A stretch of 64,000 bases of DNA from positions 17,209 through 81,208 of the forward strand of contig JABWCK010000001.1 in assembly GCA_013360305.1 (NCBI GenBank), written 5' to 3'. The notes under the pieces were generated by a model that searched no databases, was not told the origin of the DNA, and saw nothing but the letters and a program-made list of their open reading frames with translations. Below are positions 1 to 64,000 of this stretch, piece after piece (positions within the stretch are counted from its first letter, which is position 1; each line of letters starts with the position of its first letter). Both the position numbers and the translations under genes were made by a program. The DNA is from Candidatus Micrarchaeota archaeon. GTDB taxonomy: Archaea > Micrarchaeota > Micrarchaeia > Norongarragalinales > Norongarragalinaceae.

Positions 1-1
1 T

Positions 2-607
2 GAAATAATAATCAACGGAGCACTAGAATATTCAGCATACAAAGAAGCAGTTGAAACCGCTTTAAACAGCGGGACGTATAACGTCGAAAACTATGATAAA
101 GAAAATGAAACAGACACTGCACCAAACCCAGCATATAATGACAATGTCGACTCTCAGCTCGCACTAATTTTAACAGAGCTCGAAAACGGTAACGAAATAA
201 TACACACTAGAATAGTTTTTCCTGCTGAAATAGGCTTAGAGAAAATGGGAAACATTTTATCAGAAAACGGGTTCACAATCGAATCATTTAATTCTGAAGC
301 AATTTACGCAAATTCTGAAGCCAACAAAATAAAAAGAGTTTCTACCCACCAAGGAGTAAAAATATACTTAAACACAAACTACCCATTACCCCAAACAATA
401 ACTCAAAAAACAGCAGATAAAATCGACTTAAAAAATAAAGAAGAACAAAAAACAGAAGACAAACCATTGAAGATAACGTTAGTTCAAAAAAGAAAAACTA
501 CCTTTTTTGGTTTTCCAATAGAGTACGAAATTAAAAAAACAATAAACAATTCAGGAAAAATAGAAAAAACCGACAAGCCATGGTGGGCGTTTTTATTCGG
601 AGATTGA
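2..607 (+). CDS. Hypothetical protein, 5'-partial (frame is open from window start; ORF track only shows the part from the first Met at 245)
   Basis: Frame 2 has no stop from nt 2 to the TGA at 605-607; K/E/N-rich low-complexity product; no recognisable motif. Confidence 0.35.
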   Translation, partial: EIIINGALEYSAYKEAVETALNSGTYNVENYDKENETDTAPNPAYNDNVDSQLALILTELENGNEIIHTRIVFPAEIGLEKMGNILSENGFTIESFNSEAIYANSEANKIKRVSTHQGVKIYLNTNYPLPQTITQKTADKIDLKNKEEQKTEDKPLKITLVQKRKTTFFGFPIEYEIKKTINNSGKIEKTDKPWWAFLFGD

Positions 608-611
608 AATA

Positions 612-3515
612 ATGAAAAAATTCGCAATAATTGCACTAGTCTTACTGTTAACGCCATTAATCGCCACTGACGCAGATGACGATTTTTGTGATACAACAGT
701 ACATAATGCATTAAGTGGGGAAGAATTTTTTTATGATCAACATATAGACTCTCCCGGAGATGTGGACTGGTTTCACGGATACCAGCCAATGACTTTTCAA
801 GTGCGGATAAATATGATTCCTCCACACAATAAAGACTACGATATCGAAATTTATTCATCAAACTGTAACAACTTGGTAGCAACGTGTTCTAGCGGAACAG
901 GAGCTACTGAAAATTGTTTTGCATTTGTTTCTGGAGACTATTATGCAAAAGTAGTTGGAAAAAACAACGACTACGAGCCGAACGCTTCATATTTTATAAC
1001 ATCGGGAAGCGGCTTTGGAAGTTGTTCAATGAGTCCAACAGATGGAACTCCAGCCAAAGCGTTTTTTTATCGTAATGAAAACTTAAACTCAGTAAATTTC
1101 AAGTTCAAAAACACTAATACTATAACGGTTGCAGCTTACCTTAACCACCAATTATATCGGCCATCGCCTAACAACGGGTTTTTGCAAGAACAATTAATAT
1201 TTCAAGAATACCAAATATCGCCAGGACAAACCTTTTTCAGTAATTCACAATTTGTTCCAGGCGGAAACGGTTGGCCCGATATTGGAACTTATACCCATAA
1301 AGCAATAATGCTAACGTATTGTCCATCAACTGGCTTTAATGGAATAGTCACTCCATTATCTTTTTCAGACCCAATCGTAAGTTGCACTCAAAATGGAGGC
1401 GAATGCAGTTTCCCAGGAACAAGCACTCTAAATTGTTGCAGTACTTACTGCAATACTCAATTCCAATGCGATAACTTCCCCACCCCAACGCCTACACCCA
1501 CACCTACGGCTACTCCGACTCCAACACCGACAGGAACGCCTACTCCTACTGCAACGCCTACGCCTTCTGGTACTCCTACGCCTACACCAAATCCTGCTAG
1601 TCGGCCGGTTATTTTCTTAGAAGACGCTGCGGATAATATTAATATATTCAAACAACCCGGAGATTATTTGAATATCAACATAGCGTCACCAGAAAGCCAG
1701 CCTATTACGATATCTTATGATGATTCCCGGCTTCAACTAATTTCAGGCGTTTGCAACAAAGGAACTGCGTTATTAGTGTCTGGAAATAATTACTGCAAGT
1801 TTTTGATTGATTACTCTGCGCCGAATAATGCTTACCAATTCAGTGCTTCGGGTGGTTTTGGAACAGTAAACAGTCCCTTCGTTCAAGTAACAAGTAATCC
1901 AGCGGGATTAATGGTTACTAACAAGCAAAAGTTAACCGAGAGGTATAATGACGCTGCGGGAGCTAAGAGTGTTTTGGAACTAGCCTTCAGTAAAGCTCAA
2001 ACAAGGAAGACTATTGTTTACGACTTGAATGACTACTTGGAAAACCATCCCTTCAATTCTATTTATTCTTATAATGAAGACCCGTTGAATCCAAGTATTC
2101 CAGACAACAACGCTTACGCTAATAGCGTTTCTAGTTTTGTTAAACAAAAATGCGGAAAATGCACTAGCATAGACATTATCGGCGACGACTACGTCGTGCC
2201 TCACTATAGAATTGACTATGTTTCTTTAGCTAATTCGTTTAACTTGTTTGAAACACTGCAAGGACCTCAAACAAAATACATTTATTCCGACACTCCGCTT
2301 ATTCCCAAGTCTGAAAAGCCATTCAGCGAACTAGATGACTTGTTTACTTTCGAACAAATACAATTTGTTGTTCCTGACTCGATGAGTTCAGACATGCAGT
2401 CTAACTTGACTGCATTAAAGAACACTATTAGAGCAAAATATCCTTTCTCGACTATTGTTGCAGACTTGAAATCAAGTCAAGTAACTTGTGAAACGACTCA
2501 ATTAACCGGAAAAACACTCGTCTTGATCGGAGATCGTTCAAATAATAACGCCATCAAGTGCGTTCCTTGGTTCGGCAACATTCAAGACTCGGTTTCAATA
2601 GAAAGAAGCGTTTGGGGAAGTACAAGCAACTTACTTGCAAGAAAGAATTACGCCATAGTATTGTCTACTAACACTCCAGACATAGTAGCATCGTTCAGAG
2701 TAATCATTCAAGAAGATATGTTTTCCAACACAAACGAATCAACAATTACGTTCATAGAAACCACGCTAGAAGCTTGTGAATTGGTCGGGATAGTACCGCC
2801 TTTCGATATTGCAGGAGATTTTTGTGGTTTCGCTAATGATTGTGGACATTTTGGGTCTACACTAGTTCAAAGACATTCTTTAGACCAAGAAAGAGGAGCT
2901 TACTGTGGCATGAGCGTCTTGTTCATAGCATTACCAGGAATTCCTGGGGGCCCAATTAAAAAACTCGCTAAAGAGAGTAAAGATTTTGCTAGAGGATTGT
3001 TAAAACTAGACATAAAAGCAACAAAACAACTTGAAAAAATATTAAAAGCAGTAAACAATCCAAAATTTGCCTATCAAAAAGTAATGGAAGATATTGGAAC
3101 GCTAAAGGCTACACCTAACTTCCATTTGTTTTTAGAGAAACTAATTAAAGAAACAGCTAGCCAACCATCAAATTTAGGAAAATTAACCGAACTAAGACAT
3201 GGCGCAAATAGGAAAAAAGCAGGGAGTACAATATTAGGCATAACACAGGATCTACAAGGATCAGGGGGAATAAAACAAGAAATAGACTTAATACACGACT
3301 TTAATGGAGAAAGATATTTAGACGAAGTAAAAAGCTCTAACTTTTTACAACTAGATACGAGATTAAAAGACGAACTCAAAAGATATGATGAATTAAGAAA
3401 ACAAGGACTCGGAGATAAAGTAAGATTAGTAACAGCAGGTACAGTATCAGAGGATGTTAAAAACTATATTAGAAACGAAAACTTGGTCATAGAAATAATA
3501 GAAAACGGAATATAA
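612..3515 (+). CDS. Large secreted/cell-surface protein with N-terminal signal peptide and a Pro-Thr-rich linker
   Basis: N-terminus MKKFAIIALVLLLTPLIATDA (signal-peptide-like); Cys-rich N-terminal module; PTPTPTPTPTATPTPTPTGTPTPTATP linker (nt ~1480-1600); 967 aa; many NxS/T sequons. Confidence 0.55.
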   Translation: MKKFAIIALVLLLTPLIATDADDDFCDTTVHNALSGEEFFYDQHIDSPGDVDWFHGYQPMTFQVRINMIPPHNKDYDIEIYSSNCNNLVATCSSGTGATENCFAFVSGDYYAKVVGKNNDYEPNASYFITSGSGFGSCSMSPTDGTPAKAFFYRNENLNSVNFKFKNTNTITVAAYLNHQLYRPSPNNGFLQEQLIFQEYQISPGQTFFSNSQFVPGGNGWPDIGTYTHKAIMLTYCPSTGFNGIVTPLSFSDPIVSCTQNGGECSFPGTSTLNCCSTYCNTQFQCDNFPTPTPTPTPTATPTPTPTGTPTPTATPTPSGTPTPTPNPASRPVIFLEDAADNINIFKQPGDYLNINIASPESQPITISYDDSRLQLISGVCNKGTALLVSGNNYCKFLIDYSAPNNAYQFSASGGFGTVNSPFVQVTSNPAGLMVTNKQKLTERYNDAAGAKSVLELAFSKAQTRKTIVYDLNDYLENHPFNSIYSYNEDPLNPSIPDNNAYANSVSSFVKQKCGKCTSIDIIGDDYVVPHYRIDYVSLANSFNLFETLQGPQTKYIYSDTPLIPKSEKPFSELDDLFTFEQIQFVVPDSMSSDMQSNLTALKNTIRAKYPFSTIVADLKSSQVTCETTQLTGKTLVLIGDRSNNNAIKCVPWFGNIQDSVSIERSVWGSTSNLLARKNYAIVLSTNTPDIVASFRVIIQEDMFSNTNESTITFIETTLEACELVGIVPPFDIAGDFCGFANDCGHFGSTLVQRHSLDQERGAYCGMSVLFIALPGIPGGPIKKLAKESKDFARGLLKLDIKATKQLEKILKAVNNPKFAYQKVMEDIGTLKATPNFHLFLEKLIKETASQPSNLGKLTELRHGANRKKAGSTILGITQDLQGSGGIKQEIDLIHDFNGERYLDEVKSSNFLQLDTRLKDELKRYDELRKQGLGDKVRLVTAGTVSEDVKNYIRNENLVIEIIENGI

Positions 3516-3527
3516 AGAGGTAAAAAA

Positions 3528-4106
3528 ATGTTAGATAAACTCGTATTACAAGTTCAAGAATTAAATTGGCGAGAATATCCCGGCAAAAATAAAGACGGCC
3601 ACTTATGGAAACAAGGAGAAAAAATAATTCTTGGCGTTACGTCTTATTTTTCATCCAAACTAGAGCTCGCAAATACAAAAAACAAAAACTTAACGCAAGT
3701 CTATAAATGCGTATACTCTTTTCAGGGAGAAATAATAGCAGCATATAAAAAAATAAGCAATTCTGAAGAAGGATTAGTAATAGTAAACGCAGGCGAATTG
3801 ATGTTTTTGATCAGAATAGATCCGTTAGAAGGAAACATAATGCAGTTTAAAAAAGGACAAATGATCACGGGAAGAATCGTTTTAGGTGCGATATACTCTA
3901 AAAACGAGTATCCGATTACCAGTACAATACTAGAAATAAAAAAAATTACTGAAGGCGAATTCGAAAAAATAAGAGAACAAATGTCGATACCTGAATTCGA
4001 AATAGAAAGCAGCGGAACTACTATGATTACAATAAACAATATTACTCAAGAAGTCAAGCGACTTCCAAAAATAGATACAACTTATTTGAAAAAAACCGAG
4101 GAATAA
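3528..4106 (+). CDS. Hypothetical protein (192 aa) between the two giant surface-protein genes
   Basis: Intact ORF, tightly spaced with flanking genes (13 nt after the upstream stop, 3 nt before the downstream start); no motif recognised. Confidence 0.4.
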   Translation: MLDKLVLQVQELNWREYPGKNKDGHLWKQGEKIILGVTSYFSSKLELANTKNKNLTQVYKCVYSFQGEIIAAYKKISNSEEGLVIVNAGELMFLIRIDPLEGNIMQFKKGQMITGRIVLGAIYSKNEYPITSTILEIKKITEGEFEKIREQMSIPEFEIESSGTTMITINNITQEVKRLPKIDTTYLKKTEE

Positions 4107-4109
4107 AAA

Positions 4110-7100
4110 ATGAATAAACACTCGCGTCTTGCACTGTTTGCTGTCGCATTGCTTAGCTCGAGTTTTGTCTTAGCGGCGTCTTCGCAGTATGAGTCGGCTG
4201 CGGTTTCTAGGATTGTTGGCGACAGCATTAGTGAGTTAAAACAGCAATTAAGCCAAGGGGACAAGGTTTTCCAGCACGGTACTTACTATACAGTCGAATA
4301 CCCGAGTCTTGGTTGTTTGATTACTAATAACGAGCCGGGCAACAAGGTTTGTCAGAATAAGGCGTTGTTCGAACAAAGCTTTCCAGGCAGTTTTTCTTAT
4401 GGCGATGGTAGTTTTAGTAGTTGGAGTTGGAATGAGTTAAAGAACGAGTTTGATGATTGGGCTAACAACGAGTTATTTTTATTAGAATCAAACGGGGTTT
4501 TAACTAGCAACGGAGTGGTTTTGGTTAACAGGGCAGGACAACAATTAACACCTAATGATGTAATAGTGAAAAATGCTTTTGCTAATAGAAAACCATTATT
4601 TGTTTCTGATGCGGAGTATGGGGGATTGTACTTGCCTAATACTTTAGCAGGAGACAAGTCGTTTATTGGCGCGTTGGGCCAGGACTCTGTTAGCATCGCT
4701 ACCACATCAGTAAAGAATCGAGAGTTTACGCTGGCTTTAATGTGTTATTTGACTAGGGACAAAAACGTTGGTGAAGCATTCAGGGAAGCTAGGAATAATT
4801 ATTACTGGGGTTCTGGAAAACCCAGCGGCTTGGCGTTAATGTCATACTTCTTGTATGGCACTACTAGCGTCAACTATTCTATGCCCGCCCAAATACTGGA
4901 AAGCGATTGGAAGAAACAATGCAGTACTTACTTTAATTCCACGGGCTTCTCAATAGTGACGGGCAGCGATGTTTATGGCGATGTGAGGGGAACAAAGGCA
5001 GAAATATTGTTTGATTCACCGGAACCTTTAGTTCAAGAAATTAGTTTAGACTTCAATAATTACCAAATTATTGATTTCAATAATTATTCATTGTTAACAG
5101 TTAACGGAACCGCATTAAGAAGCGAGTTTTTAGAATTGCCGTTACCGGTCAAGACGATTATTTCAAAGTTTCCAGAAAAAACAATCATAGTAAACATTAC
5201 AGTAACTTCCAAAACCAATCCAATCGATTTAGATTTGAATATTCCTTCATGGAACGGAACGCAATTAATAGATAGGCTTTGTTCTTCAAACGCTACTCAA
5301 GCAGGAATAAACTTTACTGGCGCAGTCATTGAAGACGATTCGTCCACGATAGTAGACGTAAACCCGGTGGAAGTAGTTAATTGTGAAGAAGGACGATTCA
5401 AGTTGTATAGAAGTTTAGTGTATAGGATTGAGTACTTGCCTTATTCGCCGGTTTTAATAAAAACACTAGACTACGCCAATCCAGTCTTGCCTAGCACTCA
5501 AGTTAATTTGACTGCGCAATTGGAACTAGTTGGTTTCTTGAGTAATTCTACAGGAGAATACGAACCAGACGAAAACACTGTCGCGCTGTACCACTTCAAC
5601 GAAGAAGGTACTGAGGAAATAGTAGATTCATCTGGAAACGGTTTTAATGGAATAGGTCAAAACTTGCTTTCTATAGAAGGTGTTTATGATAATGGCGTTT
5701 CATTTAGTGAACCAAATTCTTATGCTAACTTTACTCAAAACGAGTTGGGTTTTGAAACGAACTTCACAGTCGAAGCACGCATAAAAATAGGAAACATTCC
5801 TGAATCGTACGAAATGTTTATTTCAAGAGAAGGATGGGGTGGTAATTACTACTTAGGTATAACCCCAGAAGGAAAAGCATACACTCAAATAAACATCGAC
5901 CAAACAGGGTACGCATTAACTAGCGACAGGATTATTGCGGATGGAGAATGGCATCACGTTGCATTGACGTATGACGGAGTTGTTTTCAAGCAATGGATTG
6001 ATGGAGTTGAAGAAAAAAGCACTGAACTAACGGGCGTCGCATACTCGGATCCGAGACAAACGACTTGGTTTGGAGGAAAGCAAAGCGCGGATATTTACAA
6101 ATTCCATGGAGAATTAGATGAAGCAAGGTTCAGTAATACGGCAAGAACAGAATTTAACGCTAACAGTATTAGTGGCAGACTAGTTTTGAAGAATGGAAAC
6201 GAAATCGTTGCTCAAAAACAATACAACGGCGAAACTAGCCAAGTGTTGGAATTTGACTCAGATGATGAAGAAAAAATCACTAGCTATAAGTTGGAGTTCG
6301 TTGAAAAAAACGAAGCCAAAGCAACTAAGAGTTTTGATTTGGAAACATTGTTGTTGAAAACTTGGGTAGAAATTCCTGAACTAGTTGAAAACGAGAGGAC
6401 TACTACAACTTTGAAACTGGACAACAAGCTCGACCATTCGATTAATGCTAATATTACTTACTTTTTATACAACAAGACTAGCTACGTGGAAGAAAGAACA
6501 GTACAAAAAACCTTGATTCCAGGAGTTAATTCTGACGAACAAGAATTCACTGGATTAAAGCGAAGCAATATTGCTTACTCTCTTACGGCAGTAATTTACT
6601 ACGAAGGAAGGAACAAAACGGTTTCTGGAGTTATTACGACTAACCACGCTCCAGAATTAAGCGAAATACAAGACATTACGGTAAACGAGACTCAGGTCGT
6701 TTTAATCAATCCCCAAGCAACCGACTTGGAAGAAGACCCGATAACTTTTGAAATAAGCTCACCGGTTGGAAATGATGGAGTTTGGAATACTACCTACAAT
6801 GATTCCGGAACTTACTTCGTTAGAGTAAATGCTAGCGATGGATTATTGAAAGACTCTAGGCTAGTAAAATTAACGATACTAAACAAAAACCGCCCTCCAA
6901 TTCTTCAACTTATCGGCAGCAAGAACGTAAACGAGGAACAACTGCTTCAAATACAATTAAACGCGTCAGACGCGGACGGGGAAGAAATAACGTACTCGAC
7001 TAGCGCAAGCGAAGTATTACCTTCAAATTATTCCTTTAATTCGACTACGGGATTATTCAAGTGGACGCCTGCACAAGGAGAAGCTGGAACGTATTTTGTT

Positions 7101-8507
7101 TCATTCAACGCTTCGGATTTAGAAGACCAAGATTTTGAAGTAGTAAAAATAACCGTGAACTCAACTCAAAACCACGCGCCAATACTATCAAGCATAGGAA
7201 ACAAAACAGTAAACGAAAACCAAACCCTAACGATTCAATTGAATGCTTCCGACTCTGACAACGACGAACTAGTTTTTGGAACTAACGCGTTTACAAAATT
7301 ACCAAGCGCGTTCTCATTCAACACTAGTACGGGAAAACTAGTTTGGACGCCGACTTTTGAAGACGCAGGAATATACAACGTGTTGTTTAACGTCACCGAC
7401 GGATCGTTAACAGATAGTGAAACAATAAACATTACGGTAAAAAATGTTAATCGGGCACCAGCATTAACCGACCCCGGAAACAAACAAATAGAAGAAAACA
7501 ACAAGCTAACCATCCAACTAACAGCTACAGACGCTGACGGAGACGCAGTAAACTATTCATCAAACGCAAACACGGCACTACCAAGCACTTACGCGCTTAA
7601 TTCCACTACCGGCTTGTTTGAATGGACGCCCAGACTAATTGATGCAGGAACTTACAGCGTTACCTTTGGAGCTAGCGATGGACAAGCAACCACGCTAAAA
7701 ACCATTAGTATAACAGTCAACAACTCGCTAGTTCCCGGTCCAGTAAGCCCAGACTATAAAGGCAAACCCACCAACCCAAGCGTTAACGGCAAACTAGACT
7801 CTTTTGGAGCGTTGTACTTTGTTTGGGAAAGAATTTCAAACGCTAAAAACTATTCAGTATCAGTAAAATACAACGGGCCTTACGCTAACTCTTTCGACTA
7901 TCCTAACGTTACTTACACCAACCAATCTGCTTCAGGAAACATTTCCCTACCAATTCCTGCCACACAAATGGACAAGCAAGCAGACGGATTTTACGAGTGG
8001 AGAATAGGCGCGTGCATTGGCGCGAGTCCAACAAACTGCGCCTGGCACGAATACTCTGACACTTGGTTTAGCTTTAATAAAACAATGATTCCAGAAACAC
8101 TAGGCCCGCAATCACAAACACTAACCACCAATACCAAGCTAGAATGGAATGCTTCAAGACACGACGCTGCAGTAAACGGCTTAGAACTAGGAGGAAAGCC
8201 AGACTACTTAATAATCAAACTGCAAGGCTTAACTGGAAGTCAAAATACTTGTTTGAGCGAACCGCTTCCAGCTAATTGTTACTTAGTATTTCCTTACAAG
8301 ACAAGCAGTGAAGGTATCCCCGGACAAGCAGGATATCAAGGAAACTACTACCAATTCAACCAAACATACTACAACCAAATAGCCCAAGGAACTTACGACT
8401 GGAGTATTTCACTATTCGAAGGCGAATTATCAACAGATCCTTACTACAAGCAATTAAGACTACAAAAAACCAGGTTCGGACAAACCAAAACAATAACTAA
8501 AAACTGA
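4110..8507 (+). CDS. Giant (1465 aa) extracellular adhesin-like protein: signal peptide, LamG/ConA-like lectin domain, four tandem cadherin-like domains, Cys-containing C-terminal module
   Basis: MNKHSRLALFAVALLSSSFVLAASSQ signal peptide; LamG-like segment (GEWHHVALTYDGVVFKQWIDGVE...FHGELDEARFSNTAR); four ~90-aa repeats of the form N[HR]APxL..IGNKTVNENQ.L.IQLNASD.D.D...F....LPS.FSFN.STG...WTP....AG.Y.V.F.A.DG; dense N-glycosylation sequons. Confidence 0.7.
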   Translation: MNKHSRLALFAVALLSSSFVLAASSQYESAAVSRIVGDSISELKQQLSQGDKVFQHGTYYTVEYPSLGCLITNNEPGNKVCQNKALFEQSFPGSFSYGDGSFSSWSWNELKNEFDDWANNELFLLESNGVLTSNGVVLVNRAGQQLTPNDVIVKNAFANRKPLFVSDAEYGGLYLPNTLAGDKSFIGALGQDSVSIATTSVKNREFTLALMCYLTRDKNVGEAFREARNNYYWGSGKPSGLALMSYFLYGTTSVNYSMPAQILESDWKKQCSTYFNSTGFSIVTGSDVYGDVRGTKAEILFDSPEPLVQEISLDFNNYQIIDFNNYSLLTVNGTALRSEFLELPLPVKTIISKFPEKTIIVNITVTSKTNPIDLDLNIPSWNGTQLIDRLCSSNATQAGINFTGAVIEDDSSTIVDVNPVEVVNCEEGRFKLYRSLVYRIEYLPYSPVLIKTLDYANPVLPSTQVNLTAQLELVGFLSNSTGEYEPDENTVALYHFNEEGTEEIVDSSGNGFNGIGQNLLSIEGVYDNGVSFSEPNSYANFTQNELGFETNFTVEARIKIGNIPESYEMFISREGWGGNYYLGITPEGKAYTQINIDQTGYALTSDRIIADGEWHHVALTYDGVVFKQWIDGVEEKSTELTGVAYSDPRQTTWFGGKQSADIYKFHGELDEARFSNTARTEFNANSISGRLVLKNGNEIVAQKQYNGETSQVLEFDSDDEEKITSYKLEFVEKNEAKATKSFDLETLLLKTWVEIPELVENERTTTTLKLDNKLDHSINANITYFLYNKTSYVEERTVQKTLIPGVNSDEQEFTGLKRSNIAYSLTAVIYYEGRNKTVSGVITTNHAPELSEIQDITVNETQVVLINPQATDLEEDPITFEISSPVGNDGVWNTTYNDSGTYFVRVNASDGLLKDSRLVKLTILNKNRPPILQLIGSKNVNEEQLLQIQLNASDADGEEITYSTSASEVLPSNYSFNSTTGLFKWTPAQGEAGTYFVSFNASDLEDQDFEVVKITVNSTQNHAPILSSIGNKTVNENQTLTIQLNASDSDNDELVFGTNAFTKLPSAFSFNTSTGKLVWTPTFEDAGIYNVLFNVTDGSLTDSETINITVKNVNRAPALTDPGNKQIEENNKLTIQLTATDADGDAVNYSSNANTALPSTYALNSTTGLFEWTPRLIDAGTYSVTFGASDGQATTLKTISITVNNSLVPGPVSPDYKGKPTNPSVNGKLDSFGALYFVWERISNAKNYSVSVKYNGPYANSFDYPNVTYTNQSASGNISLPIPATQMDKQADGFYEWRIGACIGASPTNCAWHEYSDTWFSFNKTMIPETLGPQSQTLTTNTKLEWNASRHDAAVNGLELGGKPDYLIIKLQGLTGSQNTCLSEPLPANCYLVFPYKTSSEGIPGQAGYQGNYYQFNQTYYNQIAQGTYDWSISLFEGELSTDPYYKQLRLQKTRFGQTKTITKN
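6640..7735 (+). repeat. Four tandem in-frame cadherin-like (CADG-type) domain repeats inside the giant adhesin gene
   Basis: Repeat units begin at ~6646 (NHAPELS), ~6889 (NRPPILQ), ~7171 (NHAPILS), ~7450 (NRAPALT); period ~240-280 nt; conserved LNASD / FN.TTG.F.WTP / DG motifs. Confidence 0.55.
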
Positions 8508-8549
8508 AGATTCAAAACCGCTAAAAAGGCTTGTTTCGTAGTAGTTTAG

Positions 8550-9311
8550 ATGCCTGTTAATAAGATTCCTTTTGGTATTCCTGGTTTGGATGAAGCCTTA
8601 AACGGCGGGATTCCGGAAAACAACTTAGTGTTAATCTCTGGAGGCGCTGGTACGGGTAAGTCAACGCTTTGCTTGCAGTACTTAGTTAACGGTGCTAAGA
8701 AAGGAGAAAAAGGATTATACATTTCAACAGAACAAAACCTAGCTGACTTAAGCAAGCAAGGAGAACAATACGGCTGGAACTTGCAGGAACTAGTAGACAA
8801 AAACCTGCTTCGAGTAGTATACATTGATATCATTAGGGAAGACTTTGTTTTCAAAAAAATCAAAGACTCAATACAAGACTTTAAACCCAACCGACTAGTC
8901 ATTGACTCACTAAACACTTTATCTGACTTTACTGCCAGCACTGACTTTGCTAGACAACTATACATGCAACGCGGAACAATGTCCCCCACTATATCAGACA
9001 AAGTCCTGCCAGAAAACTTGACTGAAAACTTGTTAAAGCGAAAAATAATGATGGCATTCCTATCAGAAATCAAAAACACCAAAACCACCGCCCTACTAAC
9101 AAGCGAACTACCCGAAAAAGGCGACTACCTCTCCGCAGACGGAGTCAGCGAATTCCTAAGCGACGGCGTGATAATACTGAACTACTTAGGAGTAGGCTTA
9201 ACCCAATTTAGAAGCATACAAATAAGAAAAATGAGATATAGCAACCATGAAAAAGATTACATAGGCTATGACCTCAAAGCGGGAATAGAAATACAAAAGG
9301 ACGTGGTATAA
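8550..9311 (+). CDS. KaiC-like RecA-superfamily ATPase (single-domain archaeal KaiC/RadA-like signalling ATPase)
   Basis: IPFGIPGLDEALNGGIPENNLVLISGGAGTGKSTLCLQY (GIPGLD + Walker A), typical of archaeal KaiC homologues; 253 aa. Confidence 0.7.
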   Translation: MPVNKIPFGIPGLDEALNGGIPENNLVLISGGAGTGKSTLCLQYLVNGAKKGEKGLYISTEQNLADLSKQGEQYGWNLQELVDKNLLRVVYIDIIREDFVFKKIKDSIQDFKPNRLVIDSLNTLSDFTASTDFARQLYMQRGTMSPTISDKVLPENLTENLLKRKIMMAFLSEIKNTKTTALLTSELPEKGDYLSADGVSEFLSDGVIILNYLGVGLTQFRSIQIRKMRYSNHEKDYIGYDLKAGIEIQKDVV

Positions 9312-9859
9312 TGTTCTCTACTTTAACTAGGCTAATGATGCATAAACAAATGATCATTAACGCAGGGGAAGTAAAAATTTTCGACAACAACGTAGTATTA
9401 AACCCCCTTAGTACAGAAGTTAGCCTATATACCGAACTAAAAAAAACAAATCAAGAAAAAATCATATATTACAGTGCTAAAAAAGCTGGAAAAGAATGGT
9501 TTGGCAACATGATCAACAAATACGGGATGAAAGCAAAAGACGTAATGACTTGGGGACCAGAATTAATTGATTTAGGCGGATGGGGAATAGTAAAACCACT
9601 TGAAGCAGATATGATGAAAAAAGAATTTACTTTTGAGTTACAAAAATCCACCTTCGCCAGACAATATGGCAAATCAACAGAAGCAGTAGATTACTATTTT
9701 AGAGGATTTGTCACAGGCGCATGGTCGGCAATAACTAATACCGAATTAGAAGGAATAGAAATAAAATGTGCAGCCAAAGGAGACGCGACTTGTAAATTCT
9801 TATTAAAGGAAAAAACAAAATTCGACTCAAAAGATCCATTAGTAATTAAACAACTATAA
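9311..9859 (+). CDS. V4R (vinyl-4-reductase) domain protein, partner of the KaiC-like ATPase
   Basis: C-terminal IKCAAKGDATCKFLLKEK matches the V4R C-x3-GD-x2-C-x-F signature; start overlaps the KaiC-like stop (ATGA), implying co-translation. Confidence 0.5.
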   Translation: MFSTLTRLMMHKQMIINAGEVKIFDNNVVLNPLSTEVSLYTELKKTNQEKIIYYSAKKAGKEWFGNMINKYGMKAKDVMTWGPELIDLGGWGIVKPLEADMMKKEFTFELQKSTFARQYGKSTEAVDYYFRGFVTGAWSAITNTELEGIEIKCAAKGDATCKFLLKEKTKFDSKDPLVIKQL

Positions 9860-10726
9860 TAACGAAGAAAACCCAAAAACAATTTGGACTAAAATAACAA
9901 ACAAAATACTCACCGTAACCAAATTAGACTGTAAAACTAAATCTTTCAAAGAATTTCGACGAGCATAATTTCTAGAAACCAACTTGAACTGAAAAATAAA
10001 CAAAATTAAAGAAAAAAGTATTGAATAAAAATAAATAAAACTGACAAAATTAAATAACGCAGCTAAAAATAACGAAAATAACAAAACAAACTCTCCCCCT
10101 AACATAAAAAGGGCCGTCTTCTTTTCGCCTAAGACAATAGGTAGTGATTTCCTCCCCACTTTACGCTCTCCTGCGATATCTTCAAAATCCTTACTACTAG
10201 CAATAACAAAATAAAGACCCATGAAAAATACTAAAAAAACATAGTTAACAGGATAGCTAACTAACACAAAGTGTGCAATTAAATAAGGAATTAAACCGTA
10301 TAACAACGCACCCATAACGTTAGACGCTAACGGAAAATGACGAAAACTAAACTTTGGATAATTATAAATCGTACTCAAAAATATAAACAACAACATAACT
10401 AACGGAAGTTGTTCATTAACTAGTAAAGCAATAAATAACCCCGAAAAAAATAAAAGAAAAGATAAGAAAAACGCTTCATTGATACTTACCCTTCCCGAAG
10501 GGATTGGTCTACGAGGCTTATTTATCTTATCTACATCTAAATCAAAAATCATGTTAGTAACATTAAAGCCCAAAACTACCAAAGAAAATGAAACTAAAGC
10601 TAATACAAAATTAAAAGAAGGCAAACTAGCACTAATAACTAAATAAGAAGAGAAAGGTGCAATAAACGAAATTAACAAATAATGGGGAGCGATTAACTCC
10701 CAAACGTTTCTAAAAATCAAAGACAC
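9854..10726 (-). CDS. UbiA-family membrane prenyltransferase (possibly DGGGP synthase-type lipid prenyltransferase)
   Basis: NMIFDLDVDKINKPRRPIPSGRVS (Asp-rich motif followed by RPIPSG, characteristic of UbiA-superfamily enzymes); multiple hydrophobic helices; 290 aa. Confidence 0.6.
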   Translation of the reverse strand: MSLIFRNVWELIAPHYLLISFIAPFSSYLVISASLPSFNFVLALVSFSLVVLGFNVTNMIFDLDVDKINKPRRPIPSGRVSINEAFFLSFLLFFSGLFIALLVNEQLPLVMLLFIFLSTIYNYPKFSFRHFPLASNVMGALLYGLIPYLIAHFVLVSYPVNYVFLVFFMGLYFVIASSKDFEDIAGERKVGRKSLPIVLGEKKTALFMLGGEFVLLFSLFLAALFNFVSFIYFYSILFSLILFIFQFKLVSRNYARRNSLKDLVLQSNLVTVSILFVILVQIVFGFSSLL

Positions 10727-10975
10727 TAAACTAATACTAAATAATAGTTAAAAAATACTAAGTAAAGTCAACTAAACTACACTCAAAGGGCCTAATGCAA
10801 AAACCCAAATCAAAACTACAATATTTACAGTTTCGCCTGTTTCCGTGAACCCAATTGTTGCAATTCGAGCAGATCATATTCTTTTAGTGCTACTAATTCT
10901 ATAAAAGAATTGAGTAGAACTTAAATCAACTTTTTGTTGATTTACATAAAAACGAATAAGATATTGAAAAGCAAC

Positions 10976-11581
10976 CTAAGAAAAAACAGATTTTAATTCT
11001 TCTAAGTATCTTCTAGTGTAGACTAGTTCTTTTTCTATTAGTTTTTTTCCTTCTGGCGTTTGGAGGTCGCTCAAGGCGACTTCGATCTTTTTTTCATACC
11101 ACGCGATTGCTTGAGGAATGGTTTTTCCTTGTTGACCACATAAAGCAAACACCCTAGCTACACCTATAGGCCCCAAACCATCTAGTTTGTCAGCATCAAA
11201 CAATATTTTGGCCTCCAAACTAGTTTTTTCAGAAAGTTTTTCAGTAGAATGCTGACTCATTACTTCAATAACTCGCTCAATCCTAGGATAGTTAATTGAA
11301 GAAAGGATTTCTCTAGCTAACGAAATGCTTTTTTCAACGTGTTCACGTTTCGCATCAAACGGTTGGTCGACATCATGAAGTAAACAAGCCAATTGTAACA
11401 CTTCTAAGTCTACGATAGAATAATGTTTAGCTATTTTCAAAGCATTTTTTCTAACTCTACAAAAGTGGTTAAAATCATGCGCTAACGATTGTTTAGGTTG
11501 GTTTTTGAGTTTGTTCCTTACTATCGCTTCTACGTCTTTAACAAAAATCATTTCATTTTTCTCCTTGGAGAATTTTTCCAC
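10976..11581 (-). CDS. HD-domain phosphohydrolase
   Basis: LACLLHDVDQPFD...(H..HD) motif; downstream D (FDADKLDGLG); 201 aa. Confidence 0.6.
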   Translation of the reverse strand: MEKFSKEKNEMIFVKDVEAIVRNKLKNQPKQSLAHDFNHFCRVRKNALKIAKHYSIVDLEVLQLACLLHDVDQPFDAKREHVEKSISLAREILSSINYPRIERVIEVMSQHSTEKLSEKTSLEAKILFDADKLDGLGPIGVARVFALCGQQGKTIPQAIAWYEKKIEVALSDLQTPEGKKLIEKELVYTRRYLEELKSVFS

Positions 11582-12300
11582 TCATCCATGAAAGATTTAA
11601 AGAAGTATTTAGTGATTGCTGGATCAACAAAATGAATACCTAAATAAGCATCGGGAAAAGTCACTGCAACAATTATTTCTTTATCTTTTATTCCAAAAAG
11701 TCGCAAATAATCCGTGGATGAATTTCGAATTTTTATGTTGTCAGGATCTAAAGATGCCAAAAAATTTGCAAAATGGCTTGTTTCTAGGGAGCTTGGTAAA
11801 ATTGTATGTATAGCTACCCCACGCACTGATGCTTGTTCTAACGCAGAATAAAATTCAGTTGGATAAGCTGTACCCGTTTTAGCTTGACCAAACAACAAGT
11901 CTCCTCGTTTGGCACGACTAGTTACCCCCAATAACGCACGAGTAGTGTTTGCTCTACCAACATAAACTTTAAAGTTTTCATGAATATTAAAAACGTCTTC
12001 AACTTTTGTTTTTCCAGACATGCTTTTTTCTAAAAAATCGCCAAATGCTTTTAAGTCATGAACCCAAACGGGATTTAGACCATATTCTGAATTTTCTTTT
12101 TTGAGTAAGCCTTGGTCAGTTAATTGAATTAACATTTTATGCACGCCTTGATAACTGACATTATACCCTTCAGCTAATTCTTTTGAAATAGTTAAGTAAA
12201 TTTGTCTAGCAGATAAAAAACGCCCATCTTGTAAGGTTTTCAAAATTAATTGTTTCAAGTCTTTTTTGCTAGAACCTATAACTGAAAAATCGACAGGCAT
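11548..12300 (-). CDS. Hypothetical protein with N-terminal winged-helix-like region
   Basis: LKTLQDGRFLSARQIYLTISKELAEGYNVSYQGVHKMLIQLTDQGLLKK resembles a wHTH; remainder uncharacterised. Confidence 0.35.
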   Translation of the reverse strand: MPVDFSVIGSSKKDLKQLILKTLQDGRFLSARQIYLTISKELAEGYNVSYQGVHKMLIQLTDQGLLKKENSEYGLNPVWVHDLKAFGDFLEKSMSGKTKVEDVFNIHENFKVYVGRANTTRALLGVTSRAKRGDLLFGQAKTGTAYPTEFYSALEQASVRGVAIHTILPSSLETSHFANFLASLDPDNIKIRNSSTDYLRLFGIKDKEIIVAVTFPDAYLGIHFVDPAITKYFFKSFMDEWKNSPRRKMK

Positions 12301-12348
12301 AAAATAATATGGAAAAAAGGATAAATAAACCTAACAAAAAATAATATC

Positions 12349-13200
12349 GTGGAAAAAACAGGAGAAAATAACGAAAATTTTAGTACTACCGGAAGAAAAA
12401 CTCATACAACCCAGCCGAAAATACTTATTTTAGACTTAAGCGGCACTTTAAGTAAAAAAAGTATAGGGTTGGAATTGTTAGCTCATAAAATAGGACGAAC
12501 CAACGCTATACAAGAGTATTCAAAACTTAGAAAGCCTGGAATCAAACTAACTGAAGCAATACTAAGAGGAATAAAATTATTAGCAAGACATCAAACAACA
12601 GTTGAAGACTACCATTATACCACAGACAAAATAGTCAAAAAAGGCGAACTTAGAGGAGAATTATTAGAACTTGCAAGATATTTACAAAAACGAGGAACAA
12701 AAGTAATATTGACAAACAAAACATCTCAAATAATTGCAGAAAGAATTGCTAACCAATACGGATTAAATGGTGCAATAGGCACTAAAGAAAAAATAGAAAA
12801 CGGTAGAATAACGGGAGTAGAGGAAATATTAAGTGAAAAAGAAGGAACATACAAAGGAATCAAAACTAACACAAAAATAAATAGAATAAAGGAAATCGCT
12901 CCGGAAATAGATTCTAAAGATATTGCAGTAATAACAGATAGTATAGACGATTTAGAAACAATAAAGGAAGCGGGTTTTAGTATTCTTTATTCGCCTTTGC
13001 ATAAGGCAACGCATCAGGAAATAGCAGAAAAATTAGGCTTAGGCGATTACATCGTTCATGAAGGCGCTACTCCCGAAGAAAATTTGAAGTTACTTTATAG
13101 ACTCAAATTATTATTACGCCACCCAGGATTTGCAAGTCAACCCGAACGCCTAGAAGCGGCAGTAGAAAGGCTACACAAACTTAACCTAACGCGTTTTTGA
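12349..13200 (+). CDS. HAD-superfamily hydrolase-like protein (atypical motif I)
   Basis: ILILDLSGTLS (HAD motif I-like but second Asp replaced by Ser); KVILTNKTS; ITDSIDDLETIKEAG (motif IV-like). Confidence 0.35.
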   Translation: MEKTGENNENFSTTGRKTHTTQPKILILDLSGTLSKKSIGLELLAHKIGRTNAIQEYSKLRKPGIKLTEAILRGIKLLARHQTTVEDYHYTTDKIVKKGELRGELLELARYLQKRGTKVILTNKTSQIIAERIANQYGLNGAIGTKEKIENGRITGVEEILSEKEGTYKGIKTNTKINRIKEIAPEIDSKDIAVITDSIDDLETIKEAGFSILYSPLHKATHQEIAEKLGLGDYIVHEGATPEENLKLLYRLKLLLRHPGFASQPERLEAAVERLHKLNLTRF

Positions 13201-13537
13201 TTGCTTTTAGTGGGAGGAGGACGCATTTTATTCTAACAGCCCCGACGCTGATGCCAAGCATTTCTACTAAAGCTTCGTCAGTTAAAGATTTTATTTCCTT
13301 GACGGTTTTACCCTTAATGAAGTCGGTTAAGATTGAAGCAGAAGCAATGCTTAACGCACATCCTTCGCCTTCAAACTTGACGTCTTTCACGACGTTTTTT
13401 TCTACCAGCAATTGAATAGTAACTACATCGCCACAAACCGGATTAGCTTCCCGCCTAGAATAAGTTGGTTTTTTTAAAACGCCTTTGTTTAATGGGTGTT
13501 TGTAGTGTTCTAGTATTAATTCGCCGTATAAATCCAT
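13181..13537 (-). CDS. sufU: Fe-S cluster assembly scaffold SufU/IscU (NifU N-terminal domain)
   Basis: NPVCGD, GEGCALSIASAS and RIKC motifs (three conserved Cys ligands); 118 aa; last gene of the suf cluster. Confidence 0.75.
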   Translation of the reverse strand: MDLYGELILEHYKHPLNKGVLKKPTYSRREANPVCGDVVTIQLLVEKNVVKDVKFEGEGCALSIASASILTDFIKGKTVKEIKSLTDEALVEMLGISVGAVRIKCVLLPLKAIKNALG

Positions 13538-13540
13538 TTT

Positions 13541-14764
13541 TTATTTCACCAGCGTCTTGTGGGATAGTTCTAAAGCGTCAACGAACGATTGCACTTCACG
13601 CTTGTTGTTATAAACATAAAATGAAGCGCGGCAAGTAGACGTCAACCCCAAAGCATTCAATAATGGCTGCGTGCAATGGTGGCCGGAGCGGATGGCGATA
13701 TTCTTTGAATCGAGGATTGAAGCAACATCGTGTGCGTGGACTCCTTGAACGTTGAATGATAGTATTCCTAGTTTTTTGCTTGGGGCTGGACCATAAACAT
13801 CAACGTAGTTGGGTAGTATTTTGTGTGCGTAACTGGTTAAATCGCGTTCGTGGGCTAGTAACTCGTCAAAACCAATTCTTTGCAAGTAACGAACCGCTTC
13901 AGCTAAGCCTATTGCTCCAGAAATGTTAGGCGTACCAGCCTCGTATTTATACGGCAAATCATTCCAAGTGGTTTCTTGAATAGTTACTTCTCGAATCATG
14001 TCGCCACCAGTCAAGAATGGAGGTAATTCTTGAAGTAATTCTTTTTTTCCATATAAGACGCCGATTCCGGTTGGTCCTAGCATTTTGTGCCCTGACAAAG
14101 CAAGAAAATCACAATCCAATTTCTTAACATCAATAGGCAAGTGAGGCGCGCTTTGAGCAGCGTCTATTACGGTTAGAGCCCCAGCGTCTTTTGCTTGTTC
14201 GATTAATTGCTTGGCGGGAGTAATTACGCCAGTAGCGTTGGATGCGTGAGTGAATGCGAAGACAGTCGCGTTTTTTAGTTTGTTAAAGTCTTCAACATCT
14301 AGTTCGGCGGATTCGCTTAGTGACAAGTACTCGATTTTAGCTTTCGTTTTCTGGCTTAACAATTGCCAAGGCACGAAATTAGAGTGGTGATTCATTAACG
14401 TAGAAACAATCTTGTCATTTTTTGAAACAGGCAAGATGTTAGCAACTAAGTTTATTGATTCAGTCGCGTTTCTCGTAAAGATTATTTCTTCAGGCGAAGC
14501 ATTCAAGAATTCAGCAATAGATTCTCTAGCGTTTTCATACAATTCCGTTGCTTCTTGAGATAATTGATAGACTCCTCTGTGGACGTTAGAGTAATGGTTT
14601 TCGTAAAAATCCCTTTCAGCATCTAGCACTGAAGACGGTTTTTGAGTGGTTGCTGCGTTGTCTAGGTAGATTAGGTTTGGATTGTTTTTGAATATGGGAA
14701 AGTCTTTTTTCGTGTCGATCATTGCATTCTTACCTTCAATAGTTTTTCGCACTCGCTTCGCCAA
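13541..14764 (-). CDS. sufS: Cysteine desulfurase SufS (class V aminotransferase fold)
   Basis: LSGHKMLGPTGIGVLYG (PLP-Lys region), HHSN, C-terminal RSGHHCTQPL (active-site Cys loop); 407 aa. Confidence 0.85.
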   Translation of the reverse strand: MAKRVRKTIEGKNAMIDTKKDFPIFKNNPNLIYLDNAATTQKPSSVLDAERDFYENHYSNVHRGVYQLSQEATELYENARESIAEFLNASPEEIIFTRNATESINLVANILPVSKNDKIVSTLMNHHSNFVPWQLLSQKTKAKIEYLSLSESAELDVEDFNKLKNATVFAFTHASNATGVITPAKQLIEQAKDAGALTVIDAAQSAPHLPIDVKKLDCDFLALSGHKMLGPTGIGVLYGKKELLQELPPFLTGGDMIREVTIQETTWNDLPYKYEAGTPNISGAIGLAEAVRYLQRIGFDELLAHERDLTSYAHKILPNYVDVYGPAPSKKLGILSFNVQGVHAHDVASILDSKNIAIRSGHHCTQPLLNALGLTSTCRASFYVYNNKREVQSFVDALELSHKTLVK

Positions 14765-15867
14765 GCAGGGTTTTGGCTTTTGTCTATTATTTCTTGAGCA
14801 AAGCCTTCAATTATTAACAATTCAGCGTCGCGTTTTTTTAATCCTCGGGATTGCAAGTAGAATACGCTGTCTTTGTCTATGTGGCTGACGGACGCGCCGT
14901 GGCGAGATTTTACGTCATTAGTTTTAATCTCTAAAGCAGGCAAGGAGTTGGCTTTGGCTTTGTTGCTTAACAATAACGCTCGACCCATTAAGTGGGAGAA
15001 AGTGTTTTTTGCAGGGTTCTCGATTAAAATCATTCCTCTATGCACAGAGTTGGCTTCGTCGTCTAGTATTCCTTTAGCTAGCAAGTTGCCGGTAGTGTCG
15101 GGTACTGCGTGGCGAATGTTTGTTGACAAATCGCTTTCTTGCTTGTTTTTTCCAAAAAACAACAAGTAAGTATCGCTGTTAGCGTTTCTTCCTTCGAGAG
15201 AGGAATTGAATTCTTGAATTGTTGAAGAAGAACCAAAAGAAGCAGCAATCCATTGAAAACTAGCTTTTTCGCTTAAGACGCTTTTCTTTAAGGAATAATT
15301 TTGGCTAGTTATTGAAGCGTTTTCTAGAAAATTGTAGTCTGTCTTCGAGTTTTCTCCAATGAATACTTCAGAAAAACTAGTTGACGCGTTAGTTGAAGAA
15401 AAGTCTTCAAAGTAATCGAGCTTAGCGTTTTTTCCAGTAATTACTATAGAGTGAGCTAGGACGCTTTCGCCGGTAAAGCTTGTTTTCACGCTAGCCTCAA
15501 CATCCTCAGGAACTATTATCAAGCAGCCAGTGTTGAATAAGGCGAAATGCAAGGCAGCGTTTCGAGAAATTTCTGGATTTAATAATTTCTGGAAGTGTTT
15601 TTTTACTAGTGATTCTTCTTGTTGCAAGGCTGTTTTGAAATCTAAAACAATTGCGTTACCGCTTGATTCAAATTTAACGGCCGGAGAAGAATTGTTAGTT
15701 AAGTCGAGTGAAAAATTAGTGTATTTTTTTTGAGTAGGCGAGTCAGCTTCAACGTAATACTCGTTGTCAACCCATTTTTTCAACGCGTTTTTGCGTAGTT
15801 TCTCTAGCCACGAAGGCTCGTTGTTTAAACGGACTAGTTCATCGATTTTTTCTAATTGTTTATTCAA
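14719..15867 (-). CDS. sufD: Fe-S cluster assembly protein SufD
   Basis: Position between sufB and sufS; C-terminal half similar in composition to the SufB C-terminal beta-helix (LIIEGF, KSRHGASVSHIDKDSVFYLQSRGL); 382 aa. Confidence 0.6.
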   Translation of the reverse strand: MNKQLEKIDELVRLNNEPSWLEKLRKNALKKWVDNEYYVEADSPTQKKYTNFSLDLTNNSSPAVKFESSGNAIVLDFKTALQQEESLVKKHFQKLLNPEISRNAALHFALFNTGCLIIVPEDVEASVKTSFTGESVLAHSIVITGKNAKLDYFEDFSSTNASTSFSEVFIGENSKTDYNFLENASITSQNYSLKKSVLSEKASFQWIAASFGSSSTIQEFNSSLEGRNANSDTYLLFFGKNKQESDLSTNIRHAVPDTTGNLLAKGILDDEANSVHRGMILIENPAKNTFSHLMGRALLLSNKAKANSLPALEIKTNDVKSRHGASVSHIDKDSVFYLQSRGLKKRDAELLIIEGFAQEIIDKSQNPAWRSECEKLLKVRMQ

Positions 15868-18494
15868 CCTACTGCACCTAGTTTTTCCATTTCCAAGTGA
15901 ATCAATCGATTCAATTCAACTGAAAACTCGAGAGGAATTTCCTTCATTACGTCATCCAAGAAACCTAACACTATCATTGAGCGAGCGTCTGCTTCATTCA
16001 AGCCGCGGGACATCATGTAAAACAATTGTTCGTCACTAATCTTGCCAACGCTGGCTTCATGAGTAAACGACGCAGTTGGTTCATAAATCTCGTTATGAGG
16101 ATAAGTATCGCTTCGTGAATCCTTGTCTAGAATTAAAGCATCGCATTGGACGTGGCTCTTAGCATTTAACGCCCCGGCATTAATTCTTAACAAACCCCGG
16201 TAAACAGACACTCCACCGCCTGACGAAATGCTTTTAGCAATCACTTTAGACGTAGTGTTTTTGCCAATGTGAAGCACTTTAGCACCGCCGTCCTTCCACG
16301 TATCTGAAGTGCCGAAAGCAATGTTCAAGTGAGACGCGCTCGAATTGTCGCCTTTCAAAATAGTCATTGGATACAACATTGTCAGCTTGCTGCCCAAGCT
16401 TCCGCCTACCCACTCCATTTTAGCATTCTTGTCAACAATAGCGCGTTTAGTGTTCAAATTGTAAACATTCTTGCTCCAGTTTTGGACAGTAGTATAACGC
16501 ATTTTAGCGTTGTCGTGAACGAAAATCTCTACTATAGCAGAATGCAGCGAGTTAGTCGTATACTTTGGCGCCGTGCAATTATGCACTGCAACGCCGCCCG
16601 CGACATAAGATTCGTCTTCATCGACGCTAAAATTGTAAACAGGCAAATCAACTACTTCTTCGAAAGAAATTGTTTTTACAGGAACAAAAGCATACTTTTC
16701 AGTAATATGTGCATATGACTTTGCTAAACTTGCTTGAGAAAGTTTTTGTAGTGCTATTTGTCTTTCTACTGCGAACTCATTAACAGGTTGAGCGTTTACG
16801 ACGTTTGCAAATTTCTGTAGAAATGAGCCGCCGACGTATACCGTGTGCATCACGTGCTTGTTTGCTCTTTCTTGAGAGTTTATTCCTGCAAAAACATCAA
16901 GCCTTAACAACACGTCGCGTAATTGTCTGGCTAAAGTTGAAGAAACCGTGTTCATTCTGAACATTCTTTTTATTCCCCAAGAATATTGTTGGTACATATA
17001 ACTTCCGTCTCCTCGCCAGAATCCTTTAATTAATTCTGCTTGTTTTTCGGGAGACTCGTGAATTACCCATAAAGGTAATTGTTTGGTGTGTGCGTGGTGA
17101 TTAAATTCTGAGTTAAAGAATCTGGCCGCCTTAGTCGAACACAACGTTAAAGAAATTCCGTTGTTTCTAATTTTTCCTTGAATCGGTTCTTTCTCAAAAT
17201 ATTTTAATAAAAGGAATTTGACGTCTTCGAGATATTCTTTTTCTTTAACGTTAAACGTAAAGCTGACGTAGTGTCCGCCGATAGTAGTTCCTTCAGACAA
17301 ATAATATCCTAATAGCCGGAAAAAGTCTTTGTCGGTTCTTAATGCGAGAGTAAACGAATTAAATTTCCCTTTACTCTTTCCAAAATTAACATTAAAAACG
17401 CGCACGTCACTAGACATCACTTCCCGGTCAATAGGCATCGCTAAATAATCTCCTTTTTGAATGTTGTTTACAGGGCTCCAATCAGGATTCCAAGTGGTGT
17501 TCTTGTATTCTGCGCGTTCTTTCTTTACTACTAAAAAGGGGTGTTCTTCGGTTGCTTTAATTTCAGCTTTGCTATCCCCATAATAAGTGACCGAATAAAG
17601 TTTTCCCGAATAAGGCCTAACTTGAGTGTGATAAACAGTTTTGAACCGGTTTTCATGAGTTAATACTTTTTCTCCAACCGTAACTTCTTCAATTGGTTTG
17701 TCACTTGTTTCGGTTTTTACTGGTGTGCCTTTAACAAAACATCCTTCGACGTAATGGCCTTCGCTTCCTTCTTCTGCAACGATTAAAGTATGCTCGAATT
17801 GTCCTTCGTTGGCAGCGTTCATTCTGAAATAAGTTTGAAAAGGCAAGTCAACCTTTACGCCCTTAGGAACGTAAAGAAAACTGCCACCACTCCACACTGC
17901 GCCATGCAATGCAGCGAACTTGTTGTCAGTGTAAGGCACGCACTTCATGAAGTATTTCTTTACTAAGTCAGGGTGTTTTTTTAAAGCAGAATCCATATCC
18001 ATGAATATTACGCCTAAGTCGTCGTAAATTTTCTTGACGTTAGCGTAAACGCTAGTCGACTCGTATTGAGCAACGCTGCCGGCTAAGTATTTTCGCTCTG
18101 CTTCAGGAATACCGAGTTTTTCGAAAGTGTCTTTGATTTCTCCCGGAACATCCTCCCAATTCTTAGCGTTTTCAGCAGCCATTTCCGGAGTAATGTAGTA
18201 ATACATTTCTTGAAAATCAATTCCACTCAAGTCAGCGCCCCAAACCGGCATTGGCCTGCGCAAGAATTCATTGAAAGACTTCAAGCGGTGTTCAAGCATC
18301 CATTCCGGTTCTTGCTTTAATTTAGAAATTAGTTTAACTGTTTCAATAGACAATCCTTTCGGTATTTTTTTGACTTTAGCCGCGTCCTTGAAGTCGTACT
18401 TGTTCAAGTCAATTGAGGGAATGTCTTCTATTCTTTCAACTGATTCAACCAAGAACAACACCCTTAACGTATTCAGCGTAGCCTTTTTCTTCAA
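15864..18494 (-). CDS. sufB: Fe-S cluster assembly protein SufB, interrupted by a 388-aa intein
   Basis: Extein sequence is typical SufB (FQTYFRMNAANEGQFEHTLIVAEEGSEGHYVEG | ... | CTAPKYTTNSLHSAIVEIFVH...GGGVSVYRGLL...FYMMSRGL); extein length ~488 aa after removing the intein. Confidence 0.85.
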   Translation of the reverse strand: MKKKATLNTLRVLFLVESVERIEDIPSIDLNKYDFKDAAKVKKIPKGLSIETVKLISKLKQEPEWMLEHRLKSFNEFLRRPMPVWGADLSGIDFQEMYYYITPEMAAENAKNWEDVPGEIKDTFEKLGIPEAERKYLAGSVAQYESTSVYANVKKIYDDLGVIFMDMDSALKKHPDLVKKYFMKCVPYTDNKFAALHGAVWSGGSFLYVPKGVKVDLPFQTYFRMNAANEGQFEHTLIVAEEGSEGHYVEGCFVKGTPVKTETSDKPIEEVTVGEKVLTHENRFKTVYHTQVRPYSGKLYSVTYYGDSKAEIKATEEHPFLVVKKERAEYKNTTWNPDWSPVNNIQKGDYLAMPIDREVMSSDVRVFNVNFGKSKGKFNSFTLALRTDKDFFRLLGYYLSEGTTIGGHYVSFTFNVKEKEYLEDVKFLLLKYFEKEPIQGKIRNNGISLTLCSTKAARFFNSEFNHHAHTKQLPLWVIHESPEKQAELIKGFWRGDGSYMYQQYSWGIKRMFRMNTVSSTLARQLRDVLLRLDVFAGINSQERANKHVMHTVYVGGSFLQKFANVVNAQPVNEFAVERQIALQKLSQASLAKSYAHITEKYAFVPVKTISFEEVVDLPVYNFSVDEDESYVAGGVAVHNCTAPKYTTNSLHSAIVEIFVHDNAKMRYTTVQNWSKNVYNLNTKRAIVDKNAKMEWVGGSLGSKLTMLYPMTILKGDNSSASHLNIAFGTSDTWKDGGAKVLHIGKNTTSKVIAKSISSGGGVSVYRGLLRINAGALNAKSHVQCDALILDKDSRSDTYPHNEIYEPTASFTHEASVGKISDEQLFYMMSRGLNEADARSMIVLGFLDDVMKEIPLEFSVELNRLIHLEMEKLGAVG
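16578..17741 (-). mobile_element. Intein with LAGLIDADG homing-endonuclease domain inserted in SufB
   Basis: Starts with Cys right after HYVEG (CFVKGTPV...), ends ...VAVHN followed by +1 Cys (CTAPKY); two dodecapeptide motifs LLGYYLSEGTT and LIKGFWRGDGS; boundaries counted codon by codon from the start at 18494. Confidence 0.7.
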
Positions 18495-19248
18495 GTTTTA
18501 AGGCTAGTTCTTTTCCGCCGCTTTCAACGATTTTACCATCAACCATTACGTGAACGAAGTCCGGCTTCAAGTAGTGAAGTATTCTCTGGTAGTGAGTTAT
18601 TACTAACAAGCCTATCCCTTCCTTGTGGGCTTTTTGAACTGCTGAAGCAACGCTCTTCACAGCATCAATATCCAATCCGGAATCAATTTCGTCCAACACC
18701 GCGAATTTGGGTTGTAAAACCATTAATTGAAGTATTTCCGCGCGTTTTTTTTCTCCACCAGAAAAGCCAGCATTCAAGTAACGCGAAGAAAAAGACTCGT
18801 CGAAACTCAAGTCCTTCATTTTTTCCTTTAATAATTTTTGAAAAGCAGCAACGTCTTGCAATGAATTAGTTTTTTTGTGAATTGAATTATAAGAATTTCT
18901 CAAGAAAGTAGAAAACTTGACTCCAGGAACTTCAAACGGGTATTGAAATGCTAAAAACAATCCCTTCCTAGCCCGCTCGTCAGGACTCCATTCCAGAATA
19001 GACTCGCCATCAAGCAAAACGTCGCCCGAAGTAACTTCATAATACGGGTGGCCCATTAAAACGCTAGACAAAGTGCTTTTCCCTGAACCGTTTGGCCCCA
19101 TTATTGAATGAAGTTCGCCCTTCCTTACTTTTAAAGAAACACCTTTCAGTATTTCTTTTCCTTCAATGGATGCGTGCAAGTCTTTAAACTCTAGAATTTC
19201 TTTCAAAAAAACCACCAATATTACGCGTTTCGCTTGGCTTCCCAGCAC
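18445..19248 (-). CDS. sufC: Fe-S cluster assembly ATPase SufC (ABC ATPase)
   Basis: Walker A GPNGSGKST, ABC signature FSGGEKKR, Walker B FAVLDEIDSGLD, H-loop ITHY; 267 aa. Confidence 0.85.
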   Translation of the reverse strand: MLGSQAKRVILVVFLKEILEFKDLHASIEGKEILKGVSLKVRKGELHSIMGPNGSGKSTLSSVLMGHPYYEVTSGDVLLDGESILEWSPDERARKGLFLAFQYPFEVPGVKFSTFLRNSYNSIHKKTNSLQDVAAFQKLLKEKMKDLSFDESFSSRYLNAGFSGGEKKRAEILQLMVLQPKFAVLDEIDSGLDIDAVKSVASAVQKAHKEGIGLLVITHYQRILHYLKPDFVHVMVDGKIVESGGKELALKLEEKGYAEYVKGVVLG

Positions 19249-19514
19249 GAAACTATTTCCTTAGATTGAGAATTCAAGTAGTACTCTACAACTAAAGGAT
19301 CGCCCTTAGCTTCCTTTCTGACTAGTAAACCAGCTGCTTCCAACTCCTTCAACCGCTTAGAAAGCAGTTGAGGCGTTATTTTAGGCAAGCCTCGCTTGAT
19401 TTCATTAAAGTGAGTCTTTCCCTCGTAAATCTCGGTTAAAATCTTTAAAGCCCACTTTTTCTCAAAAACATCCAAGTGAATAACAATAGGGCAAACCCTA
19501 GGAGAACAATGCAT
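19221..19514 (-). CDS. HxlR-family winged-helix transcriptional regulator, first gene of the suf cluster
   Basis: CPIVIHLDVFEKKWALKILTEIYEGKTHFNEIKRGLPKITPQLLSKRLKELEAAGLL fits the HxlR wHTH; 97 aa; overlaps the sufC start. Confidence 0.7.
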   Translation of the reverse strand: MHCSPRVCPIVIHLDVFEKKWALKILTEIYEGKTHFNEIKRGLPKITPQLLSKRLKELEAAGLLVRKEAKGDPLVVEYYLNSQSKEIVSCWEAKRNA

Positions 19515-19570
19515 AACAGTATGTTTTTCATACTAGTATAAAAAAGGTTTTGTTCTCGTAAATTATAGCA

Positions 19571-20443
19571 ATGAAAATCACAATAATCGGCGCCGGAGGA
19601 ACTGGTTCTTTCGTCTGTCAAGAACTCGCTAAACTAAAACAAGTAAGCGAAATAACACTAATAGACCGAGACGTAGTCAGTGAAGAAAACCTTTCAAGAA
19701 GCGACTTGTTTGAAAAAAAAGACGTAGACAAATTTAAGGCACTAGTGGTTAGCAGCAAGATAAAAAAAGTAATTCCTCGAGTATTCAATTTAGACTCCGG
19801 AAACATTCACCAATTAATAAAAACAAAGCTTTTCATTGACTGCACAGACAATTACGAGACTCGAATGCTTTTAGACGAATACGCCAGAAAAGAAAACAAG
19901 ACGTGGATTTACACCGCAGCAATCAAGTCATTCGGAATGGTTTCAACCATTACTCCAACGCATTGTTTTGCTTGCTTTGCCAAGAAACCAAAACACACTT
20001 ACTCCTGCAACGAACTAGGCATAGAAAAAAAAGTCTTAAAACTAGTAGCCAAAAAAACAGCGAAAGAATTCTTACTATTAATAAAAGAAAAACCCGCTTT
20101 AGTTGAGGAATTGTGGTTTGTTGATTCCGCAACTAGTGAAGAAAAACTAATCCCCCTGCCTAATTGCAAATGCAACAATAAATTCAATTACTTGAAGAAG
20201 AAAACTAGAAAAATAGTGTTGTGCGGAACAAACGAGTTCTTATTCATTACAAACAAGAAAAACACTGCGACGCAATTAACAACTAAACTAAAAGAATTCG
20301 CGCCAGCAAACAAGGAATTGTTTGTTGAATTATTATTCAAAGAAGGAAAAGCCCGAGTGTTTCCCGATGGACGAATCATTACGACTCAATTAAGCGAAGA
20401 AAAAGCAGTTCAACTATCTAAAACAATAGAAAAAAAACTATGA
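19571..20443 (+). CDS. ThiF/MoeB/HesA-family E1-like adenylyltransferase (UbaA/MoeB-like; second E1-type gene in the window)
   Basis: MKITIIGAGGTGSFVCQELAKL (Rossmann GxGxxG); IDRDVVSEENLSRS; two Cys pairs (CFACF...YSC; PNCKCN); 290 aa. Confidence 0.7.
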   Translation: MKITIIGAGGTGSFVCQELAKLKQVSEITLIDRDVVSEENLSRSDLFEKKDVDKFKALVVSSKIKKVIPRVFNLDSGNIHQLIKTKLFIDCTDNYETRMLLDEYARKENKTWIYTAAIKSFGMVSTITPTHCFACFAKKPKHTYSCNELGIEKKVLKLVAKKTAKEFLLLIKEKPALVEELWFVDSATSEEKLIPLPNCKCNNKFNYLKKKTRKIVLCGTNEFLFITNKKNTATQLTTKLKEFAPANKELFVELLFKEGKARVFPDGRIITTQLSEEKAVQLSKTIEKKL

Positions 20444-20507
20444 ATCACCGGAATTCACCTCAGAAAGAGAATAAAAATCGAGGCGGGATGAAAAATTATG
20501 ACACACA

Positions 20508-21191
20508 ATGACCGTAGTTCAACCATGCCCGGAAAATATTGAAAAAACACCCGAGTTAGCATATGTAATAGGCACTATGCAGGGGGACGGTTCGTTTTGT
20601 GAGTGTAAAATAAAAGGAAAAAAATATAAGGCAACAGTCTTGACTATCGAAGCCATGGACTTGGAAATGATCGAACAAACGAGAAACTTTTTTGAAAAAA
20701 GTTTCGGGAGAAAAGTTGCTATTTTTAGAAAAACAAAAGGTTCGTATGGGATTCGTTATTTAGTTAAAGGATTACTTTCAGCATTTCAAAAACTAGAACT
20801 AGATTTTACAGATCCACCTAAGCCACCAAAATGGGTTGAAGAAAAAACAGAATTTTTTGGAGCTTACCTCGCAGGAGTAATTGACTCGGATGGAAACGTT
20901 TGCATAAAGAGACCGACGTATCCAATGTGTCAAATAAAAATAACCTCCGGCACCCCACAAATAAAATTGCAAGAAGCAGTGAAAAACAACTTAAAATGCG
21001 GAACAAACATAGATACAGTTACAGATTTCAATAAAACGTGGAAAAAATGGACTACCCGAAGCAATTTACGTTTTGTAATCTCTAAGAAAAACTTGGAAGT
21101 AATCAAAAAATTTGTTTTGCCATACCTAACAATTCCAAGAAAAAGAAACAAAATATCAGAATATATCGAAACAAGATATAAAGCGGGCTAG
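20508..21191 (+). CDS. Free-standing double-motif LAGLIDADG homing-endonuclease-like protein
   Basis: Motif 1 YVIGTMQGDGSF and motif 2 LAGVIDSDGNV spaced ~100 aa apart; 227 aa; 3' end overlaps tRNA-Cys by ~10 nt. Confidence 0.6.
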   Translation: MTVVQPCPENIEKTPELAYVIGTMQGDGSFCECKIKGKKYKATVLTIEAMDLEMIEQTRNFFEKSFGRKVAIFRKTKGSYGIRYLVKGLLSAFQKLELDFTDPPKPPKWVEEKTEFFGAYLAGVIDSDGNVCIKRPTYPMCQIKITSGTPQIKLQEAVKNNLKCGTNIDTVTDFNKTWKKWTTRSNLRFVISKKNLEVIKKFVLPYLTIPRKRNKISEYIETRYKAG

Positions 21192-21252
21192 GAGAGTCGA
21201 ACTCCTATATCTCGATCTGCAGTCGAGCACATGGCCGCTCTGTCAAACCCGC
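21182..21252 (-). tRNA. tRNA-Cys (GCA)
   Basis: Minus-strand read GCGGGTT...CTCGA-CTGCAGA-TCGAG...AGGAG-TTCGACT-CTCCT-AGCCCGC-T: 7-bp acceptor stem, perfect anticodon and T arms, anticodon GCA, U73 discriminator (the Cys identity element); D-stem has one mismatch. Confidence 0.6.
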
Positions 21253-21340
21253 AAACCTTTCTTTTGCTAAAGAAAGCTTTACCAAAGAAATTTTGCAAAA
21301 AAAAGAGGAATAATATACTGCAGTCAATGCTTGAAAAACG

Positions 21341-21820
21341 TTATTCCTGCATTAGTTTATCGGCTACAGCAATAATTGCTGGAAAAGTATCTAGCTCGCG
21401 TACTTCACTCAAAGAAAACCACTTCAAATCAGACGCTTCCCTCTCGGAAACCTTCTCATTGCCCTCAACGCACTCGCCGATGAAAACAAAATCAAAATGC
21501 AAGTGTTCCGGAGTTGATGCATGTGCAGGAATCAACTCAAGCAAACAACAATACGGGTTAACCGCTGTTTCTTCTTCTGGTGAATTTAAATCTAGTTTTG
21601 GACTAAAATCAAGTAATTTTATTCGTACACCCGCTTCCTCGAATGCTTCTCGAACAACGCATTGAGCAGGAGTTTCTCCTTCTTCCAAGTGTCCGCCAGG
21701 GCCAAGCCATTTCTTTAGTTTTCGATGAAATAACAACAAAGTCTTAGTCTTGGAAGGGTTTAAAATGAAAACACTCGCTACCAAGTCTGTTTTCAAGTTT
21801 TTTTTACTAGCAGGAATCAT
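21341..21820 (-). CDS. NUDIX hydrolase
   Basis: Nudix box GHLEEGETPAQCVVREAFEEAGV (Gx5Ex7REUxEExGU); 159 aa. Confidence 0.75.
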   Translation of the reverse strand: MIPASKKNLKTDLVASVFILNPSKTKTLLLFHRKLKKWLGPGGHLEEGETPAQCVVREAFEEAGVRIKLLDFSPKLDLNSPEEETAVNPYCCLLELIPAHASTPEHLHFDFVFIGECVEGNEKVSEREASDLKWFSLSEVRELDTFPAIIAVADKLMQE

Positions 21821-22575
21821 TTTCTTAACAATATTCTGCCTATGTCTTCAAATTCTTTTCTTCCAGACTCTAATTCTTTGCGTTTGAATAAGCCTAAATA
21901 AAGCACGCCAAGCAAGGCTCCCCACGCGTGAACCCAGAAATCAGTAGGCGTTTCTTCTTGTCTTGTTTCGCCCCGGACGACTATTTGCTTTGTTTTTGAA
22001 ACAACGTCAAGTTTTTCTTTCACTACTAATGCTTGGGGCAAGTTGTTTTCTTTGACTAGTTGAGAATATTGAGAAGCTAGTTTTTCTTGATTGGTTGTTA
22101 AAAAATGTTTTTGGGCGTTGGTCGCATAATCCGAGAAGGGAAATATTATGAATTGAATCACTAAAGGCGACAATAACAACAAGACTAAGGCCAATTTGGG
22201 GCGTAGTGCTAAAGCAGCAGCCATTACTCCTGCTCCAGCCGCTGAAGCTCCGGCTAGGAAGGTGAACGGGTTTAGTAGTGAAAAACTGATTCCTGCAATC
22301 AAGCCTGAAGAAAAGAATATTGCAAGCACATGCTTCCAATTCAATACTGCTTCTAATAACAACGCAAACACTAAGACGATAAACAAATTGCCCAGCAAGT
22401 GTTTTAATCCGACGTGGTTGAATAAGTAAAACACTGCGTTCAAAACAGGGTTGGTACCTACGTTCAAGGACCAGTTTGAAACAATGTTTTCAGGCAAGTA
22501 ACCAGTTCCTTGAGAAAACAACAAGTAAGGTACTAAAATAAAGAAACCCAACACCAAGGCACTAACAAAACGCAT
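21817..22575 (-). CDS. Polytopic membrane protein, rhomboid-like (putative intramembrane serine protease family)
   Basis: Multiple TM helices; GASAAGAG segment and FWVHAWGALLGVLYLG (AHxxGxxxG-like histidine helix); the serine motif is non-canonical (GASA, not GxSG). Confidence 0.35.
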   Translation of the reverse strand: MRFVSALVLGFFILVPYLLFSQGTGYLPENIVSNWSLNVGTNPVLNAVFYLFNHVGLKHLLGNLFIVLVFALLLEAVLNWKHVLAIFFSSGLIAGISFSLLNPFTFLAGASAAGAGVMAAALALRPKLALVLLLLSPLVIQFIIFPFSDYATNAQKHFLTTNQEKLASQYSQLVKENNLPQALVVKEKLDVVSKTKQIVVRGETRQEETPTDFWVHAWGALLGVLYLGLFKRKELESGRKEFEDIGRILLRK

Positions 22576-22668
22576 TAAAAAATTAATTAACTTGAGATTA
22601 AGTTCTTTTTCATCAAAGTTTTTCTTTTAAAGAAAAACGTTGTTTTGATTAAACTTTTTAAAAAGAAC

Positions 22669-22692
22669 GGTCGCCAAGCCCTTTCGGGCTTG
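22669..22692 (-). terminator. Stem-loop followed by a T-run on the minus strand, downstream of tRNA-Lys
   Basis: GCAAGCCC-TTTC-GGGCTTGC hairpin (8-bp stem) followed on the minus strand by TCTTTTTAAAAAG. Confidence 0.3.
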
Positions 22693-22809
22693 CGATAATT
22701 AGGCTGGCTTTAACACCAGTGATTGCGACTCGTTCAACCCACCTTCACAGAATCCGCATAGTAGAAGTCAGAAAAAGAGTATTTAAAAGTTTCCATAAGA
22801 GGAAAAAAG

Positions 22810-22934
22810 CGGGCCCAGGGGGATTTGGACCCCCGACATTTCGATTTCTTTCAAAAATTTAGGAAAGTTTTGATGCAACTTTTCCTAAAAGTTGCTAAGA
22901 GTCGAACGCTCTGGCCAAACTGAGCTATGGGCCC
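22810..22934 (-). tRNA. tRNA-Lys (CTT) with a ~50-nt intron at the canonical 37/38 position
   Basis: Minus strand GGGCCCA-TA-GCTC-AGTTTGGCCA-GAGC-G-TTCGA-CTCTTA[intron ~50 nt]A-TCGAA-ATGTC-GGGGG-TCCAAAT-CCCCC-TGGGCCC-G; all four stems pair; anticodon CTT. Confidence 0.7.
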
Positions 22935-23032
22935 AAACTTTTTTCTGAAAAGAGATTGGGTTTCACTAATAATTCGAGAATAATACTATGCTTGGATTGG
23001 TTTAAAAAAATATGGAAACATTAATTGTTTGA

Positions 23033-23542
23033 ATGAAAGTAACGGTTTTGAGATTAGGTCACCGAAAGGAACGAGATAAGCGCATTTCTACTCATTGTGG
23101 TTTGGTAGCGAGAGCGTTTGGTGCTAGTGAAATTATTTATGCTGGCGAAGAAGACTCTACGTTAGTAAATAGTTTGGATAAAGTGTCTGAAAAATGGGGC
23201 GGAAAATTCAAAGCACGTTATACGCGCAGTCCTCTAGCCGAAGTAAAGAAGTTCAAGAAAAAAGGCGGAGTAGTTGTCCATGCGACTATGTATGGAGAGA
23301 ATTTTTGGGACGTAAAAATACCTAAGAAGCCGTTAATGATTATTATTGGAGCAGAAAAAGTACCTAGAGAATACTATGAATTAGCAGATTATAATGTAGC
23401 GATAGGAAACCAACCGCATTCGGAAGTAGCGGCGTTGTCTATTTTATTGTATTACTGGTTGGAAGGCGGTTTGAAGAAGAAAATACGAGGTAAAATCAGC
23501 ATTTCTCCAAACGCGCGTGGAAAAACAATCAAGAAAAAATAA
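23033..23542 (+). CDS. trm56: tRNA (cytidine56-2'-O)-methyltransferase aTrm56 (SPOUT family)
   Basis: MKVTVLRLGHRKERDKRISTHCGLVARAFGASEIIYAGEED...VHATMYGE...PHSEVAALSILL matches the archaeal aTrm56 pattern; 169 aa. Confidence 0.75.
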   Translation: MKVTVLRLGHRKERDKRISTHCGLVARAFGASEIIYAGEEDSTLVNSLDKVSEKWGGKFKARYTRSPLAEVKKFKKKGGVVVHATMYGENFWDVKIPKKPLMIIIGAEKVPREYYELADYNVAIGNQPHSEVAALSILLYYWLEGGLKKKIRGKISISPNARGKTIKKK

Positions 23543-23583
23543 GGGTACGGATATAAATATTTTCTCTACTAAAGTATTAGCAT

Positions 23584-24231
23584 ATGCCTTCGCCTCGTAA
23601 AATCAACAAAACTATTTCTAAGAAACCAGTTAAGGCAAAAACAAAAAAAATAATTAAACAAGTTAAAAACAAGGTCGCTAAGTTAAAACAACCTAAAGCG
23701 ATTACTCCGCCAGTAATGGAAGAAAAACCAAAAGCTGACCCTAAACTAATTCAACCATTCATTAGCGAAGTAGCTGGCGAAAGAGGTTTGAAAGTTATTG
23801 AAGCAATTGGCGACGGCGCTATTGATGAAAAAATAGAAGAAAAAACCAAGTACAAAATGGCCGAAATACGCCACGTGTTAAACTTACTGCACAATCATGG
23901 AATTGTTGAATATTCTAGAGTCAAGAACTTGGAAACTGGTTGGTTTACTTACACTTGGTCAGTCAACTCAGACCGAGCATTGTCTAACTATTTAATGAAG
24001 AAAAAGAACGAGTATGAAGAATTGCGTTCCAGATTATCTGCTTCAGAGAATACGACTATTTACGCTTGCAAAGCAGGGTGCTGCAAGCTTCCGTTTGATG
24101 AAGCTTTTGATGCTCAATTCAAGTGTCCTAGTTGCGAAAAAAAGCTTCAATACACTGAAAACAAGAGCGAGTTAAAGGAATTGGAAACTAAGATTTCTTC
24201 ACTGCAACAAATACTAGAAAGAAAAGTTTAA
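23584..24231 (+). CDS. tfe: Transcription factor E (TFE/TFIIE-alpha homologue) with a Lys-rich N-terminal extension
   Basis: Winged-helix region (KMAEIRHVLNLLHNHGIVEYSRVKNLETGWFTYTW) followed by a zinc ribbon CKAGCC...KCPSC; 215 aa. Confidence 0.55.
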   Translation: MPSPRKINKTISKKPVKAKTKKIIKQVKNKVAKLKQPKAITPPVMEEKPKADPKLIQPFISEVAGERGLKVIEAIGDGAIDEKIEEKTKYKMAEIRHVLNLLHNHGIVEYSRVKNLETGWFTYTWSVNSDRALSNYLMKKKNEYEELRSRLSASENTTIYACKAGCCKLPFDEAFDAQFKCPSCEKKLQYTENKSELKELETKISSLQQILERKV

Positions 24232-24292
24232 ACCCGCTAGGTTTAAAACCGTTGAACCGCATTATTTTCTTCTATTGCTGTAATTTTTTTAT

Positions 24293-24367
24293 AGCGGGGT
24301 AGGGTAGCCAGGAGTGCCCGCTGGGCTCATAACCCGGAGACCGTCTGTTCAAATCAGGCCCCCGCTA
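24293..24367 (+). tRNA. tRNA-Met (CAT), probably initiator
   Basis: AGCGGGG-TA-GGGT-AGCCAGGAGT-GCCC-G-CTGGG-CTCATAA-CCCGG-AGACC-GTCTG-TTCAAAT-CAGGC-CCCCGCT-A; A1:U72 and three G:C pairs at 29-31/39-41, as in archaeal/eukaryal initiators. Confidence 0.8.
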
Positions 24368-24458
24368 TTATTTTTTTAAAATAACTAGCGTTAAGCAACT
24401 AAAAAGAAGTAGTGAAAGGAAGAAAAGTTTTGGTAAAAATCTTTTTTTAAAAGATTCT

Positions 24459-24782
24459 TTAGAATCCGCCGCGTTTGTATTTTGCGGAGTAGGGTAATGG
24501 TTTTTGTGGCATTGTTGGTGCTTCTTCTTCGTCATCCATTGAACCCATGTTTGGTGAAATTAAAATAATGTTGCTTACTGCTTTGACTGACTTGTACATT
24601 ACGGTTTTTTCTCTGAAAATGCGCTTGGCTTCGTCTTTGCTTGATGCGCGGATTGGTTCTAGTGTTAAGCGAACGACTTCTCCTTTTTGTAAGTCGATTA
24701 TTACGTCATATACTTTACCGACCATGGTTGCTCCGTCGGAGTAAATGTCCATTCCAATTAGTTGAGATACTTTTACTGACAT
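24459..24782 (-). CDS. PRC-barrel domain protein
   Basis: SQLIGMDIYSDGATMVGKVYDVIIDLQKGEVVRL resembles the PRC-barrel fold of small archaeal proteins; 107 aa. Confidence 0.4.
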   Translation of the reverse strand: MSVKVSQLIGMDIYSDGATMVGKVYDVIIDLQKGEVVRLTLEPIRASSKDEAKRIFREKTVMYKSVKAVSNIILISPNMGSMDDEEEAPTMPQKPLPYSAKYKRGGF

Positions 24783-24862
24783 ATGAATCTTTCACCTTTT
24801 TTTGTAAATAAAAAACAATTTTCTATTGCTAAACAATAATCACGATAATTATTAAAAGCTTG

Positions 24863-25264
24863 TTACTCGACTCTTAGTGAGAGGTCTTTGCGCACTTGGT
24901 TGAGTACGTGGCCGTAGTCGCGGTAGTTGGATATGGCGAATACTTTGACGGGGTAGTTGTTTGGTTCGCTTTTTGGCGTGCTGTGGATGGGTACAGTAAA
25001 GTATTTTGTTTCGCCAGGGTTTAGTTCGCCTAGTCTGAATTCTCTTTGAAGCATTAATCCGGTCTTGTCTAGGCCTAGTTGTTTTGGAACTACTACGACT
25101 AGGGAGGTTAACAGTACGGTGTCGGAATTGTTTTTTAACGTGATTTCTAAGTCTACTGCGTCATTTCTGCGGGCAGATAGCCTAAATGGGTGGAAATTGC
25201 ATTCGAGTACGTACTCTGAATCTGTTGCTACGGGCTTTTTGCCAAAAAAATCAAATATACCCAT
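24863..25264 (-). CDS. Hypothetical protein (133 aa)
   Basis: Intact ORF; no motif recognised. Confidence 0.35.
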   Translation of the reverse strand: MGIFDFFGKKPVATDSEYVLECNFHPFRLSARRNDAVDLEITLKNNSDTVLLTSLVVVVPKQLGLDKTGLMLQREFRLGELNPGETKYFTVPIHSTPKSEPNNYPVKVFAISNYRDYGHVLNQVRKDLSLRVE

Positions 25265-25313
25265 GTAAAATAAAAACCTCTTTTAGTTGTTTTGGGGTTA
25301 AAACTTAAAAAAA

Positions 25314-25712
25314 CTATTCGTCAACCCAGTTTTTCCACCAATTCGCGTATTCTAGTAGTGCTTCGGAAAATGCTTTTGATGTGCGTAGTAAGGATTTTTT
25401 TCCTTCGTATTCTATCAAGCCGCTTTTTTCTAGGCTGGTTATTAACAAGTACAGGGTGCTTTTTTTTAGTTGAAGGGTTTGTTGTAGTTGTTTGAATGAT
25501 TGGGGCTGGCGCCTTAGTTCCATTAATACTTGCATTGTTAGGTCTTTTTTTGTTCTAGAAAAATAAAAACTGTTGTTTATGAAGTCGTATAAGGTAAATG
25601 CTTTGGTTTTTATTGTTGCGGCATCGTTTTTGTTGACTCTGAAGTAGGCGTATGCTTTCTTTTTTTGGTCTTGGTAATTAGTCTCCACTCTCCCCTCACT
25701 TCCACTATTCAT
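25314..25712 (-). CDS. Winged-helix (ArsR/MarR-like) DNA-binding protein
   Basis: TMQVLMELRRQPQSFKQLQQTLQLKKSTLYLLITSLEKSGLIEYEGKK fits HTH plus wing; 132 aa. Confidence 0.4.
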   Translation of the reverse strand: MNSGSEGRVETNYQDQKKKAYAYFRVNKNDAATIKTKAFTLYDFINNSFYFSRTKKDLTMQVLMELRRQPQSFKQLQQTLQLKKSTLYLLITSLEKSGLIEYEGKKSLLRTSKAFSEALLEYANWWKNWVDE

Positions 25713-26224
25713 ACGTTTGTTTGCTTGCTGAATACTCCTTTTTCTATTGACCCGCCTGTAGCTTGTTCAAATATTACTTGGCAAATTTTTTCTCCAGGTT
25801 TTAATAATAAAGTGTTTTTTGAAAGATTTACTATTTCTAGTACTTGTATGTTGTTTACTCCTGGTTGAATGAATGAAGAAGAAACGTGAACTATTAATCC
25901 TAACCTAGCAAAACGACTTCTTCCTTGAATCCATCCACAAATACTATCTGGTAAACTAATTTTTTCTATAGTTCTGCCTAAAACTAATTCTCCTGGTTTT
26001 AATTCTAATAATTCTTTTTCTTTTAATTTAATTAATTTAAACAAAGAAGAATCGTTAAATGATTTTTCGCTTATTTTTACTTTATTTTTCTTTTTTATTT
26101 TTTTAAATTCATTAGACAAAGTCAAATCTATCGATGCAGCATTCAAGTTTTCTTCAATAAACGGAGTAATTACTATTTTTTTTTGCTTGACTAATTGCAA
26201 GACTTTTTTCTTAGACAAAATCAT
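25709..26224 (-). CDS. dcd: dCTP deaminase (dUTPase superfamily)
   Basis: GRSRFARLGLIVHVSSSFIQPGVNNIQVLEIVNLSKNTLLLKPGEKICQVIF matches the Dcd pattern (G.S..AR.GL...DPG..G...LE..N.....L..G..I.Q..F); 171 aa. Confidence 0.6.
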   Translation of the reverse strand: MILSKKKVLQLVKQKKIVITPFIEENLNAASIDLTLSNEFKKIKKKNKVKISEKSFNDSSLFKLIKLKEKELLELKPGELVLGRTIEKISLPDSICGWIQGRSRFARLGLIVHVSSSFIQPGVNNIQVLEIVNLSKNTLLLKPGEKICQVIFEQATGGSIEKGVFSKQTNV

Positions 26225-26237
26225 TTTTCAAAACCAT

Positions 26238-27434
26238 TCAATAGTGGAAGTAAGGGGTCCCTCTTTCTTCTATTCTTAACAATTCGTTGTATTTACTAGT
26301 TCTTTCACCACGACAAGGCGCGCCTAACTTAAACAATTCTGCTTTTACTCCTGTGGCGAAGTCTGAAATAAACGAGTCTTCAGAGTCTCCTGACCTATGT
26401 GACGTAGTTAGTGTAATATTGTTTTTTCTAGCGGTTTTACCGGCTTTTATTGCGTCAGACACGTAGCCTATTTGGTTGGGTTTGATTATTACTCCAGAAA
26501 TACTTCCAACTGCTTTTTCAATTAATTCAGAGTTAGTAACAGTCAAGTCGTCTCCAACAACCATTGTTTCTTGGTTTAACTCTTTGTATGCTGAAAAATC
26601 TTTCTCGAAAAACGGGTCTTCGACGTATTTTAAATTAAATTCTTTGGCTAGTTTTAATAATTCCTTCAACAAACCGTCTTTGGATAGTTTTTTTCCTTGA
26701 AAAACGTATTTTCCTTTCTTGTAAAAAGAAGACGCAGCACAGTCTAGTCCTAAAAATGCTTTGTCTTCCCAGCCGGTTTTTTCTAGCGATTTTTGAATCA
26801 AGCTTAATGCTTCGCGGGTGGTTTTTATTTTTGGCGCGAAGCCACCTTCATCGCCTACTAATGTGCTTAGTTTCTTTTTTTCAAGCATTTTTTTTAACTC
26901 CATTCGCGTTTCAACGACGCATTGGACGGCTTCAGAAAAACTCTTTGTTTTTAATGGTAAAACCATGTGTTCTTGAACGCTTAAACCGTTGTCTGCGTGC
27001 ATTCCTCCATTAATCAAGTTTGCCGCAGGGCACGGTAAGCGTTGAGCTCCGAAAGAATTATGTGCAATGAATTCGCTTAACGAAACGCCTTGGTTTGAAG
27101 CGTAGGCTTTACAAAAAGCCATGCTTAACGCGATAGTCGTATTACCGCCTAGTGTTTTTTTCTCGTTTAATTCTTTCAAGAATCGATCGAAAGAATCCAA
27201 GCTAGGGAAATTCTTTCCTTCTGCTAAGAAGCCAGCACGCAAAGCGTTTTCTACTGCTTTGTAAACGCTTTTTCCCCCAAACGATTTTCTTTCATCGCGT
27301 AATTCTTTCACTTCAAGCAAGCCGGTACTCGCGCCTGACGGAGCGATTGCAGTAAAACCATTTATTTCTACTTCGACCGTGGGGTTTCCTCTGGAGTCAA
27401 GAACTTGTCTGGCTTTGGTTTTTGTTATAATCAT
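26238..27434 (-). CDS. eno: Enolase
   Basis: SHRSGDSEDSFISDFATG (enolase signature), IKPNQIGYVSDAIKAGK; 398 aa. Confidence 0.9.
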   Translation of the reverse strand: MIITKTKARQVLDSRGNPTVEVEINGFTAIAPSGASTGLLEVKELRDERKSFGGKSVYKAVENALRAGFLAEGKNFPSLDSFDRFLKELNEKKTLGGNTTIALSMAFCKAYASNQGVSLSEFIAHNSFGAQRLPCPAANLINGGMHADNGLSVQEHMVLPLKTKSFSEAVQCVVETRMELKKMLEKKKLSTLVGDEGGFAPKIKTTREALSLIQKSLEKTGWEDKAFLGLDCAASSFYKKGKYVFQGKKLSKDGLLKELLKLAKEFNLKYVEDPFFEKDFSAYKELNQETMVVGDDLTVTNSELIEKAVGSISGVIIKPNQIGYVSDAIKAGKTARKNNITLTTSHRSGDSEDSFISDFATGVKAELFKLGAPCRGERTSKYNELLRIEERGTPYFHY

Positions 27435-28783
27435 TTCAACAAACTCATTAACGCACTGGACTTTATTGGTCTTACCTTCCTAGCGTTAGTTTCAGTAAAA
27501 TCTTTATTGCTAGCAGCAAAACTTGGACCCGCAAGCAAGTATGGAACAGAATCGGCAGAGTGTGCTTTTTTTTCAACCGGAGTACAATGATCGCCCGTGA
27601 CTAGTAATCGCGTTGTTTTCAAATCTATTTTTTTCTTTAAAACCGAGAAAAACAACAAGTCAATTTCTTTCAACACGCGTACTTTTTCTTTCACTAAACC
27701 ATCATGCGACGGCAAGTCTGGGGTTTTCAAGTGGACGTAAACTTTATTGTTTTTTTTCAATGCTTGAATTGCTTTATTCGCGCGGTAAGCATAGTCTCGC
27801 TTGTCTAGAAACGCGTGTTTTATTGGAACTCTCTTCATTTCGAGCAGTTTTCCAATTCCTTTTTCTAAAGGCATGTCTGCTAAAATCGCCCAGTCCTTCA
27901 AGTAATTTGGAGGTTTGCGCAAACGAGTTTCCGCATCCCTCAACAACAAGCAGTTAGCAGGCATTTTTCCTTGTTTTATTCTTTTTTTATTAATGCTTGA
28001 TTTTTCTAGTACTGCGTTTGTTTTTTCAACGAACTCGTTTATTATTCTAGCAGAATTTTTTGCTTCAATTGTGGCGTCTAATGGTTTTGCTGAAATAATT
28101 TTTTTCCCTTCAGCTCCTACTGCGCGGCTAATTCCGCCCTTGTTTTTCTTTACGTATCCTGGATGAGTGTTAGTAACTTCTTTTGAATAATTCAACCCAG
28201 AAAACACTACTACTCCTCGGTAATCAACGGTTGCTTTAAAGAAGAAAGGAACGCTTAGTTTTACTTTAGTGTTTATTTCTTTCTCTAGTTTTTTTGCTTC
28301 AATAGTCGTAAAGTCTTTCCCAGGGTTTCTGTATATTACTCGCTCGTTTTTTTCACAAGCAAAATTAGTCCTCAACGCGAGTTGCCCGTTTTTGAACTTA
28401 TACCCGAGCCCCCAAGTTTCGAGTACTCCTCGCCCTAAATGGAATTTTTTATAGTCAAAGCCTAAAACCGCTAGTACTCCAACGTCGCTTTCTGGAGGAA
28501 TGCTTCCCGCAGGCAATGCGCAACCCACTATTCCTTTTCTTGAAAAATAATTCAAATTCTCGCATTTTGCTGCTTCCAAGGGCGTTTTTCCTTTTAATGT
28601 TTTACACGGCAAGTCTCCAAAACCGTCGAGGATTACTAGTAGGGTTTTCACGTTTTTCATTACGTTTTCGTTGTTTTTAACCCGCTTCCTTTTTATTTGA
28701 TTACGTGCATTTTTTTCTAGTGAAGTATTATTGCAAGAATTGTAGGAACGAGTTCGAAGCAGAAGACGCTGAAGCATGTCCAA
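27431..28783 (-). CDS. apgM: 2,3-bisphosphoglycerate-independent phosphoglycerate mutase, archaeal type (ApgM)
   Basis: KTLLVILDGFGD, LLVTGDHCTP, GVLAVLGFD; overlaps eno by 4 nt (operon); 450 aa with an N-terminal extension. Confidence 0.75.
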   Translation of the reverse strand: MDMLQRLLLRTRSYNSCNNTSLEKNARNQIKRKRVKNNENVMKNVKTLLVILDGFGDLPCKTLKGKTPLEAAKCENLNYFSRKGIVGCALPAGSIPPESDVGVLAVLGFDYKKFHLGRGVLETWGLGYKFKNGQLALRTNFACEKNERVIYRNPGKDFTTIEAKKLEKEINTKVKLSVPFFFKATVDYRGVVVFSGLNYSKEVTNTHPGYVKKNKGGISRAVGAEGKKIISAKPLDATIEAKNSARIINEFVEKTNAVLEKSSINKKRIKQGKMPANCLLLRDAETRLRKPPNYLKDWAILADMPLEKGIGKLLEMKRVPIKHAFLDKRDYAYRANKAIQALKKNNKVYVHLKTPDLPSHDGLVKEKVRVLKEIDLLFFSVLKKKIDLKTTRLLVTGDHCTPVEKKAHSADSVPYLLAGPSFAASNKDFTETNARKVRPIKSSALMSLLK

Positions 28784-29025
28784 AATGCCACAGTAAGCAC
28801 TTGGATAAAAAACAAGAAGACTCTAAACCCACGACTGAGAAAAAGTTTTACTCTTCTACAGGAATGGTTTACGGCGACACAAAGCAAGCTTGGAAGAGTT
28901 TTCACTCACAAAGCCTGACTACTCAATGCAGGAAGTGCGGTTCTGAAAAATTCAAGAACGACGTAAAACACCGTGAGAGAATTTGTTCTCAATGCGGAGA
29001 AATTTATCCACTGCCAAGGAGATAG
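28705..29025 (+). CDS. Small zinc-ribbon protein (two CxxC pairs x2)
   Basis: CKNCRNEF...CPKCHSK and CRKCGSEK...CSQCGEIY; 106 aa. Confidence 0.35.
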   Translation: MHFFLVKYYCKNCRNEFEAEDAEACPKCHSKHLDKKQEDSKPTTEKKFYSSTGMVYGDTKQAWKSFHSQSLTTQCRKCGSEKFKNDVKHRERICSQCGEIYPLPRR

Positions 29026-29332
29026 GAAAATGGGCTTTCTAGATTTTGTCGGCGATTTGAAAAACTTCGTAATGGTTAGTTACTACTCTATTTTCGAAAT
29101 ATTATTCGGGGCTTATACTGTGCCAATATATGTTTGGTTGTTAATTGGCGTATTATTCGCCATAGCTTTCCTAGCAAGATGAAAAAATTCAAGTTTAAAC
29201 CCTACGAAAAACCCTTCTTAGTCTTTATTACGCTAGTGATAGTTTTGTTTTTGTTCATGGTTTACGCCTCTTAAGCGGAACGAAACCCCAATAAGAGTTA
29301 AAAATACTCTTCCACCCTATAACTTGTTTTGA

Positions 29333-32002
29333 ATGAATTTAAGCAAAGAAATTATTGACTTATTGAAAACCAAGGGCTTTGATGACTTTAGCGAAGCCCA
29401 GAAGCAAGCAATTCCCCTCATTAAAGACAAGCACGACGTATTGGTGATTGCTCCAACTGGTTCAGGCAAAACCGAAGCAGCCGTATTACCAATACTCGAC
29501 TCTATTCTAGAAAAGAAAAAGAAAGGAGAAGCAGTACTAGGCATTCAAGCACTATACATTACTCCTCTTCGTGCATTGAATCGAGACATGCTGCTTAGGT
29601 TGAACTTTTGGTGTGACTTACTAGGGATAACTATCGGAGTACGCCACGGAGATACTTCTTCTTCTGAACGAGCCAAGCAAAGAGATTTACCACCTAATTT
29701 TTTGATTACTACTCCCGAAACACTCGAGTCGTTGTTAATTGCTCCAAAATTGTCCGATTACTTGAAGAACGTTGAATTCGTTGTTGTTGATGAAGTGCAT
29801 GAGCTAGTCGACTCGAAGAGGGGCATTCAATTAAGCGTTGCTTTACAAAGACTAAAACAAAAAACTAGTTTTCAAACAATCGGTTTGTCTGCTACTGTGG
29901 GCGACGAAAAACTGGTTTCAAGATTCTTAAGCGATACCGCAAAAACCGTAAAAATTGGTTTGCCTAAAAAAATTCTTTTTTCCGTAGAATTGCCAACCAA
30001 GTCAAAAAAATCTTACTTAGGCTTAAGCAATGAAACTAATTCCAAACTAGGTAGAATAATCGACTTGATTTTAACTCACAATAGGTCTTTAATTTTTGTT
30101 AATACTCGATACACTGCAGAAAGTTTGGCGTCGTTGTTAATGCAGATTCCAGATGCTAAAGACTCGATTGCAGTGCATCATTCTTCACTATCCAAGGAAA
30201 GCCGTTTGGAAGTAGAGGAAGAATTCAAGAAAAACGCTTCAAAACTAAAAGCAATAATTTGCACTTCAAGCCTAGAATTAGGAATAGATGTCGGTGCGAT
30301 TGATTTAGTAATACAATACGTTTCTCCCCGTCAAGCTTCTCGTTTGCTTCAAAGAGTTGGTCGAAGCGGCCACAAACTAACCGGCGTGCCCAAGGGAATA
30401 ATTGTAGCTACTGACGCAATGGATGCGTTGGAAGCTGCTGCTTTAACCCACAAAGCAACTCTGGGTAGGTTGGAAGAATTATTGTACGAAGCAAAACCTT
30501 ATGACATTTTAATCCACCAACTAGCTGGTTTAGCTTTAGACTACGAGTCAATCACTAAAACTAAAGCGTTAGAAATAATTCAAAAAGCACTACCCTTCGT
30601 TAACTTGTCCATGGAAGAAGTAACTGCAGCATTAGAATTCATGCAGCAATTAAGAATAATCATCCTGACCCCGACCGGCTTCGTAAAAACCAGCCGCACT
30701 AAGTGGTATTATTACGAAAACGTTTCAATGATTCCCGACGACAAAAAGTATTTCGTTAAAAATTATTCCACTCGCAAAAACGTTGGAGTATTAGACGAAG
30801 CATTCGTTTCTGAATACTTACAAGAAGGAAAAACGTTTATTACTCGCGGAAAAGCATGGAAAGTCGTTTCAATTGAAGACAACGAGTTGATTGTAGAACA
30901 AGCTGAAGATTATACTGCCGCAGTTCCAGACTGGGTCGGTCAAGAAATACCTGTAGAAGAAGACACGGCACAACTAGTATTATCCTTCTTCCAAGGCAAA
31001 AACCAAGACGTATTGAAAGAATACTGCGACGAGCCGGCTTTGAAAAGCATTGAAAAATTATTGAAAAAACAAGCTGAATACTTCACTCCAGAAAAAGTAG
31101 TAATAGAATTCAACGGAGACGCCGCGTTGATGCACTCGTTTGCAGGAAATAAGGCAAACGAAGCACTCGCTAGAATATTCGGCGCGTTCTTTTCATCTGC
31201 ATTAGGTTCGGGAGTTAGAACCAACTCGAACACGTATGGGGTTTTCTTTGAATTTCCACAACCCGTTTCTTTAGAAAAACTATCAACGCTTATTGAAACT
31301 GCTTCAAAATCAAACGTGGAAGTCGTGCTAGAAAAAGCATTACTAGAAACCTCTTTGTACCGAAGGTTATTCGTTCACAATGCTAAAAGAATGGGCGCGA
31401 TAAAAAAAGACGCGGATTATTCCTCGATTAGCTTAAAACGTTTAGTCAAAGCATTTCAAGGCAGCATAGTTGAAGAAGAAGCCTTGAAGGAATTAAAACA
31501 CGAGTATTTTGATTTAGCTTCTGCTAAAAAGTGCCTGAGTAAAGAAAAACAATTTTTAGTAGTAAAAAACTGGTCGCCTTTAGCACAAGCGTTCTTTTCA
31601 TTCGGAGGATTTACTGAATTATTTGTTCCTGCTGACCCGACGAGTCAAGTTACTGAAGCATTCAAGAAAAGTTTAGAAGAAAAAACAGTTCGATTGAAGT
31701 GTTTGTACTGCAATAAAACTTTCGCTTATGCTTTGTCTTCAAGCGAACAACCTGCTTGTTTTTATTGCAATTCAAAAAGACTAACTCTAGAAAAAGCAAA
31801 AGGCAACGACGCTGAAAGAATAGGTTCTTTAGTTTCGTCTTATGGCAAGAACGCGTTGATTGCTTTAGAAACTTACGGCGTAGGCAGCGAAAACGCGGCG
31901 CGAGTCTTATCCCGGCTGCACAAGAATGAAGACGAGTTTTATGTGGATTTGCTTGAAGCACAAAAAACCTTCATGCGCACTAAAAAATACTGGCGGGTTT
32001 AA
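29333..32002 (+). CDS. Lhr-like DExH-box ATP-dependent helicase with C-terminal zinc ribbon
   Basis: Walker A APTGSGKTEAA; DEVH box (VVVDEVHELVD); motif III GLSATVGD; motif VI QRVGRSGH; C-terminal CLYCNK...CFYCNSK; 889 aa. Confidence 0.65.
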   Translation: MNLSKEIIDLLKTKGFDDFSEAQKQAIPLIKDKHDVLVIAPTGSGKTEAAVLPILDSILEKKKKGEAVLGIQALYITPLRALNRDMLLRLNFWCDLLGITIGVRHGDTSSSERAKQRDLPPNFLITTPETLESLLIAPKLSDYLKNVEFVVVDEVHELVDSKRGIQLSVALQRLKQKTSFQTIGLSATVGDEKLVSRFLSDTAKTVKIGLPKKILFSVELPTKSKKSYLGLSNETNSKLGRIIDLILTHNRSLIFVNTRYTAESLASLLMQIPDAKDSIAVHHSSLSKESRLEVEEEFKKNASKLKAIICTSSLELGIDVGAIDLVIQYVSPRQASRLLQRVGRSGHKLTGVPKGIIVATDAMDALEAAALTHKATLGRLEELLYEAKPYDILIHQLAGLALDYESITKTKALEIIQKALPFVNLSMEEVTAALEFMQQLRIIILTPTGFVKTSRTKWYYYENVSMIPDDKKYFVKNYSTRKNVGVLDEAFVSEYLQEGKTFITRGKAWKVVSIEDNELIVEQAEDYTAAVPDWVGQEIPVEEDTAQLVLSFFQGKNQDVLKEYCDEPALKSIEKLLKKQAEYFTPEKVVIEFNGDAALMHSFAGNKANEALARIFGAFFSSALGSGVRTNSNTYGVFFEFPQPVSLEKLSTLIETASKSNVEVVLEKALLETSLYRRLFVHNAKRMGAIKKDADYSSISLKRLVKAFQGSIVEEEALKELKHEYFDLASAKKCLSKEKQFLVVKNWSPLAQAFFSFGGFTELFVPADPTSQVTEAFKKSLEEKTVRLKCLYCNKTFAYALSSSEQPACFYCNSKRLTLEKAKGNDAERIGSLVSSYGKNALIALETYGVGSENAARVLSRLHKNEDEFYVDLLEAQKTFMRTKKYWRV

Positions 32003-32117
32003 ATTTTTTTCTTCAAAAAACCTTTTTCCGGAATAAACTCGATAGAAAACTCGCCTTTAGGTGGTTCTTCTTCAGAAAAATCCGGCTCAATTATTTTAAC
32101 TAGCTTGGGTTTTTTCA

Positions 32118-32591
32118 TTAAATTATCCTCGGCTTGTTGGGTTTTTTATCCTCGAAAACACCTTCAAGTGCGTTAGGGTTTTGTTCAAAAAATTTAGCCG
32201 CTTCCTTGTTCAACGGATCCCTCGGGTTGGGGTGTTTCAATAAGTGTTCCAATGCCTTAACTACCGAAACCACTGTTTGGTTCTCGCTCCAATCATTAAC
32301 TAATTGAATGCAAACAATTCCATCTTCTGCCCGAATATTTGGGTGAAATATTGGCGTAAGCCAGTAAACCATTATTCCTCCCGGGTAAGGATAACTGCGC
32401 AACAAGTCTATTTCTGCAGTGTGGGATTCTCTTTTCATCAAAGAATTATTTTGCTTATGCAACGCCGGCCCGTGCACGGTTACTACGTACTTGTTTTTTT
32501 CAGGATTAACTTCAAACTTGAATCCCGATGAAAGCATTTGATTATATTCGCTTTGCAAGCGGCGGTTGTATATTTCCGAAGGTAATTCCAT
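32118..32591 (-). CDS. Ubiquitin-conjugating enzyme E2 (UBC fold)
   Basis: NRRLQSEYNQML...YPYPGGIMVYWLTPIFHPNIRAEDGIVCIQLVNDWSENQTVVSVVKALEHLLKHPNPRDPLN: HPN motif, catalytic Cys, the Trp and the PNP.DPL motif of eukaryotic UBC domains; 157 aa. Confidence 0.85.
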   Translation of the reverse strand: MELPSEIYNRRLQSEYNQMLSSGFKFEVNPEKNKYVVTVHGPALHKQNNSLMKRESHTAEIDLLRSYPYPGGIMVYWLTPIFHPNIRAEDGIVCIQLVNDWSENQTVVSVVKALEHLLKHPNPRDPLNKEAAKFFEQNPNALEGVFEDKKPNKPRII

Positions 32592-32855
32592 TCAAAGCGC
32601 CTCTTTAACAGACTGAATTCCTTCCCTGCTCAACCCACGAATAGCTATGTAGTGATAATTAGCCTGCATTCCAATGCTTTCTGCCCGCGCGTTAGAAAAG
32701 TTTTGTTGAAAAAACGAATTCAAACTCTTTATCGTCGGTTCTGGAGATGGGTTGTTGATGGTGTTGAGTTTGATTATTATTTCAGTATCCGTGAATTCGG
32801 CCTTCAAAGAATAAGGTTTTAGTTTGGAAGCTAGTTTCTCGAAAAACTCGTTCAT
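32592..32855 (-). CDS. Hypothetical 87-aa protein translationally coupled to the E2 gene
   Basis: Stop abuts the E2 start codon (32592/32591); no Cys, no motif. Confidence 0.4.
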   Translation of the reverse strand: MNEFFEKLASKLKPYSLKAEFTDTEIIIKLNTINNPSPEPTIKSLNSFFQQNFSNARAESIGMQANYHYIAIRGLSREGIQSVKEAL

Positions 32856-32890
32856 GTCATTACTTACTCAAGAAAAGAATAAACGCTTTT

Positions 32891-33736
32891 CTACAACCAG
32901 CCTTTCTTCTTCATCCACAAGGCGGCGGTTAGTGTTACTATTATTTGGCCGACAATTACTGCCGGATACGCCCATTCGATTGCTAATTCGGGCATGTATA
33001 TGAAATTCATTCCAAAGTGTCCTGCTATGATGTTTGGAATCATTAAAACAATCGTTATTCCTGTCAATCTTTTTACTACGAGGTTCAATTCTTCAATTCT
33101 CTTGTTAGTTTCTTTAGTTTGTTTAGAGTCAATTTCCCACTGAATGTCCCTCAACTGGCTTAAATGGTTTCTACAACGGTCGAGTAATTGTTGCGCTTTA
33201 GTGTAAACCAAGTCGTAATCGTAAGCAACCAATCCCGTGTTTACTTGTTTTATTTTTCTTTCTTCCAAACTAGTCAACAATATTACGAAGTCTTCGATTC
33301 TGTTAGTGAGTTTTCTTAATTTTACCGTCGCGTCTTCTACGATTTCTGCTTTCAAACCTTTTTCTATTACGTCAATGTTTTCGTCTATTTGGTTGAATGT
33401 TTGCTGATAGTTTTTGACTATTGCTCTGAGCGTAAGCAAGCTCAAAACCGAACTCTCTCCGTATTGTTTTTGCATTGAAATGCGAAACATTTTGTAATCA
33501 TTGTCGTTGAATTGCTTGTTTTCCGAATAAAGCAAGGCGTTTTTCTCGCTGAGCAAAAGAATATTGTTTTTTGGTTCATTAGTTCCGTTATAGTCGCGCA
33601 CGCTGATGATTACGTAATCTTCGTAAGACTCTAAGAAGACGATGTTTAAACTAAGCAATTCATCCAAGTTTACGGCTACGCCTAGTTCAATAGCTCTTTT
33701 TTTAAAGTCGTCAAAATTAACGAAGGTTTCAATCAT
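32891..33736 (-). CDS. corA: CorA-family divalent-cation (Mg2+/Co2+) transporter
   Basis: C-terminal GMNFIYMPEL plus two TM helices (CorA GMN motif); 281 aa. Confidence 0.65.
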   Translation of the reverse strand: MIETFVNFDDFKKRAIELGVAVNLDELLSLNIVFLESYEDYVIISVRDYNGTNEPKNNILLLSEKNALLYSENKQFNDNDYKMFRISMQKQYGESSVLSLLTLRAIVKNYQQTFNQIDENIDVIEKGLKAEIVEDATVKLRKLTNRIEDFVILLTSLEERKIKQVNTGLVAYDYDLVYTKAQQLLDRCRNHLSQLRDIQWEIDSKQTKETNKRIEELNLVVKRLTGITIVLMIPNIIAGHFGMNFIYMPELAIEWAYPAVIVGQIIVTLTAALWMKKKGWL

Positions 33737-33765
33737 TGCTAAATGAATTAACTATTTAGTTGTTT

Positions 33766-34014
33766 TTAAGCTGAGCCCCCTGTTGGATCAGGGATTAATA
33801 GCAATTTAGCTCCTTCTGTCAGACCCGCATCTTGAATCGTGAGCGTCGGTTCGAGTATTTTGTTGTCTTCAGTGGATAAAATAAACCTGTCTTTTAACTG
33901 CAAGTTTTCCATTAATACTTCCAAAACACTTTGGATTGTGAATTCTGGCTCCACTGCCATAGTTATTTCTTTACCTGAAGTAGTTTGAATAATCACGATA
34001 TTAAACTCAGTCAT
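33766..34014 (-). CDS. Ubiquitin homologue (beta-grasp), precursor form with C-terminal GG followed by Ser-Ala
   Basis: IVIIQTTSGKEITMAVEPEFTIQSVLEVLMENLQLKDRFILSTEDNKILEPTLTIQDAGLTEGAKLLLI...TGGSA aligns position by position with eukaryotic ubiquitin ([34 protein letters not shown]...LVLRLRGG); 82 aa. Confidence 0.85.
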   Translation of the reverse strand: MTEFNIVIIQTTSGKEITMAVEPEFTIQSVLEVLMENLQLKDRFILSTEDNKILEPTLTIQDAGLTEGAKLLLIPDPTGGSA

Positions 34015-34076
34015 TTGCTTTTCACCACTTTTTATTTTCGGAAAGAGATTTTATATTAGTTTTGAGTGGTTCTTAT
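34015..34076. promoter_or_regulatory. Divergent AT-rich promoter region between the ubiquitin gene and the GG-protein/JAMM/RING operon
   Basis: TTTTTATTTT and TTTTATATTA TATA-like boxes in a 62-bp divergent spacer. Confidence 0.3.
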
Positions 34077-34724
34077 ATGCCTGCGGATTCAGATGATTTG
34101 AAAGAGTATAGTTTTGCTGAAAGCGATTTCGTTGCTAAGAAAAAAAAGCCAGAGCCCTTCGTCAGTGGAGCCGTTGAACGTTCCGTTGACGCTGAACCCA
34201 AACCAGATTTAAAACCCGCCGCCCCTAAAGAAATTACTCCCCAGCCAAAAATCGTTTCACCCACTAGACCTGCAGTTTTCGTTACCGGCATTGTACAAAA
34301 AGAAAAAACCCCAAAAGAAGAGCCAAAGACTGAAGACTCTCGAGTAATCGATTCATTACCTAAAGAAGAGCCTTTGAAAGTAACTGAAGAAGAAAAGCCA
34401 AAGAAATTATTTGAAGAAAAAAAACCAGAAGTAAAAAACGTCAAGCAACCCGAAAAAAAACCAGCCGTAAAGAAAACCGTTGACTGGAGCTTGTTTGATG
34501 AAGCTGTTTCTAAAGGAAAGACGCCCAACCAAGCCGTAGAACTAGCTACTGACAAAGACGTAGTAAAACAAATACGCCAAGACGCTTCAGCTGATATTTT
34601 ACCTGTCCAAAGAAGCGTCGACCGAGCATTAAACAAGGAAGCTCAAGCGCAGGAAGCCATTCGAAAATATGAAGAAAACAAAGCAAAGAAAAAGGGTTTT
34701 CTTCAAAAACTCTTTGGCGGTTAA
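34077..34724 (+). CDS. Lys/Glu/Pro-rich intrinsically disordered protein ending in Gly-Gly
   Basis: Start taken at ATG 34077 (ORF track uses TTG 34062); KPEPxxK/EEKP low-complexity; terminal ...KKKGFLQKLFGG-stop; the opposite-strand ORF (34073-34636) is an S/F/G antisense artefact. Confidence 0.45.
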   Translation: MPADSDDLKEYSFAESDFVAKKKKPEPFVSGAVERSVDAEPKPDLKPAAPKEITPQPKIVSPTRPAVFVTGIVQKEKTPKEEPKTEDSRVIDSLPKEEPLKVTEEEKPKKLFEEKKPEVKNVKQPEKKPAVKKTVDWSLFDEAVSKGKTPNQAVELATDKDVVKQIRQDASADILPVQRSVDRALNKEAQAQEAIRKYEENKAKKKGFLQKLFGG

Positions 34725-34726
34725 CC

Positions 34727-35158
34727 TTGTACGAAATATACTTCGAACCAACTCCATTCAAGCAAGCATTAAGCCATTTTAAACGCGAAGCAGGAAAAAA
34801 CCTTGAAGCACTAGGCTTATTGCTCGGAGAAGTGCGAATTCACAACGGCAGGAAGTACGTGGTAGTAAAGGAATACGTTACTGCAGAAAACCACGCGTCA
34901 AGCATTTCGGTTCGATTTACTCAAAACGCATTCAAAGAACTGTCTCCAAAACTAAGCGACAAAATAATCGTTGGATGGATTCATTCACATCCTTCGTATG
35001 GTTGTTTCTTGTCCAGCACTGACGTGCGCACACAACAAGCCTTCTTCAACGAAGACTATAACTTTGCATTCGTAATAGATCCCGTTCAAAATGATTACCG
35101 CGCGTTTAGAGTAAAAAACGGACGGTATTATGAAGTTTCATTCGCAGTAATTGATTAA
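34727..35158 (+). CDS. JAMM/MPN+ metalloprotease (Rpn11/JAB1-like deubiquitinase/Ub-precursor peptidase)
   Basis: EALGLLLGE (conserved Glu) and GWIHSHPSYGCFLSSTD (HxHx7Sx2D zinc motif); only a TTG start is available in-frame; 143 aa. Confidence 0.8.
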   Translation: MYEIYFEPTPFKQALSHFKREAGKNLEALGLLLGEVRIHNGRKYVVVKEYVTAENHASSISVRFTQNAFKELSPKLSDKIIVGWIHSHPSYGCFLSSTDVRTQQAFFNEDYNFAFVIDPVQNDYRAFRVKNGRYYEVSFAVID

Positions 35159-35863
35159 ATGAAGAAAACAAAACGCAAGGAAAAAATCAAGGGCTTCGAC
35201 AAAAAATTGTTCGAAGTAGTTTCTAGCGGAGTCACTAACAAGAAAATCATTCTCGAATCCCTAGTCGTAGACGAAGGAGAATTCGACAAACGCGTTTCTT
35301 CACTGATTAAAAAGAAATTATTCGTCTACTCCGGCGAAGACTTGAAACTAGGCATTAACGCATTCGACTACTTTAAGGAAAAACCCAAGAAGACAAAACC
35401 AAAAGAAGAATCCTTAATCGAAAAATTATCTATTCCAGAAAACCCTATCGTCGTACAAACTCCTCCAAAAATCGAGCCTGAAACGAAAGAAGAACCAAGA
35501 ATAGACTTAGATTCACTACTACGTTCGGGCGCTCCAAAAGAAAACGTAATGCAAAAAACCCTGGAAGACAAGGTACTCGTTGTTTCAAGTCCACAACAAT
35601 TATCTGCCGCTGTTGGGAAGCCATTAATGACTGAAGGAGAAGAAGCCTGCGAATTATGCAAAGCAAACTTCAAGTTAAACGTCAAAAACACTTCCGACTC
35701 CAAATACGGCCACTGCTTCTGTGGGGCTGCGTATCATAAGGATTGTTATTCTGCATTACTTAATGGAACAACTCGCTGCGTTCGCTGCGGAAGAAAACTA
35801 GAACTAGTATTAGACAAACAAACAGAACAAGCACTCAAAGGACTACGCGGAGTATTCGATTAA
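35159..35863 (+). CDS. C4HC3 RING/PHD-like zinc-finger protein (candidate E3), N-terminal wH-like region
   Basis: C-terminus CELC-x18-CFC-x4-H-x2-C-x10-CVRC = C-x2-C...C-x-C-x4-H-x2-C...C-x2-C treble-clef pattern; ATG follows the JAMM stop directly (TAAATG); 234 aa. Confidence 0.5.
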   Translation: MKKTKRKEKIKGFDKKLFEVVSSGVTNKKIILESLVVDEGEFDKRVSSLIKKKLFVYSGEDLKLGINAFDYFKEKPKKTKPKEESLIEKLSIPENPIVVQTPPKIEPETKEEPRIDLDSLLRSGAPKENVMQKTLEDKVLVVSSPQQLSAAVGKPLMTEGEEACELCKANFKLNVKNTSDSKYGHCFCGAAYHKDCYSALLNGTTRCVRCGRKLELVLDKQTEQALKGLRGVFD

Positions 35864-36594
35864 TGCAGCGGACAGTCTCTTCTTTGAGAAACCTCGTAAA
35901 TCACTACTTCATTCTTTAACCCATTAAAGAAAGCGTATTTTCCAACTAACGCAGGCAATCCGTGAACTAGCTTGATGAATTCGTTTACTTGCATTGAAGC
36001 AATAACGCTAGTCGTCGTCGCTAAAGCAGGCATTTTAGAACTCATAAAGTCCAAAACTTCTCCCACGCAAGAATATTTTTTCCACAAAATCTTGTAATCG
36101 CTCTTAGTCAAAGAACACTCTAAGCACGCAGTCTTGTCAACTACTTGAATTTTACCGTTAAACGCGTTAGTTCCACCGTCAATTAAAATTATTTTCCCGA
36201 AACACTTAGCATTCAAATGAATCCTGGCAGCTAAGTTGTCAAGACAAGAAAAACAATAATCAAAACCCGCAAAGAATTCCTCACTCAATTCTTCCAACCG
36301 CTTGTCAACTGCAGTAATCTCGCTGGAATTGTTTAGTTTTTCCGCCTTCTCCTTCAAAACAAAACACTTCTTCTTCCCTACATCTTCAAGGGAAAAAAAC
36401 ACGCACCTATTCAAATTAACTTCCGCAATCTCGTCATAATCAACAATAGTAATCTTTCCTACTCCTAGTTGTACTAGTAACTTGACTGCTTCATTGCCTA
36501 ACGCTCCCGCTCCCAAGACTAAAACGTTCTTTGAACTAATTTTTTCCTGGCTCCAACCTTGAATTCTTTTTTGTCGATCGAAAACGTCAGTCAC
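35860..36594 (-). CDS. Ubiquitin-activating E1-like enzyme (ThiF/MoeB/UBA family)
   Basis: RQKRIQGWSQEKISSKNVLVLGAGALGNEAVKLLVQLGVGKITIVDYDEIAEVNLNRCVFF (E1 adenylation-domain signature); candidate catalytic/zinc Cys (KTACLEC); 244 aa; convergently overlaps the RING gene stop. Confidence 0.75.
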   Translation of the reverse strand: MTDVFDRQKRIQGWSQEKISSKNVLVLGAGALGNEAVKLLVQLGVGKITIVDYDEIAEVNLNRCVFFSLEDVGKKKCFVLKEKAEKLNNSSEITAVDKRLEELSEEFFAGFDYCFSCLDNLAARIHLNAKCFGKIILIDGGTNAFNGKIQVVDKTACLECSLTKSDYKILWKKYSCVGEVLDFMSSKMPALATTTSVIASMQVNEFIKLVHGLPALVGKYAFFNGLKNEVVIYEVSQRRDCPLH

Positions 36595-36630
36595 AATAAT
36601 CTTTTACTATCTCAAAGCATAAAACTAGTT

Positions 36631-37353
36631 ATGCCGCTTATTGTTTGCTCTAGTCAAAACGAGCTAGGCCTCAACGCTTTCAATTTGCTACAAGAAAAAA
36701 AAGCAAACTGCTTGCTGTTAGAAGAAAACGCTTTGTACTCGAAAAAACAATTCGAAACCGATTTGGTAGTGTATTGTTATACTCACAAGAGTTCCTCGAA
36801 CGAGCCTTGTTTTACTACCCACAGCCAAGGCAATTTTAGTGAAGCAAAACTAGGCGGGGAAGAAAAAACCCTAGCAAACACGTCAGGCACTGCCGTGAAA
36901 CTAGCTTACACCGAATTACTCAAACAAACCAACTTGCCTGTTTTTTTGGAAGCTACTCACCACGGACCAACCTCGCTTCATTCTCCCTCATTATTTATAG
37001 AGTTAGGTGCTACTCCGAAGCAATGGACTGACTTAGAATTACTAAATAACTTAACTAGTGCTTGCATTTCCGTAGCTGAAAAATTCAAGCCTACGCAAAA
37101 AGCGGTTTTAGGCTTTGGAGGCACTCATTACTGCAACGCCTTCCTGGAACTAGCAAAAAAAGAAAGTTTTTCGTTTATTTGCTCAAAACACTACCTGGAT
37201 TTTATTGATGCAGAAATGATTGAACAAATGGTTTCCAAAACAATCGAGCCAGTAACAAAAGCATTCGTCGACAAAAAAGGCTGTTCGGGCGAGCAAAGGC
37301 GAAAAATAATCTCGCTACTTGAAGAAAAAGCAATCGAATGCGAACTAGTTTAG
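36631..37353 (+). CDS. Archaeal-type D-aminoacyl-tRNA deacylase (DtdA)-like protein
   Basis: MPLIVCSSQNELGLNAFNLL N-terminus and LEATHHGPTS motif resemble the DtdA family; start taken at the internal Met because the longer ORF would overlap the E1 N-terminus. Confidence 0.4.
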   Translation: MPLIVCSSQNELGLNAFNLLQEKKANCLLLEENALYSKKQFETDLVVYCYTHKSSSNEPCFTTHSQGNFSEAKLGGEEKTLANTSGTAVKLAYTELLKQTNLPVFLEATHHGPTSLHSPSLFIELGATPKQWTDLELLNNLTSACISVAEKFKPTQKAVLGFGGTHYCNAFLELAKKESFSFICSKHYLDFIDAEMIEQMVSKTIEPVTKAFVDKKGCSGEQRRKIISLLEEKAIECELV

Positions 37354-38501
37354 TACTCGAATAGTTTTTTCTGGCTAAACAAGTTGCTCTTAGCTAAGTA
37401 TTTTTCCAACGGGTTCTTCAACCTCGTTCTCAATTCATCCTTTAATTCCTTAATTGAAGAAAAACGCATTGGCTGGTTTTCAAACGCGTGCTTTACGTTC
37501 TCACGCACTTCCCAAACCCCGACCGGAATGCTGTATTCCTTACTAATTTCTCGAATCACGCACACTCTAGCCTGCCGTCCTTGTTTTCGCAAAGCGTCGC
37601 AGACAGAAAATCGCGAAGCATAAAACCCGCCACCCTCGCTTTCAGCGTACTTAGTACGGCCCTCAAACGGTTCATGCTCGTAAGCGAAGTCGTGACCCTC
37701 CCACGCCTCGAATTGCTCGAATTCATATCTGCCCGGCAAGAGAATTACTTCGAAATGGTTAAACAAGTAAGTATTCGAATACAATAAAATCGAGTTATTC
37801 TCTGGAAACTCCTTGATTTCTTTCAGTAAATAGTCTGCAACCAAGTTGTCGACTGCAGTAATACTCCACTTGGTAGGCACCATTTTCTTCTTATTGCCTA
37901 AAATCCCTGCAGAAAACACTTTTTGAAGATAATAATAATCAAACCTGCCGACTACTTCCGGCAACGCCTCTCGAACAGTCAAGTTTTCTTGAGAAAGAGA
38001 ATCAATCTTCCTCGGAATAACCGGGTTTCCTGCTAAATCCATTTTCTCTAATTCCGCCGAAGGACCCATCGGCTGGCTCTTGTTAAAGAAAGAAACGTTG
38101 AAACTAGGCAGTTTTTTGAAAGAAACCTCTAAATCAATGGTTTTTTCACTCATTACAGAGTCCTTTAAATCCCCCAAAAACCTTTCCCGAGAACCAAAAA
38201 CACTAGTTTTCTTCATTCCCCTCGCTAAATTAGCTCTATATTCAATAATTTTATCAAAAGTCAAGCCATACCACTGGTCAGGCGAGTCCAAAAGACGAGC
38301 ATCCACTTCAGAATCCAGTCCCACAAGGGGGCCAACAAACACGTTAGGATAACCGTATTCTCCAACGAATAAATTAGGCGGAGTAGGGCCGAAAATATTT
38401 TTACCAATCTTCGGTATTTTTACATCAATTTTTTTCTTCTTAACCCACTCTAAAGGCGTTTCTCCAGACCAATCACTATTCATTTCATCAAAATAATTCA
38501 A
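37350..38501 (-). CDS. Nre-family (NreA-like) putative DNA-repair protein
   Basis: FGPTPPNLFVGEYGYPNVFVGPLVGLD resembles the conserved N-terminal motif of archaeal Nre proteins; 383 aa. Confidence 0.45.
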   Translation of the reverse strand: MNYFDEMNSDWSGETPLEWVKKKKIDVKIPKIGKNIFGPTPPNLFVGEYGYPNVFVGPLVGLDSEVDARLLDSPDQWYGLTFDKIIEYRANLARGMKKTSVFGSRERFLGDLKDSVMSEKTIDLEVSFKKLPSFNVSFFNKSQPMGPSAELEKMDLAGNPVIPRKIDSLSQENLTVREALPEVVGRFDYYYLQKVFSAGILGNKKKMVPTKWSITAVDNLVADYLLKEIKEFPENNSILLYSNTYLFNHFEVILLPGRYEFEQFEAWEGHDFAYEHEPFEGRTKYAESEGGGFYASRFSVCDALRKQGRQARVCVIREISKEYSIPVGVWEVRENVKHAFENQPMRFSSIKELKDELRTRLKNPLEKYLAKSNLFSQKKLFEY

Positions 38502-38520
38502 GCAAAAAATTTAAACCAAC

Positions 38521-38645
38521 GCTTTTACTAGTCTTTTATACGTCTTTTATGAGTCACTTACAAGTCATTTACTAGTCGCGTACAAGTCTTTTACAACTTG
38601 TTTCATGGATGAAGAAAGTCTTTTAAATGTCTTTTACGTGAGCAT
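38521..38645. repeat. Array of about seven short direct repeats (core GTCTTTTA[C/T]) in the divergent intergenic region upstream of the AAA+/wH ATPase
   Basis: gcttttactagtc / tagtcttttatac / acgtcttttatgagtc / caagtcatttactagtc / caagtcttttacaac / aagtcttttaaatgtc / atgtcttttacgtg at 12-20 nt spacing. Confidence 0.5.
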
Positions 38646-38675
38646 TAAGCCTTGTATTATTAAAGGGTAATAATT

Positions 38676-39842
38676 ATGGATTCTGTTTTCGAAGCAAAAG
38701 ATAAATTGCTGCATCATTTAAAATGGACTGAAAATCCATTTGTCAAAGACTTAAGAATAGAGGATGAAGAATCATTCTTGAAGTACTATTACCAGTTGGA
38801 AGCAAAAGAAATATTGAAAAAACTCGCCTTCGACGCTAAAGCATGCATGTTGATTGGTCCAAAAGGCGTCGGAAAAACCAGCGCAATGTATTTCGTGCGC
38901 TATTCTTTGCCTCAGGAAGAGTTTGTTTCAATAGTTTTCAAGCAGCCTCCTGAATCAATTGACTCTCTAGCAAGAGAAACCGGACTGTTTCCTTCAAACG
39001 AGGGCGGTTTAGTAAGCAATTTAATGAGTGTTTTCGGCAAAAAACCAGAAAAAAAGCCTATATCGCGCTCTGAACTAGTTTCGAAACTAAAATCAGTCGG
39101 CAAAAAACTAGTTTTCTTCATGGATGAAGCTCACTTAGAGAAAAACCACGACATGTACATGGAATTCAAGTACTTGCTCGATGAAGTCCCAAACTTGAGG
39201 CTAGTAATATCCGCCCTCGGAAAAGAAGGCTTTCCAGACTCGTTAATTCAATTAATCGGCGAAGGAAACATTTTCACTAGAACTGGTTTTACGAGGGAAG
39301 AAATGCTTGAAATAATCAAGCATAGAATAAACGCAGTAGGCGGCAACGACGTAAAACCGTTTTCTAAAGTTTTTTTGGATAAAGTATTAAGCGGACAAAA
39401 CTTGCTTTCTCCTCGATACGTTTTCGACGAGTTAAATTCATTCCTAGCAAGCATGGCTTTAGGCGATGACTCGTACAAGAAATACGAATACGCAGATGAT
39501 CCAATAATTCAATCAGCAATCCAGTACTCGAGTGAACAAAAAATTTCTAGAGCAAACGCTAATTGGTGGCCAATGCTATCGCCTTCACAACAAAAAATAA
39601 CCGAATTACTAGTTCGAGATGGAGAATTAACGCTTTCTGAAATAATGGAAAAGACTGAATTAAGTCAAAACACTGCCTTCAACGCGTTATACCAATTGCG
39701 CGGAGGCGACGAAGCAGAAAAAAAACGCAAACCAAGCGTGCCGTTTCCCTTGATTAAGGTAAAATCAATCGGTTCAGGCGCTAGGAAAAAAAACGTGTAT
39801 TCGTTGAATCCAAAAATCAGAAACTTGTTTACAATGCATTAA
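38676..39842 (+). CDS. AAA+ ATPase with C-terminal winged helix (Orc1/Cdc6-like or Arch_ATPase-type)
   Basis: Walker A GPKGVGKTS, Walker B VFFMDEAH, C-terminal wH (LSPSQQKITELLVRDGELTLSEIMEKTELSQNTAFNALYQL); 388 aa. Confidence 0.55.
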   Translation: MDSVFEAKDKLLHHLKWTENPFVKDLRIEDEESFLKYYYQLEAKEILKKLAFDAKACMLIGPKGVGKTSAMYFVRYSLPQEEFVSIVFKQPPESIDSLARETGLFPSNEGGLVSNLMSVFGKKPEKKPISRSELVSKLKSVGKKLVFFMDEAHLEKNHDMYMEFKYLLDEVPNLRLVISALGKEGFPDSLIQLIGEGNIFTRTGFTREEMLEIIKHRINAVGGNDVKPFSKVFLDKVLSGQNLLSPRYVFDELNSFLASMALGDDSYKKYEYADDPIIQSAIQYSSEQKISRANANWWPMLSPSQQKITELLVRDGELTLSEIMEKTELSQNTAFNALYQLRGGDEAEKKRKPSVPFPLIKVKSIGSGARKKNVYSLNPKIRNLFTMH

Positions 39843-39855
39843 CGGGGTGGAAGTT

Positions 39856-39990
39856 ATGAGTGAAGAAAAATCATTAAAACAAATCTTGGAAGAATTAAGT
39901 GGAAAAAACGTGGCTTACAAATTCGGCGTTTATGGTGGAGACGCAGTAATTCAAGTCGACGGATTCATGAAGACTTTAAGTTTCAGATAG
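39856..39990 (+). CDS. Possible small protein (44 aa), not in the ORF track
   Basis: MSEEKSLKQILEELSGKNVAYKFGVYGGDAVIQVDGFMKTLSFR, preceded by a GGGGTGG SD-like element 6-8 nt upstream. Confidence 0.25.
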   Translation: MSEEKSLKQILEELSGKNVAYKFGVYGGDAVIQVDGFMKTLSFR

Positions 39991-40059
39991 TTTGCAGCAA
40001 GTTTTTTTGTGGGAAAAAACTTTTTGCTAAAAAAAATATTTTTGTGGGTGGGTATTCAA

Positions 40060-40263
40060 ATGAAGTGTTTTTCGTTATTCGAAATGGACGACTTAATTCG
40101 CTCTGCAGGAGCTGAACGAGTCGACGAGCGAGCGAGTAAAAAATTATCCGACTTATTGGAGGACAAGGGTTCAGCAATACTAGAACGCGCTAGAATACTA
40201 GCAGACCACGCCGGCCGCACTAAAATAACTAAAGAAGACGTCTACCTAGCAGTAAACGTATGA
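40060..40263 (+). CDS. Archaeal histone (HMf-type histone fold)
   Basis: LIRSAGAERVDERASKKLSDLLEDKGSAILERARILADHAGRTKITKEDVYLAVN aligns with HMfB (GRIIKNAGAERVSDDAREALAKVLEE...AKHAGRKTIKAEDIELAV); start chosen at Met 40060 to give ~68 aa. Confidence 0.7.
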   Translation: MKCFSLFEMDDLIRSAGAERVDERASKKLSDLLEDKGSAILERARILADHAGRTKITKEDVYLAVNV

Positions 40264-40823
40264 AGCGCTGTGCATGGGTGGCTAACGCTACTCCATTAAT
40301 GTTGAAATATCACGACGAAGAATGGGGTTTGCCAGTACACGATGACAACAAGTTATTCGAAGCAATTGTTTTAGACGGCGCACAGGCAGGCTTGTCGTGG
40401 AATACTGTGCTAAACAAGCGAGAAGCTTACAGAAAGGCGTTCGCCGGCTTCAATCCAAAGAAAGTAGCTAGTTTTAACGAAAAAGATGAAGCCGCGCTGT
40501 TGCAAAATGAAGGCATTATCCGCAATCGTTTAAAGATTCGTTCAGCGATTAATAATGCAAGTCGGTTTTTGGAAGTGCAGAAAGAATTCGGGTCATTCGA
40601 CACTTACTTGTGGAGTTTTGTTAACAACAAACCAATTCAAAACAACTTCAAGACTTTGAAAGACTTGCCTGCCAGAACCGATTTATCTGACGAAATTAGT
40701 TTAGACTTGAAGAAACGAGGCTTCAACTTTGTTGGGTCGACTATTATTTACGCAATGATGCAAGCCATAGGCATGGTAAACGACCACACGACAGACTGCT
40801 ACAGGCACAAACAATTAATTTAG
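40260..40823 (+). CDS. tag: DNA-3-methyladenine glycosylase I
   Basis: RCAWVANATPLMLKYHDEEWGLPVHDDNKLFEAIVLDGAQAGLSWNTVLNKREAYRKAF: near position-by-position match to the Tag family; 187 aa. Confidence 0.85.
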   Translation: MKRCAWVANATPLMLKYHDEEWGLPVHDDNKLFEAIVLDGAQAGLSWNTVLNKREAYRKAFAGFNPKKVASFNEKDEAALLQNEGIIRNRLKIRSAINNASRFLEVQKEFGSFDTYLWSFVNNKPIQNNFKTLKDLPARTDLSDEISLDLKKRGFNFVGSTIIYAMMQAIGMVNDHTTDCYRHKQLI

Positions 40824-40842
40824 TTTTCAACTAATTTTTTTT

Positions 40843-41343
40843 ATGCCTTTATTGCACGAGTCTCTCTCCGATTTCCAAGAACAAGTTAGAAAGTCAAAAG
40901 GACGAATTATTGCAATAATTCACCCTTACTATGGTTCAAAAAAGACTCTAGAAAAACCCTACTTGGATATGCTGAAAAAGGTAGTTGAAAAATCTCGTTT
41001 TCCTATAGTTGTGTTTGAAGAAGAAAAGAAAGCACAAGAAACTCAAGAAAACATTCCGAACGCGTTTATGGTTCACACTTTTTCGGGTGATCCTAAACCA
41101 TTAATGACTTGGCAGTCTTTACATTCGTTATTAAAAGAAGCAGGCGTTTCTCAAATTCAAGTTGGTGGACGGTATGCTCATTTTGATGAACCTATTCCTC
41201 GCTACCATGAAGATATGCCGCCCTATGTTCTCATGGTGGGTTGTGTAAGTGGCGCGTATAAAGAATTTGTTTGGAATGGTTTTAAGGCGCGAGTTATTCC
41301 AGAATTACTTTATCCTGACAAACCAAAACTAGTTAGAAAATAG
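40843..41343 (+). CDS. Hypothetical protein (166 aa)
   Basis: Intact ORF; no motif recognised. Confidence 0.4.
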   Translation: MPLLHESLSDFQEQVRKSKGRIIAIIHPYYGSKKTLEKPYLDMLKKVVEKSRFPIVVFEEEKKAQETQENIPNAFMVHTFSGDPKPLMTWQSLHSLLKEAGVSQIQVGGRYAHFDEPIPRYHEDMPPYVLMVGCVSGAYKEFVWNGFKARVIPELLYPDKPKLVRK

Positions 41344-42762
41344 TTGTGTTTTCAAGACTTCTTTTGCTTTTAACAAGAATTTCTCATCATTTTCCTTGCT
41401 AGTATCAAACGTGCAGCCAGCTGCTGGCTTGTGGCCCCCGCCAACTCCGTTGACAATTAATCCTGCCGTCTTCATTACTTGGCCCAAGTCCAAACCCTTC
41501 TCTACTAGGGTTTTATTTCCTCTACTAGAAACCTTGGTTTTTCCTTTATCGTCCAAAGAAAAAGCGATTATTGGTTTGGATGCTTCAACGATTCCAGAAC
41601 CCAAGAACGCGCCGGCAATACTACCAATAACCGTGTCGCTAATTTTTCCGCGTCCGTCAAAAAAGTAGAATTCTCCAAAATCCATGAAATTCTCTTGAGC
41701 ATAGTTGATGCCAATACTGATTTCTTTTCGGTGTTCTAGCAACAATTTTTCAGCATCGCTGATTTTCTCTTTCTCGCCTAAACAAACGCTTACTCCCAAA
41801 TCTCCCTGGTCGTGGCGTCCGCAAGCGTTTAATAGCGTCGAGAACTCGTAAGCCTCCTTCATTACTCTAGTTTCTTCAAAAGGAAACAAGTAAATGTCTC
41901 CAATCATTTCCTTAACTGCTTTTTCAGGAACTTTCTTCTGCAGAGCGTAATTCACTAAAGCACTAATAAAACGCTTTTTTTCGCTATCATTCAAGTCATA
42001 ATACGCTATGTACGCGTTGCCTTGTTTTACTTGAATGGAGTTGTTTTCTAAAAAAACCGCGCAATTCTTTGACTTACCAGTCAACCCTGGAAGAATTGGT
42101 TCAGTGCAATAACTCAAAAATTGAGTTAACGGACGAGACATTTTACCAAACAAGCGCAAGTCCTTCCTTACTTCAACAAAACCCTTACTAGCAGCTTCCT
42201 CGACTAGCTTCTTGTTTAAGTCCTTAAAACCGCCTTCGCTGTCTTGCATGTCTCCAACTGCTCCGACAATGCCTAGTTGGTATATTCTCGCGTCACCCAA
42301 GTGCTTGAAACAATAAGCAGCAGTGCTAGCCGCGCTTACTGCAGTGCCCCCGTCAAAACCATGATAATGCGCATTAATTTGCTCTACGTCTGCTTCAACA
42401 GGCGGGTGGTGGTCAATAATAGCTATTTTTCCTCCTAGTTTTTCTCTAAGCTTGTCAGCATAACCACAACCCAAGTCAACGAAAACGTATTCCTCGCTCT
42501 TCGGAAGAGAATCGATCTCTTCCTCCCCAATCTTCTTCAAAATAATGTTCGAATATTGTTTGCCAACTAACTTACGAGCCAAACAAACGATTGCGCCCGA
42601 ACTCAAACCATCACAATCATAGTGGTGAACAATGACGGGATTATTCATTCCTAAAACAATGTCGCCGATTTCGCGAGCACGTTTTTCAAAACCAGCATAA
42701 TCCCTATCCTTGGGAGACTCGTTTTTAGGCGGTTCAAAATCCAAACTAGTTTGATACTTCAT
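41329..42762 (-). CDS. DHH-family RecJ-like nuclease (GAN / archaeal Cdc45-RecJ homologue)
   Basis: VIVHHYDCDGLSSG (motif I/II), AIIDHHPP (DHH motif), DHH-associated C-terminal domain; 477 aa, similar in size to archaeal GAN. Confidence 0.65.
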   Translation of the reverse strand: MKYQTSLDFEPPKNESPKDRDYAGFEKRAREIGDIVLGMNNPVIVHHYDCDGLSSGAIVCLARKLVGKQYSNIILKKIGEEEIDSLPKSEEYVFVDLGCGYADKLREKLGGKIAIIDHHPPVEADVEQINAHYHGFDGGTAVSAASTAAYCFKHLGDARIYQLGIVGAVGDMQDSEGGFKDLNKKLVEEAASKGFVEVRKDLRLFGKMSRPLTQFLSYCTEPILPGLTGKSKNCAVFLENNSIQVKQGNAYIAYYDLNDSEKKRFISALVNYALQKKVPEKAVKEMIGDIYLFPFEETRVMKEAYEFSTLLNACGRHDQGDLGVSVCLGEKEKISDAEKLLLEHRKEISIGINYAQENFMDFGEFYFFDGRGKISDTVIGSIAGAFLGSGIVEASKPIIAFSLDDKGKTKVSSRGNKTLVEKGLDLGQVMKTAGLIVNGVGGGHKPAAGCTFDTSKENDEKFLLKAKEVLKTQLFSN

Positions 42763-42834
42763 TTTACGATAATATTAGTCGCTAGAAGCAATAAACCAAT
42801 TCCGGTGCGGTAAACCGCTGTTTTATATTGGTTT

Positions 42835-43095
42835 TTGGTTTTAATTACTAGAATGAGCAAGATTTCTCAGAAAACGTTTCAAAAACTCGCTGAAAACACT
42901 TTAGGCATTTTGTACGAGCATTATCCTCGAGCGTATTCTACGACTGCTTTGGCTAACGAACTAGTTCGAGATAATGAGTTTGTGTTGAAGATTTTGTTGT
43001 TTTTAGAAAAAAACGGGTACGTCGAGAGAAAAGGCAAGAAATGGCAGCGATGGATTTTAACCAAGCAAGCAAAAGAAAAATACGACGTTATTTGA
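42835..43095 (+). CDS. Hypothetical small protein (86 aa), possibly wHTH
   Basis: Intact ORF; YVERKGKKWQRWILTKQAKEKY C-terminus. Confidence 0.3.
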   Translation: MVLITRMSKISQKTFQKLAENTLGILYEHYPRAYSTTALANELVRDNEFVLKILLFLEKNGYVERKGKKWQRWILTKQAKEKYDVI

Positions 43096-44386
43096 TTTCG
43101 ATTTCTTCGCCGATTTCGGGTACTACTGCGTCTAGGTTCTTGATTTTTTTCTCTAACTCTGAAGCGAGTTCTTCACTCTTTTTTTTCTCGCCGTGAACAA
43201 TGAACGCTCTCTTTAATCCAGACACGTTTTTAGCGAAATCAATCAATCCTTGAAAGTCGGCGTGTGCAGAGAATTGGAATTGGTCTACTTGCAAGTTAAT
43301 CGCGTAATCTTGGTCATCGATTTCGATTCGTTTTTCTCCGTCCAAGATTTTGCGTCCATTAGTTCCTTCAGCTTGGTAGCCCACTAGTACAATCTTGTTT
43401 TCTCGTTGAGAACCTAGTTCTTTCAAGTATTCCAAGACTGGTCCGCCGTTTAACATGCCTGAAGTCGTAACAATAATGCACGGGCCTCCGCGCGTGACGT
43501 CGCTGCGGTCTTTTTTCGCCGGCACTTTATAGAATTCGCTCTTGAATGGGTCGTCGTCTGATGTTAGGATGCGGTGTTTGACTTCGTCTTTCAAGTAAAT
43601 CGCGTTGTGCCTGTAAATTCGCAAGCACTTTTTAACCATTCCATCCAAGTAGACTGGTACTTGAGGCATTTGTTTTGTACGCATATAGTTCTCGATAGTA
43701 AACAATATTTCTTGTCCGCGGCCTATAGCAAAAGTTGGAATAATGACTTTGCCTTGGTTGGATAGTGTTGAATTAATGCTTTTTATCAAGGAATTGCTGA
43801 CTTCCTTCAAGGAAGGGTGGGCGTCTTTTTTAGAGCCGTAAGTGCTTTCCATTATTATTGTTTCGGCCGAGTGTTCTCGTGCGCAGCCTTCTAGTAATCG
43901 TGATGGGCGAACTGCAAAGTCGCCTGTGTAAAGAATTTTTTCTTTAGTCAAGTTAATCGTTGCTGACCCGAGAATGTGTCCAGCGTCTTTGTAGATTATA
44001 TCGCTAGCGTCGTTGTATTCTTTGATTTCAATGTTTTTCAACAATTTGTCTAAGTCTTTTTGAGTGTAGGCTTTGTTTTTGTCTTTGTTAATGCGTAAGT
44101 AATCTGCTAGAAGCAATTGAATCAAGTCGCGGGTTGGTTTAGTCATTTTTACTTTTTTTGAATAACCCTTAGCATACAGCGCGGGCAAATATCCAGAGTG
44201 GTCTAAGTGGGCGTGGCTTAACAATACTTCGTGCAAGTTTTTAGCTTCAGTAGTAGTAATTTCTGGAAATTCTTCAGCCCCGTCTTTTAGCTTGATTCCG
44301 CAGTCTAGCAAGTAGTTTTTGTCAGTTTTTACTAAGAAACTGCTTCGGCCTACTTCTCCGCTAGCGCCTAAAAACTTGATTTTCAT
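43088..44386 (-). CDS. beta-CASP metallo-beta-lactamase ribonuclease (aCPSF2/RNase J-like)
   Basis: N-terminus MKIKFLGASGEVGRSSFLV; HAHLDHSGYLP (HxHxDH); beta-CASP region with conserved D/H; 432 aa. Confidence 0.7.
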   Translation of the reverse strand: MKIKFLGASGEVGRSSFLVKTDKNYLLDCGIKLKDGAEEFPEITTTEAKNLHEVLLSHAHLDHSGYLPALYAKGYSKKVKMTKPTRDLIQLLLADYLRINKDKNKAYTQKDLDKLLKNIEIKEYNDASDIIYKDAGHILGSATINLTKEKILYTGDFAVRPSRLLEGCAREHSAETIIMESTYGSKKDAHPSLKEVSNSLIKSINSTLSNQGKVIIPTFAIGRGQEILFTIENYMRTKQMPQVPVYLDGMVKKCLRIYRHNAIYLKDEVKHRILTSDDDPFKSEFYKVPAKKDRSDVTRGGPCIIVTTSGMLNGGPVLEYLKELGSQRENKIVLVGYQAEGTNGRKILDGEKRIEIDDQDYAINLQVDQFQFSAHADFQGLIDFAKNVSGLKRAFIVHGEKKKSEELASELEKKIKNLDAVVPEIGEEIEIK

Positions 44387-44405
44387 TACTAAATAGTTAG
44401 TTTAG

Positions 44406-45110
44406 TTGTTTTTTTATACTCGCGTTAACAGTTTGTTTATAATGTCTATAGAGGAAATTGTTGCTTCGCTGAAATCAAAGCGTTTGGAAAAAACTCGAGT
44501 TAAAGACAAGGCTCCTTTTAGGGAACAGGACAATTGGAAGGCTAAAGCGCTAGCTTACAAGGAATTGTTAGAGAAATACTCTGAATTTATTGAGTTGCAT
44601 GAAGAAAAAACCATTCCAGAATTAAAAGCATTAGTGACTCCAAAACATGAAGCAGTTGCTTCGTTGAGGACTGACTTGTTTGAACAATTAAGCGTAGAAT
44701 ATTTGGAAGGCGATTCGTTCGAGAAATTCGTTTCTTTAGCTAGTGACTTCGTGCAGTCATTGCCTGCAATTGGGTCTGAATTGTCGTTTAGTTTTTGGCT
44801 CGCGCCCGAACAATCGTTGAAAGTAAAAGCAGGCGACTCGATGGATAAAGCGTTGTTGTTGTGTTCGTTGTTGTTGTCTGCAGAAATTCCCGCCAAGATT
44901 CGAATAGTTGAGTTAAACAATGGTTTGCGACAGCCTATTGTTTTAGCCAGTTTAGGTGACAGAGTAGTGTTGTGTGATTGTTCTGGAAAAAAGAAGCCTA
45001 GTTTTGGTTTGAATGACGAATCTGTTGTAGGGACTTACTCGTTTGAAGGAACTAACGCAGTCAAGAGCTTGTATGAATACAACGATTCATTCTACAAGGA
45101 CTTCGAATGA
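44406..45110 (+). CDS. Hypothetical protein (234 aa)
   Basis: Intact ORF; no motif recognised. Confidence 0.35.
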   Translation: MFFYTRVNSLFIMSIEEIVASLKSKRLEKTRVKDKAPFREQDNWKAKALAYKELLEKYSEFIELHEEKTIPELKALVTPKHEAVASLRTDLFEQLSVEYLEGDSFEKFVSLASDFVQSLPAIGSELSFSFWLAPEQSLKVKAGDSMDKALLLCSLLLSAEIPAKIRIVELNNGLRQPIVLASLGDRVVLCDCSGKKKPSFGLNDESVVGTYSFEGTNAVKSLYEYNDSFYKDFE

Positions 45111-45142
45111 ATTAAATTTCTTCTCGTTTTTCTAATTGTTGA

Positions 45143-46126
45143 ATGTTTGAAGAAGCGAGAAAATTGTTAGAAACTACTATTCCGACTAGTGTTGGTAAAC
45201 CGTTTTTAGCTAATCCTGCTGCGAAGGAATTCGAATTCAATAAAGAAAACTTTTCGCCAATAAACACGGAGGCTAGTTTTTCTGTTGCGGGCGTTGATTC
45301 TGGCAGTGTTACTGTTTTTTCTGCCCCTGGGGTTTCTGTTGGATTCGTACGAACTTTTTACAACGTTTTTAAAAACTTGCAACGCTTACGCCAAGAAAAA
45401 AAAGATTTTTTAGTAGTAACTAAGCTAGTCCCTAAAGGCGGGGAGGCTTTTCTCGAGTCGGTAGTATTGCCGTTTCAAGAATCCGAGCTTCCGCTAAAAG
45501 AACACTTGGTTTTGAACGCTAGTGATTCTTCCTTGGTTTTGAAAGGATTTCGCGCCATGCCTTCGGCAATGACGCCGGTAGTTAGAAAATACTTGGAATG
45601 GATTGCCTGCAAACAAGCTTCAAAACACGCGGACTTAGTAGTAAAAGACGGGAGCCTTGCGACTTCTGCAACTAATGAGTCTTTTTATGCCAAGCAGTTT
45701 TTTGAGGCTGACTGCAAGAAGAGCGCTTTAAGCAAGACTTGTTCGCTAGTTACTGATACTGGGTTGTCTTTAACTAGTGCGGTTAACAAACTCTCTCCTA
45801 AAGGCAAGTGGGTTTATTCGAGGGTTTACGAGAATCAAAAGGAAGATTTTGATTTTTTCGTAGTAAAACTTCACGATAATGCAAGGCATTGTTTTAGGTT
45901 CGAGTACTTGAAAAACCAAGATTGTTTAAATAATTCTTTAAGCAACTTAGCGCAGTATTCGAGGGATTCTGGTTTTTTGGGTTATCCTTATGTTTTAGTT
46001 GATGCTGACAATAATGGTCGTGTTTCTAGGAAGGAAGCGGACGTAATAAATTCTTTATTGCAGTCTAGTTTGTTGAGCGATGAATTGCTTTCTTTAAACG
46101 CTCACGACGAGTTGGATTTAGTATGA
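45143..46126 (+). CDS. nurA: NurA-like 5'-3' nuclease
   Basis: VAGVDSGSV and VVKDGSL (NurA D-G-S motifs); 4-nt overlap with the downstream herA (operon); 327 aa. Confidence 0.5.
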
Positions 46127-47571
46127 TTATGGTGGGTCAAGTTGTTTCAGGCAGTCACGGTGAAGTATTAGTCCGCCAAAAAACAGGCGAGACTTTAGAA
46201 CTAGGCGAAATACTCGTTTGTGATAGTAATGGAAGAAAATTATTGTTTCAAGTTTTTGACTTAAAGTACGGCAGCCAAGTGGAAGAAAAAGCCATTGAAA
46301 TGGCTTCAGGCATGTCGCTTCAAGGTTTTTCAGAGCAACACTTTCTAGATGATGATTTAAGGAATTATGTTCTAGCTTCACTAAAGCCGTTAGCCGAAAT
46401 AATCGGCAGCGACGTAGTAACCGTCAAGGCGTTGCCTAAGTTTTTTTCATCACTAAGGCGGCTTGAAGCAAAAGACTTGAGTTTCTTGACTAAACCAGAA
46501 CACGCTTTGTTTGTTGGAAACGTTCGCTGCGGGTCTCGTTCTCTAGACTTGCCTGTTTACTTGAATGGTCGTGAAGTGCTTCCGCACCACGTGTTTATTC
46601 CTGCAACGACTGGCCGCGGCAAAAGCAATTTAGTTAAAGTAATGCTTTACTCACTACTTCCTGAATCTTACTGTGGCATTTTAGTGCTCGACCCGCATAA
46701 CGAGTATTACTCTGCTTTAAGCAAGCACTCGAAGAAAGAAAAACTAGTTTATTATTCCACTAAGCCGTCAGCTGGCGGTTTTTCGTTGAGGATTAATTAT
46801 TCTTCGCTGCGCCCGTGGCATTTTCAAGGAGTAATGCCTTTTTCTGACCCCCAACAAGAAGCAATGCACGCTTTGTATAATGCGTTCAAAGACCAATGGG
46901 TGTCTAAGATTTTATCAGATGAAGTTGACTTCAAAAAATTCGGCATTAACGAATTAACTTACCCCGTGTTGCAGAGGAGGTTAAAGCTAGTGTTGAATGA
47001 AAGCGTTTTCGTAGAAAACGGCGGAGAAGCGTTAGTTGATGATGTAGTAAGCGACTTGTTTTCTGGAAAGAAAGTAATTATTGACACTTCGCGTCTTTCG
47101 GGAGAGTCCGAGTTGTTGGTTGGTGGATTACTCGCGTCAAGTGTTTTTTCGAAAGCAAAAAGCGATGATTCTCCTAATAGGCCGGTTGTTTCAATCGTTA
47201 TTGAAGAAGCGCCTCGTGTATTGTCAGAAAAAAACGGTTCGAGTGTTTTTTCTTCTATTGCTCGCGAAGGCAGAAAATTCGGGGTTGGTTTGATAGCAAT
47301 AACTCAACTCGCTTCGTTGATTCCGCGAGAAGTTTTAGCAAACTTGAACACTAAGATTATTCTAGGCAACGAAATGGCTCAAGAGCGGGAAGCAATTATT
47401 TCTTCTGCAGCACAAGACTTGTCTTCGGATTCTAAGACAATAGCTTCCCTCGGAAAAGGAGAAGCGTTGTTGTCAAGCGTGTTCAGCAAGTTTGCTGTTC
47501 CTTTGATTATTCCCAAGTTTGAAGATTTTTCCAAGAGTGATTCGAGTAATTCTAAAAAGGTGTTTGTTTGA
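46123..47571 (+). CDS. herA: HerA-type DNA helicase/translocase (DUF87 ATPase)
   Basis: Walker [11 protein letters not shown]; HerA-type Walker [12 protein letters not shown] (hhhhEEAH); 482 aa. Confidence 0.7.
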
Positions 47572-48074
47572 AGGCTGCATTATTTGACTTGGATGGCACG
47601 CTAGCTAACATTTCTCTTGTTTCAAAGTTTTCAAAACACCATTACTTGAAAGTCGCTTGCGCTAAAGCGTTTGGTTTCTTGCCTCGATCGTTGAAACCAA
47701 TGGCTTTTTCAGTAATAGACTTGCTTGAACACGCTCCTACTAGGAAAGCGTTATTCAACCGTGTTTTGCTTAAAAAAATTATTTTAATGAAGAAAAAAGG
47801 CGTCAAGGTCGGCATTGTTTCAAGCAATACTCGACACACCGTGCTAGCTTGCTTGCATAAGGCCGGATTCAAGAAAGACTTTTTTGACGTAATTATATGC
47901 ATTAATGATGTTGACTTCTTGAAACCTGATCCTGACCCGTTGCAAAAAGCGTTGAAAAAATTAAGTGTTTTACCAAAAGACGCGGTTTATTACGGCGACC
48001 ACTGGGTTGATGCTGAAGCAGCTAAAGCTATAGGAATGAAGTTCGTTAAAGTCTCTTCTGTCAAATGGGCGTGA
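47568..48074 (+). CDS. HAD-superfamily phosphatase (small)
   Basis: [11 protein letters not shown] (DxDGT motif I), GIVSSNT, C-terminal GDHWVD; 168 aa; inserted between herA and mre11. Confidence 0.6.
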
Positions 48075-48130
48075 GCCACCGGAATGCTGGTTTGAAAGCT
48101 TATTTTAGTTTTTGCGTGCAATAATAATTA

Positions 48131-49342
48131 ATGGTTAAGTTCGTTCATTTTGCTGACGTTCACTTGGGTGCTTTTAGAGACAAGCGCTTGCGTGAATTGA
48201 ACTTGAATGCTTTTGAGAAAACAATTGATTATTGTATTGAAAACAAAGTAGACTTTGTAGTAATAGCCGGCGACTTGTTTGATATCGCGGTTCCTGAACT
48301 TGAAGTAGTAAAGAAAGCGGCTGCAAAATTATTACAACTAAAAAACGCGGGAATTGATTGTTTTGCTATTTATGGTTCTCACGATTACACGCCAGGCCAA
48401 ACCAGTGTGGTTGATGTCTTAAACGCGTCTGGCTTGTTGACTAAAGTGTCGGATGGTTATTACTCTGATGATGGAAAGCTTTGCTTGAATGCATGCAAGC
48501 ATTCTTCAGGTGTTAGTTTCGTTGGTATTTCGGCTCGAGCTAAAAGCATTGATTCTAGTTATTTTGGAGATTTAGATTTAGCTAGTTTAGAAAAAATTCC
48601 TAACCCTAAAATATTCTTGTTTCACAATACTCTCGCGGAAACCAAACCAGACTTCCTAGCAGGTGTTGCATCATTACCGTTCAGCGTGTTCCCAAAAGGT
48701 TTTGATTATTATGCAGGGGGACACGTTCATGAAAAAACCAACGTAGTTGAACCTGGGTATGGTAGATTCGTGTTTCCCGGACCATTATTTGCTGCTGATT
48801 ACCGGGATTTAGAGGAATTGGCTAAGCACTCTACTGGGTTTTTCTTGGTTGAATTGAAAAACAACGAGTCTTTTGCAGAGTTCGTTGAGTTGAATAGAGT
48901 TTGTCGAGTGGAGTTGTTTGATTACTCTGTAACTGGAAAGAGTGTTTCGAGGATTAATGATGATTTGGCTAGTTTGCTTTCGCGTTGCAGTGACTCGGTA
49001 GTTTTGCTTAAGTTGAGTGGCTTGCTTGATGGAAATGTTTCGGAGATTAATTTTGATTTTATTCGTTCTTTTTTAGAAGAAAAGAAATGCATTTTTTACT
49101 TGAATAGGAATGCGTTGGAAAAACAATCGTTAGATCGAGTGAGAGTGCCTTTTTCTTCCAAGCGCGAGGCGGAAGAGAAAGTGTTTAAGGAATTAGTTTC
49201 ACAGCAATCGTTTTCATCAGAATTGACTGCGCCTGATAAGGCGTTTGCTTTTTTTGAAGCGTTAAAACAGCCCTTGGTAGAGGGAGAGTCTAAGAAGGAT
49301 TATGAGTCGAGGATTGTTTCGGCCGGCTTGAAGTGTTTTTGA
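48131..49342 (+). CDS. mre11: Mre11 DNA double-strand-break repair nuclease
   Basis: Phosphoesterase motifs FVHFADVHLG, IAGDLFD, YGSHDY, GGHVHE; 403 aa. Confidence 0.8.
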   Translation: MVKFVHFADVHLGAFRDKRLRELNLNAFEKTIDYCIENKVDFVVIAGDLFDIAVPELEVVKKAAAKLLQLKNAGIDCFAIYGSHDYTPGQTSVVDVLNASGLLTKVSDGYYSDDGKLCLNACKHSSGVSFVGISARAKSIDSSYFGDLDLASLEKIPNPKIFLFHNTLAETKPDFLAGVASLPFSVFPKGFDYYAGGHVHEKTNVVEPGYGRFVFPGPLFAADYRDLEELAKHSTGFFLVELKNNESFAEFVELNRVCRVELFDYSVTGKSVSRINDDLASLLSRCSDSVVLLKLSGLLDGNVSEINFDFIRSFLEEKKCIFYLNRNALEKQSLDRVRVPFSSKREAEEKVFKELVSQQSFSSELTAPDKAFAFFEALKQPLVEGESKKDYESRIVSAGLKCF

Positions 49343-51346
49343 ATGAGGATTAAAAAAATTTTTCTAGAAAACTTGCGGAGCTACGTTTCGCAAGAAGTAG
49401 TTTTTCCTGAAGGAGTTGTTTTGTTAGAGGGAGACATTGGTTCGGGCAAGAGCACGTTGTTGTATGCTGTTGAATTCGCGTTGTTTGGTTTGGGCGACTT
49501 GAATTCAGCGTTCTTGTTGAGGAATTCTGCCAACGAGGGGCGAGTTAGGTTAGATTTTTCTATTAATGGAGTAGACTGCGTTGTTGAACGCACTCTAGAG
49601 CGAAAAAAGAAAGGAATACAGCAAGGAAACGGTTATCTTGAAATAAACGGTTCCAGAACAGAGTATTCTCCTGCTGAATTGAAAGGAGCGGTCTTGAAAT
49701 TACTAGAATTCAACGAGCCTTCTTCACGCAGCCAGTCGGTAATTTACAGGTATGCCGTGTTTACTCCTCAAGAGGAAATGAAGAAAATTCTAGAAGAGAA
49801 AACGAGTGATCGGCTGGATACTCTCCGCAAGGCGTTTGGTATAGAGGATTATGAGCGTGCTAGGGAGAATGCTTTGCTGGTTTCAAAGTCGCTTAAGTCT
49901 GATATGGATTTTTTAAAGGGCCGGCTCGATTCAATGCCTGTAGTCAAGCAAAGTATTGATTCGAAGACTGTTGAGTTAAATCGCGTTTCGAGTGATTTGG
50001 CGTCTGCAGAAGTTGTTTTTAGAGAAAAAAGTGTTTTGCTGGAAAAAATTAGTTTAGAGTGGGAATCGTTGCTTGCAGTAAAACAGGATTTCGAAAAGTT
50101 ATCGAGCGAGTTGCCTTTGATTGAAAAAAGGCGTCTTGACTTGGTTAATCGTTCATCGTCTTTAGATAAGGATTGTTCTAGGCTGGAGGAGGATAAGCAG
50201 CGGATTGAAAAATTGCTGCCGCTTGAAGTGGTGTTGCCAGACAAGCAAGCTTTAACCAAGCAATTGGCTGGCGTTGAAGCAATTCAGCGCGATTTAACAT
50301 CTAAGATAGGCGCGGTTCAGTCTAAGAAAAAAGATTTTTCTTCACTGAAAGACAAGGGGGTTTGTCCGACTTGCTTGCAGTCGTTCTCTGATTCTTTTGA
50401 AGACAAGATAGTTCACTTGACTGCTGAGGAAGGGAAACTGGTTGCAGAGTTGAGCGTGTTTCAAAAAAATGCTTTAGTTTTGCGCAACGAAATGGATTCT
50501 CTCCTTAAACTTGAGTCCGAGCACAAGTTGAGGCAAGAATTGTTGTTTCGGATTAGTTCTATCGAGCGAGAACTAGCCTTAAAGCAAGCAGAGTTGAAGG
50601 TTTTGTTGAAGGAGATTCCTTTACTTGAATCGGAGCTAGTTGTTAAGAAAAACAAGTTGAGTGATTTAGCGCAAGTTGGTTTGAAAGCTAGTTTGACTCA
50701 AGATTCTTTAAAACGAGCCCAAGAAGAAGTAAACAAGGCCTTGTCTCTTAAGAGCGGGTTGTATTCAAGCAAGTCTGCGTTAACAGCCCAATTGTCTGAG
50801 TTAAACAACCAATTGATTGGTTTAGAAAATGATTCGAGGAAGCTGGTTTTAATTTCAGAAAAAAAGAAGTGGGTCGAGGAGTTTTTCGTTCCGTCAATGG
50901 AGTTGATCGAGTCGCACGTGATGCAAAGCATTTCGTCTGATTTTAACGAGTTATTCCAGAAATGGTTTTCGTTGTTAGTTGATTCTGGAGAAATCGCGGT
51001 TTCTTCAGATTATTCTTTCGAGCCAGTAATAAGTGTTTCTGGTTATGAACAATCATTCCAATCTCTTTCTGGTGGCGAAAAAAGCGCTTTAGCGTTGGCG
51101 TACAGGCTGGCGTTGAATTCAGTCGTGCGCCGAGTTTCTGCTTCCATGAAGGACAACTTGTTGATTCTTGACGAGCCGACTGACGGCTTTTCGAAAGAAC
51201 AATTGCACAAAATGAGGAGTGTTTTCAACGCTTTGGACTGCGATCAAGTATTGATTGTTTCGCATGAACGAGAGCTGGAGGCGTTCGCGGACCACGTAAT
51301 TCGCGTTGAAAAACGCGGCGGCATTTCTTCAATATCTCTTTCCTGA
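49343..51346 (+). CDS. rad50: Rad50 ATPase (short form) with zinc hook
   Basis: Walker A GDIGSGKSTLLYA; long coiled-coil; zinc hook GVCPTCLQ (CxxC); signature LSGGEKSALALAYRLAL; Walker B/D-loop LILDEPTDGF; 667 aa; start codon overlaps the mre11 stop. Confidence 0.85.
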   Translation: MRIKKIFLENLRSYVSQEVVFPEGVVLLEGDIGSGKSTLLYAVEFALFGLGDLNSAFLLRNSANEGRVRLDFSINGVDCVVERTLERKKKGIQQGNGYLEINGSRTEYSPAELKGAVLKLLEFNEPSSRSQSVIYRYAVFTPQEEMKKILEEKTSDRLDTLRKAFGIEDYERARENALLVSKSLKSDMDFLKGRLDSMPVVKQSIDSKTVELNRVSSDLASAEVVFREKSVLLEKISLEWESLLAVKQDFEKLSSELPLIEKRRLDLVNRSSSLDKDCSRLEEDKQRIEKLLPLEVVLPDKQALTKQLAGVEAIQRDLTSKIGAVQSKKKDFSSLKDKGVCPTCLQSFSDSFEDKIVHLTAEEGKLVAELSVFQKNALVLRNEMDSLLKLESEHKLRQELLFRISSIERELALKQAELKVLLKEIPLLESELVVKKNKLSDLAQVGLKASLTQDSLKRAQEEVNKALSLKSGLYSSKSALTAQLSELNNQLIGLENDSRKLVLISEKKKWVEEFFVPSMELIESHVMQSISSDFNELFQKWFSLLVDSGEIAVSSDYSFEPVISVSGYEQSFQSLSGGEKSALALAYRLALNSVVRRVSASMKDNLLILDEPTDGFSKEQLHKMRSVFNALDCDQVLIVSHERELEAFADHVIRVEKRGGISSISLS

Positions 51347-53002
51347 AAACAACCTGTCATCGCTTTTGCCGCTGAAAATAAAGAACGCTAAGAGGATTAG
51401 GCTGATTGTTATTGTTCCTAGTTCTGATAGGCCTGTAGTAATATTGAATATTGCTAGAAGCAATGGAGTGATTATTGCTAGCCCGATTATGATGAAGAAT
51501 ATAGTGATTTCTTTGAATACGCCTGGGTAGCTCTTCATTTTTTGAGATATTGTCGAAATGGTTTTTATTATTCTAATTATTACTTGAGCTAGCACGTATA
51601 AGCCAATCAATGCTGCTATTGCTAAGAGCAAGTAGTCTAGGGGAATGGTTTGGTCTAGTATTTTGAAGTGGTTGTCTTTGAACAAATATCCGATTATTAT
51701 TGCGGCGGTTACTATTACTATCAACAATCCTAGGCTTTTGACTGCTTCGTACCCGCTTCTAATTATCTCTAGGCTGTGCTCTATAGTGTTTATAGTCAAC
51801 ACCATTTTTCTAGCAGTGTTTCTGCCTGCGTTTTTGAACGATTCGGGAACTAGCCTTTGCACGATTTCGTGTACTATTGAGTAATGCGATATTGTAAGCG
51901 AGCTTACTAATACCGTCGCTAGTACTAGTATTGAAGTAAAGCCAACCATGTCTATGCTAGTGCCTTGTGCTTGTTTGGCTATTAACAGAGAGAATTCGCC
52001 TATTGAAAGCATTGCGAGGCCTGCGAATACTGCCGACTTGCTGTTGTATCCTGCTAAGTACATGCTTGCTCCGTTGGCAATAAAGTTGAGTATTATTATT
52101 GCGATAGTGAAAACTATTATTACGCCCAAGTTTTCTATTACTGAGTTTAATTCTACCAGCAAGCCTATTGACAAGAAGAAGATGCTTGAGAACGTCAAGA
52201 CAAAGGGCCATATTTGTTTTTCCAATTCGTCTTTAGATTGCAGTGTTGCGGCCAGACTGCCGGCTAGGAAGGCGCCTATTGCTGGCGATAAATTCAAGTA
52301 TTGTGCTATTGCGCTCAATCCGATTCCCAAGCCCAGCGCGATTGACAGCGTGGCTTCGTTTTCAGTTTGGTACTTGCTTATCATTTCAGAAACAGGCTTC
52401 ATTGCCTTTGACAGCAGGATGTATACTATTCCGAGTATTAATGCCGCTTGAGAAATAGAGTATACGACGCTTATCGTGCTGACGTCTGCGTTTAAACTCA
52501 ATGCGGAAAAGAAGGTTAGCAGGAATACTGCGAACAAGTCTTCGACGATCAAGCTCCCGATTAATACGCCTACTTCTTCTTTGTGAGTGAGTCGCTTGTA
52601 TTCTAAGATTTTAATCATTAATGCCGTGCTAGTAATGCACATTATTGCTCCAATGTAAAGCGCGGTTATTGAATTCATTCCCAGCGCCAAAGCTAGCTCG
52701 TAGGAAACTAGGTATACAAAGCCCATTTTTATTAAAGCGATGGCTATTGGCCGCACGCCGTAGTTTAATAGTTTGCCTAGGCTGAATTCGATGCCTATGG
52801 CGAATAATAACAATACTGCTCCGAGTTCTGCAAAGTCTGCTATTACTTCGCTTTGCTCTATCCAGCCTAGTCCAGTTGGGCCGATGAGCATTCCTGCGAG
52901 TATTAAACCTATTACGGGAGGCTGCCTGAATTTCGCGGCTACTATCGCGCCGATTGTAGAGAAGAGAACGATTAAGCCTAGTTGAGCGAAAAAATCAGAC
53001 AT
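51329..53002 (-). CDS. Cation:proton antiporter (CPA/Kef-type Na+/H+ or K+/H+ exchanger)
   Basis: About 12 predicted TM helices; composition and length (557 aa) typical of the Na+/H+ exchanger family. Confidence 0.55.
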   Translation of the reverse strand: MSDFFAQLGLIVLFSTIGAIVAAKFRQPPVIGLILAGMLIGPTGLGWIEQSEVIADFAELGAVLLLFAIGIEFSLGKLLNYGVRPIAIALIKMGFVYLVSYELALALGMNSITALYIGAIMCITSTALMIKILEYKRLTHKEEVGVLIGSLIVEDLFAVFLLTFFSALSLNADVSTISVVYSISQAALILGIVYILLSKAMKPVSEMISKYQTENEATLSIALGLGIGLSAIAQYLNLSPAIGAFLAGSLAATLQSKDELEKQIWPFVLTFSSIFFLSIGLLVELNSVIENLGVIIVFTIAIIILNFIANGASMYLAGYNSKSAVFAGLAMLSIGEFSLLIAKQAQGTSIDMVGFTSILVLATVLVSSLTISHYSIVHEIVQRLVPESFKNAGRNTARKMVLTINTIEHSLEIIRSGYEAVKSLGLLIVIVTAAIIIGYLFKDNHFKILDQTIPLDYLLLAIAALIGLYVLAQVIIRIIKTISTISQKMKSYPGVFKEITIFFIIIGLAIITPLLLAIFNITTGLSELGTITISLILLAFFIFSGKSDDRLFSGKRY

Positions 53003-53080
53003 TGAGTTAATTACTTTTTTTTGTTTTAAATTACTTCGTACGCGAAAACCGTTTTAACTGAGTCAGCGTGTTTTTTTAGA

Positions 53081-53869
53081 ATGATTTTAATAAAGAATCT
53101 CGTTTTGCGTTTGCCTAAAAAAAATTCTAGAAAGGGAGATAATGGCGTTTTAACTGTGGTTGGCGGGAGCAAAAAGTATCACGGCGCACCATTGTTGGCT
53201 ATTAATGCTGCTTCGCGGTTAGTGGACTTGGTTTATTATTACTCTCCTGAAAAACTCAACGAGAAAGTAATGGCTTCAATGAAGGCTTCTGCTTTATGCA
53301 GCATTTTCGTTCAAAGGAAAGACTTGTTTGCTTGCGTAAAGAAAAGCGATTGCGTGCTAATCGGCAACGGCTTGGCTTTAAGCGAGTCTAACAAAAAACT
53401 AGTTAATTATTTACTTAAGGCGTTTCCTGAGAAAAAATTTGTTTTAGACGCCGGCGCGTTGAGGCTCGTCGATTTAAATAATTTGAATCCCAACGTCTTG
53501 GTTACTCCTCACTCGGCAGAGTTTAACGCATTGTTTAAAACTAAGGCTTCACCTGAACAAGTGTTATTTCAAGCGAAAAAGCACGGGTGCCTGGTTTTAT
53601 TAAAGCAAGGAAATTGCTTTGTTTCTGACGGCAAAAAAATTTATTACAATAAAAACGGCAACGCCGGCATGACTAAGGGCGGCACTGGCGACGTATTGGC
53701 AGGATTGTGCGCTGCTTTAGCTTGCAAGAATTCTCTACTAGCCTCGGCTAAGGCTGCTGCTTGGCTTAACGGCGAAGCAGGTGATTATTTATTCAAGAAG
53801 CAAGGCTTTGCTTTCAACGCGCTGGATTTAAGTAATGCGCTGCCGATTGTTTTTTCGAAAAACGTATAA
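53081..53869 (+). CDS. nnrD: ADP-dependent NAD(P)H-hydrate dehydratase (YjeF C-terminal/Nnr family)
   Basis: KGDNGVLTVVGGSKKYHGAPLLA and GTGDVLAGL motifs; 262 aa. Confidence 0.8.
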   Translation: MILIKNLVLRLPKKNSRKGDNGVLTVVGGSKKYHGAPLLAINAASRLVDLVYYYSPEKLNEKVMASMKASALCSIFVQRKDLFACVKKSDCVLIGNGLALSESNKKLVNYLLKAFPEKKFVLDAGALRLVDLNNLNPNVLVTPHSAEFNALFKTKASPEQVLFQAKKHGCLVLLKQGNCFVSDGKKIYYNKNGNAGMTKGGTGDVLAGLCAALACKNSLLASAKAAAWLNGEAGDYLFKKQGFAFNALDLSNALPIVFSKNV

Positions 53870-53893
53870 ACTCTAACTAGCGAAATAATTAAC

Positions 53894-54154
53894 ATGGTTG
53901 AAGTCGCAATAGGCATTGCTTTGTTTGGCGTATTATTGCTAGTCGCAGGCTTGTTGTTTGTCGTTTTCTTCAAGCGATTCTTGGAAAACTCGGTTGTTGG
54001 CTTAATTGCTTTGTTAGTAATAAATTTTCTAGGCAATAGTTTTGGAGTAAACCTGCCGATAAACTTGTTGTCTTTAGTAATCACTGCTTTATTCGGCTTA
54101 GCTGGAGTGGGGTTATTGTTAGTACTGCAATTCGCAGGAATAACCGTAAAATAA
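53894..54154 (+). CDS. Small hydrophobic membrane protein (86 aa)
   Basis: Three predicted TM segments; no motif. Confidence 0.3.
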   Translation: MVEVAIGIALFGVLLLVAGLLFVVFFKRFLENSVVGLIALLVINFLGNSFGVNLPINLLSLVITALFGLAGVGLLLVLQFAGITVK

Positions 54155-54170
54155 AAAGAAGGAAAAAGAG

Positions 54171-55202
54171 TTAGTCGCCGATTCCTTTTTCGGTGACGTT
54201 AAATATTGCTTCCCCATCAGGCATGTTTGGACTATCTACTAGTTTAGCAATACGTCGAGTTTCCTTGCTTCTGCGCAAGTACAACCTGTAAGTACTAGTG
54301 TGTGCTAAAATGTGTCCGCCTATTGGGGTAGTAGGGTCTCCGAACAGTATTCCGGGATTATCCATTACTTGGTTAGTAATGTACACTGCCACGTTGTACT
54401 TGTCTGCAAACTTTAACAAAGTGTGAATGTGCTTGTTCAACTTCATTTGTCTTTCAGCTAATTGTCCGCGGCCCATGTAATCACTTCTGAACGCGCTAGT
54501 AATAGAGTCGACTACAATCAACTTGATTGCACCCTTCTTTATTTCTTCCTCAGCCTTGTCTAACAACAACATTTGGTGGTCTGAATTGTAAGCCCTAGCT
54601 ACTAAAATGTTTGATAATACTTGTTCTGGGTTCAAGTTTTTAGCTAGCGCGATTTGAGCAATTCTTTCCGGCCTGAAGGTTCCTTCAGTGTCAATAAACA
54701 TTGCGCCTGCTTCGGCACCGCCTTGGTCTTTAGGCATTTGAATGTTAACGCATAATTGAAAACCAATCTGGCTCTTGCCTGAACCGAATTTTCCGAATGC
54801 TTCAGTAATGGCTTGAGTTTCAATTCCTCCGCCAAGCAACGCGTCTAATTCATTGCTTCCGGTAGTTATTTTTTCAATATTTTCTCTCCTATGCAACACG
54901 TCAGTTCCTGTTTCGAAACCCATATCCATAGTTGCACGAGCGGCATTGATTGCTTTAGCAGCAGTAGCTTCACCTATCCCGCATACTTCGACTAATTCTG
55001 AAGGCATGCTGAACGCAATAGCTTCAACCGTGTCATAACCAGCTTCTCTTAGCTTAGATGCCGTTGCATCACTGACTCCTGGCAAGTCTTCAATTTCTAA
55101 TAATTTCTCTTCTACTGTTTCTTTCTTTTTGCTGCTAGTTTCTTCTACTGCAACAGCTTCCAATTCAGAAGCATTTTCGCCTTTAGCCATATCTATTATC
55201 AC
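54171..55202 (-). CDS. radA: DNA repair and recombination protein RadA
   Basis: N-terminal HhH (LPGVSDATASKLREAGYDTVEAIA), Walker A EAFGKFGSGKSQ, Walker B KLIVVDSITS; 343 aa. Confidence 0.9.
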   Translation of the reverse strand: MIIDMAKGENASELEAVAVEETSSKKKETVEEKLLEIEDLPGVSDATASKLREAGYDTVEAIAFSMPSELVEVCGIGEATAAKAINAARATMDMGFETGTDVLHRRENIEKITTGSNELDALLGGGIETQAITEAFGKFGSGKSQIGFQLCVNIQMPKDQGGAEAGAMFIDTEGTFRPERIAQIALAKNLNPEQVLSNILVARAYNSDHQMLLLDKAEEEIKKGAIKLIVVDSITSAFRSDYMGRGQLAERQMKLNKHIHTLLKFADKYNVAVYITNQVMDNPGILFGDPTTPIGGHILAHTSTYRLYLRRSKETRRIAKLVDSPNMPDGEAIFNVTEKGIGD

Positions 55203-55240
55203 CTGTTCTACTACTTCACAAAAACAGTATTTAAACGATT

Positions 55241-55906
55241 TCAGACATGAATTCCGGTGGGTTGTCTTCTTCGGGTCATTGCGCGTTCTACTCTGGTATA
55301 GGGTGTTATTATTACTTGTCTTGCTGGAAGGTTATACGGCCGACTTTGTATTTCTGCTATAGTTGTTTTGATTGCTTTTTTTCGAGTTTCTTCATTTAAC
55401 AATAAGTGGTGTTTCATTATCCCTTCTTCGGTTAATGGGTTATTGGGCTTTATGATGGGGTCTTCTAGTCGGTTTATTTTTGATGCTTCGGTTTGTATTA
55501 TTGGCGCGCCTATGTGTAAGTCATCTCCTGTTTTACCGAGTATTTGTTCGTATCTTTCTTGCGCTTGGAGGTATTCTTGTGGATTGTTTGGAGAATTAAC
55601 TGTTATCAAGTGTGTTTCTATTTTTGGATTAACGTGGCTTAGTCGGTTAATTATTGCTTGAGCAGTCAAACCGCCTTGGCTGTGTCCAACAAAAATAATT
55701 CTAGAATATTTTTTTAAAGATTGTTCTAATTTTTCAAATCCTTTGTCGGCTTTTTCTCCAATTGAAGAAAATTTTCTTTTATCTTCTAGTGGCAAATGTA
55801 GTGTTTTGAAACCAAGCTGGTTTTCTACTTCAATGCCTAGTTGGCTTAAGAAAGGATTTTTTCTTCTTCCGATTCCTGGTACGGTTACTACGAGTGTTTC
55901 ATTCAT
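55241..55906 (-). CDS. Alpha/beta-hydrolase (lipase/esterase-like, GHSQG nucleophile elbow)
   Basis: IFVGHSQGGLTAQ (GxSxG); 221 aa. Confidence 0.5.
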   Translation of the reverse strand: MNETLVVTVPGIGRRKNPFLSQLGIEVENQLGFKTLHLPLEDKRKFSSIGEKADKGFEKLEQSLKKYSRIIFVGHSQGGLTAQAIINRLSHVNPKIETHLITVNSPNNPQEYLQAQERYEQILGKTGDDLHIGAPIIQTEASKINRLEDPIIKPNNPLTEEGIMKHHLLLNEETRKKAIKTTIAEIQSRPYNLPARQVIITPYTRVERAMTRRRQPTGIHV

Positions 55907-56844
55907 GTTTTTATTAAGGAGTAAAACTTTTTCTTTGTTTCTTCTGTAACTTTGACTAGTACTACTCCCCTGTTCGGTTGACCGTAAACAACAACGCTTT
56001 CTAAAGGAGAAATCAAGACTGCCGGAATAACTGCTAAATCTTCTTCCCCGTCTACTTTAACGACCCCGCCGTTGACGATTGCTTTTTGAAGTGCTTTGAC
56101 TAATGATGGAGTAATAGTTCCGGCTGGGTTTTCTGCGTAAAGCAAGCTTTTTACCGAGTGCTTGAATTCCTTCCTCTTATTTTTGAAGTCGATTACTGCT
56201 GCTTTAGCAATGTTTTTCAAGTTCTTGAAGACAACATCTCCTACTAGTACGACGAGTGTTGGTTTTAACTCTTTAATTCTTTCCTTTGCGCGACTAGTTT
56301 CGACTAGTTCTCCCCATGGTTTTTTGAATTTCTTCAAGTCAGCAGAACTAAAACGAATTTTTTTGACTAGTTTTTTAGCATAAACTACTCCACTTCGGTC
56401 TTCTTTTCCTAACCTGATTCTTGAAGACGAAATATGTTTCCCGTCCTGTCCTTTTACTAGTTTTACTTTAATTATTCTTGCCTTCGTTAATCCTTTTTCA
56501 AAACGTTCTTTGTTAATCAACTTAGCGCCTTCCAGTGTAGAAGACGTGCAAATAATTGCTTCTACTTTGTTGTTAATGACTGCTGGCCCGAAAGAATCGT
56601 TTAGTTTGACTATTCTCGTTCTACTCAACCAATTGTTTTTTTTCAAAAATTCCCTTAAGTCGACCAAACGCTTTGAATAAGGTTTGATTATCTTAGACAA
56701 CCGCTTGTTTTTGACTATAGCGTCACTAGTCAATCCAATAATGACTTTATCACTAGCTGCGAAAGCGTTACGTAATAGAAACTCGTGTCCCTTATGCAAT
56801 CTGTCAAAAGTTCCTCCAGTAGCAACTAGCTTGTAGTGGGTCAT
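55903..56844 (-). CDS. Bifunctional CoA-biosynthesis protein: N-terminal cytidylyltransferase-fold phosphopantetheine adenylyltransferase fused to a DUF359-type (GTP-dependent) dephospho-CoA kinase domain
   Basis: N-terminal VATGGTFDRLHKGHEFLL (nucleotidyltransferase (H/T)xGH motif); C-terminal LVVLVGDVV...GEEDLAVIPAVL resembles DUF359; 313 aa. Confidence 0.5.
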   Translation of the reverse strand: MTHYKLVATGGTFDRLHKGHEFLLRNAFAASDKVIIGLTSDAIVKNKRLSKIIKPYSKRLVDLREFLKKNNWLSRTRIVKLNDSFGPAVINNKVEAIICTSSTLEGAKLINKERFEKGLTKARIIKVKLVKGQDGKHISSSRIRLGKEDRSGVVYAKKLVKKIRFSSADLKKFKKPWGELVETSRAKERIKELKPTLVVLVGDVVFKNLKNIAKAAVIDFKNKRKEFKHSVKSLLYAENPAGTITPSLVKALQKAIVNGGVVKVDGEEDLAVIPAVLISPLESVVVYGQPNRGVVLVKVTEETKKKFYSLIKT

Positions 56845-57050
56845 AACATGAATTTTTTTTTACTTCAATTAAAAACATTAACTACGTCGCCAAACAACGA
56901 TTTTTTGGTAAAGCTTTTTGTAGCGACAAAAAGGTTTATGGGGTCGCCGAGATTCGCAACCAACTTTTCTTTTAAGAAAAGAAAAATTGACTAAAGAAAA
57001 ATAGGGGGGGGTAGGGTCCATCAGTGTAGGGGTCTCCCCTGTGGTGATGA

Positions 57051-57123
57051 TGGGGTCGCCGAGATTTGAACTCGGATCGCCAGATCCCGAATCTGGTAGT
57101 CTACCAGGTTATCCTACGACCCC
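57051..57123 (-). tRNA. tRNA-Pro (CGG)
   Basis: Minus strand GGGGTCG-TA-GGAT...-CCAGA-TTCGGGA-TCTGG-CGAT-CCGAG-TTCAAAT-CTCGG-CGACCCC-A; acceptor, anticodon and T arms pair perfectly; the D arm is irregular by my hand-fold. Confidence 0.6.
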
Positions 57124-57253
57124 AAACTTTTTTCTAAAAAGTTTGACCAAAAAACTGAAAACTAGTGAGAATTACAATAGTGGAAGGCGTGGTTTTTATA
57201 TTCGTGTTAATCGTTATTTTTCCTAACCCATTTTTCAGAGAGAGTATTATAGT

Positions 57254-57583
57254 GTGATTGCCGGTATTGGAAAAAGCTTGAAGTCGCTCCCGAGAATTAT
57301 TAGCGTCAGCAGGCGTGAAACGAGCTTAATGGATTATAAGAGGCCTGACTGGATTGACGGCCGCAGCATGAGTGAATTTAGTTCTTTAATGACTGATTAT
57401 GAAATCAAATTGTTAGTCGTATGGGCGCTAATTTCTCCTCTAGCGGCTTTAGCCTTCGTTATTTGGACTAAGTACGACAAGCTCAAGTGGATTGCTTTGC
57501 CTTTATTCGTGGTAAGTATTTTCCAATTCATTGGCCATTGGGGAGGGTTTTTCTGGGTATTCGAACGCTTCTTTAACCCTTAG
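57254..57583 (+). CDS. Hypothetical small membrane protein (109 aa)
   Basis: Two or three hydrophobic helices (LLVVWALISPLAALAFVIW; WIALPLFVVSIFQFIGHW). Confidence 0.35.
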   Translation: MIAGIGKSLKSLPRIISVSRRETSLMDYKRPDWIDGRSMSEFSSLMTDYEIKLLVVWALISPLAALAFVIWTKYDKLKWIALPLFVVSIFQFIGHWGGFFWVFERFFNP

Positions 57584-57628
57584 AAAAGCAATAAATTCTC
57601 TTCCAAACCCTATTTTTATCTATATTGT

Positions 57629-57744
57629 GGGTCCGTAGCTCAGCCTGGATAGAGCAATTGCCTTCTAAACTTTTTTGTTAAAAAGTTTAATCAAAAAAGC
57701 ATGAGGAAAGCAAGAGGTCGGGGGTCCGAATCCCCCCGGACCCG
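57629..57744 (+). tRNA. tRNA-Arg (TCT) with a ~41-nt intron at position 37/38
   Basis: GGGTCCG-TA-GCTC-AGCCTGGATA-GAGC-A-ATTGC-CTTCTA[intron]A-GCAAG-AGGTC-GGGGG-TCCGAAT-CCCCC-CGGACCC-G; upstream TTTTTATCTATAT TATA-like box; downstream oligo-T (TTTTATTTTATT). Confidence 0.7.
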
Positions 57745-57746
57745 TT

Positions 57747-58370
57747 TTATTTTATTGAGTAATAGTATCTTTCTTCTGTTATTTTCAGTTTTTCTTCTTT
57801 GGCTAGTTGTTTTATTTCTTCTTCAAATTCTTTTCCAATTGGGACGCGCATACCGTTTCTTACTTTTGTTTTATATATTTTTAGTCCAATTTTTTTTTCA
57901 CGAGCTAATTCTAATGCATACTTTAACGCGTGTTTTTTCCAGTCCTTATACGTTTCGTGCAAATATGGGTCTAGCTTGATTTTACCGCTTAGTTTGTAGT
58001 GTGATTGTGCTTCCGCTACTTCAAGAAAACCATGTCTGACGTCTAATACCATTGTTCCTATTGCTCTGGGGTTTTCTTGAGCATGCCCTTCCATCATTGT
58101 TCCTTTTGAAGCGTTTTCAAATGCCTTGAAGTCTAAGGGGTGAGGAAAAGCAATAATTGTTGTTCTGGGAAATCCTTCTGCCTCTTGCATTGTGGGCAAA
58201 TAGTTCCTCACTAATACCATTCGTCCAGCTAATCCGTGTGGTGTTTTTTCTAGTATTTTTTTTGTTTTAATTCCGTCATATTTTATTATTTCTTCTGGAC
58301 TTTTCCATGCTAGTTGTGCTAATCTAAAAGTATAACGGTCGAATTGTCTTTCTGAATTCGGATTGGCCAT
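57747..58370 (-). CDS. Hypothetical protein (207 aa)
   Basis: Intact ORF; no motif recognised. Confidence 0.4.
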   Translation of the reverse strand: MANPNSERQFDRYTFRLAQLAWKSPEEIIKYDGIKTKKILEKTPHGLAGRMVLVRNYLPTMQEAEGFPRTTIIAFPHPLDFKAFENASKGTMMEGHAQENPRAIGTMVLDVRHGFLEVAEAQSHYKLSGKIKLDPYLHETYKDWKKHALKYALELAREKKIGLKIYKTKVRNGMRVPIGKEFEEEIKQLAKEEKLKITEERYYYSIK

Positions 58371-58947
58371 TTATTTTTCACGAGTTTCTTGTAAATATTT
58401 GTTTTTATTCTTGTTTTGTTTTATCTTTTCGATGGAAAAGTTTGGTTTAAAGGATTCGTTTACTCTAGCTAATGCTGCTATGGGTGTAATGGCTATAGTT
58501 TTCTATTCTTTCGGTTACTTGGCGTCATTCTTGTTCTTACTAGCAGCTATGCTTTTCGACTTTTTGGACGGTTATCACGCGAGGTCTTCGAAGACGAGCA
58601 ACGCGTTTGGAAAACAATTAGATTCGCTGGCTGACGCGATTAGTTTCGTTACTGCTCCGGCTTTAGTAGTATTGTTTTCAGTTACTCGAGGGTTGTACGA
58701 CGTGTCTTTAGTTTTATTCGCTTTAGTGTCTGTATTAGTGTTCGTAATGGCTGGGTTGACTAGGCTAGCTAAATTCAACTTGCAAAAAGAGAAAGGTGTT
58801 TACTATGGCTTGCCAACGCCTTACGCTGCATTGTTTTTAATGGGTTTGATGCCTTTCTTGAATTATAATTTGTATGCTGTCAGTTTGGTTTCAGTAGTCT
58901 TAGCGGGTTTAATGCTTTCTCCTTTGAAGGCTAGGAAATTATTCTAG
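58363..58947 (+). CDS. CDP-alcohol phosphatidyltransferase (archaeal polar-lipid head-group transferase)
   Basis: DFLDGYHARSSKTSNAFGKQLDSLADAISF = D-G-x2-A-R-x8-G-x3-D-x3-D signature; multiple TM helices; 194 aa. Confidence 0.75.
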   Translation: MAIYFSRVSCKYLFLFLFCFIFSMEKFGLKDSFTLANAAMGVMAIVFYSFGYLASFLFLLAAMLFDFLDGYHARSSKTSNAFGKQLDSLADAISFVTAPALVVLFSVTRGLYDVSLVLFALVSVLVFVMAGLTRLAKFNLQKEKGVYYGLPTPYAALFLMGLMPFLNYNLYAVSLVSVVLAGLMLSPLKARKLF

Positions 58948-59337
58948 TGCTTTTTCTAGTGCTTGTTTTTCTTCTTTGAAAAACAATTTTTGTAAAGCTT
59001 GTTTTGGCTCGAACCACTTGCAGCCAATAATTCCTTCACTTATCGCTTCGCTTGGCGTGGCGGGTTCTTGAGTGGTTTTCATTACGTAAGTAGTTATTTT
59101 TTGAGGCACGTTTCTTGAAACTTCGTAGTAAAAAACTTTTTTAGGTTCAATTATTTCAGTTATTCCTGTTTCTTCTTTTAATTCTCGTTTTAAGGTTTCT
59201 AAATCGTTTTCTCCTTCTTCAATTCCGCCTTTAGGCAAGCGCCAGTATTTTTTAGTTGAAAACAAGTCTTTTTTTTGAATCAATAAAACGCGTTCATTTT
59301 TGAATACTATTGCTTGAATTCGCTTGTTAGTCCTCAT
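58939..59337 (-). CDS. NUDIX hydrolase
   Basis: Nudix box LPKGGIEEGENDLETLKRELKEETGI; 132 aa. Confidence 0.75.
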   Translation of the reverse strand: MRTNKRIQAIVFKNERVLLIQKKDLFSTKKYWRLPKGGIEEGENDLETLKRELKEETGITEIIEPKKVFYYEVSRNVPQKITTYVMKTTQEPATPSEAISEGIIGCKWFEPKQALQKLFFKEEKQALEKALE

Positions 59338-59987
59338 TTTACCAACTCTATAATATTGCCGCGGCCCTTCTTGTATTTCCTAACTAATCCTTTTTGGGAT
59401 AGTACTTCCAACTCCATGCTTACTCTAGCTTCAGAGAAAGAGACTTGTTTTCTCAAATCCGTTTGAGTAGTCGTTCCGCCAAGCTTTTTGATTTCAGAAA
59501 CTAGCGTTTCCTGCACGTCGTTCAAACTATTCGTTTCGGTTTTTGGTTTTTTATTGTATAAGAAGTATCCGATTAAGGTTATGGCGACTAGTATTATTCC
59601 TATTGCGAGCAAGTTGTTTTCAGGCAAGCTGAATGCGTTTTCTTCGTCTGGCGTTAACTCCACGTCCCCATCAAAAGGCGAAACGCTGGTGTCAATCGCG
59701 AATGATAAGAACAACAAGTCAATATTGAATTCCCCATTAGTGTTTACTTTAATTGCTTCGCTTTCAGTATTGACGTTGTTTTTAGTCATAGTAATCACGT
59801 ATGTTCCTTGACTAACTTCGAAAGAATAGTTTCCGTCTTTGGATACGAGTGTTTGTTGGGGCGTAGTATTGATTTCCAGTACTACGTTTTCTAACTTGTT
59901 TAAATTAGAGTCGTAAACGCTTCCGCTTATGATTGCGGCATTAATCATTGCAGAAGCAATTAAAATTAGGAGTAATTCTTTTTTCAC
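59334..59987 (-). CDS. Membrane-anchored protein: signal/TM, extracellular beta-sandwich-like domain, TM helix, cytoplasmic C-terminal winged-helix
   Basis: N-terminus MKKELLLILIASAMINAAIISGS; internal TM LLAIGIILVAITLIGYFLY; C-terminal GTTTQTDLRKQVSFSEARVSMELEVLSQKGLVRKYKKGRGNIIELVK (wHTH-like). Confidence 0.4.
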   Translation of the reverse strand: MKKELLLILIASAMINAAIISGSVYDSNLNKLENVVLEINTTPQQTLVSKDGNYSFEVSQGTYVITMTKNNVNTESEAIKVNTNGEFNIDLLFLSFAIDTSVSPFDGDVELTPDEENAFSLPENNLLAIGIILVAITLIGYFLYNKKPKTETNSLNDVQETLVSEIKKLGGTTTQTDLRKQVSFSEARVSMELEVLSQKGLVRKYKKGRGNIIELVK

Positions 59988-60169
59988 TAGTAATACTTTT
60001 TTTGAACGCGTTATTAAAGCGATTGTTTTTTTGAGGCTTCCTGAAGCTTTGTTTGGTCTAAAACGCTTTTTTGAAGCTTTAAATAAAGCTTTTCTTAAAG
60101 AATGTTTTTAAAGAAAGTTTTTTTAGTTATGTTCTAAGTTTTTTTCTCAAAAAGAGGTGTTGAAATAAA

Positions 60170-61150
60170 ATGAAGTTGTTTTCAAGCATGGTTTTCGCAT
60201 TGTTTGCGATTGGAATGCTTTCTCCGTTTGTTTTAGCAGACGATTCTGCAAGTGTTGAAGCAAGCGTTACTGCTAAGGGTCGTTTGTTGGATGTATTAAA
60301 AGAAAGGCGTGATAACGCGGTTAAAATCTTAGAACAAAGAAAGCAAGAGTTACGTACTGCTATTGCAGTAAGAACTGGCGTTGATAATGTTAAGGAACGA
60401 GTTCGCGAGTGTGATGGCGACAAAGCGTGTTTAGCTAGAGTTAGGTTAGATGTTGTTGCTTTCATTGGAGCTCACTGGGATTCGTTCTCAAAAATATTGA
60501 TTTGGATGGAGAACCATGGTGTTCCTCAATCAGAAATTACTGCAATGAAAGAGTACTTGGCTGAAAAACGAGCTGAAATTGCTGCTGCCGAAACCAAAGA
60601 AGAAGTAAAAGCGATAATCAAGGAAGTAAACGACAAGTGGGGCGAGTATAGAACCAAGGTTTGGATGTATGTCTTGCAAGATAAGGAAGATGATGCGATT
60701 ACTAGGACTGAAATAGTTTTAGAATCAACCACTACTTTACGCGCGTCTCTAGTAAACCGTGGTTTTGATGTGACTGCTTTCGATCGCGCTGTAGCTAATG
60801 TTGAAGCCAAGTTGGATTTAGTAAAAGCAGATGATGCTGATGCACGAACTCAATGGAAGTACTTGATTGAGTTAAAGCATTCTTTAGTGGTGTTAAAGCG
60901 AGTAATTTTCAAAACGCTAAACAATCAAGAAATAACTAATGCAGACATCAAAATATTGTCTGAGGCTGAAATTCAATCGGAGTTGCCTGACCAGTTAGTA
61001 GTAGACTTGCCTTCTACTGATGCAAGCGTACAAGCTTCAGTTGAAGCTTCTGTTGCGGCTAGTGTCGCTGCTACTGCTTCGCCTACTGTTGAAGTAGAAG
61101 ATGAAAATGAAATCGAAGTAAGTATTTCAGCAAGTGTTGGAATCAACTAG
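60170..61150 (+). CDS. Secreted hypothetical protein with signal peptide and A/S/V-rich repeats
   Basis: MKLFSSMVFALFAIGMLSPFVLADD; DASVQASVEASVAASVAATASP repeats; 326 aa. Confidence 0.45.
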   Translation: MKLFSSMVFALFAIGMLSPFVLADDSASVEASVTAKGRLLDVLKERRDNAVKILEQRKQELRTAIAVRTGVDNVKERVRECDGDKACLARVRLDVVAFIGAHWDSFSKILIWMENHGVPQSEITAMKEYLAEKRAEIAAAETKEEVKAIIKEVNDKWGEYRTKVWMYVLQDKEDDAITRTEIVLESTTTLRASLVNRGFDVTAFDRAVANVEAKLDLVKADDADARTQWKYLIELKHSLVVLKRVIFKTLNNQEITNADIKILSEAEIQSELPDQLVVDLPSTDASVQASVEASVAASVAATASPTVEVEDENEIEVSISASVGIN

Positions 61151-61205
61151 TTTTCTTCCCTTTTTTTAAATATTGGATTCCTTGTTTCTTTGGAGGAGTG
61201 ATTGA

Positions 61206-61442
61206 ATGAAGTTATTTTTGTTATGTGCGTTGTTGGCGGGTTTTGTATTATTAGGATGCACTGCCCAGTCTAACACGAATGTTGAAGTTGGAGCAAGCGT
61301 GCAAGCGACCCCTCAAGCTACTATAGCTGATTCACAAATCAATTCACAAATTGATGCAGCAATTGAAGGCGCAGATGTTGGAGAAGAAGATTTGGGAAGC
61401 GAAGTAGTCGTTACTGACGACCAATTAAACGCCTACAACTAA
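61206..61442 (+). CDS. Small secreted/lipoprotein-like protein (78 aa)
   Basis: MKLFLLCALLAGFVLLGCTAQ (lipobox-like LLGC); acidic remainder. Confidence 0.3.
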   Translation: MKLFLLCALLAGFVLLGCTAQSNTNVEVGASVQATPQATIADSQINSQIDAAIEGADVGEEDLGSEVVVTDDQLNAYN

Positions 61443-61457
61443 AACCCTTCTTTTTTT

Positions 61458-62672
61458 TTATTTTTGTAGTTTTACCGATTTTTCGAAGTTCATTGATATT
61501 GCGCCTTCAATGACTGATTCTTTGTTGGTTTTCAAGTACGGCCATAGTTTGCTTCTGGACAACAAGCGCGTTCGTTCTTCTAGTTCGCAATTATTGCCGA
61601 TTAATGCGTAATCGTCTATTCTGGCGTGTTTTCCAATGATCGAGTCGTGGTCTATTACTGCGTCGCGAATTTGAACGTCTTCTTTTATTATGCAGTTTTC
61701 GAAAACAATGCTGCCTGAAATCATGCTTTTCTTTCCTACTTTGCAGTTCTTCATTAAATGAGTATATGGTCCAATGATTGATTCTTCTTCAATCACGCAG
61801 CCTTCTTCTATGATTACTGGTCCTTTAATGATTGTTCCTGGTTTTACTTCTGCGCCTTCAGCAATGCTTATTCCTGCACCTGAAGTAATTCCTTTGTTTT
61901 TGCTGGTATTCTTGTCTCGAACGATTAAATTCATAGCTAGCTTGTTTGTTTCAATATATGTTTCGGCAGTTCCAATATCTCCCCACAAGCCTTGGAAAAC
62001 TACTCCTTGCAATGGTATTTTTTGAACGTAATGCTGCCACAAGTCTCCGGGCTTGTCTGGTTTTTCTCCTTTGGATTTTTTTTCTTTAACGTATTCCGGC
62101 AAGTGCTTGTTTACGAATTCTTGAGAAAAACGATAAATCAAGGTGGATGCCAAGTTGGATTTAGCTTCTTCTACTCGTGGTTTTTCTTGGAATGAAGTTA
62201 TTTTTCCTTTACTGTCGACGACTGCTATTCCGAATTGTTCGACTAAGTTTATGTTGTTTAGCGTGTACAAAGCAATGCTGGCGTGGTGGTCGTGCTTCAT
62301 TTTCTTCAAGTCAAGTCCGTAGACAAAATTGTCTCCTCCGAGGATTAAACATTCTTCTTTGACTTTCATTTTTTCAATAACGTAATTAATCGCTCCCAAC
62401 CCGCCTAGTTTGTTGGAGTCGCTAGTGGTTTCTTCGTAGCAGTATGCAATGTTTACTCCAAACTTGTTTCCGTTTCCGAAGAATGACTCGATGTTCTTCT
62501 GGTTCGTGTTTAGCCCAATGATTATTTCAGTAATTCCTGCTTGCTTCAGCATTTCGATTAAGTATTGAATTACTGGCTTGCCTGCTACTGGGAGCAGTGC
62601 TTTAGGCCTTAAAATGCTGATTGGGAATAATCTAGTAGCGTAACCGCCTGTCAACAAAATTGCTTTCTTCAT
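61458..62672 (-). CDS. Bifunctional sugar-1-phosphate nucleotidyltransferase with C-terminal left-handed beta-helix acetyltransferase-like domain (GlmU/RmlA-like)
   Basis: N-terminal LLTGGYATRLFPISILRPKALLPVAGKPVIQY (G-x-G-T-R nucleotidyltransferase motif); C-terminal hexapeptide repeats; 404 aa. Confidence 0.7.
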   Translation of the reverse strand: MKKAILLTGGYATRLFPISILRPKALLPVAGKPVIQYLIEMLKQAGITEIIIGLNTNQKNIESFFGNGNKFGVNIAYCYEETTSDSNKLGGLGAINYVIEKMKVKEECLILGGDNFVYGLDLKKMKHDHHASIALYTLNNINLVEQFGIAVVDSKGKITSFQEKPRVEEAKSNLASTLIYRFSQEFVNKHLPEYVKEKKSKGEKPDKPGDLWQHYVQKIPLQGVVFQGLWGDIGTAETYIETNKLAMNLIVRDKNTSKNKGITSGAGISIAEGAEVKPGTIIKGPVIIEEGCVIEEESIIGPYTHLMKNCKVGKKSMISGSIVFENCIIKEDVQIRDAVIDHDSIIGKHARIDDYALIGNNCELEERTRLLSRSKLWPYLKTNKESVIEGAISMNFEKSVKLQK

Positions 62673-63628
62673 TTCATCACCATGTGTTTCAATATTGATT
62701 CGTCGTGTATTCCTTCAATAAAGCGAATCGTTTTGGAAGAACAACGCATTACTACTGAGTGAGTAATTATTTTTTGTCCTGTAAAACGAACTCCTTTCAA
62801 AACAGTTCCGTTAGTTACTCCTGTAGCAACAAAAGACGCTTCACTAGTTTTGCACAAGTCGTTCAATTCTAGCTTGTCGAATCTAGCGTTCATTTTTTCA
62901 GCTTTTTTTCTTTGAGCATCGTTAGCAAAAAACAATTTTCCTTGAATGTTTCCATTCAAGCACTTTAATGCAGTTGCAGTCAACACTGCTTCAGTAGTGG
63001 CACCAATTCCCATTAAAGCATCTACTTCGTAATCAGGCAAAGCTGCAGCAATCGCTTCCCAAGTATCGCAATTCATTATTAGTTTAGTCCTAGCGCCTGC
63101 TGCGCGTATTTTCTTGATTTTTTCCTTATTGCGTTCTCTATCGAGTAATGCAATGTTTAACTCGCTTTTTTTCTTTCCCAAGCAATCCGCAATGATTCGA
63201 ATGTTTTCTTCCACTTCGTTGTCTAAATCTATTTTTTTCCCTACTTCAGACCCGACTGCTATAGAGTCAATGTACCCGTCTGGAGCGTGCATGAATGCGT
63301 TTTTAGGACCTAAAGCAATCATGCTTGATGCGCCGTATCCTCCTTCGGCAGCTGGGTCAGTTCCGTCTAATGGGTCGACTGCTATTTCTAATTCTATTCC
63401 TTTTCCGGTGCCTATTTTTTCTCCAATAAACAACATTGGCGCTTCATCTTTTTCGCCCTCGCCGATTATTACTTTCCCGTTAAATTCGAGAGCATTCAAC
63501 CTGCTTCTTAATTGCTTTACTGCGACGTCATCTGCCTTGTGCTTATCGCCTCGGCCTACTTGCAGTGATGAAGCAATAGCTGCGCTTTCAGTAGCTCGAA
63601 CAAACTCGAGTGCTAGGTTTCTATCCAT
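62669..63628 (-). CDS. glpX: Fructose-1,6-bisphosphatase class II (GlpX)
   Basis: MDRNLALEFVRATESAAIASSLQVGRGDKHKADDVAVKQLR...IIGEGEKDEAPMLFIGEKIGTG...IAVDPLDGT matches GlpX closely; start taken at Met 63628, immediately after the upstream aldolase stop. Confidence 0.85.
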   Translation of the reverse strand: MDRNLALEFVRATESAAIASSLQVGRGDKHKADDVAVKQLRSRLNALEFNGKVIIGEGEKDEAPMLFIGEKIGTGKGIELEIAVDPLDGTDPAAEGGYGASSMIALGPKNAFMHAPDGYIDSIAVGSEVGKKIDLDNEVEENIRIIADCLGKKKSELNIALLDRERNKEKIKKIRAAGARTKLIMNCDTWEAIAAALPDYEVDALMGIGATTEAVLTATALKCLNGNIQGKLFFANDAQRKKAEKMNARFDKLELNDLCKTSEASFVATGVTNGTVLKGVRFTGQKIITHSVVMRCSSKTIRFIEGIHDESILKHMVMK

Positions 63629-64000
63629 GTTTTTTGCTCCATTGTTTAACGAATTCCAAGTAATTACTGCAAACCAAGTCAACTGCTTGTTTTCTAGTCA
63701 TTTTTCCTTCATTGAATCCTTTAATAGCGTCCCAGAAAATCGTTCGACCAACCGCGAATCCGACAACGCCTTTTGTTTCAGCTCCAATCTCGACCCATTT
63801 TAATGCTGCTTCCTTGTTTTGGCCTCGTCCTAGAATAACGATTCCCTCGCATTTCTTTTGCTTAGTCTGCAAAACGAGTTTTTCCGCGTCTTTCTTAGAG
63901 TTAACTCCTTCAAGCTTCCAAACATCTGGTTCAATGCCTGATTTTTGAAGTTGTGAAATCGCTTCAACCATTAATTTTGGGCGAATTTTTTCATCGTAGT
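63621..64000 (-). CDS. Class I fructose-bisphosphate aldolase (DhnA/FbaB-type), C-terminal part; gene continues beyond the window end
   Basis: VILGRGQNKEAALKWVEIGAETKGVVGFAVGRTIFW resembles the DhnA-aldolase C-terminus; reading frame stays open upstream of the first Met to nt 64000. Confidence 0.5.
   Translation of the reverse strand, partial: YDEKIRPKLMVEAISQLQKSGIEPDVWKLEGVNSKKDAEKLVLQTKQKKCEGIVILGRGQNKEAALKWVEIGAETKGVVGFAVGRTIFWDAIKGFNEGKMTRKQAVDLVCSNYLEFVKQWSKKHG

What the first reader, a model, noticed from the sequence alone, without database searches (positions are those of the whole stretch)
16578..17741. LAGLIDADG intein splitting SufB
SufB is interrupted after ...EGSEGHYVEG by a 388-aa insertion. 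The insertion starts with Cys, ends with His-Asn and is followed by a +1 Cys. It carries two LAGLIDADG-type dodecapeptides (LLGYYLSEGTT, LIKGFWRGDGS). The extein halves rejoin into a normal-length SufB. Inteins in Fe-S assembly genes are known but sporadic. The Cys/Cys splice junctions make this one potentially redox-responsive.
Basis: seen in the sequence. Interest (0 to 1): 0.55.

Follow-up and report, generated by a model that had tools for sequence, protein, structure and literature searches.

The report
Ordinary homing-endonuclease intein in SufB
The iron-sulfur assembly gene sufB of this probable DPANN archaeon is interrupted by a standard self-splicing intein with a homing endonuclease, at the same site as the well-studied Mycobacterium tuberculosis SufB intein, so it is real but ordinary.

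Summary
Window 16578..17741 (minus strand) encodes a 388-aa in-frame insertion in an 876-codon sufB ORF. It starts with Cys, ends His-Asn and is followed by Cys.

With the insertion removed, the 488-aa extein matches the SufB model TIGR01980 in one stretch. The 120 closest SufB homologues all lack the insertion.

The insertion has intein blocks A, B, F and G and two LAGLIDADG motifs with their acidic residues. Its confident AlphaFold model (pLDDT 92.8) matches solved intein-endonucleases (TliVMA intein, PI-SceI, PI-PkoII, PI-PfuI).

The insertion point, HYVEG|C...VHN|CTAP, is the same as that of the M. tuberculosis SufB (Pps1) intein. The two inteins are homologous end to end (hhalign probability 99.9%).

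The +1 Cys aligns with E. coli SufB Cys254, the persulfide acceptor. Relatives of this intein occur in at least 176 species genomes (DPANN archaea, Patescibacteria, Chloroflexota and others), and all 80 best loci inspected have the same N-terminal SufB junction (C-terminal junction also found in 78). HEN-less mini versions also occupy the site.

Redox control through a Cys1/Cys+1 disulfide has precedent in M. tuberculosis but is untested here.

Verdict: a new member of a known kind, of low interest.

The parts
15864..18494 (-). sufB precursor ORF of 876 codons plus stop. The start codon is uncertain: TTG at 18494, or GTG/TTG at 18461, 18458 or 18452.
   Evidence: TIGR01980 sufB scores 675.7 bits in two stretches.
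17742..18494 (-). N-extein of SufB, up to 251 aa, ending ...EGSEGHYVEG. His is at position -5, as in M. tuberculosis SufB.
   Evidence: The alignment to E. coli SufB 5awf_A is. His-5 in the Mtu protein is reported.
16578..17741 (-). Complete class-1 intein of 388 aa (Cys1 ... His387-Asn388).
17427..17741 (-). N-terminal splicing (Hint) subdomain, about intein residues 1-105. It holds block A (C1, G5) and block B (T64-E-E-H67, at 17541..17552).
   Evidence: Invariant columns. The region is retained in mini-inteins. The model shows beta strands with pLDDT above 90.
16722..17420 (-). LAGLIDADG homing-endonuclease insert, about intein residues 108-340. This is the part missing from the 147-178-aa mini-inteins at the same site.
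   Evidence: Pfam LAGLIDADG_3 at 44.9 bits against a cut-off of 22.5. Alignment A1. Foldseek matches to PI-SceI, PI-PfuI and I-DmoI.
17289..17315 (-). First LAGLIDADG motif, LLGYYLSEG (residues 143-151). The catalytic-position residue is Glu150.
   Evidence: Glu is kept in 75 of 78 family members.
17004..17033 (-). Second LAGLIDADG motif, LIKGFWRGDG (residues 237-246). The catalytic-position residue is Asp245.
   Evidence: Asp is kept in 77 of 78 family members.
16578..16721 (-). C-terminal splicing subdomain, residues 341-388. It holds block F (PVYNFSVDEDESYVA, from residue 367) and block G (GVAVHN).
   Evidence: TIGR01443 intein_Cterm at 21-24.7 bits against a cut-off of 15.6. Invariant V368, N370, E377, Y379 and H387.
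16575..16577 (-). Codon TGC for the +1 Cys. It is the splice nucleophile and the equivalent of E. coli SufB Cys254, the persulfide acceptor.
   Evidence: Sequence. The alignment to 5awf_A puts it on C254. The role of C254 is from PMC5571166.
15864..16577 (-). C-extein of SufB, 237 aa plus stop, beginning CTAPKYTT. It contains the equivalent of E. coli Cys405.
18445..19248 (-). sufC, immediately upstream in the same operon.
   Evidence: TIGR01978 at 343.8 bits against a cut-off of 212.8.
14719..15867 (-). sufD, immediately downstream, overlapping the sufB stop.
   Evidence: TIGR01981 at 221 bits against a cut-off of 222.
13541..14764 (-). sufS cysteine desulfurase, the last gene of the operon.
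   Evidence: TIGR01979 at 531.3 bits against a cut-off of 475.1.
19221..19514 (-). HxlR-type winged-helix regulator at the head of the suf gene string.
   Evidence: Pfam HxlR at 61.4 bits.

Best explanation
This is a canonical class-1 intein that carries a double-motif LAGLIDADG homing endonuclease. It is inserted in sufB between Gly and the conserved Cys of the HYVEG-CTAP motif.

Shown here: the gene is translated as one 876-aa precursor reading frame. The intein has Cys1, the block-B Thr64/His67 pair, a C-terminal His387-Asn388 and a +1 Cys. Its predicted fold is Hint plus LAGLIDADG. Its site and lineage are those of the M. tuberculosis SufB (Pps1) intein.

Inferred from the established class-1 mechanism:
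- Cys1 performs an N-S acyl shift.
- The +1 Cys attacks the resulting thioester to form a branched intermediate.
- Asn388 cyclises and releases the intein.
- An S-N shift then ligates the exteins into a 488-aa SufB.

Until splicing occurs, the persulfide-acceptor Cys (E. coli C254 equivalent) is tied up at the splice junction. By analogy with M. tuberculosis, the precursor then cannot assemble with SufC and SufD.

Also inferred: the excised protein acts as a site-specific endonuclease. It would cut intein-free sufB alleles around ...CATTACGTCGAAGGA|TGCACGGCGCCA..., and repair would copy the intein in. This would explain its patchy spread.

Oxidation could reversibly block splicing through a Cys1-Cys+1 disulfide. 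That is possible but speculative for this organism.
For: Boundaries and an uninterrupted reading frame.

The extein is a complete SufB in one stretch once the insertion is removed. It aligns colinearly with E. coli SufB, with the +1 Cys on C254.

The 120 nearest SufB homologues (60-74% identity) are 421-489 aa and have no Hint or LAGLIDADG domain.

Profile hits: LAGLIDADG_3 is above its cut-off and intein_Cterm is above its cut-off. Intein_splicing scores 35.3 against 35.8, and Hint_2 scores 27.7 against 28.4.

Among 78 inteins at this site, T64, H67, V368, N370, E377 and Y379 are kept in 78 of 78. The LAGLIDADG acidic residues are kept in 75 and 77 of 78.

The AlphaFold model has pLDDT 92.8 and pTM 0.91. 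Foldseek matches the TliVMA intein at E 3.7e-20, then PI-SceI, PI-PkoII and PI-PfuI, then I-DmoI for the endonuclease core.

The Mtu SufB junctions are VHYVEG|CLPAGE...GFAVHN|CTAPIY. BLASTP against that intein gives E 4e-22 end to end, and hhalign gives probability 99.9% and E 1.5e-32. The Mtu intein is reported to splice in vitro and has the same VYN block-F motif.

Mobility signature: intein identity and extein identity are uncorrelated across 68 loci (r = 0.09). Intein GC3 is 0.327 against 0.46 in the exteins. Mini-inteins lacking the HEN occupy the same site.
Against: Nothing here shows splicing or DNA cleavage experimentally.

Two curated splicing-domain profiles fall just short of their cut-offs: Pfam Intein_splicing by 0.5 bit, and TIGR01445 intein_Nterm at 16.5 against 24.5. 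A sequence-only search of the PDB gave only marginal hits.

The residue at the usual block-F Asp position is Asn. However, this holds in all 78 family members and in the splicing-competent Mtu intein.

His-38, reported to assist N-cleavage in Mtu SufB, is Lys here.
Confidence: 0.93

Rival explanations
1. The intein has been co-opted as a post-translational redox or stress switch for Fe-S cluster assembly. Under oxidising conditions a Cys1-Cys+1 disulfide, or another thiol modification, would stall splicing. That would withhold SufB, whose persulfide-acceptor Cys is the +1 residue. This would be a function added to the element, or replacing its selfish role.
For: Both junction nucleophiles are Cys. 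The +1 Cys is the equivalent of E. coli C254. The homologous Mtu SufB intein at the same site is reported to be inhibited by oxidative and nitrosative stress through a C1-C+1 disulfide, and its precursor cannot bind SufC or SufD. HEN-less mini-inteins persist at this site in many genomes, so the intein can be retained without homing.
Against: No data exist for this organism. Cys1/Cys+1 is a common intein configuration, and redox sensitivity is not universal even among class-1 Cys/Cys inteins. This copy keeps an apparently intact endonuclease, which fits a mobile selfish element. Retention of mini-inteins is also expected simply because imprecise loss is lethal.
Confidence: 0.2
2. The intein still splices, but its homing endonuclease is inactive. 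It would then be a fixed, decaying element on the way to becoming a mini-intein.
For: Many relatives at this site have already lost the HEN domain (147-178-aa versions). No intein-free target allele can be examined in this genome.
Against: Both LAGLIDADG acidic residues (E150, D245) are intact here, and they are kept in 75 and 77 of 78 family members. There are 69 positions conserved at 90% or more, many of them in the HEN region: K220, P223, W225, R262, R275, R280. The HEN region is modelled with pLDDT mostly above 90.
Confidence: 0.2
3. The 388-aa segment is a lineage-specific SufB domain or a non-splicing Hint-like insertion, and the protein functions at full length.
For: Some curated intein profiles are marginally below their cut-offs.
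Against: The segment is absent from the 120 nearest SufB homologues. It interrupts the invariant EG-C(T/S)AP motif at the essential persulfide-acceptor Cys. All splice-junction residues are present and invariant. It is homologous to an intein shown to splice. The fold search returns inteins only.
Confidence: 0.01

Closest known systems
Mycobacterium tuberculosis SufB (Pps1, Rv1461) intein
   Same: Same host protein and the same insertion point: VHYVEG|C...VHN|CTAP, with His at -5. It also has Cys1 and Cys+1, a penultimate His and terminal Asn, an embedded double-motif LAGLIDADG endonuclease, the block-F motif VYN...(D/P)(E/D)SY, and similar extein lengths (252/235 aa against 251/237 aa). Homology runs end to end: BLASTP E 4e-22, hhalign probability 99.9%.
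   Different: Identity is only 24%. The Mtu intein is 359 aa and this one is 388 aa. The host here is an archaeon rather than an actinobacterium. His-38 of the Mtu N-extein is Lys here. Splicing, SufBCD assembly block and redox inhibition are reported for the Mtu protein and untested here.
Uncharacterised SufB inteins of DPANN archaea, Patescibacteria and Chloroflexota in public MAGs (for example Candidatus Iainarchaeum JAGVWE010000004, locus L001)
   Same: Same site, 367-394 aa, 41-60% identical to this one, with all catalytic positions shared.
   Different: The closest is only 59% identical, so this copy is a distinct variant. Some of these sufB genes carry one or two further inteins at other sites, which are empty here.
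Solved intein-homing endonucleases: TliVMA and PhoVMA inteins (7qsu, 7qst), PI-SceI (1vde), PI-PkoII (2cw7), PI-PfuI (1dq3)
   Same: Same two-part architecture: a Hint splicing domain split by a LAGLIDADG endonuclease. Foldseek E values are 1e-14 to 4e-20, probability 1.00, TM about 0.6-0.7.
   Different: The host proteins differ (V-ATPase, DNA polymerase, RNR). Sequence identity is 11-17%. PI-SceI and PI-PfuI carry additional DNA-recognition or stirrup regions and are longer (about 430-540 aa).

Membership tests
Class-1 intein (Hint-fold protein-splicing element) | Nucleophile (Cys, Ser or Thr) as first residue, within block A | tested here: met
   Cys1 in CFVKGT. C1 and G5 are invariant in the family.
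Class-1 intein (Hint-fold protein-splicing element) | Block B Thr-x-x-His | tested here: met
   T64-E-E-H67, kept in 78 of 78 related inteins.
Class-1 intein (Hint-fold protein-splicing element) | Blocks F and G ending in His-Asn, followed by a +1 Cys, Ser or Thr | tested here: met
   ...PVYNFSVDEDESYVAGGVAVHN|C. TIGR01443 intein_Cterm is above its cut-off.
Class-1 intein (Hint-fold protein-splicing element) | In-frame insertion at a conserved site of a host protein, absent from homologues, with exteins colinear after removal | tested here: met
   TIGR01980 matches in a single stretch after removal. The extein is colinear with E. coli SufB. The 120 nearest homologues are intein-free.
Class-1 intein (Hint-fold protein-splicing element) | Curated splicing-domain profiles reach their thresholds | tested here: inconclusive
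   Intein_splicing scores 35.3 against 35.8, Hint_2 27.7 against 28.4, and TIGR01445 16.5 against 24.5. Only TIGR01443 passes.
Class-1 intein (Hint-fold protein-splicing element) | Hint fold | tested here: met
   Model pLDDT is 92.8. The top 16 Foldseek matches are all solved inteins, at E down to 3.7e-20.
Class-1 intein (Hint-fold protein-splicing element) | Autocatalytic splicing that yields ligated exteins | not testable with these tools
   This needs expression of the precursor. It is reported for the homologous Mtu intein.
LAGLIDADG homing endonuclease (monomeric, two-motif) | Two LAGLIDADG motifs, each with an acidic residue at the metal-binding position | tested here: met
   LLGYYLSE150G and LIKGFWRGD245G. 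These residues are kept in 75 and 77 of 78 relatives.
LAGLIDADG homing endonuclease (monomeric, two-motif) | Family profile above threshold, and the family fold | tested here: met
   PF14528 scores 44.9 against 22.5. Foldseek matches I-DmoI and I-Tsp061I at E 1e-8 to 1e-6 over the HEN core.
LAGLIDADG homing endonuclease (monomeric, two-motif) | Site-specific cleavage of the intein-free allele | not testable with these tools
   The predicted target is AGCGAAGGCCATTACGTCGAAGGA|TGCACGGCGCCAAAGTATACGACT, reconstructed.
SufB/Pps1 intein allele of the M. tuberculosis type | Same insertion point in SufB | tested here: met
   Mtu reads VHYVEG|C...VHN|CTAPIY. The window reads GHYVEG|C...VHN|CTAPKY.
SufB/Pps1 intein allele of the M. 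tuberculosis type | Sequence homology of the intein itself | tested here: met
   BLASTP E 4e-22 over residues 1-388 against 1-354. hhalign probability 99.9%, E 1.5e-32.
SufB (TIGR01980) scaffold protein | Equivalog profile above threshold, with the key Cys residues present (E. coli C254 and C405) | tested here: met
   699.9 bits against a cut-off of 346.4. Both Cys residues align. The gene lies in a sufC-sufB-sufD-sufS string.
Redox-conditional intein (Mtu SufB, Pab PolII type) | Cys at both position 1 and position +1 | tested here: met
   The only other Cys in the intein is C201.
Redox-conditional intein (Mtu SufB, Pab PolII type) | Reversible inhibition of splicing by oxidation through a C1-C+1 disulfide | not testable with these tools
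   Reported for the Mtu protein. It is not universal among Cys/Cys inteins.

The most novel reading that the evidence does not exclude
This intein lineage may not be merely selfish. It may be preferentially associated with the reactive or cluster-ligating cysteines of Fe-S biogenesis and Fe-S proteins, where it could act as a thiol- or redox-gated switch.

The sites seen are:
- the SufB C254 equivalent in this window;
- two different ligand-Cys sites of NifU/IscU-type scaffolds;
- the Cys of the conserved GC-x-VNGPGE motif of IspG;
- the third Cys of a radical-SAM CX3CX2C motif.

In this streamlined archaeon, SufBCD assembly would then be controlled post-translationally by intein splicing.
Probability: 0.1. 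Interest if true: 0.55.

Novelty: new member of a known kind. Interest (0 to 1): 0.2.

Why it matters
The finding adds an archaeal (probably DPANN) example to a well-characterised intein allele.

The M. tuberculosis-type SufB intein site turns out to be occupied in at least 176 species genomes of mostly uncultivated lineages. Full-length versions were confirmed in the 80 best loci, and mini versions appear among the protein hits.

This could be useful as comparative material for work on conditional splicing of SufB, or as a source of new splicing domains and meganuclease scaffolds. It does not change what is known about inteins or about Fe-S assembly.

Tried and rejected
- A sequence-only search of the PDB with the intein gave only marginal hits: a BIL domain (2lwy, E 0.007) and PI-PkoII (E 0.08). 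The structure route was needed instead.
- The key paper on redox control (Topilina 2015, PMC4547236) is not in the held library. Its findings are cited second-hand from reviews.
- Looking up the window's own contig through an exact protein match found nothing, so the organism is inferred only from relatives and from intron-bearing tRNAs.
- The promoter and terminator scan of the operon was uninformative. Counts were near shuffled expectation, and sigma-70 rules do not apply to archaea.
- I tested whether the free-standing LAGLIDADG-like ORF at 20508..21191 is a copy of the intein's endonuclease. There is no significant similarity (E 0.16).
- I considered and rejected three readings: a native SufB domain, a bacterial intein-like (BIL) domain, and class-2 or class-3 inteins. 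Against these: Cys1 and a +1 nucleophile are present, the insertion sits inside a conserved host motif, and the sequence is homologous to a class-1 splicer.
- A literature search for natural inteins in IscU or in DPANN archaea found nothing relevant.
Full report
**Observation.** The window has an 876-codon ORF on the minus strand at 15864..18494. Reading the DNA directly, the codon TGT at 17739-17741 follows ...GAA GGA (Glu-Gly). The codons CAT AAT at 16578-16583 are followed by TGC at 16575-16577. The 1164 bases at 16578..17741 translate to 388 aa, CFVKGTPV...GGVAVHN. This segment is flanked by ...EGSEGHYVEG and CTAPKYTT.... Only the strand was left unstated.

**The host is SufB and the segment is an insertion.**
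- The precursor matches TIGR01980 (SufB) in two stretches.
- With the 388 aa removed, the 488-aa product matches in one stretch, residues 31-477 to model positions 3-448 of 448. The score rises from 675.7 to 699.9 bits.
- The spliced sequence aligns colinearly with E. coli SufB (5awf_A, E 3.6e-105) with no gap at the junction.
- The 120 most similar SufB proteins in a 5.8-billion-protein collection are 60-74% identical. They come from Micrarchaeota, Diapherotrites, Thermoplasmata and Peregrinibacteria.
- All 120 are 421-489 aa and none carries a Hint or LAGLIDADG domain.
- The gene sits in an HxlR-sufC-sufB-sufD-sufS string.

**The segment is an intein with a homing endonuclease.**
- Pfam LAGLIDADG_3 (44.9 bits, cut-off 22.5) and TIGR01443 intein_Cterm pass their cut-offs.
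- Intein_splicing (35.3 against 35.8), Hint_2 (27.7 against 28.4) and TIGR01445 (16.5 against 24.5) fall short, so the sequence is divergent.
- A family alignment shows the invariant residues C1, G5, T64 and H67 (block B), V368-Y-N370, D376-E-S-Y379, G383, H387 and N388.
- In 78 inteins extracted from genomes, T64, H67, V368, N370, E377 and Y379 are each kept in 78 of 78.
- The LAGLIDADG acidic residues E150 and D245 are kept in 75 and 77 of 78. The extraction pattern itself required C1, a C-terminal Asn preceded by His, Ser or Ala, and a +1 Cys, so conservation of those positions (and in part of H387) is not independent evidence.
- An AlphaFold model built on a 35-sequence alignment is confident: pLDDT 92.8 and pTM 0.91.
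- Its top 16 Foldseek matches in the PDB are all solved intein-endonucleases: the TliVMA intein at E 3.7e-20, the PhoVMA intein, PI-SceI, PI-PkoII and PI-PfuI.
- These are followed by free-standing LAGLIDADG enzymes such as I-DmoI.

**Comparison with what is known.**
- Table S2 of Panda et al. 2022 (PMC8891592) gives the M. tuberculosis SufB precursor in parts. The N-extein ends ...ADEGSYVHYVEG, the intein runs CLPAGE...GFAVHN, and the C-extein starts CTAPIYKS.
- That is the same peptide bond as here, including His at -5.
- The two inteins align end to end at 24% identity (BLASTP E 4e-22).
- A profile of the present family matches the Mtu intein at probability 99.9%, E 1.5e-32. The shared motifs are TAEHP, LAGYYLAEG, NGDG, AVPIKK and PVYN..V...DSY.
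- The Mtu precursor has a 252-aa N-extein, a 359-aa intein and a 235-aa C-extein, and it splices in vitro.
- Its unspliced form is reported not to bind SufC or SufD. Its splicing is reported to be inhibited by oxidative and nitrosative stress through a Cys1-Cys+1 disulfide.
It is neither new nor tested for this sequence. One search also notes that redox sensitivity is not universal among class-1 Cys/Cys inteins.

**What the site means.** The +1 Cys aligns with E. coli SufB Cys254. [quoted passage not shown] The equivalent of Cys405 is also present. The intein thus sits directly on a functionally essential residue, as inteins typically do, and mature SufB cannot exist without splicing.

**Distribution and mobility.**
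- A scan of one genome per species (GTDB) with the intein alignment found 176 loci encoding relatives. The best match is 59% identical, so this organism or a close relative is not among them.
- The top 80 are from Iainarchaeum, Aenigmatarchaeota, Micrarchaeota, Woesearchaeota, Nanoarchaeota, Patescibacteria, Chloroflexota/Anaerolineae, Planctomycetales and Omnitrophota.
- All 80 show the same N-terminal SufB junction and 78 also the C-terminal one (not found in L018 and L026; frame-shifted in L042). In 77 an uninterrupted intein could be extracted, of 367-394 aa.
- Protein hits also include 147-178-aa mini-inteins at this site that have lost only the endonuclease part.
- Intein identity to the window (41-60%) does not track extein identity (50-67%); r = 0.09 over 68 loci.
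- The closest exteins have no intein.
- Intein GC3 is 0.327, against 0.46 in the exteins and 0.38-0.40 in neighbouring suf genes.
- Together these points fit repeated horizontal homing rather than vertical descent.

**Organism.** Two tRNA genes are long enough to contain introns; Rfam found them and ARAGORN missed them. Together with the affiliations of the closest exteins and inteins, this points to an archaeon, probably DPANN. This is an inference.

**Mechanism.**
- Shown: the architecture, the catalytic residues, the site and the homology to a proven splicer.
- Inferred: the four-step class-1 splicing pathway (N-S shift at Cys1, trans-thioesterification by Cys+1, Asn388 cyclisation, S-N shift).
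- Inferred: endonuclease-driven homing into intein-free sufB.
- Inferred: inability of the precursor to function.
- Speculative: redox gating.

**Verdict.** This is a genuine, intact intein, correctly read by the first stage. It is a new, divergent member of a known and experimentally characterised allele that is widespread in public genomes. Interest is low. The only mildly unusual lead lies outside the finding. The nearest non-SufB relatives of this intein also sit immediately before conserved cysteines, mostly Fe-S ligand Cys, in IscU/NifU-type scaffolds (two sites), IspG and a radical-SAM enzyme. I found no literature on natural inteins in IscU.

Noticed in passing
Proteins P0021, P0023, P0029, P0033-P0035, P0038 (sequences): The closest non-SufB relatives of this intein are 28-30% identical over its whole length. 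They interrupt NifU_N/IscU-type Fe-S scaffold proteins at two different sites, each directly before a conserved ligand Cys: GEVGNPV|C...HN|CGD and FRTLG|C...VHN|CAAAIATSS. A full-text search found no paper describing natural inteins in IscU.
   Followed up: partly
Proteins P0039, P0050, P0044, P0036: Further members of the clade also sit immediately before conserved cysteines. The sites are IspG (VMG|C...KN|CEVNGPGE), a radical-SAM enzyme before the third Cys of CX3CX2C (CDFRCGF|C...SN|CHNP), class-II RNR (LSA|C...HN|CF) and a methyltransferase. Whether Fe-S cysteines are over-represented was not tested statistically.
   Followed up: no
Loci L006, L021, L030, L039, L045, L049, L050, L054, L067, L070, L079: Some sufB genes with this intein carry one or two additional inteins at other sites: GN(L/I)G|C...VHN|S(K/R)xTMKYP in the C-extein and AQY(D/E)|C...VHN|SE in the N-extein. 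L039 has three inteins. Both of these sites are empty in the window (EWVGGSLG|SKLTMLYP and AGSVAQYE|STSVYANV).
   Followed up: partly
Proteins P0016-P0018, P0022, P0024-P0027, P0030, P0032: Mini-inteins of 147-178 aa occupy the same SufB site. They keep the N- and C-terminal splicing regions (up to 58% identity to the window) but lack the whole LAGLIDADG region. This gives a natural series of endonuclease loss.
   Followed up: partly
window 20508..21191 (+): A free-standing 227-aa ORF has two LAGLIDADG-like motifs (AYVIGTMQGDGS and GAYLAGVIDSDGN). It has a borderline Pfam hit to the PI-PfuI endonuclease subdomain (24.7 bits against 24.4) and no NCBIfam hit. It is not significantly similar to the intein's endonuclease. 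Its 3' end overlaps tRNA-Cys(GCA) at 21182..21252 on the other strand.
   Followed up: partly
window 22810..22934 (-) and 57629..57744 (+): Two tRNA matches from Rfam span 125 and 116 nt, and ARAGORN did not report them. Their length implies introns, as is common in archaeal tRNA genes.
   Followed up: no
window 612..3515 (+) and 4110..8507 (+): A 967-aa ORF has no Pfam match at all. It lies next to a 1465-aa ORF with LamG, Ig-like and cadherin-like domains. These are probably large surface proteins.
   Followed up: no
window 16578..17741 compared with 15864..16577 and 17742..18494: The intein's third-position GC is 0.327. The two extein halves are at 0.462 and 0.466, and sufC, sufD and sufS are at 0.38-0.40. 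So sufB itself is the compositional outlier on the high side and the intein is the outlier on the low side.
   Followed up: no

Follow-up and report, generated by a model that had tools for sequence, protein, structure and literature searches.

Whether an archaeon with a tiny genome can carry an entire pathway for attaching ubiquitin-like (Ubl) proteins to other proteins is the question raised by a 64-kb stretch of DNA (the window) from a Candidatus Micrarchaeota metagenome-assembled genome. An earlier sequence-only reading had recognized there a toolkit comprising ubiquitin, E1, E2, JAMM, and RING-like proteins, and had taken the host to be a reduced, DPANN-like archaeon. Both points are supported, the host being Micrarchaeota, and all five core open reading frames (Ubl, E2, JAMM, zinc finger, and E1) were recovered where that reading had placed them (Table 1). 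Together with their neighbors, these genes form two divergent, operon-like units that are compactly clustered. Sequence comparisons lead us to assign a probability of roughly 75% to the interpretation that the cluster is a chromosomal, vertically maintained Ubl conjugation system of Micrarchaeota (DPANN) that operates by the mechanism proposed below. If so, tagging kits of the Ubl type, known from Asgard archaea and Aigarchaeota, now extend to a tiny-genome DPANN archaeon, which has a full set of eukaryote-like parts. The component matches and synteny likewise uphold the suggestion that archaeal ubiquitylation gains a new case or variant in this locus, and a literature search found no paper describing a Ubl conjugation system in Micrarchaeota.

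Table 1. Genes of the cluster, with positions in the window and the evidence for each assignment
Feature	Position	Strand	Evidence
UBC-type E2, 157 aa, catalytic Cys94, C-terminal KPRII tail	32118..32591	-	UQ_con and PDB matches, motifs
orf87, small protein abutting the E2 start	32592..32855	-	No family match
CorA-like Mg2+/Co2+ transporter, between Ubl and E2	32891..33736	-	Pfam CorA, 84.7 bits
Ubl modifier, 82 aa	33766..34014	-	AF2 beta-grasp model, Foldseek matches, ubiquitin alignment
Disordered K/E/P-rich protein, 220 aa, first gene of the JAMM-zinc finger operon	34062..34724	+	Composition, position, end motifs
JAMM/MPN+ metalloprotease, Rpn11-like, 143 aa	34727..35158	+	JAB, Prok-JAB, and PDB matches, active-site alignment
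Candidate E3, winged helix plus C4HC3 zinc finger	35159..35863	+	Zinc-ligand pattern, weak RING matches
Compact E1 (ThiF/MoeB/Uba-type adenylation domain), 244 aa, convergent with the zinc-finger gene	35860..36594	-	ThiF and PDB matches

The AF2 model of the putative modifier is a confident beta-grasp fold (bbabb, pLDDT 84), and the best Foldseek matches in the PDB are ubiquitin, Caldiarchaeum ubiquitin (6fno/6fj7), SUMO, ISG15, and BilA (TM 0.8, 24-30% identity). A residue-by-residue alignment with ubiquitin had been claimed, of which the ubiquitin-type fold and the pairing of the di-glycine with ubiquitin G75-G76 stand; the wording was otherwise overstated, given 29% identity to the human protein and two compensating 3-residue indels. 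Also, the protein does not end in GG as proposed, because its C terminus reads LLLIPDPTGG-SA, with a 2-residue propeptide after the di-glycine. Sequence scores are modest: Pfam TUG-UBL1 reaches 25.0 bits (cutoff 23.3), Pfam ubiquitin gives 15.9 bits, below its gathering cutoff of 25.4, and in PDB sequence searches a single ubiquitin copy reaches an E-value of only about 0.02-0.1. Among orthologs the PDPTGG tail, K15, and K41 are invariant and K52 is nearly so, and the gene stops exactly at GG in 40 of 48. The Ubl profile retrieves a genuine polyubiquitin (P0176) as well as naturally occurring Ubl-E2 fusions (P0180, P0182); these connect Ubl and E2 functionally and imply proteolytic release after GG.

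The most serious competing explanation is that Ubl and E1 act chiefly as a sulfur-carrier pair of the SAMP/Urm1/MoaD/ThiS type for tRNA thiolation or cofactor synthesis. Conjugation would then be secondary or lacking altogether, and the E2, JAMM, and zinc-finger proteins would have unrelated or accessory roles. Archaeal SAMPs and Urm1 are indeed dual-function proteins (PMC4571572), and two orthologous Ubls are labeled "molybdopterin converting factor small subunit" by JGI. A MoaD/ThiS identity was a concern raised in the sequence-only reading as well, but the top 50 Foldseek matches consist entirely of ubiquitin, Caldiarchaeum ubiquitin (CsUb), SUMO, ISG15, and BilA, and no Pfam match to ThiS or MoaD was obtained. 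Judged by both model and sequence neighbors, the 82-aa protein is of the ubiquitin type and not the MoaD/ThiS type, and the existence of Ubl-E2 fusions likewise speaks against a sulfur carrier.

Some support for a sulfur-transfer function comes from the E1. This enzyme matches Pfam ThiF at 171.9 bits, and its GxGxxG, C157xxC160, C176, and C241xxH244 motifs are invariant among orthologs, C176 in the crossover loop being the candidate catalytic cysteine. A compact ThiF/MoeB-like architecture with a CxxC...CxxH zinc site and a crossover-loop cysteine is typical of sulfur-transfer E1s, and NCBIfam yields sub-threshold matches to ThiF, MoeB, and UbaA. Furthermore, eukaryotic E1s and those of Caldiarchaeum clusters I and II possess a dedicated catalytic-cysteine domain and an E2-recruiting ubiquitin-fold domain (PMC5654768 supplement), whereas the Micrarchaeota enzyme has neither, and the ubiquitin-fold domain occurs in none of its orthologs. 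The assignment as a ThiF/UBA-type E1 holds with the qualification that this is a minimal, ThiF-like enzyme. Against a sulfur-transfer role, its closest PDB relative is the active adenylation domain of eukaryotic Uba1 (7e-25), accompanied by UBA6 and SAE2 and followed by ThiF (1e-19) and MoeB (1e-17), and a rhodanese domain is absent. A second ThiF-family gene in the window lies beside a SufBCD/cysteine-desulfurase operon, so sulfur chemistry is probably served elsewhere. Because an E2 with an intact active site, a JAMM protease, and a RING-like protein are also co-conserved in about 50 species, we consider the sulfur-carrier explanation unlikely.

As the sequence-only reading had proposed from its HPN motif, catalytic cysteine, and PNP.DPL motif, the E2 belongs to the UBC fold: Pfam UQ_con scores 69.1 bits (E=3.9e-19, gathering cutoff 27), and a PDB search matched 246 E2 chains, the best being eukaryotic E2 structures (E=4e-12). 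Among 22 homologs, little or no variation affects H83-P84-N85, Cys94, or P121-N122-P123..P126-L127-N128. The same alignment shows invariant P68-Y69 in loop 4 and W101 in loop 7, loops through which RING binding has been demonstrated for the Caldiarchaeum system (PMC5654768). Of 52 Micrarchaeota E2s, 49 carry the motif [KRGP]P[RK][IVL][IVL] in their C-terminal tail. The JAMM protein was likewise described correctly as having an intact HxHx7Sx2D site, since its catalytic Glu and HSHPx7SxxD motif align with those of Rpn11. It scores 49.3 bits against Pfam JAB (cutoff 22.5) and 27.8 bits against Prok-JAB, and its best PDB relatives are Rpn11 (1e-12), CSN5, the Caldiarchaeum Rpn11-like protein 6fjv (6e-9), and AMSH. 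We predict from these alignments that it both processes and deconjugates the Ubl.

Conservation of the gene neighborhood ties these components together. The five-gene core, from which CorA and orf87 are excluded as an insertion, is syntenic in 37 of the 39 Micrarchaeota species loci with enough flanking sequence to judge, and in about 50 Micrarchaeota species the cluster has the same fixed surroundings of housekeeping and DNA-repair genes (DTD2, Nre, and Lhr). Taken with the motif matches, this represents co-occurrence far beyond chance, and the cluster is a real and probably functional Ubl cascade. Mean pairwise identity is highest in the neighborhood for the Ubl (68%, compared with 41-51% for DTD2, Lhr, and Nre), a pattern that many interaction constraints would produce. 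Correlations of pairwise distances between E2 and Ubl, E1, or JAMM are weak or absent, such that co-evolution is not demonstrated by that test.

A second competing explanation, that the cluster serves antiviral defense by placing the Ubl on viral or signaling proteins upon infection, as in bacterial Bil (BilABCD), CBASS Cap2/Cap3, and 6E/Bub-type operons, is even less probable. Bacterial Ubl/E1/E2/JAB operons are reported to serve in phage defense (PMC10557695), BilA-type structures (8tyx, 8tyz) are among the Foldseek matches of the Ubl, and PADLOC returns weak JAB/BilC matches (E about 1e-3) and Cap2 "E1-E2" matches that fall in the E1's Rossmann half. The latter, however, reach at most 51 bits over residues 10-130 only, far weaker than the ThiF score, and PADLOC has no match for the E2, Ubl, or zinc-finger protein. 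BilB-type E2s have a CEHH motif (PMC11354881), whereas the Micrarchaeota enzyme is a canonical UBC protein with HPN and without CEHH. The fixed genomic setting of the cluster also contrasts with variable islands, and a scan of viral contigs gave only distant giant-virus E2s. Eukaryotic contamination or recent transfer from a eukaryote, to which the sequence-only reading had also drawn attention, is effectively refuted: the eukaryotic best matches of E2, E1, and JAMM among solved structures carry little weight because eukaryotic members dominate the PDB, whereas the genes lie in compact, divergent units, syntenic throughout Micrarchaeota, on a 107.9-kb contig amid archaeal markers (intron-containing tRNAs, Nre, DTD2, aTrm56, TFE, and NurA-HerA-Mre11-Rad50), and GC content is even across the window (~0.38-0.40). 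Moreover, identity of the window E2 is 24% with eukaryotic E2s versus 33-39% with those of Asgard archaea and Bathyarchaeota and 50% with those of other Micrarchaeota, and in a neighbor-joining tree the Micrarchaeota E2s form their own group (66% bootstrap) separate from a eukaryote-plus-Caldiarchaeum group (84%).

Within the favored conjugation system, the E3 function is the least secure element, given sub-threshold RING scores and a low-confidence AF2 model of the finger (pLDDT 45-75). In this protein, an N-terminal MarR/ArsR-type winged helix (aa 11-70) is joined by a disordered linker, in which a DLxxLLxxGAP helix is conserved, to a C-terminal C4HC3 binuclear zinc finger (aa 164-210), and a further helix comes after the finger. 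The eight ligands of the pattern C-x2-C-x17-HC-x-C-x4-H-x2-C-x10-C-x2-C are invariant or nearly so across 35 homologs, which bears out the C4HC3 part of the original description. Its RING/PHD part is less secure: matches to RING models and RING E3 structures are consistent but weak (best 16.9 bits, cutoff 27.3), and no curated RING threshold is reached. The protein is a candidate RING-type E3.

From homology, a five-step mechanism can be proposed. The JAMM protease would trim the GG-SA precursor to expose Gly80; most relatives encode a Ubl that already stops at GG. The homodimer-type E1 would adenylate Gly80 and then hold the Ubl as a thioester on Cys176, from which it would be handed to Cys94 of the E2. 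The zinc-finger protein, acting as a RING-type E3, may bind the E2 surface formed by loops 4 and 7 and promote discharge of the Ubl onto substrate lysines, with its MarR-like winged helix perhaps selecting DNA-bound or other specific targets. Finally, JAMM would also reverse the modification. Conserved Ubl lysines K15 (ubiquitin K11) and K52 (ubiquitin K48) leave room for chain formation. For the Caldiarchaeum homologs, processing of pro-ubiquitin by JAMM, E1-to-E2-to-RING transfer, and JAMM deconjugation have been reconstituted (PMC5654768, PMC6043591).

The split order Ub-CorA-orf87-E2 described previously is true of the window, but is partly an artifact of a genome-specific insertion. No other Micrarchaeota locus has CorA at this site, and in that of the closest relative (L002) the Ubl gene lies next to E2. 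The orf87 product has no match in Pfam, NCBIfam, or PADLOC, and among the fetched loci a homolog occurs only in one from the same organism (L001). Both genes are a lineage-specific insertion and probably lie outside the Ubl system, and comparison of the loci indicates that the ancestral layout is one in which Ubl adjoins E2. The protein encoded upstream of JAMM, previously called a "GG protein," is disordered and without a family match in these same three databases, and its terminal GG is not conserved, being found only in the window and L002. A gene of similar composition with matching end motifs, namely KPR[IV]V/acidic-YS[FL] at the N terminus and the amphipathic GFFxKLKxxLG[FLM]x at the C terminus, precedes JAMM in most Micrarchaeota loci. 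This protein is probably an adaptor or regulator, and in relatives its KPR[IV]V peptide is common to the tail of the E2.

The genes of the cluster are collected in the table below. All of the reading frames behind an initial, sequence-only reading of this DNA, which claimed a ubiquitin, E1, E2, JAMM and RING-like kit, were recovered at the same coordinates in a six-frame ORF list. The five core genes, which encode the ubiquitin-like modifier (Ubl), E1, E2, JAMM protease and a zinc-finger (zf) protein, span at most 4.5 kb, with the JAMM gene adjoining the zf gene and divergent from the Ubl gene. The E2 is identical to the product of HUU53_00290 from Candidatus Micrarchaeota archaeon, encoded on a 107.9-kb contig, and the same organism is present in the Logan assembly of SRR8490538 (locus L001). 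Archaeal markers in the window include two presumably intron-containing tRNAs, Nre, DTD2, aTrm56, TFE-alpha, NurA-HerA-Mre11-Rad50, and a SufBCD/cysteine-desulfurase operon, and GC content is even (0.33-0.42). Contamination by a eukaryotic fragment is excluded by this gene content and even GC, and the early suspicion that the sequence belongs to an AT-rich, DPANN-like archaeon was correct.

Genes of the ubiquitin-like cluster and those lying among them, in window coordinates
Feature	Position	Strand	Basis
E2	32118-32591	(-)	six-frame ORF list; UQ_con
orf87	32592-32855	(-)	six-frame ORF list
CorA-like	32891-33736	(-)	six-frame ORF list
Ubl, 82 aa	33766-34014	(-)	six-frame ORF list; TUG-UBL1
Disordered protein (IDP), 220 aa	34062-34724	(+)	six-frame ORF list
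JAMM	34727-35158	(+)	six-frame ORF list; JAB
Zinc-finger (zf) protein	35159-35863	(+)	six-frame ORF list; zf-RING_2 faint
E1	35860-36594	(-)	six-frame ORF list; ThiF

Three of the enzymes score far above their Pfam cutoffs, which upholds their original assignments: the E2 with UQ_con (69.1 bits versus 27), the E1 with ThiF (171.9 versus 28.1), and the JAMM protein with JAB (49.3 versus 22.5). Judged by its sequence, the first of these is a UBC-family E2 with an HPN motif and a predicted catalytic cysteine; a PDB search with it matched 246 eukaryotic E2 chains, and residues H83-P84-N85, C94, W101, P68-Y69, and P121-N122...L127 are invariant. Some E2s of this group are labeled "ubiquitin-conjugating enzyme" or "ubiquitin-protein ligase" at NCBI and JGI, and thus the E2 alone is already visible in annotation. 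The JAMM protein has an intact active site, with its E and HSHP...S..D motifs covered by the alignment to Rpn11, which is its closest PDB relative (1e-12), alongside CSN5, the Caldiarchaeum Rpn11-like protein (6fjv, 6e-9), and AMSH.

The E1 consists of a single 244-aa adenylation domain, whose closest PDB relatives are the adenylation domain of eukaryotic Uba1 (7e-25), UBA6, and SAE2, followed by ThiF (1e-19) and MoeB (1e-17). Its invariant features are GxGxxG, C64, C117, C157xxC160, C176, and C241xxH244. C176, located 16 residues past the CxxC, appears to occupy the position of the crossover-loop cysteine of ThiF, MoeB, and UbaA, and a catalytic role is predicted for it. Micrarchaeota E1s are all ~245-280 aa long and end 0-5 residues from the end of the ThiF alignment. 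None of those examined has a separate Cys domain. As no orthologue carries a C-terminal extension, the ubiquitin-fold domain that recruits E2 in eukaryotic and Caldiarchaeum cluster I/II E1s (PMC5654768) is missing as well. The Caldiarchaeum E1, by comparison, is described with four domains including a UBL.

The modifier passes the Pfam cutoff only for TUG-UBL1 (25.0 bits versus 23.3), falls just short for Rad60-SLD (22.5 versus 23.8), and lies below the gathering threshold of the PF00240 ubiquitin model (15.9 versus 25.4 bits). It is therefore best named ubiquitin-like rather than ubiquitin. Proof of its identity as ubiquitin by sequence comparison was abandoned, as a single ubiquitin copy reaches only E=0.015-0.25 in PDB searches with the protein or its profile, and the very low E-values obtained there arise because the repeats of polyubiquitin are summed. 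With such modest support, identity was instead judged from a predicted structure and its fold matches. The AlphaFold2 model, derived from an alignment of 45 database homologues, is a confident beta-grasp fold (pLDDT 84, topology bbabb). Its Foldseek matches in the PDB (TM ~0.8; 24-30% identity to ubiquitin) are ubiquitin and its variants, Caldiarchaeum ubiquitin (6fno, 6fnn, 6fj7; 24-25% identical for 6fno and 6fj7, which are among the top structural matches), SUMO, ISG15, TINCR, and bacterial BilA. By BLASTP, the protein is 29% identical to human ubiquitin, with its GG placed on G75-G76, K15 on K11, and K52 on K48. Thus, the claim that an 82-residue protein aligns with ubiquitin and ends in GG holds for the fold and for the placement of the GG, but identity is low and the actual end is GG-SA.

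Of 48 Ubl orthologues, 40 stop exactly at ...[IM]PDPTGG, and the other eight, like the window protein, carry 1-26 extra residues. The tail PDPTGG is invariant, as are E3, T12, K15, V33, L38, L40, K41, D42, R43, L46, L73, and P75-G80 among the 45 homologues, with K52 nearly so. The Ubl is also the best conserved gene of the neighborhood, with a mean pairwise identity of 68% versus 41-51% for DTD2, Lhr, and Nre. A profile search of the whole library reached eukaryotic polyubiquitin (P0176) and further small Ubls with PDP[TE]GG as their tail, among them a Methanofastidiosia protein. It also reached two natural Ubl-E2 fusions on metagenome contigs (P0180, 255 aa; P0182, 260 aa), in which ...IPDPTGG is joined directly to an HPN/Cys E2 ending in PR[IV]V. 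Through such fusions the Ubl is linked to the E2, and cleavage after the GG is implied. Another metagenomic protein (P0166, 289 aa) is a tandem double Ubl with a C-terminal membrane segment.

Beta-grasp proteins ending in GG and compact ThiF-like E1s with a zinc site and a crossover-loop cysteine are also features of the SAMP/UbaA/HvJAMM1, Urm1, ThiS-ThiF, and MoaD-MoeB systems, and JAMM-mediated processing or deconjugation is likewise shared with the archaeal SAMP/Urm1 and bacterial ThiS/MoaD types. A dual role for the Ubl and E1, in sulfur transfer as well as conjugation, is possible. The narrower proposal that they form a sulfur-carrier pair and nothing else is disfavored. Neither an E2 nor an E3 takes part in those systems, and their modifiers resemble MoaD or ThiS, whereas here the fold is of the ubiquitin type, Ubl-E2 fusions exist, and an E2, a JAMM protease with intact active sites, and a finger protein are conserved together with the pair. 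The best 50 Foldseek PDB matches of the Ubl include no MoaD or ThiS, and neither family matches it in Pfam or NCBIfam, so the sulfur-carrier identity that had been named as a possible refutation was not borne out. NCBIfam equivalog models all score far below cutoff for the cluster proteins (for SAMP-type enzymes, UbaA 76.6 versus 450 bits and desampylase 23.7 versus 130 bits), which places them in no recognized prokaryotic family. Also, a second ThiF/MoeB-family protein of 290 aa (19571-20443 (+)) lies beside a SufC-SufB-SufD-cysteine desulfurase operon (13541-19248 (-)) and is probably the sulfur-transfer E1 of this genome.

The zf protein is the candidate E3. The 35 homologues all belong to Micrarchaeota and carry the label "hypothetical" in public databases; whole-protein and finger HMMs found none in the Asgard, Thermoplasmata, and Bathyarchaeota loci. 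The protein has an N-terminal domain, a variable linker, and a C-terminal finger module in which C164, C167, H185, C186, C188, H193, C196, and C210 are invariant and C207 and L166 nearly so. The linker contains a conserved helix (residues 112-127) of the form (I/V)DLxxLLxxGAP, with D116 invariant and L117 nearly so, which could be a binding motif. For the window protein the zf-RING_2 match is faint (E=0.27), and among the homologues matches to zf-RING_2 (29 of 35; best 12-17 bits versus a cutoff of 27.3) and Prok-RING_1 (19 of 35) stay below threshold. These are also the two best Pfam models for the family consensus, which spans the full zf-RING_2 model (E=0.0076; PHD_2 E=5.9). A finger-only profile gave nine weak PDB matches (E=0.08-4), eight of which are RING domains (AMFR, Pirh2, Not4, Cwc24, RNF24), all nine being RING E3s or near relatives of these. 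These three independent, individually weak lines favor a RING over a PHD or other treble clef, and the protein is taken as a likely but only candidate E3. The C4HC3 finger originally described is thus borne out by eight invariant or nearly invariant Cys/His ligands, with all RING matches remaining under their cutoffs; the structural model of the finger has low pLDDT (45-75).

Over its full length the finger profile can be aligned with the RING of yeast Not4 (5aie), at a score below significance, and the two have in common the ligand spacing C-x2-C...C-x-C-x4-[C/H]-x2-C...C-x2-C. The Not4 RING has C4C4 spacing. The zf protein differs from CNOT4/Not4 and from Prok-RING_1 (the prokaryotic RING family of Burroughs, Iyer and Aravind) in having His as its fifth ligand, in the fusion of its finger to a winged helix, and in scoring under the respective cutoffs. 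In Asgard loci L056-L079, a protein of 300-400 aa is encoded a few kilobases from JAMM-E1-E2 (e.g., L057 5444-6475 (-)), with the eight-Cys module CLVCKx9-10C(P)xCx4CxxCx11CWxC at its end. It shows no homology by HMM to the Micrarchaeota zf protein and may be the RING-like partner proper to those clusters.

The protein encoded upstream of JAMM, once called a "GG protein," was considered as a second modifier and rejected, as its terminal GG occurs only in the window and the closest relative, and the protein is of low complexity and disordered. In relatives (L002-L054), one or two KPR[IV]V peptides open the protein, acidic-YS[FL] comes next, and an amphipathic GFFxKLKxxLG[FLM]x motif closes it. 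The extreme C-terminus of the E2 (32118-32150 (-)) reads KPR[IV][IV] in 49 of 52 Micrarchaeota E2s. The presence of KPR[IV]V in both proteins suggests a shared docking site, which possibly replaces the missing ubiquitin-fold domain of the E1. Asgard, Bathyarchaeota, and Sigynarchaeum E2s (L052, L053, L055-L080) have a different tail, in which [IVL]4-[DE]D comes after an extended acidic stretch (e.g., DDDDIIIIDD); this looks like a textbook SUMO-interaction-type motif.

An E2 profile scan of one genome per GTDB species yielded 261 relatives; acidophilic Micrarchaeales such as ARMAN-2 and Mancarchaeum were not among the hits. The best ~50 of these all come from Micrarchaeota/Micrarchaeia/Norongarragalinales MAGs (39-74% identity), followed by Bathyarchaeota, Sigynarchaeum, Loki-type Promethearchaeota, Hermod- and Hodarchaeota, and Thermoplasmata. 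When the ORFs of these loci were searched with the window's proteins and gene order was compared, a recurrent Micrarchaeota layout emerged: (AAA-wHTH)-Nre-DTD2-E1 convergent with zf-JAMM-(disordered protein), then divergent Ubl-E2, then Lhr. Among the 39 informative Micrarchaeota loci, defined by at least 5 kb upstream of E2, the complete five-gene core is syntenic in 37, and the remaining two lack the E1 alone within the flank. Flanking genes are less constant (DTD2 in 29/37 loci, Nre in 13/24, Lhr in 21/42), and the adjacency of Lhr and Nre is seen again in about half of the related loci. In the window, the cluster lies within a long run of DNA-repair genes (29333-51346) that encodes a Lhr-type helicase, NreA, AAA+wHTH, 3-methyladenine glycosylase, a RecJ/GAN-like DHH protein, a beta-CASP nuclease, NurA, HerA, Mre11, and Rad50.

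The arrangement had been thought to differ from that of other archaea. Its two divergent units with a convergent E1 are indeed a trait of the family, but CorA and orf87 are a genome-specific insertion: of ~50 Micrarchaeota loci, those of this genome and its Logan twin are the only ones with the two genes between Ubl and E2. Intergenic gaps around the two genes are only 0-35 nt, no homologue or family match was detected for orf87, and in the closest relative (L002, E2 74% identical) the Ubl lies directly beside the E2. When pairwise identities of the E2 were compared with those of the other genes, the Spearman coefficient was 0.71 for Lhr, 0.59 for DTD2, and ~0 for Ubl and E1; these mixed values probably reflect alignments that are short or saturated and ORF starts that are imprecise, and the result was left unused.

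That the locus is an anti-phage defense system of the Bil or CBASS Cap2/Cap3 type is unlikely. PADLOC does return JAB/BilC matches, but only at E ~1e-3, and its Cap2 models, scoring no more than 51 bits, align with just the Rossmann half of the E1; the E2, Ubl, and zf proteins have no match, and the locus holds a fixed housekeeping context in ~50 species. A scan of viral contigs revealed no archaeal-virus copy of the E2, only distant giant-virus (GVMAG) E2s of partial length with 27-42% identity (L082-L090). A eukaryotic origin of the E2 is very unlikely, as the protein is nearer to Asgard/Bathyarchaeota E2s (33-39% identity) than to eukaryotic ones (24%) and the Micrarchaeota E2s stand apart in a neighbor-joining tree. 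This is a rough distance tree of 155 columns, with some of the eukaryotic and Caldiarchaeum sequences taken from OCR text, in which Micrarchaeota form their own group (66% bootstrap) separate from eukaryotes plus Caldiarchaeum (84%) and from Loki-type Promethearchaeota plus Bathyarchaeota plus Sigynarchaeum (100%).

A ubiquitin-type conjugation system remains the preferred reading, and its nearest functional parallel is in Caldiarchaeum subterraneum (Aigarchaeota), for which Nunoura is said to have described in 2011 an operon of Ub, E1, E2, and srfp-RING with an adjacent Rpn11-like JAMM gene. That cascade has been reconstituted (PMC5654768, PMC6043591). The Micrarchaeota cluster contains the same five functional classes and is predicted throughout to work likewise. 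Both have a ubiquitin-fold modifier with GG, a propeptide after the GG that implies JAMM processing, and an Rpn11/CSN5-type JAMM. Both E2s have the archaeal N-terminal "LPExxWxRRL" helix (LPxxIWxRRLxSE here, resembling LPENAWYRRLALEY in Caldiarchaeum), a loop-4 PY, and a loop-7 W; mutagenesis of the Caldiarchaeum system found that its loop-4 PY and loop-7 W/S motifs mediate RING binding (PMC5654768). The departures are a minimal E1 without a separate catalytic-Cys or C-terminal ubiquitin-fold domain, a 234-aa winged-helix protein with a non-canonical C4HC3 finger of Not4-like C-x-C-x4-H-x2-C spacing in place of a small RING-H2 E3, an extra conserved disordered protein in the JAMM operon, a modifier tail of PDPTGG versus TRTVGG with a propeptide of 2 aa or none versus 9 aa, an E2 of only ~30% identity from another tree group, and a DPANN rather than a TACK host.

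Outside Micrarchaeota, the nearest sequence relatives are clusters of Asgard archaea (Loki-type/Promethearchaeota), Bathyarchaeota, Sigynarchaeota, and Thermoplasmata (L052-L081), which match the window with E2 identities of 31-39%, E1 at E ~1e-49, and JAMM at E ~1e-20. They share compact E1s (290-300 aa), a small Ubl beside the E2, and a short hydrophobic E2 tail motif, although the tail is an acidic run plus IIIIDD there and KPR[IV][IV] in Micrarchaeota. Asgard loci have co-directional JAMM-E1-E2 with a convergent Ubl, whereas in Micrarchaeota Ubl-E2 and IDP-JAMM-zf form two divergent units and the E1 gene is convergent; a homologue of the wHTH-zf protein was not found in the Asgard-type loci, which have the eight-Cys finger protein instead. 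Eukaryotic ubiquitin, NEDD8, and SUMO cascades share the GG modifier of ubiquitin fold, a UBC E2 with HPN and catalytic Cys, an E1 adenylation domain nearest Uba1, UBA6, and SAE2, an MPN+ protease nearest Rpn11, and, for ubiquitin, lysines at the K11 and K48 positions. However, identities are only 24-29%, the E1 here has a single domain, there is one E2 and one candidate E3, and the modifier tail is PDPTGG versus LRLRGG. Unlike eukaryotic Rpn11/CSN5, the JAMM protein is a stand-alone 143-aa MPN core without Ins-2 or the C-terminal lid-assembly helices.

The concept of archaeal ubiquitylation is already established, and for the Micrarchaeota system we infer function entirely from the comparisons made here. 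Eukaryote-like E1/E2/RING systems in archaea, which serve as evidence on the origin of eukaryotic complexity, have been treated nearly exclusively in Aigarchaeota and Asgard archaea. Full-text searches turned up no paper that connects a ubiquitin system with Micrarchaeota or DPANN, and one long paper, PMC7203096, mentions both terms; "ubiquitin" is absent from the main DPANN and Micrarchaeota genomics papers. A toolkit that is stable in about fifty species of a reduced-genome DPANN lineage broadens the range of lineages from which the evolution of the cascade can be reconstructed, and its retention in genome-reduced, probably host-dependent cells argues for a core function. The version is also very small (244-aa E1, 157-aa E2, 143-aa JAMM, 80-aa Ubl) and could reveal how E2 is recruited without the domains of eukaryotic E1s. 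As the components are small and single-domain, the cascade should be directly testable in vitro.

A more far-reaching reading is that these genes constitute a vertically inherited, minimal but complete ubiquitin-type system (Ubl, compact E1, E2, winged-helix RING E3, Rpn11-like protease, and disordered adaptor) whose targets would be DNA-repair proteins or proteins bound to chromatin, making it the prokaryotic equivalent of Rad6-Rad18-type signaling. Taken as a whole this is unlikely, with a probability of roughly 15%. A DNA-linked role is suggested by the neighboring genes for Lhr, NreA, 3-methyladenine glycosylase, RecJ/GAN-like protein, and NurA-HerA-Mre11-Rad50, and by the MarR-type DNA-binding fold of the candidate E3, whose fusion of a RING-like finger with a DNA-binding winged helix hints that its substrates are found on DNA. 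Should the system be ancestral to DPANN, and its relation to the Asgard and TACK versions be one of descent rather than transfer, E1-E2-E3 ubiquitylation would be older than the Asgard-eukaryote lineage and would persist even in extremely reduced symbiotic genomes.

Several other features of the window were recorded. The SufB gene (15864-18494 (-)) is split by an intein that includes a LAGLIDADG homing endonuclease; Pfam places Hint_2, Intein_splicing, and LAGLIDADG_3 between SufBD_N and SUFBD_core. A probable surface protein of 1465 aa (4110-8507 (+)) contains Laminin_G_3, Big_9, He_PIG, and cadherin-like domains, and 3' of its gene are a KaiC-like ATPase and a V4R-domain protein (8550-9859 (+)). 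Two tRNA genes, of 125 nt (22810-22934 (-)) and 116 nt (57629-57744 (+)), presumably contain introns and were detected by Rfam but not by ARAGORN.

What the first reader, a model, noticed from the sequence alone, without database searches (positions are those of the whole stretch)
33766..35158. Ubiquitin encoded as a precursor (…TGG-SA) next to a JAMM peptidase: a built-in maturation step
The ubiquitin homologue ends in GG followed by two extra residues (Ser-Ala), so the conjugation-competent C-terminal Gly must be exposed by proteolysis. A JAMM/MPN+ metalloprotease with complete zinc-ligand motifs is encoded 0.7 kb away on the divergent operon. In the one archaeal system reconstituted so far, an Rpn11-like JAMM performs exactly this pro-Ub processing in addition to deconjugation. 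The JAMM ORF has no in-frame ATG and would have to start at TTG 34727. This suggests translational coupling to, or read-through from, the upstream GG-ending protein gene.
Basis: partly seen in the sequence, partly recalled or inferred. Interest (0 to 1): 0.6.

Follow-up and report, generated by a model that had tools for sequence, protein, structure and literature searches.

The report
Micrarchaeal ubiquitin cassette with two-residue tail
A small DPANN archaeon carries a complete eukaryote-like ubiquitin toolkit, and its ubiquitin has two extra end residues that the neighbouring Rpn11-like protease probably trims, but this tail is a recent one-genome accident, not a designed maturation step.

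Summary
An 82-aa ubiquitin-fold protein (33766-34014, minus strand) ends PDPTGG-Ser-Ala. An intact Rpn11-like JAMM (34727-35158) lies 0.7 kb away, has no ATG and starts at TTG.

The locus is a ubiquitin cassette: Ub, E2, minimal E1, RING-like protein and JAMM. It belongs to a Candidatus Micrarchaeota MAG and is syntenic in 58 Micrarchaeota genomes.

The "built-in maturation step" is only partly supported:
- 49 of 58 species genomes and 55 of 75 database orthologues stop exactly at GG.
- Tails vary in length and sequence and arose at least 5 times on terminal branches.
- The sister genome has TAA where this one has TCA.
- The tail sits at the edge of a CorA+orf87 insertion unique to this genome.
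- The JAMM is present whether or not there is a tail, so its conserved job is probably deconjugation. Trimming by it is inferred from Caldiarchaeum Rpn11.

The TTG start is supported: orthologues start at the homologous position (32 ATG, 11 TTG, 9 GTG). Read-through from the upstream gene is excluded because the frames differ.

The upstream protein's terminal GG belongs to a MinD-type membrane-targeting sequence (KGFLQKLFGG), not a ubiquitin-like diglycine.

The parts
33766..34014 (-). Ubiquitin homologue, 82-aa precursor. Mature part is residues 1-80 (33775-34014), ending in the invariant PDPTGG. The Ser-Ala tail is at 33769-33774 and the TAA stop at 33766-33768.
   Evidence: ORF and sequence. 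AF2 beta-grasp model, pLDDT 85. Foldseek matches ubiquitin/SUMO at TM ~0.8 with 28-30% identity to ubiquitin, and CsUb (6fnn_C) at 24%. 75 orthologues have an invariant PDPTGG.
34062..34724 (+). K/E/P-rich, probably disordered protein (220 aa from TTG 34062, 215 aa from ATG 34077). It is a conserved member of the cassette. Its C-terminal 10 residues KGFLQKLFGG (34692-34721) resemble the MinD membrane-targeting sequence.
   Evidence: No Pfam hit. An ORF occupies the same position in nearly all 52 relatives, with a conserved C-terminal K.[IL]K..[LF]G[FLM]x. The tail is 8/10 identical to the E. coli MinD MTS KGFLKRLFGG (PMC5471200).
34716..34729 (+). Junction GGC GGT TAA CC TTG. The last two Gly codons of the upstream gene form a degenerate Shine-Dalgarno-like GGCGGT. 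The stop follows, then a 2-nt spacer, then the TTG start of the JAMM.
   Evidence: Sequence. 16 of 52 relatives carry a strict GGTG/GGAGG core within 18 nt of the JAMM start, against ~2% background in the window. The median stop-to-start gap is 15 nt, and 25 of 52 gaps are 10 nt or less.
34727..35158 (+). Rpn11-like JAMM/MPN+ metalloprotease, 143 aa, TTG start. Catalytic residues: Glu27 (34805-34807), His86/His88 (34982-34990), Ser96 (35012-35014), Asp99 (35021-35023).
   Evidence: Pfam JAB 5e-13. Best PDB sequence hits are Rpn11 (1e-12), CSN5 (1e-9) and CsRpn11 (6e-9). AF2 model pLDDT 96.8. Foldseek top hits are Rpn11:Ub 5u4p_B (TM 0.83) and CsRpn11:CsUb 6fnn_A (TM 0.79). Catalytic residues are conserved in at least 95% of 53 orthologues.
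35159..35863 (+). 234-aa protein with a C-terminal RING-like C4HC3 cross-brace zinc finger (residues 164-211, 35648-35791). Candidate E3. Its ATG directly abuts the JAMM stop codon.
   Evidence: The pattern C-x2-C...H-C-x-C...H-x2-C...C-x2-C is conserved in ~50 orthologues. Pfam zf-RING_2 reaches only E=0.034, below threshold.
35860..36594 (-). Minimal E1-like adenylating enzyme, 244 aa, ThiF domain only. Invariant CxxC (C157, C160), C176 and C241-x2-H244.
   Evidence: Pfam ThiF 1.7e-50. The best PDB hits are the eukaryotic UBA1 active adenylation domain (7e-25), ahead of ThiF (1.4e-19). Cys conservation.
32118..32591 (-). E2 ubiquitin-conjugating enzyme, 157 aa. HPN motif at residues 83-85 (32337-32345); catalytic Cys94 (32310-32312).
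   Evidence: Pfam UQ_con 3.9e-19. Best PDB hits are eukaryotic E2s at 4e-12. HPN and Cys94 are invariant in 43 orthologues.
32592..33736 (-). Lineage-specific insertion of CorA (32891-33736) and an 87-aa ORF (32592-32855) between Ub and E2. Its left edge is immediately after the Gly-Gly codons of Ub and its right edge immediately before the E2 ATG.
   Evidence: CorA Pfam 9.5e-24. In all other loci Ub is followed by E2, with no CorA or orf87 between them. Junction comparison with the sister locus L001.

Best explanation
The locus is a compact eukaryote-type ubiquitylation cassette in a Candidatus Micrarchaeota (DPANN) genome. It holds:
- Ub
- a minimal ThiF-size E1
- a UBC-fold E2
- a RING-like zinc-finger protein
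- an Rpn11-like JAMM
- a disordered partner protein with a MinD-like membrane-targeting tail

The cassette is conserved and syntenic across the phylum.

In this one genome the ancestral stop codon directly after Gly-Gly has been lost. This happened either by TAA>TCA or as the junction of a CorA+orf87 insertion that begins exactly there. Ub is therefore made with two extra residues, Ser-Ala.

E1 enzymes adenylate the free carboxylate of the last Gly, so the tail must be removed. The most likely agent is the cassette's own JAMM, which cleaves after Gly80 just as Caldiarchaeum Rpn11 cleaves its 9-residue propeptide.

The conserved, selected role of the JAMM is deconjugation (isopeptidase). Its ability to cut linear GG-X bonds makes occasional stop-codon slips tolerable, which is why tails appear sporadically. 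The predominance of tail-less genes shows that selection favours the directly mature form.

The JAMM is translated from TTG 34727 as the second gene of a tightly packed KEP-JAMM-RING operon, with 2-nt and 0-nt spacers. Initiation is probably by termination-reinitiation or a weak SD, not by read-through.

Shown here: anatomy, folds, catalytic residues, synteny, tail distribution, start-codon conservation.
Inferred: the cleavage itself, the coupling, and the origin of the tail.
For: - Organism and annotation.
- Domains.
- Ub fold.
- The JAMM is Rpn11-like by sequence and fold, with an Ins-1-like hairpin (strands 55-57 and 62-64).
- Catalytic residues are conserved in 53 JAMMs, 43 E1s and 43 E2s.
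- Synteny Nre-DTD2-E1-RING-JAMM-[KEP]-Ub-E2-Lhr holds in most of 58 loci.
- Tails: 55/75 proteins and 49/58 genomes have none. The rest are 1-26 aa and non-homologous.
- The root state is tail-less with at least 5 gains. The sister L001 is tail-less, with TAA at the position of TCA.
- The tail lies at the edge of the insertion.
- The JAMM is present in every locus with enough flank, with or without a tail.
- The KR tail is shared by four different protein clusters and the S tail by four, so tails are inherited and tolerated.
- An independent assembly is identical.
- Literature: the CsUb 9-aa propeptide is cut precisely after GG by CsRpn11; pro-Ub is refractory to E1; the 148-aa JAMM core alone is active; a small P1' residue is favoured (PMC5654768, PMC6043591). 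Ser is small.
- Distant relatives encode Ub fused in frame to E2 (PDPTGG|TKY...) in an operon with a TPR-JAB and an E1. GG-specific endoproteolysis would be needed there to release free Ub.
- Start codon.
- Frame offsets.
Against: - No biochemical evidence exists for this protein pair.
- Caldiarchaeum Rpn11 is only ~24-26% identical to this JAMM in structural alignment.
- Some Micrarchaeota tails begin with bulky or charged residues (K, Y, H, L, F). At P1' these blocked CsRpn11, so specificity may differ or some tails may be unprocessed.
- A 2-residue tail could also be removed by an unrelated carboxypeptidase.
- Only 64 kb of the genome was seen, so other JAMMs or DUBs elsewhere cannot be excluded.
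- SD motifs are not generally enriched in this window (8 of 51 long ORFs), and GGCGGT is a poor SD. The initiation mechanism at the TTG is therefore uncertain.
Confidence: 0.6

Rival explanations
1. One reading: the Ser-Ala extension is a selected propeptide. Ub activation would then be gated by JAMM processing as a built-in regulatory maturation step.
For: Caldiarchaeum encodes a 9-aa propeptide and its pro-Ub is inert towards E1. Eukaryotic ubiquitin genes are all precursors (general knowledge). Ub::E2 fusions exist in distant relatives.
Against: The tail is private to this genome. The sister genome and 84% of species genomes have none. Tails share no sequence or length. They arose at least 5 times on terminal branches. 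This one coincides with an insertion junction. The predominance of tail-less genes implies selection for the mature form.
Confidence: 0.1
2. The tail is removed, but by another peptidase such as a cytosolic carboxypeptidase or a second JAMM elsewhere in the genome. The cassette JAMM acts only on isopeptide conjugates.
For: Only two residues need to go. The window covers only 64 kb. Several relatives' tails begin with residues that blocked CsRpn11 at P1'.
Against: This is the only JAMM motif inside a substantial ORF in the window. Rpn11-type enzymes, including CsRpn11, cut linear GG-X bonds. The long tails of 14-26 aa in relatives are unlikely carboxypeptidase substrates.
Confidence: 0.12
3. 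The tail is not removed. Ub in this organism cannot be activated, and the cassette is at an early stage of decay after the CorA insertion.
For: The operon is disrupted by a 1.17-kb insertion between Ub and E2. DPANN genomes undergo gene loss (general knowledge).
Against: All six genes are intact with every catalytic or invariant residue present. Ub keeps all 22 family-invariant positions. The KR and S tails persist across diverged lineages, which argues that tails are compatible with function.
Confidence: 0.08
4. The Ser-Ala tail is a sequencing or assembly error in the stop codon.
For: A single A>C change (TAA>TCA) would create it. The protein cluster has one member.
Against: A separate Logan assembly of SRR8490538 is 100% identical over 2391 nt. 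Sixteen to 27% of orthologues from many projects carry tails, some shared between distinct sequences. The flank after GG is not homologous to the sister's spacer, so this is more than one base change.
Confidence: 0.05
5. The JAMM is made as a fusion with the upstream protein by -1 ribosomal frameshifting at the in-frame slippery heptamer G GGT TTT (34694-34700). This would explain the missing ATG.
For: The heptamer is in the correct phase. The -1 frame is open from 34673 into the JAMM.
Against: The JAMM N-terminus M-[FY]-[ED]-[VA]-Y carries its own start codon at or near the homologous position in all 52 relatives scored. The frame offset between the two genes is random among relatives (17/17/18), and the sister L001 is in the +1 frame. 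A heptamer of this form in a 17-codon stretch is expected by chance at a few per cent (my estimate). The MTS would be destroyed by the shift.
Confidence: 0.03
6. The system is a SAMP/MoaD-type sulfur-carrier pair (Ubl + E1 + desampylase), not a protein-conjugation system.
For: The E1 is ThiF-size with CxxC motifs. JGI auto-annotated two orthologues as molybdopterin converting factor small subunit.
Against: An E2 with HPN and catalytic Cys, and a RING-like protein, are conserved in the cassette. The Ubl matches ubiquitin/SUMO, not MoaD/ThiS. The JAMM matches Rpn11/CSN5, not JAMM1. The E1 scores higher to UBA1 than to ThiF/MoeB.
Confidence: 0.03

Closest known systems
Caldiarchaeum subterraneum ubiquitin operon (CsUb, E1, E2, srfp RING E3) with CsRpn11 (PMC5654768; PMC6043591)
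   Same: Both have a ubiquitin-fold modifier with C-terminal GG, a UBC-type E2, a small Cys/His zinc-finger protein and an Rpn11-like JAMM encoded beside the operon. Both encode Ub with residues beyond GG. The JAMM core of ~145 aa equals the minimal active CsRpn11(delta149-202).
   Different: - The tail is 2 aa (SA), not 9 aa (CGEPIRRAA), and is absent from most orthologues in this phylum.
- The E1 is 244 aa (ThiF domain only), without the inserted Cys domain or the C-terminal Ubl domain described for Cluster I/II E1s.
- The JAMM has no C-terminal helical extension.
- The cassette holds an extra conserved disordered protein with a MinD-like MTS.
- The host is a DPANN archaeon.
- Sequence identity is low: Ub ~24%, JAMM ~24-26%.
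Eukaryotic ubiquitin precursors (poly-Ub with a terminal extra residue, Ub-ribosomal fusions) processed by DUBs; Rpn11/CSN5/AMSH JAMM isopeptidases
   Same: The modifier must be cut after GG before E1 activation. The JAMM here is closest in sequence and fold to Rpn11. The terminal extra residues of poly-Ub genes vary between species, as they do here (general knowledge).
   Different: In eukaryotes every Ub gene is a precursor and processing is done mostly by Cys-protease DUBs. Rpn11 is locked in the proteasome lid. Here the precursor state is exceptional and the free-standing JAMM is the only candidate.
Archaeal SAMP / JAMM1 (HvJAMM1, PfJAMM1) systems
   Same: Beta-grasp modifier with GG, ThiF-type E1, and a JAMM that both matures precursors and deconjugates.
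   Different: SAMP systems have no E2 or E3, their modifiers are MoaD/ThiS-like, and JAMM1 lies in a distant cluster. Here an E2 and a RING-like protein are present and the modifier and JAMM are ubiquitin- and Rpn11-like.
Bacterial Ubl-conjugation defence operons (BilABCD, CBASS Cap2/Cap3, Bub)
   Same: Ubl + E1 + E2 + JAB gene sets in one cluster.
   Different: No PADLOC model matches the Ub or the E2, and the BilC match is only E=2e-3. The cassette is a fixed, syntenic chromosomal feature flanked by housekeeping genes across a phylum, not a mobile defence island.
MinD C-terminal membrane-targeting sequence (E. coli KGFLKRLFGG)
   Same: The upstream protein ends KGFLQKLFGG (8/10 identical). 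Relatives end in comparable basic amphipathic G-F/L motifs.
   Different: The rest of the protein is not a ParA/MinD ATPase. It is a K/E/P-rich low-complexity protein with no known domain. Membrane binding is untested.

Membership tests
Archaeal eukaryote-like ubiquitylation cassette (Caldiarchaeum/Asgard type) | Beta-grasp ubiquitin-like modifier with a C-terminal Gly-Gly | tested here: met
   AF2 model pLDDT 85 with the beta-grasp order of elements. Foldseek matches ubiquitin/SUMO/CsUb at TM ~0.8. PDPTGG is invariant in 75 orthologues.
Archaeal eukaryote-like ubiquitylation cassette (Caldiarchaeum/Asgard type) | UBC-fold E2 with HPN motif and catalytic Cys | tested here: met
   Pfam UQ_con 3.9e-19, above cut-off. 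Eukaryotic E2s are the best PDB hits. H83-P-N and C94 are invariant in 43 orthologues.
Archaeal eukaryote-like ubiquitylation cassette (Caldiarchaeum/Asgard type) | E1 of the ThiF/UBA family with adenylation domain and a catalytic Cys | tested here: inconclusive
   ThiF 1.7e-50. The best PDB hit is the UBA1 adenylation domain. Cys176, after the CxxC, is invariant and is a candidate catalytic residue, but its role is not shown.
Archaeal eukaryote-like ubiquitylation cassette (Caldiarchaeum/Asgard type) | E1 carries a C-terminal ubiquitin-like (UFD) domain, frequent in Cluster I/II E1s of PMC5654768 | tested here: not met
   The protein is 244 aa and the ThiF profile covers residues 13-242, leaving no room for an extra domain. 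This resembles the Cluster III/bacterial-type E1 architecture.
Archaeal eukaryote-like ubiquitylation cassette (Caldiarchaeum/Asgard type) | Small RING-finger E3 | tested here: inconclusive
   Eight Cys/His ligands in a C4HC3 cross-brace spacing are conserved in ~50 orthologues. Pfam zf-RING_2 gives E=0.034 and Prok-RING_1 gives 0.13, both below cut-off.
Archaeal eukaryote-like ubiquitylation cassette (Caldiarchaeum/Asgard type) | Rpn11-like JAMM with E...HxH-x7-S-x2-D encoded beside the operon | tested here: met
Archaeal eukaryote-like ubiquitylation cassette (Caldiarchaeum/Asgard type) | JAMM cleaves the Ub precursor exactly after Gly-Gly and removes Ub from conjugates | not testable with these tools
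   Needs recombinant protein and mass spectrometry. Shown only for CsRpn11.
Obligate pro-ubiquitin (precursor as a family trait) | Orthologues consistently encode residues beyond Gly-Gly | tested here: not met
   55 of 75 clusters and 49 of 58 species genomes end at GG. The tails are non-homologous. The inferred ancestral state is tail-less.
SAMP/JAMM1 sulfur-carrier-type systems | MoaD/ThiS-like modifier, no E2 or E3, JAMM1-type protease | tested here: not met
   E2 and RING-like genes are conserved in the cassette. The modifier and JAMM match ubiquitin and Rpn11 respectively.
Bacterial Bil/CBASS/Bub Ubl defence operons | Components match the defence-system profiles (BilA-D, Cap2/Cap3) | tested here: not met
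   PADLOC gives no hit for Ub, E2, the RING-like or the KEP protein. JAB/BilC score only E~1e-3. The E1 matches only the generic adenylation part of the E1-E2 fusions.
MinD-type amphipathic membrane-targeting sequence (upstream protein) | C-terminal basic amphipathic motif like KGFLKRLFGG | tested here: met
   KGFLQKLFGG is 8/10 identical to the E. coli MinD MTS quoted in PMC5471200. A related motif ends the protein in most relatives. Actual membrane binding is not testable here.

The most novel reading that the evidence does not exclude
The complete eukaryote-like ubiquitylation cassette is a core, vertically inherited feature of the DPANN phylum Micrarchaeota. I found no report of it in the searchable literature.

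It always includes a disordered partner protein anchored to the membrane by a MinD-like helix. It is always embedded between the DNA-repair-type genes Nre and Lhr. This would point to ubiquitylation acting at the cell membrane, or at the host-symbiont interface, in ultra-small archaea. It would also provide a second archaeal lineage, outside Aigarchaeota and Asgard, whose JAMM and E1 score closest to eukaryotic Rpn11 and UBA1.
Probability: 0.3. Interest if true: 0.65.

Novelty: new member of a known kind. Interest (0 to 1): 0.38.

Why it matters
The specific claim, pro-ubiquitin plus a processing JAMM, repeats a mechanism already shown in Caldiarchaeum. Here it concerns a non-conserved two-residue slip, so on its own it is ordinary.

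The comparative picture has more value:
- It gives a natural experiment. Some 16-27% of orthologues carry random tails while all keep the JAMM. This implies that the free-standing Rpn11-like enzyme cuts linear GG-X bonds generally.
- It documents a minimal, easily synthesised six-gene ubiquitin system: 80-aa Ub, 244-aa E1, 157-aa E2 and 143-aa JAMM.
- The system comes from mesophilic DPANN archaea, outside the lineages usually discussed for the origin of eukaryotic ubiquitylation.
- It includes an unexpected membrane-targeted partner protein.

Tried and rejected
- Read-through or frameshift fusion of the upstream protein and the JAMM. The genes are in different frames. A phase-correct slippery heptamer G GGT TTT (34694-34700) exists. 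I rejected the idea because every orthologue has its own start codon, the frame offsets are random (17/17/18), and the sister genome is in the +1 frame.
- The upstream protein as a second GG-ending modifier. Rejected: no beta-grasp, no Pfam hit, only 2 of 53 end in GG, and the motif is a MinD-like MTS.
- A strong Shine-Dalgarno for the TTG. The window shows only a degenerate GGCGGT. SD cores are not enriched before long ORFs in this window (8 of 51), although 16 of 52 orthologous JAMM genes have one. Left as weak evidence.
- Bacterial defence-system membership: PADLOC was negative.
- RING membership by Pfam: below threshold.
- Literature linking Micrarchaeota or DPANN to a ubiquitin system: nothing relevant came up in five searches and two Micrarchaeota genomics papers. 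Subscription-journal papers are not covered.
- 16S rRNA for the anti-SD sequence: none in the window.
- One search failed on a too-short term.
Full report
**1. What is in the sequence**

The window is from a Candidatus Micrarchaeota (DPANN) metagenome-assembled genome. The exact products of six local ORFs are NCBI proteins NUN11070-NUN11077 on a 107.9-kb contig.

At the stated coordinates, ORF 33766-34014 (minus strand) encodes an 82-aa protein ending LLLIPDPTGG-SA-stop.

On the plus strand, divergent from it, three tightly packed genes follow:
- a K/E/P-rich ORF (34062 or ATG 34077 to 34724) ending KGFLQKLFGG-TAA;
- two bases later, TTG 34727 opens a 143-aa JAMM ORF (to 35158);
- the JAMM stop abuts the ATG of a 234-aa protein (35159-35863) with a Cys/His-rich C-terminus.

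A 244-aa ThiF-family E1 (35860-36594, minus strand) converges on that gene. Downstream of Ub on the minus strand lie CorA, an 87-aa ORF and a UBC-type E2 (32118-32591).

Pfam scores:
- UQ_con 3.9e-19
- JAB 5e-13
- ThiF 1.7e-50
- CorA 9.5e-24
- Ub: TUG-UBL1 (2.1e-05) just above its Pfam cutoff; Rad60-SLD, ubiquitin and the other Ubl families below theirs

The JAMM ORF has no Met codon. An in-frame TGA lies at 34670, and there is no ATG, GTG or TTG before 34727. Later candidate starts would remove the catalytic Glu27.

**2. Identity of the parts**

Ubiquitin:
- The AF2 model (pLDDT 85) is a beta-grasp.
- Foldseek matches ubiquitin and SUMO at TM ~0.8, with 28-30% identity to ubiquitin. It also matches Caldiarchaeum CsUb.
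- A family profile finds eukaryotic ubiquitin as the best PDB sequence matches, though weakly per domain.

JAMM:
- It carries E27, H86-x-H88, S96-x2-D99.
- Its best PDB sequence hits are yeast and human Rpn11 (1e-12), CSN5 (1e-9), CsRpn11 (6e-9) and AMSH (1e-7). SAMP-type JAMM1 is not among the matches.
- The AF2 model (pLDDT 96.8) superposes best on Rpn11 bound to ubiquitin (5u4p_B, TM 0.83) and on the CsRpn11:CsUb complex (6fnn_A, TM 0.79). It has a beta-hairpin where Ins-1 lies.

E2 and E1:
- The E2 matches eukaryotic E2s (4e-12). Its HPN motif and Cys94 are invariant.
- The E1 scores higher to the UBA1 active adenylation domain (7e-25) than to ThiF or MoeB (1e-19 and 1e-17). It is only ThiF-sized. 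C157-x2-C160, C176 and C241-x2-H244 are invariant.

RING-like protein:
- The 234-aa protein has a conserved C-x2-C...HC-x-C...H-x2-C...C-x2-C pattern (C4HC3 cross-brace spacing) in about 50 orthologues.
- RING Pfam models stay below threshold.

PADLOC defence models do not recognise the Ub or the E2.

**3. Comparative evidence**

A scan of species-representative genomes returned 58 loci, nearly all labelled Micrarchaeota or its order Norongarragalinales. Nearly all show the order Nre, DTD2, E1, RING-like, JAMM, variable ORF, Ub, E2, Lhr. The window differs only by CorA+orf87 inserted between Ub and E2.

Catalytic residues are conserved in at least 95% of 53 JAMM orthologues.

An exhaustive profile search of 1.8 billion representatives shows a tight family. 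After it come eukaryotic poly-ubiquitins and a few distant archaeal-type relatives.

**4. The tail**

- Among 75 homologous protein clusters, 55 end exactly at PDPTGG. The other 20 carry KR (x4), S (x4), N, AR, HL, LF, LI, RKH or unrelated tails of 6-25 aa.
- Among the 58 species genomes, 49 have a stop codon directly after GG and 9 have tails of 1-26 aa.
- On a neighbour-joining tree of E1+JAMM+E2+Ub, the inferred root is tail-less. At least five independent gains are needed, all on terminal or near-terminal branches.
- The window's sister, L001 (Ub 83% identical), reads GGT GGT TAA where the window reads GGG GGC TCA GCT TAA.
- In L001 a 32-nt spacer leads from that stop to the E2 ATG. In the window everything between the Gly-Gly codons and the E2 ATG is replaced by TCAGCT-TAA, CorA and orf87. 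The tail therefore sits exactly at the left junction of a lineage-specific insertion. Either a TAA>TCA change or the insertion itself created it.
- It is not an assembly artefact. An independent Logan assembly of SRR8490538 is identical over 2391 nt.
- The JAMM is present in every locus with enough flank, whether or not Ub has a tail.

From this I infer three things:
- The tail is a recent, private, non-selected state.
- Selection generally keeps the stop at GG. Otherwise stop-loss would accumulate, because reversion needs a specific nonsense mutation.
- Tails are nevertheless tolerated long enough to be shared by diverged sequences (KR, S). This is what one expects if a GG-specific peptidase is always present.

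**5. Mechanism**

In Caldiarchaeum the 87-aa pro-Ub carries CGEPIRRAA after GG and is refractory to E1. CsRpn11 cuts it precisely after GG and also deconjugates. The 148-aa JAMM core suffices, small P1' residues speed cleavage, and bulky or acidic ones block it (PMC5654768, PMC6043591).

The window's JAMM is a 143-aa core of the same kind, and the P1' residue is Ser. The most likely course is therefore this: the JAMM removes Ser-Ala, E1 adenylates Gly80, and E2 with the RING-like protein conjugates.

This step is inferred, not shown. Processing cannot be the JAMM's conserved purpose, because about four in five orthologous Ub genes need none. Deconjugation is the parsimonious conserved role.

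Additional support that GG-X endoproteolysis belongs to this wider clade comes from distant relatives. In these, Ub is fused in frame to the E2 (…IPDPTGG|TKYPEG…FHPNV…C) inside an operon of TPR-JAB, ThiF E1 and Ub::E2.

**6. The TTG start and coupling**

The JAMM N-terminus M-[FY]-[ED]-[VA]-Y is conserved. In 52 relatives a start codon lies at or within a few codons of the homologous position: 32 ATG, 11 TTG and 9 GTG. L001 has TTG at the identical position. NCBI's gene call uses the same TTG. The TTG start is therefore well supported.

Stop-to-start gaps to the upstream ORF have a median of 15 nt, and 25 of 52 are 10 nt or less. A strict SD core lies within 18 nt in 16 of 52 relatives, against about 2% background in the window.

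In the window the last two Gly codons (GGC GGT) form only a degenerate SD. SD motifs are not generally enriched in this window. Coupling by termination-reinitiation is therefore plausible but unproven.

Read-through is excluded because the JAMM is in the -1 frame relative to the upstream ORF. A phase-correct slippery heptamer G GGT TTT (34694-34700) could in principle give a -1 fusion. However, frame offsets among relatives are random (17/17/18) and L001 is in the +1 frame. I rate this at about 3%.

**7. The 'GG-ending' upstream protein**

It has no Pfam match. A counterpart sits between Ub and the JAMM in nearly every relative.

Conserved blocks are:
- an acidic-aromatic D[YW]SL motif;
- (E)QA[SA]RD[IV]LP;
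- a basic helix;
- a C-terminal K.[IL]K..[LF]G[FLM]x-stop.

Only the window and L001 end in GG. The window's KGFLQKLFGG is 8/10 identical to the E. coli MinD membrane-targeting sequence KGFLKRLFGG (PMC5471200). The terminal GG therefore belongs to a probable amphipathic membrane anchor, not a conjugation motif.

**8. Comparison and novelty**

The system works like the Caldiarchaeum/Asgard ubiquitin operon with its Rpn11-like JAMM.

Membership features met:
- Ub fold
- E2
- Rpn11-like JAMM

Inconclusive:
- the RING finger
- the E1 catalytic Cys

Not met:
- a C-terminal Ubl domain on the E1
- the precursor as a family trait

It is not a SAMP/JAMM1 system or a bacterial Bil/CBASS-type system.

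I found no paper in the searchable library that links Micrarchaeota with a ubiquitin system, including two phylum-level genomics papers. That library omits most subscription journals.

Verdict: this is a new member of a known kind. The flagged 'built-in maturation step' is a tolerated accident. The wider cassette, with its minimal size, phylum-wide synteny and membrane-targeted partner, is the more interesting result.

Noticed in passing
window 34062-34724 (+); MTS 34692-34721: The K/E/P-rich ORF between Ub and the JAMM is a conserved cassette member with no known domain. It ends in KGFLQKLFGG, 8/10 identical to the E. coli MinD membrane-targeting sequence. Relatives end in similar basic amphipathic G-[FLM]-x motifs. 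They also share D[YW]SL and QA[SA]RD[IV]LP blocks.
   Followed up: partly
window 32592-33736 (-): CorA (281 aa) and an 87-aa ORF with no Pfam hit are inserted exactly between the Gly-Gly codons of Ub and the ATG of E2. None of the 58 related loci has this insertion. Other relatives have different insertions of 0.3-1.6 kb at the same Ub-E2 spacer.
   Followed up: partly
L059 1-3949 (Logan SRR14876846 contig); proteins P0189, P0190, P0175: Distant relatives encode ubiquitin fused in frame to a UBC E2 (…IPDPTGG|TKYPEG…). The operon reads TPR-JAB, ThiF E1, Ub::E2, then two unknown ORFs. Another relative is a tandem di-Ub with a hydrophobic C-terminal region. The source organism is unknown.
   Followed up: partly
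window 29333-32002 (Lhr), 36559-38501 (DTD2, Nre); L001-L058: The ubiquitin cassette is flanked by Nre and DTD2 on one side and an Lhr-type helicase on the other in most Micrarchaeota loci. Nre and Lhr are DNA-repair-associated families (as far as I know), so a link to DNA-damage handling is conceivable.
   Followed up: no
window 34694-34700 (+): G GGT TTT is a phase-correct -1 slippery heptamer 22 nt before the upstream gene's stop. The -1 frame is open from there into the JAMM ORF. I judged it a chance occurrence because the frame relation is not conserved in relatives.
   Followed up: yes
window 35860-36594 (-): The E1 is only 244 aa (ThiF domain alone, no Cys-insert or UFD). Even so, it scores better against the eukaryotic UBA1 active adenylation domain (7e-25) than against ThiF or MoeB. 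How it recruits the E2 without a UFD is open.
   Followed up: partly
window 34015-34076: The 62-bp divergent spacer between Ub and the upstream ORF holds a TATA-like TTTATATT (34050-34057), about 25 nt before ATG 34077. That ATG may therefore be a leaderless start. On the other strand a perfect GGTGA lies 7 nt before the Ub ATG.
   Followed up: no
window 22810-22934 (-) and 57629-57744 (+): Two Rfam tRNA matches are 125 and 116 nt long and ARAGORN does not call them. They are probably intron-containing archaeal tRNAs.
   Followed up: no
proteins P0142, P0151, P0153: Beyond Micrarchaeota, the next JAMM relatives (~38-43% identity, ~220 aa) come from Methanomassiliicoccales. That order may therefore carry a related Rpn11-like system.
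   Followed up: no
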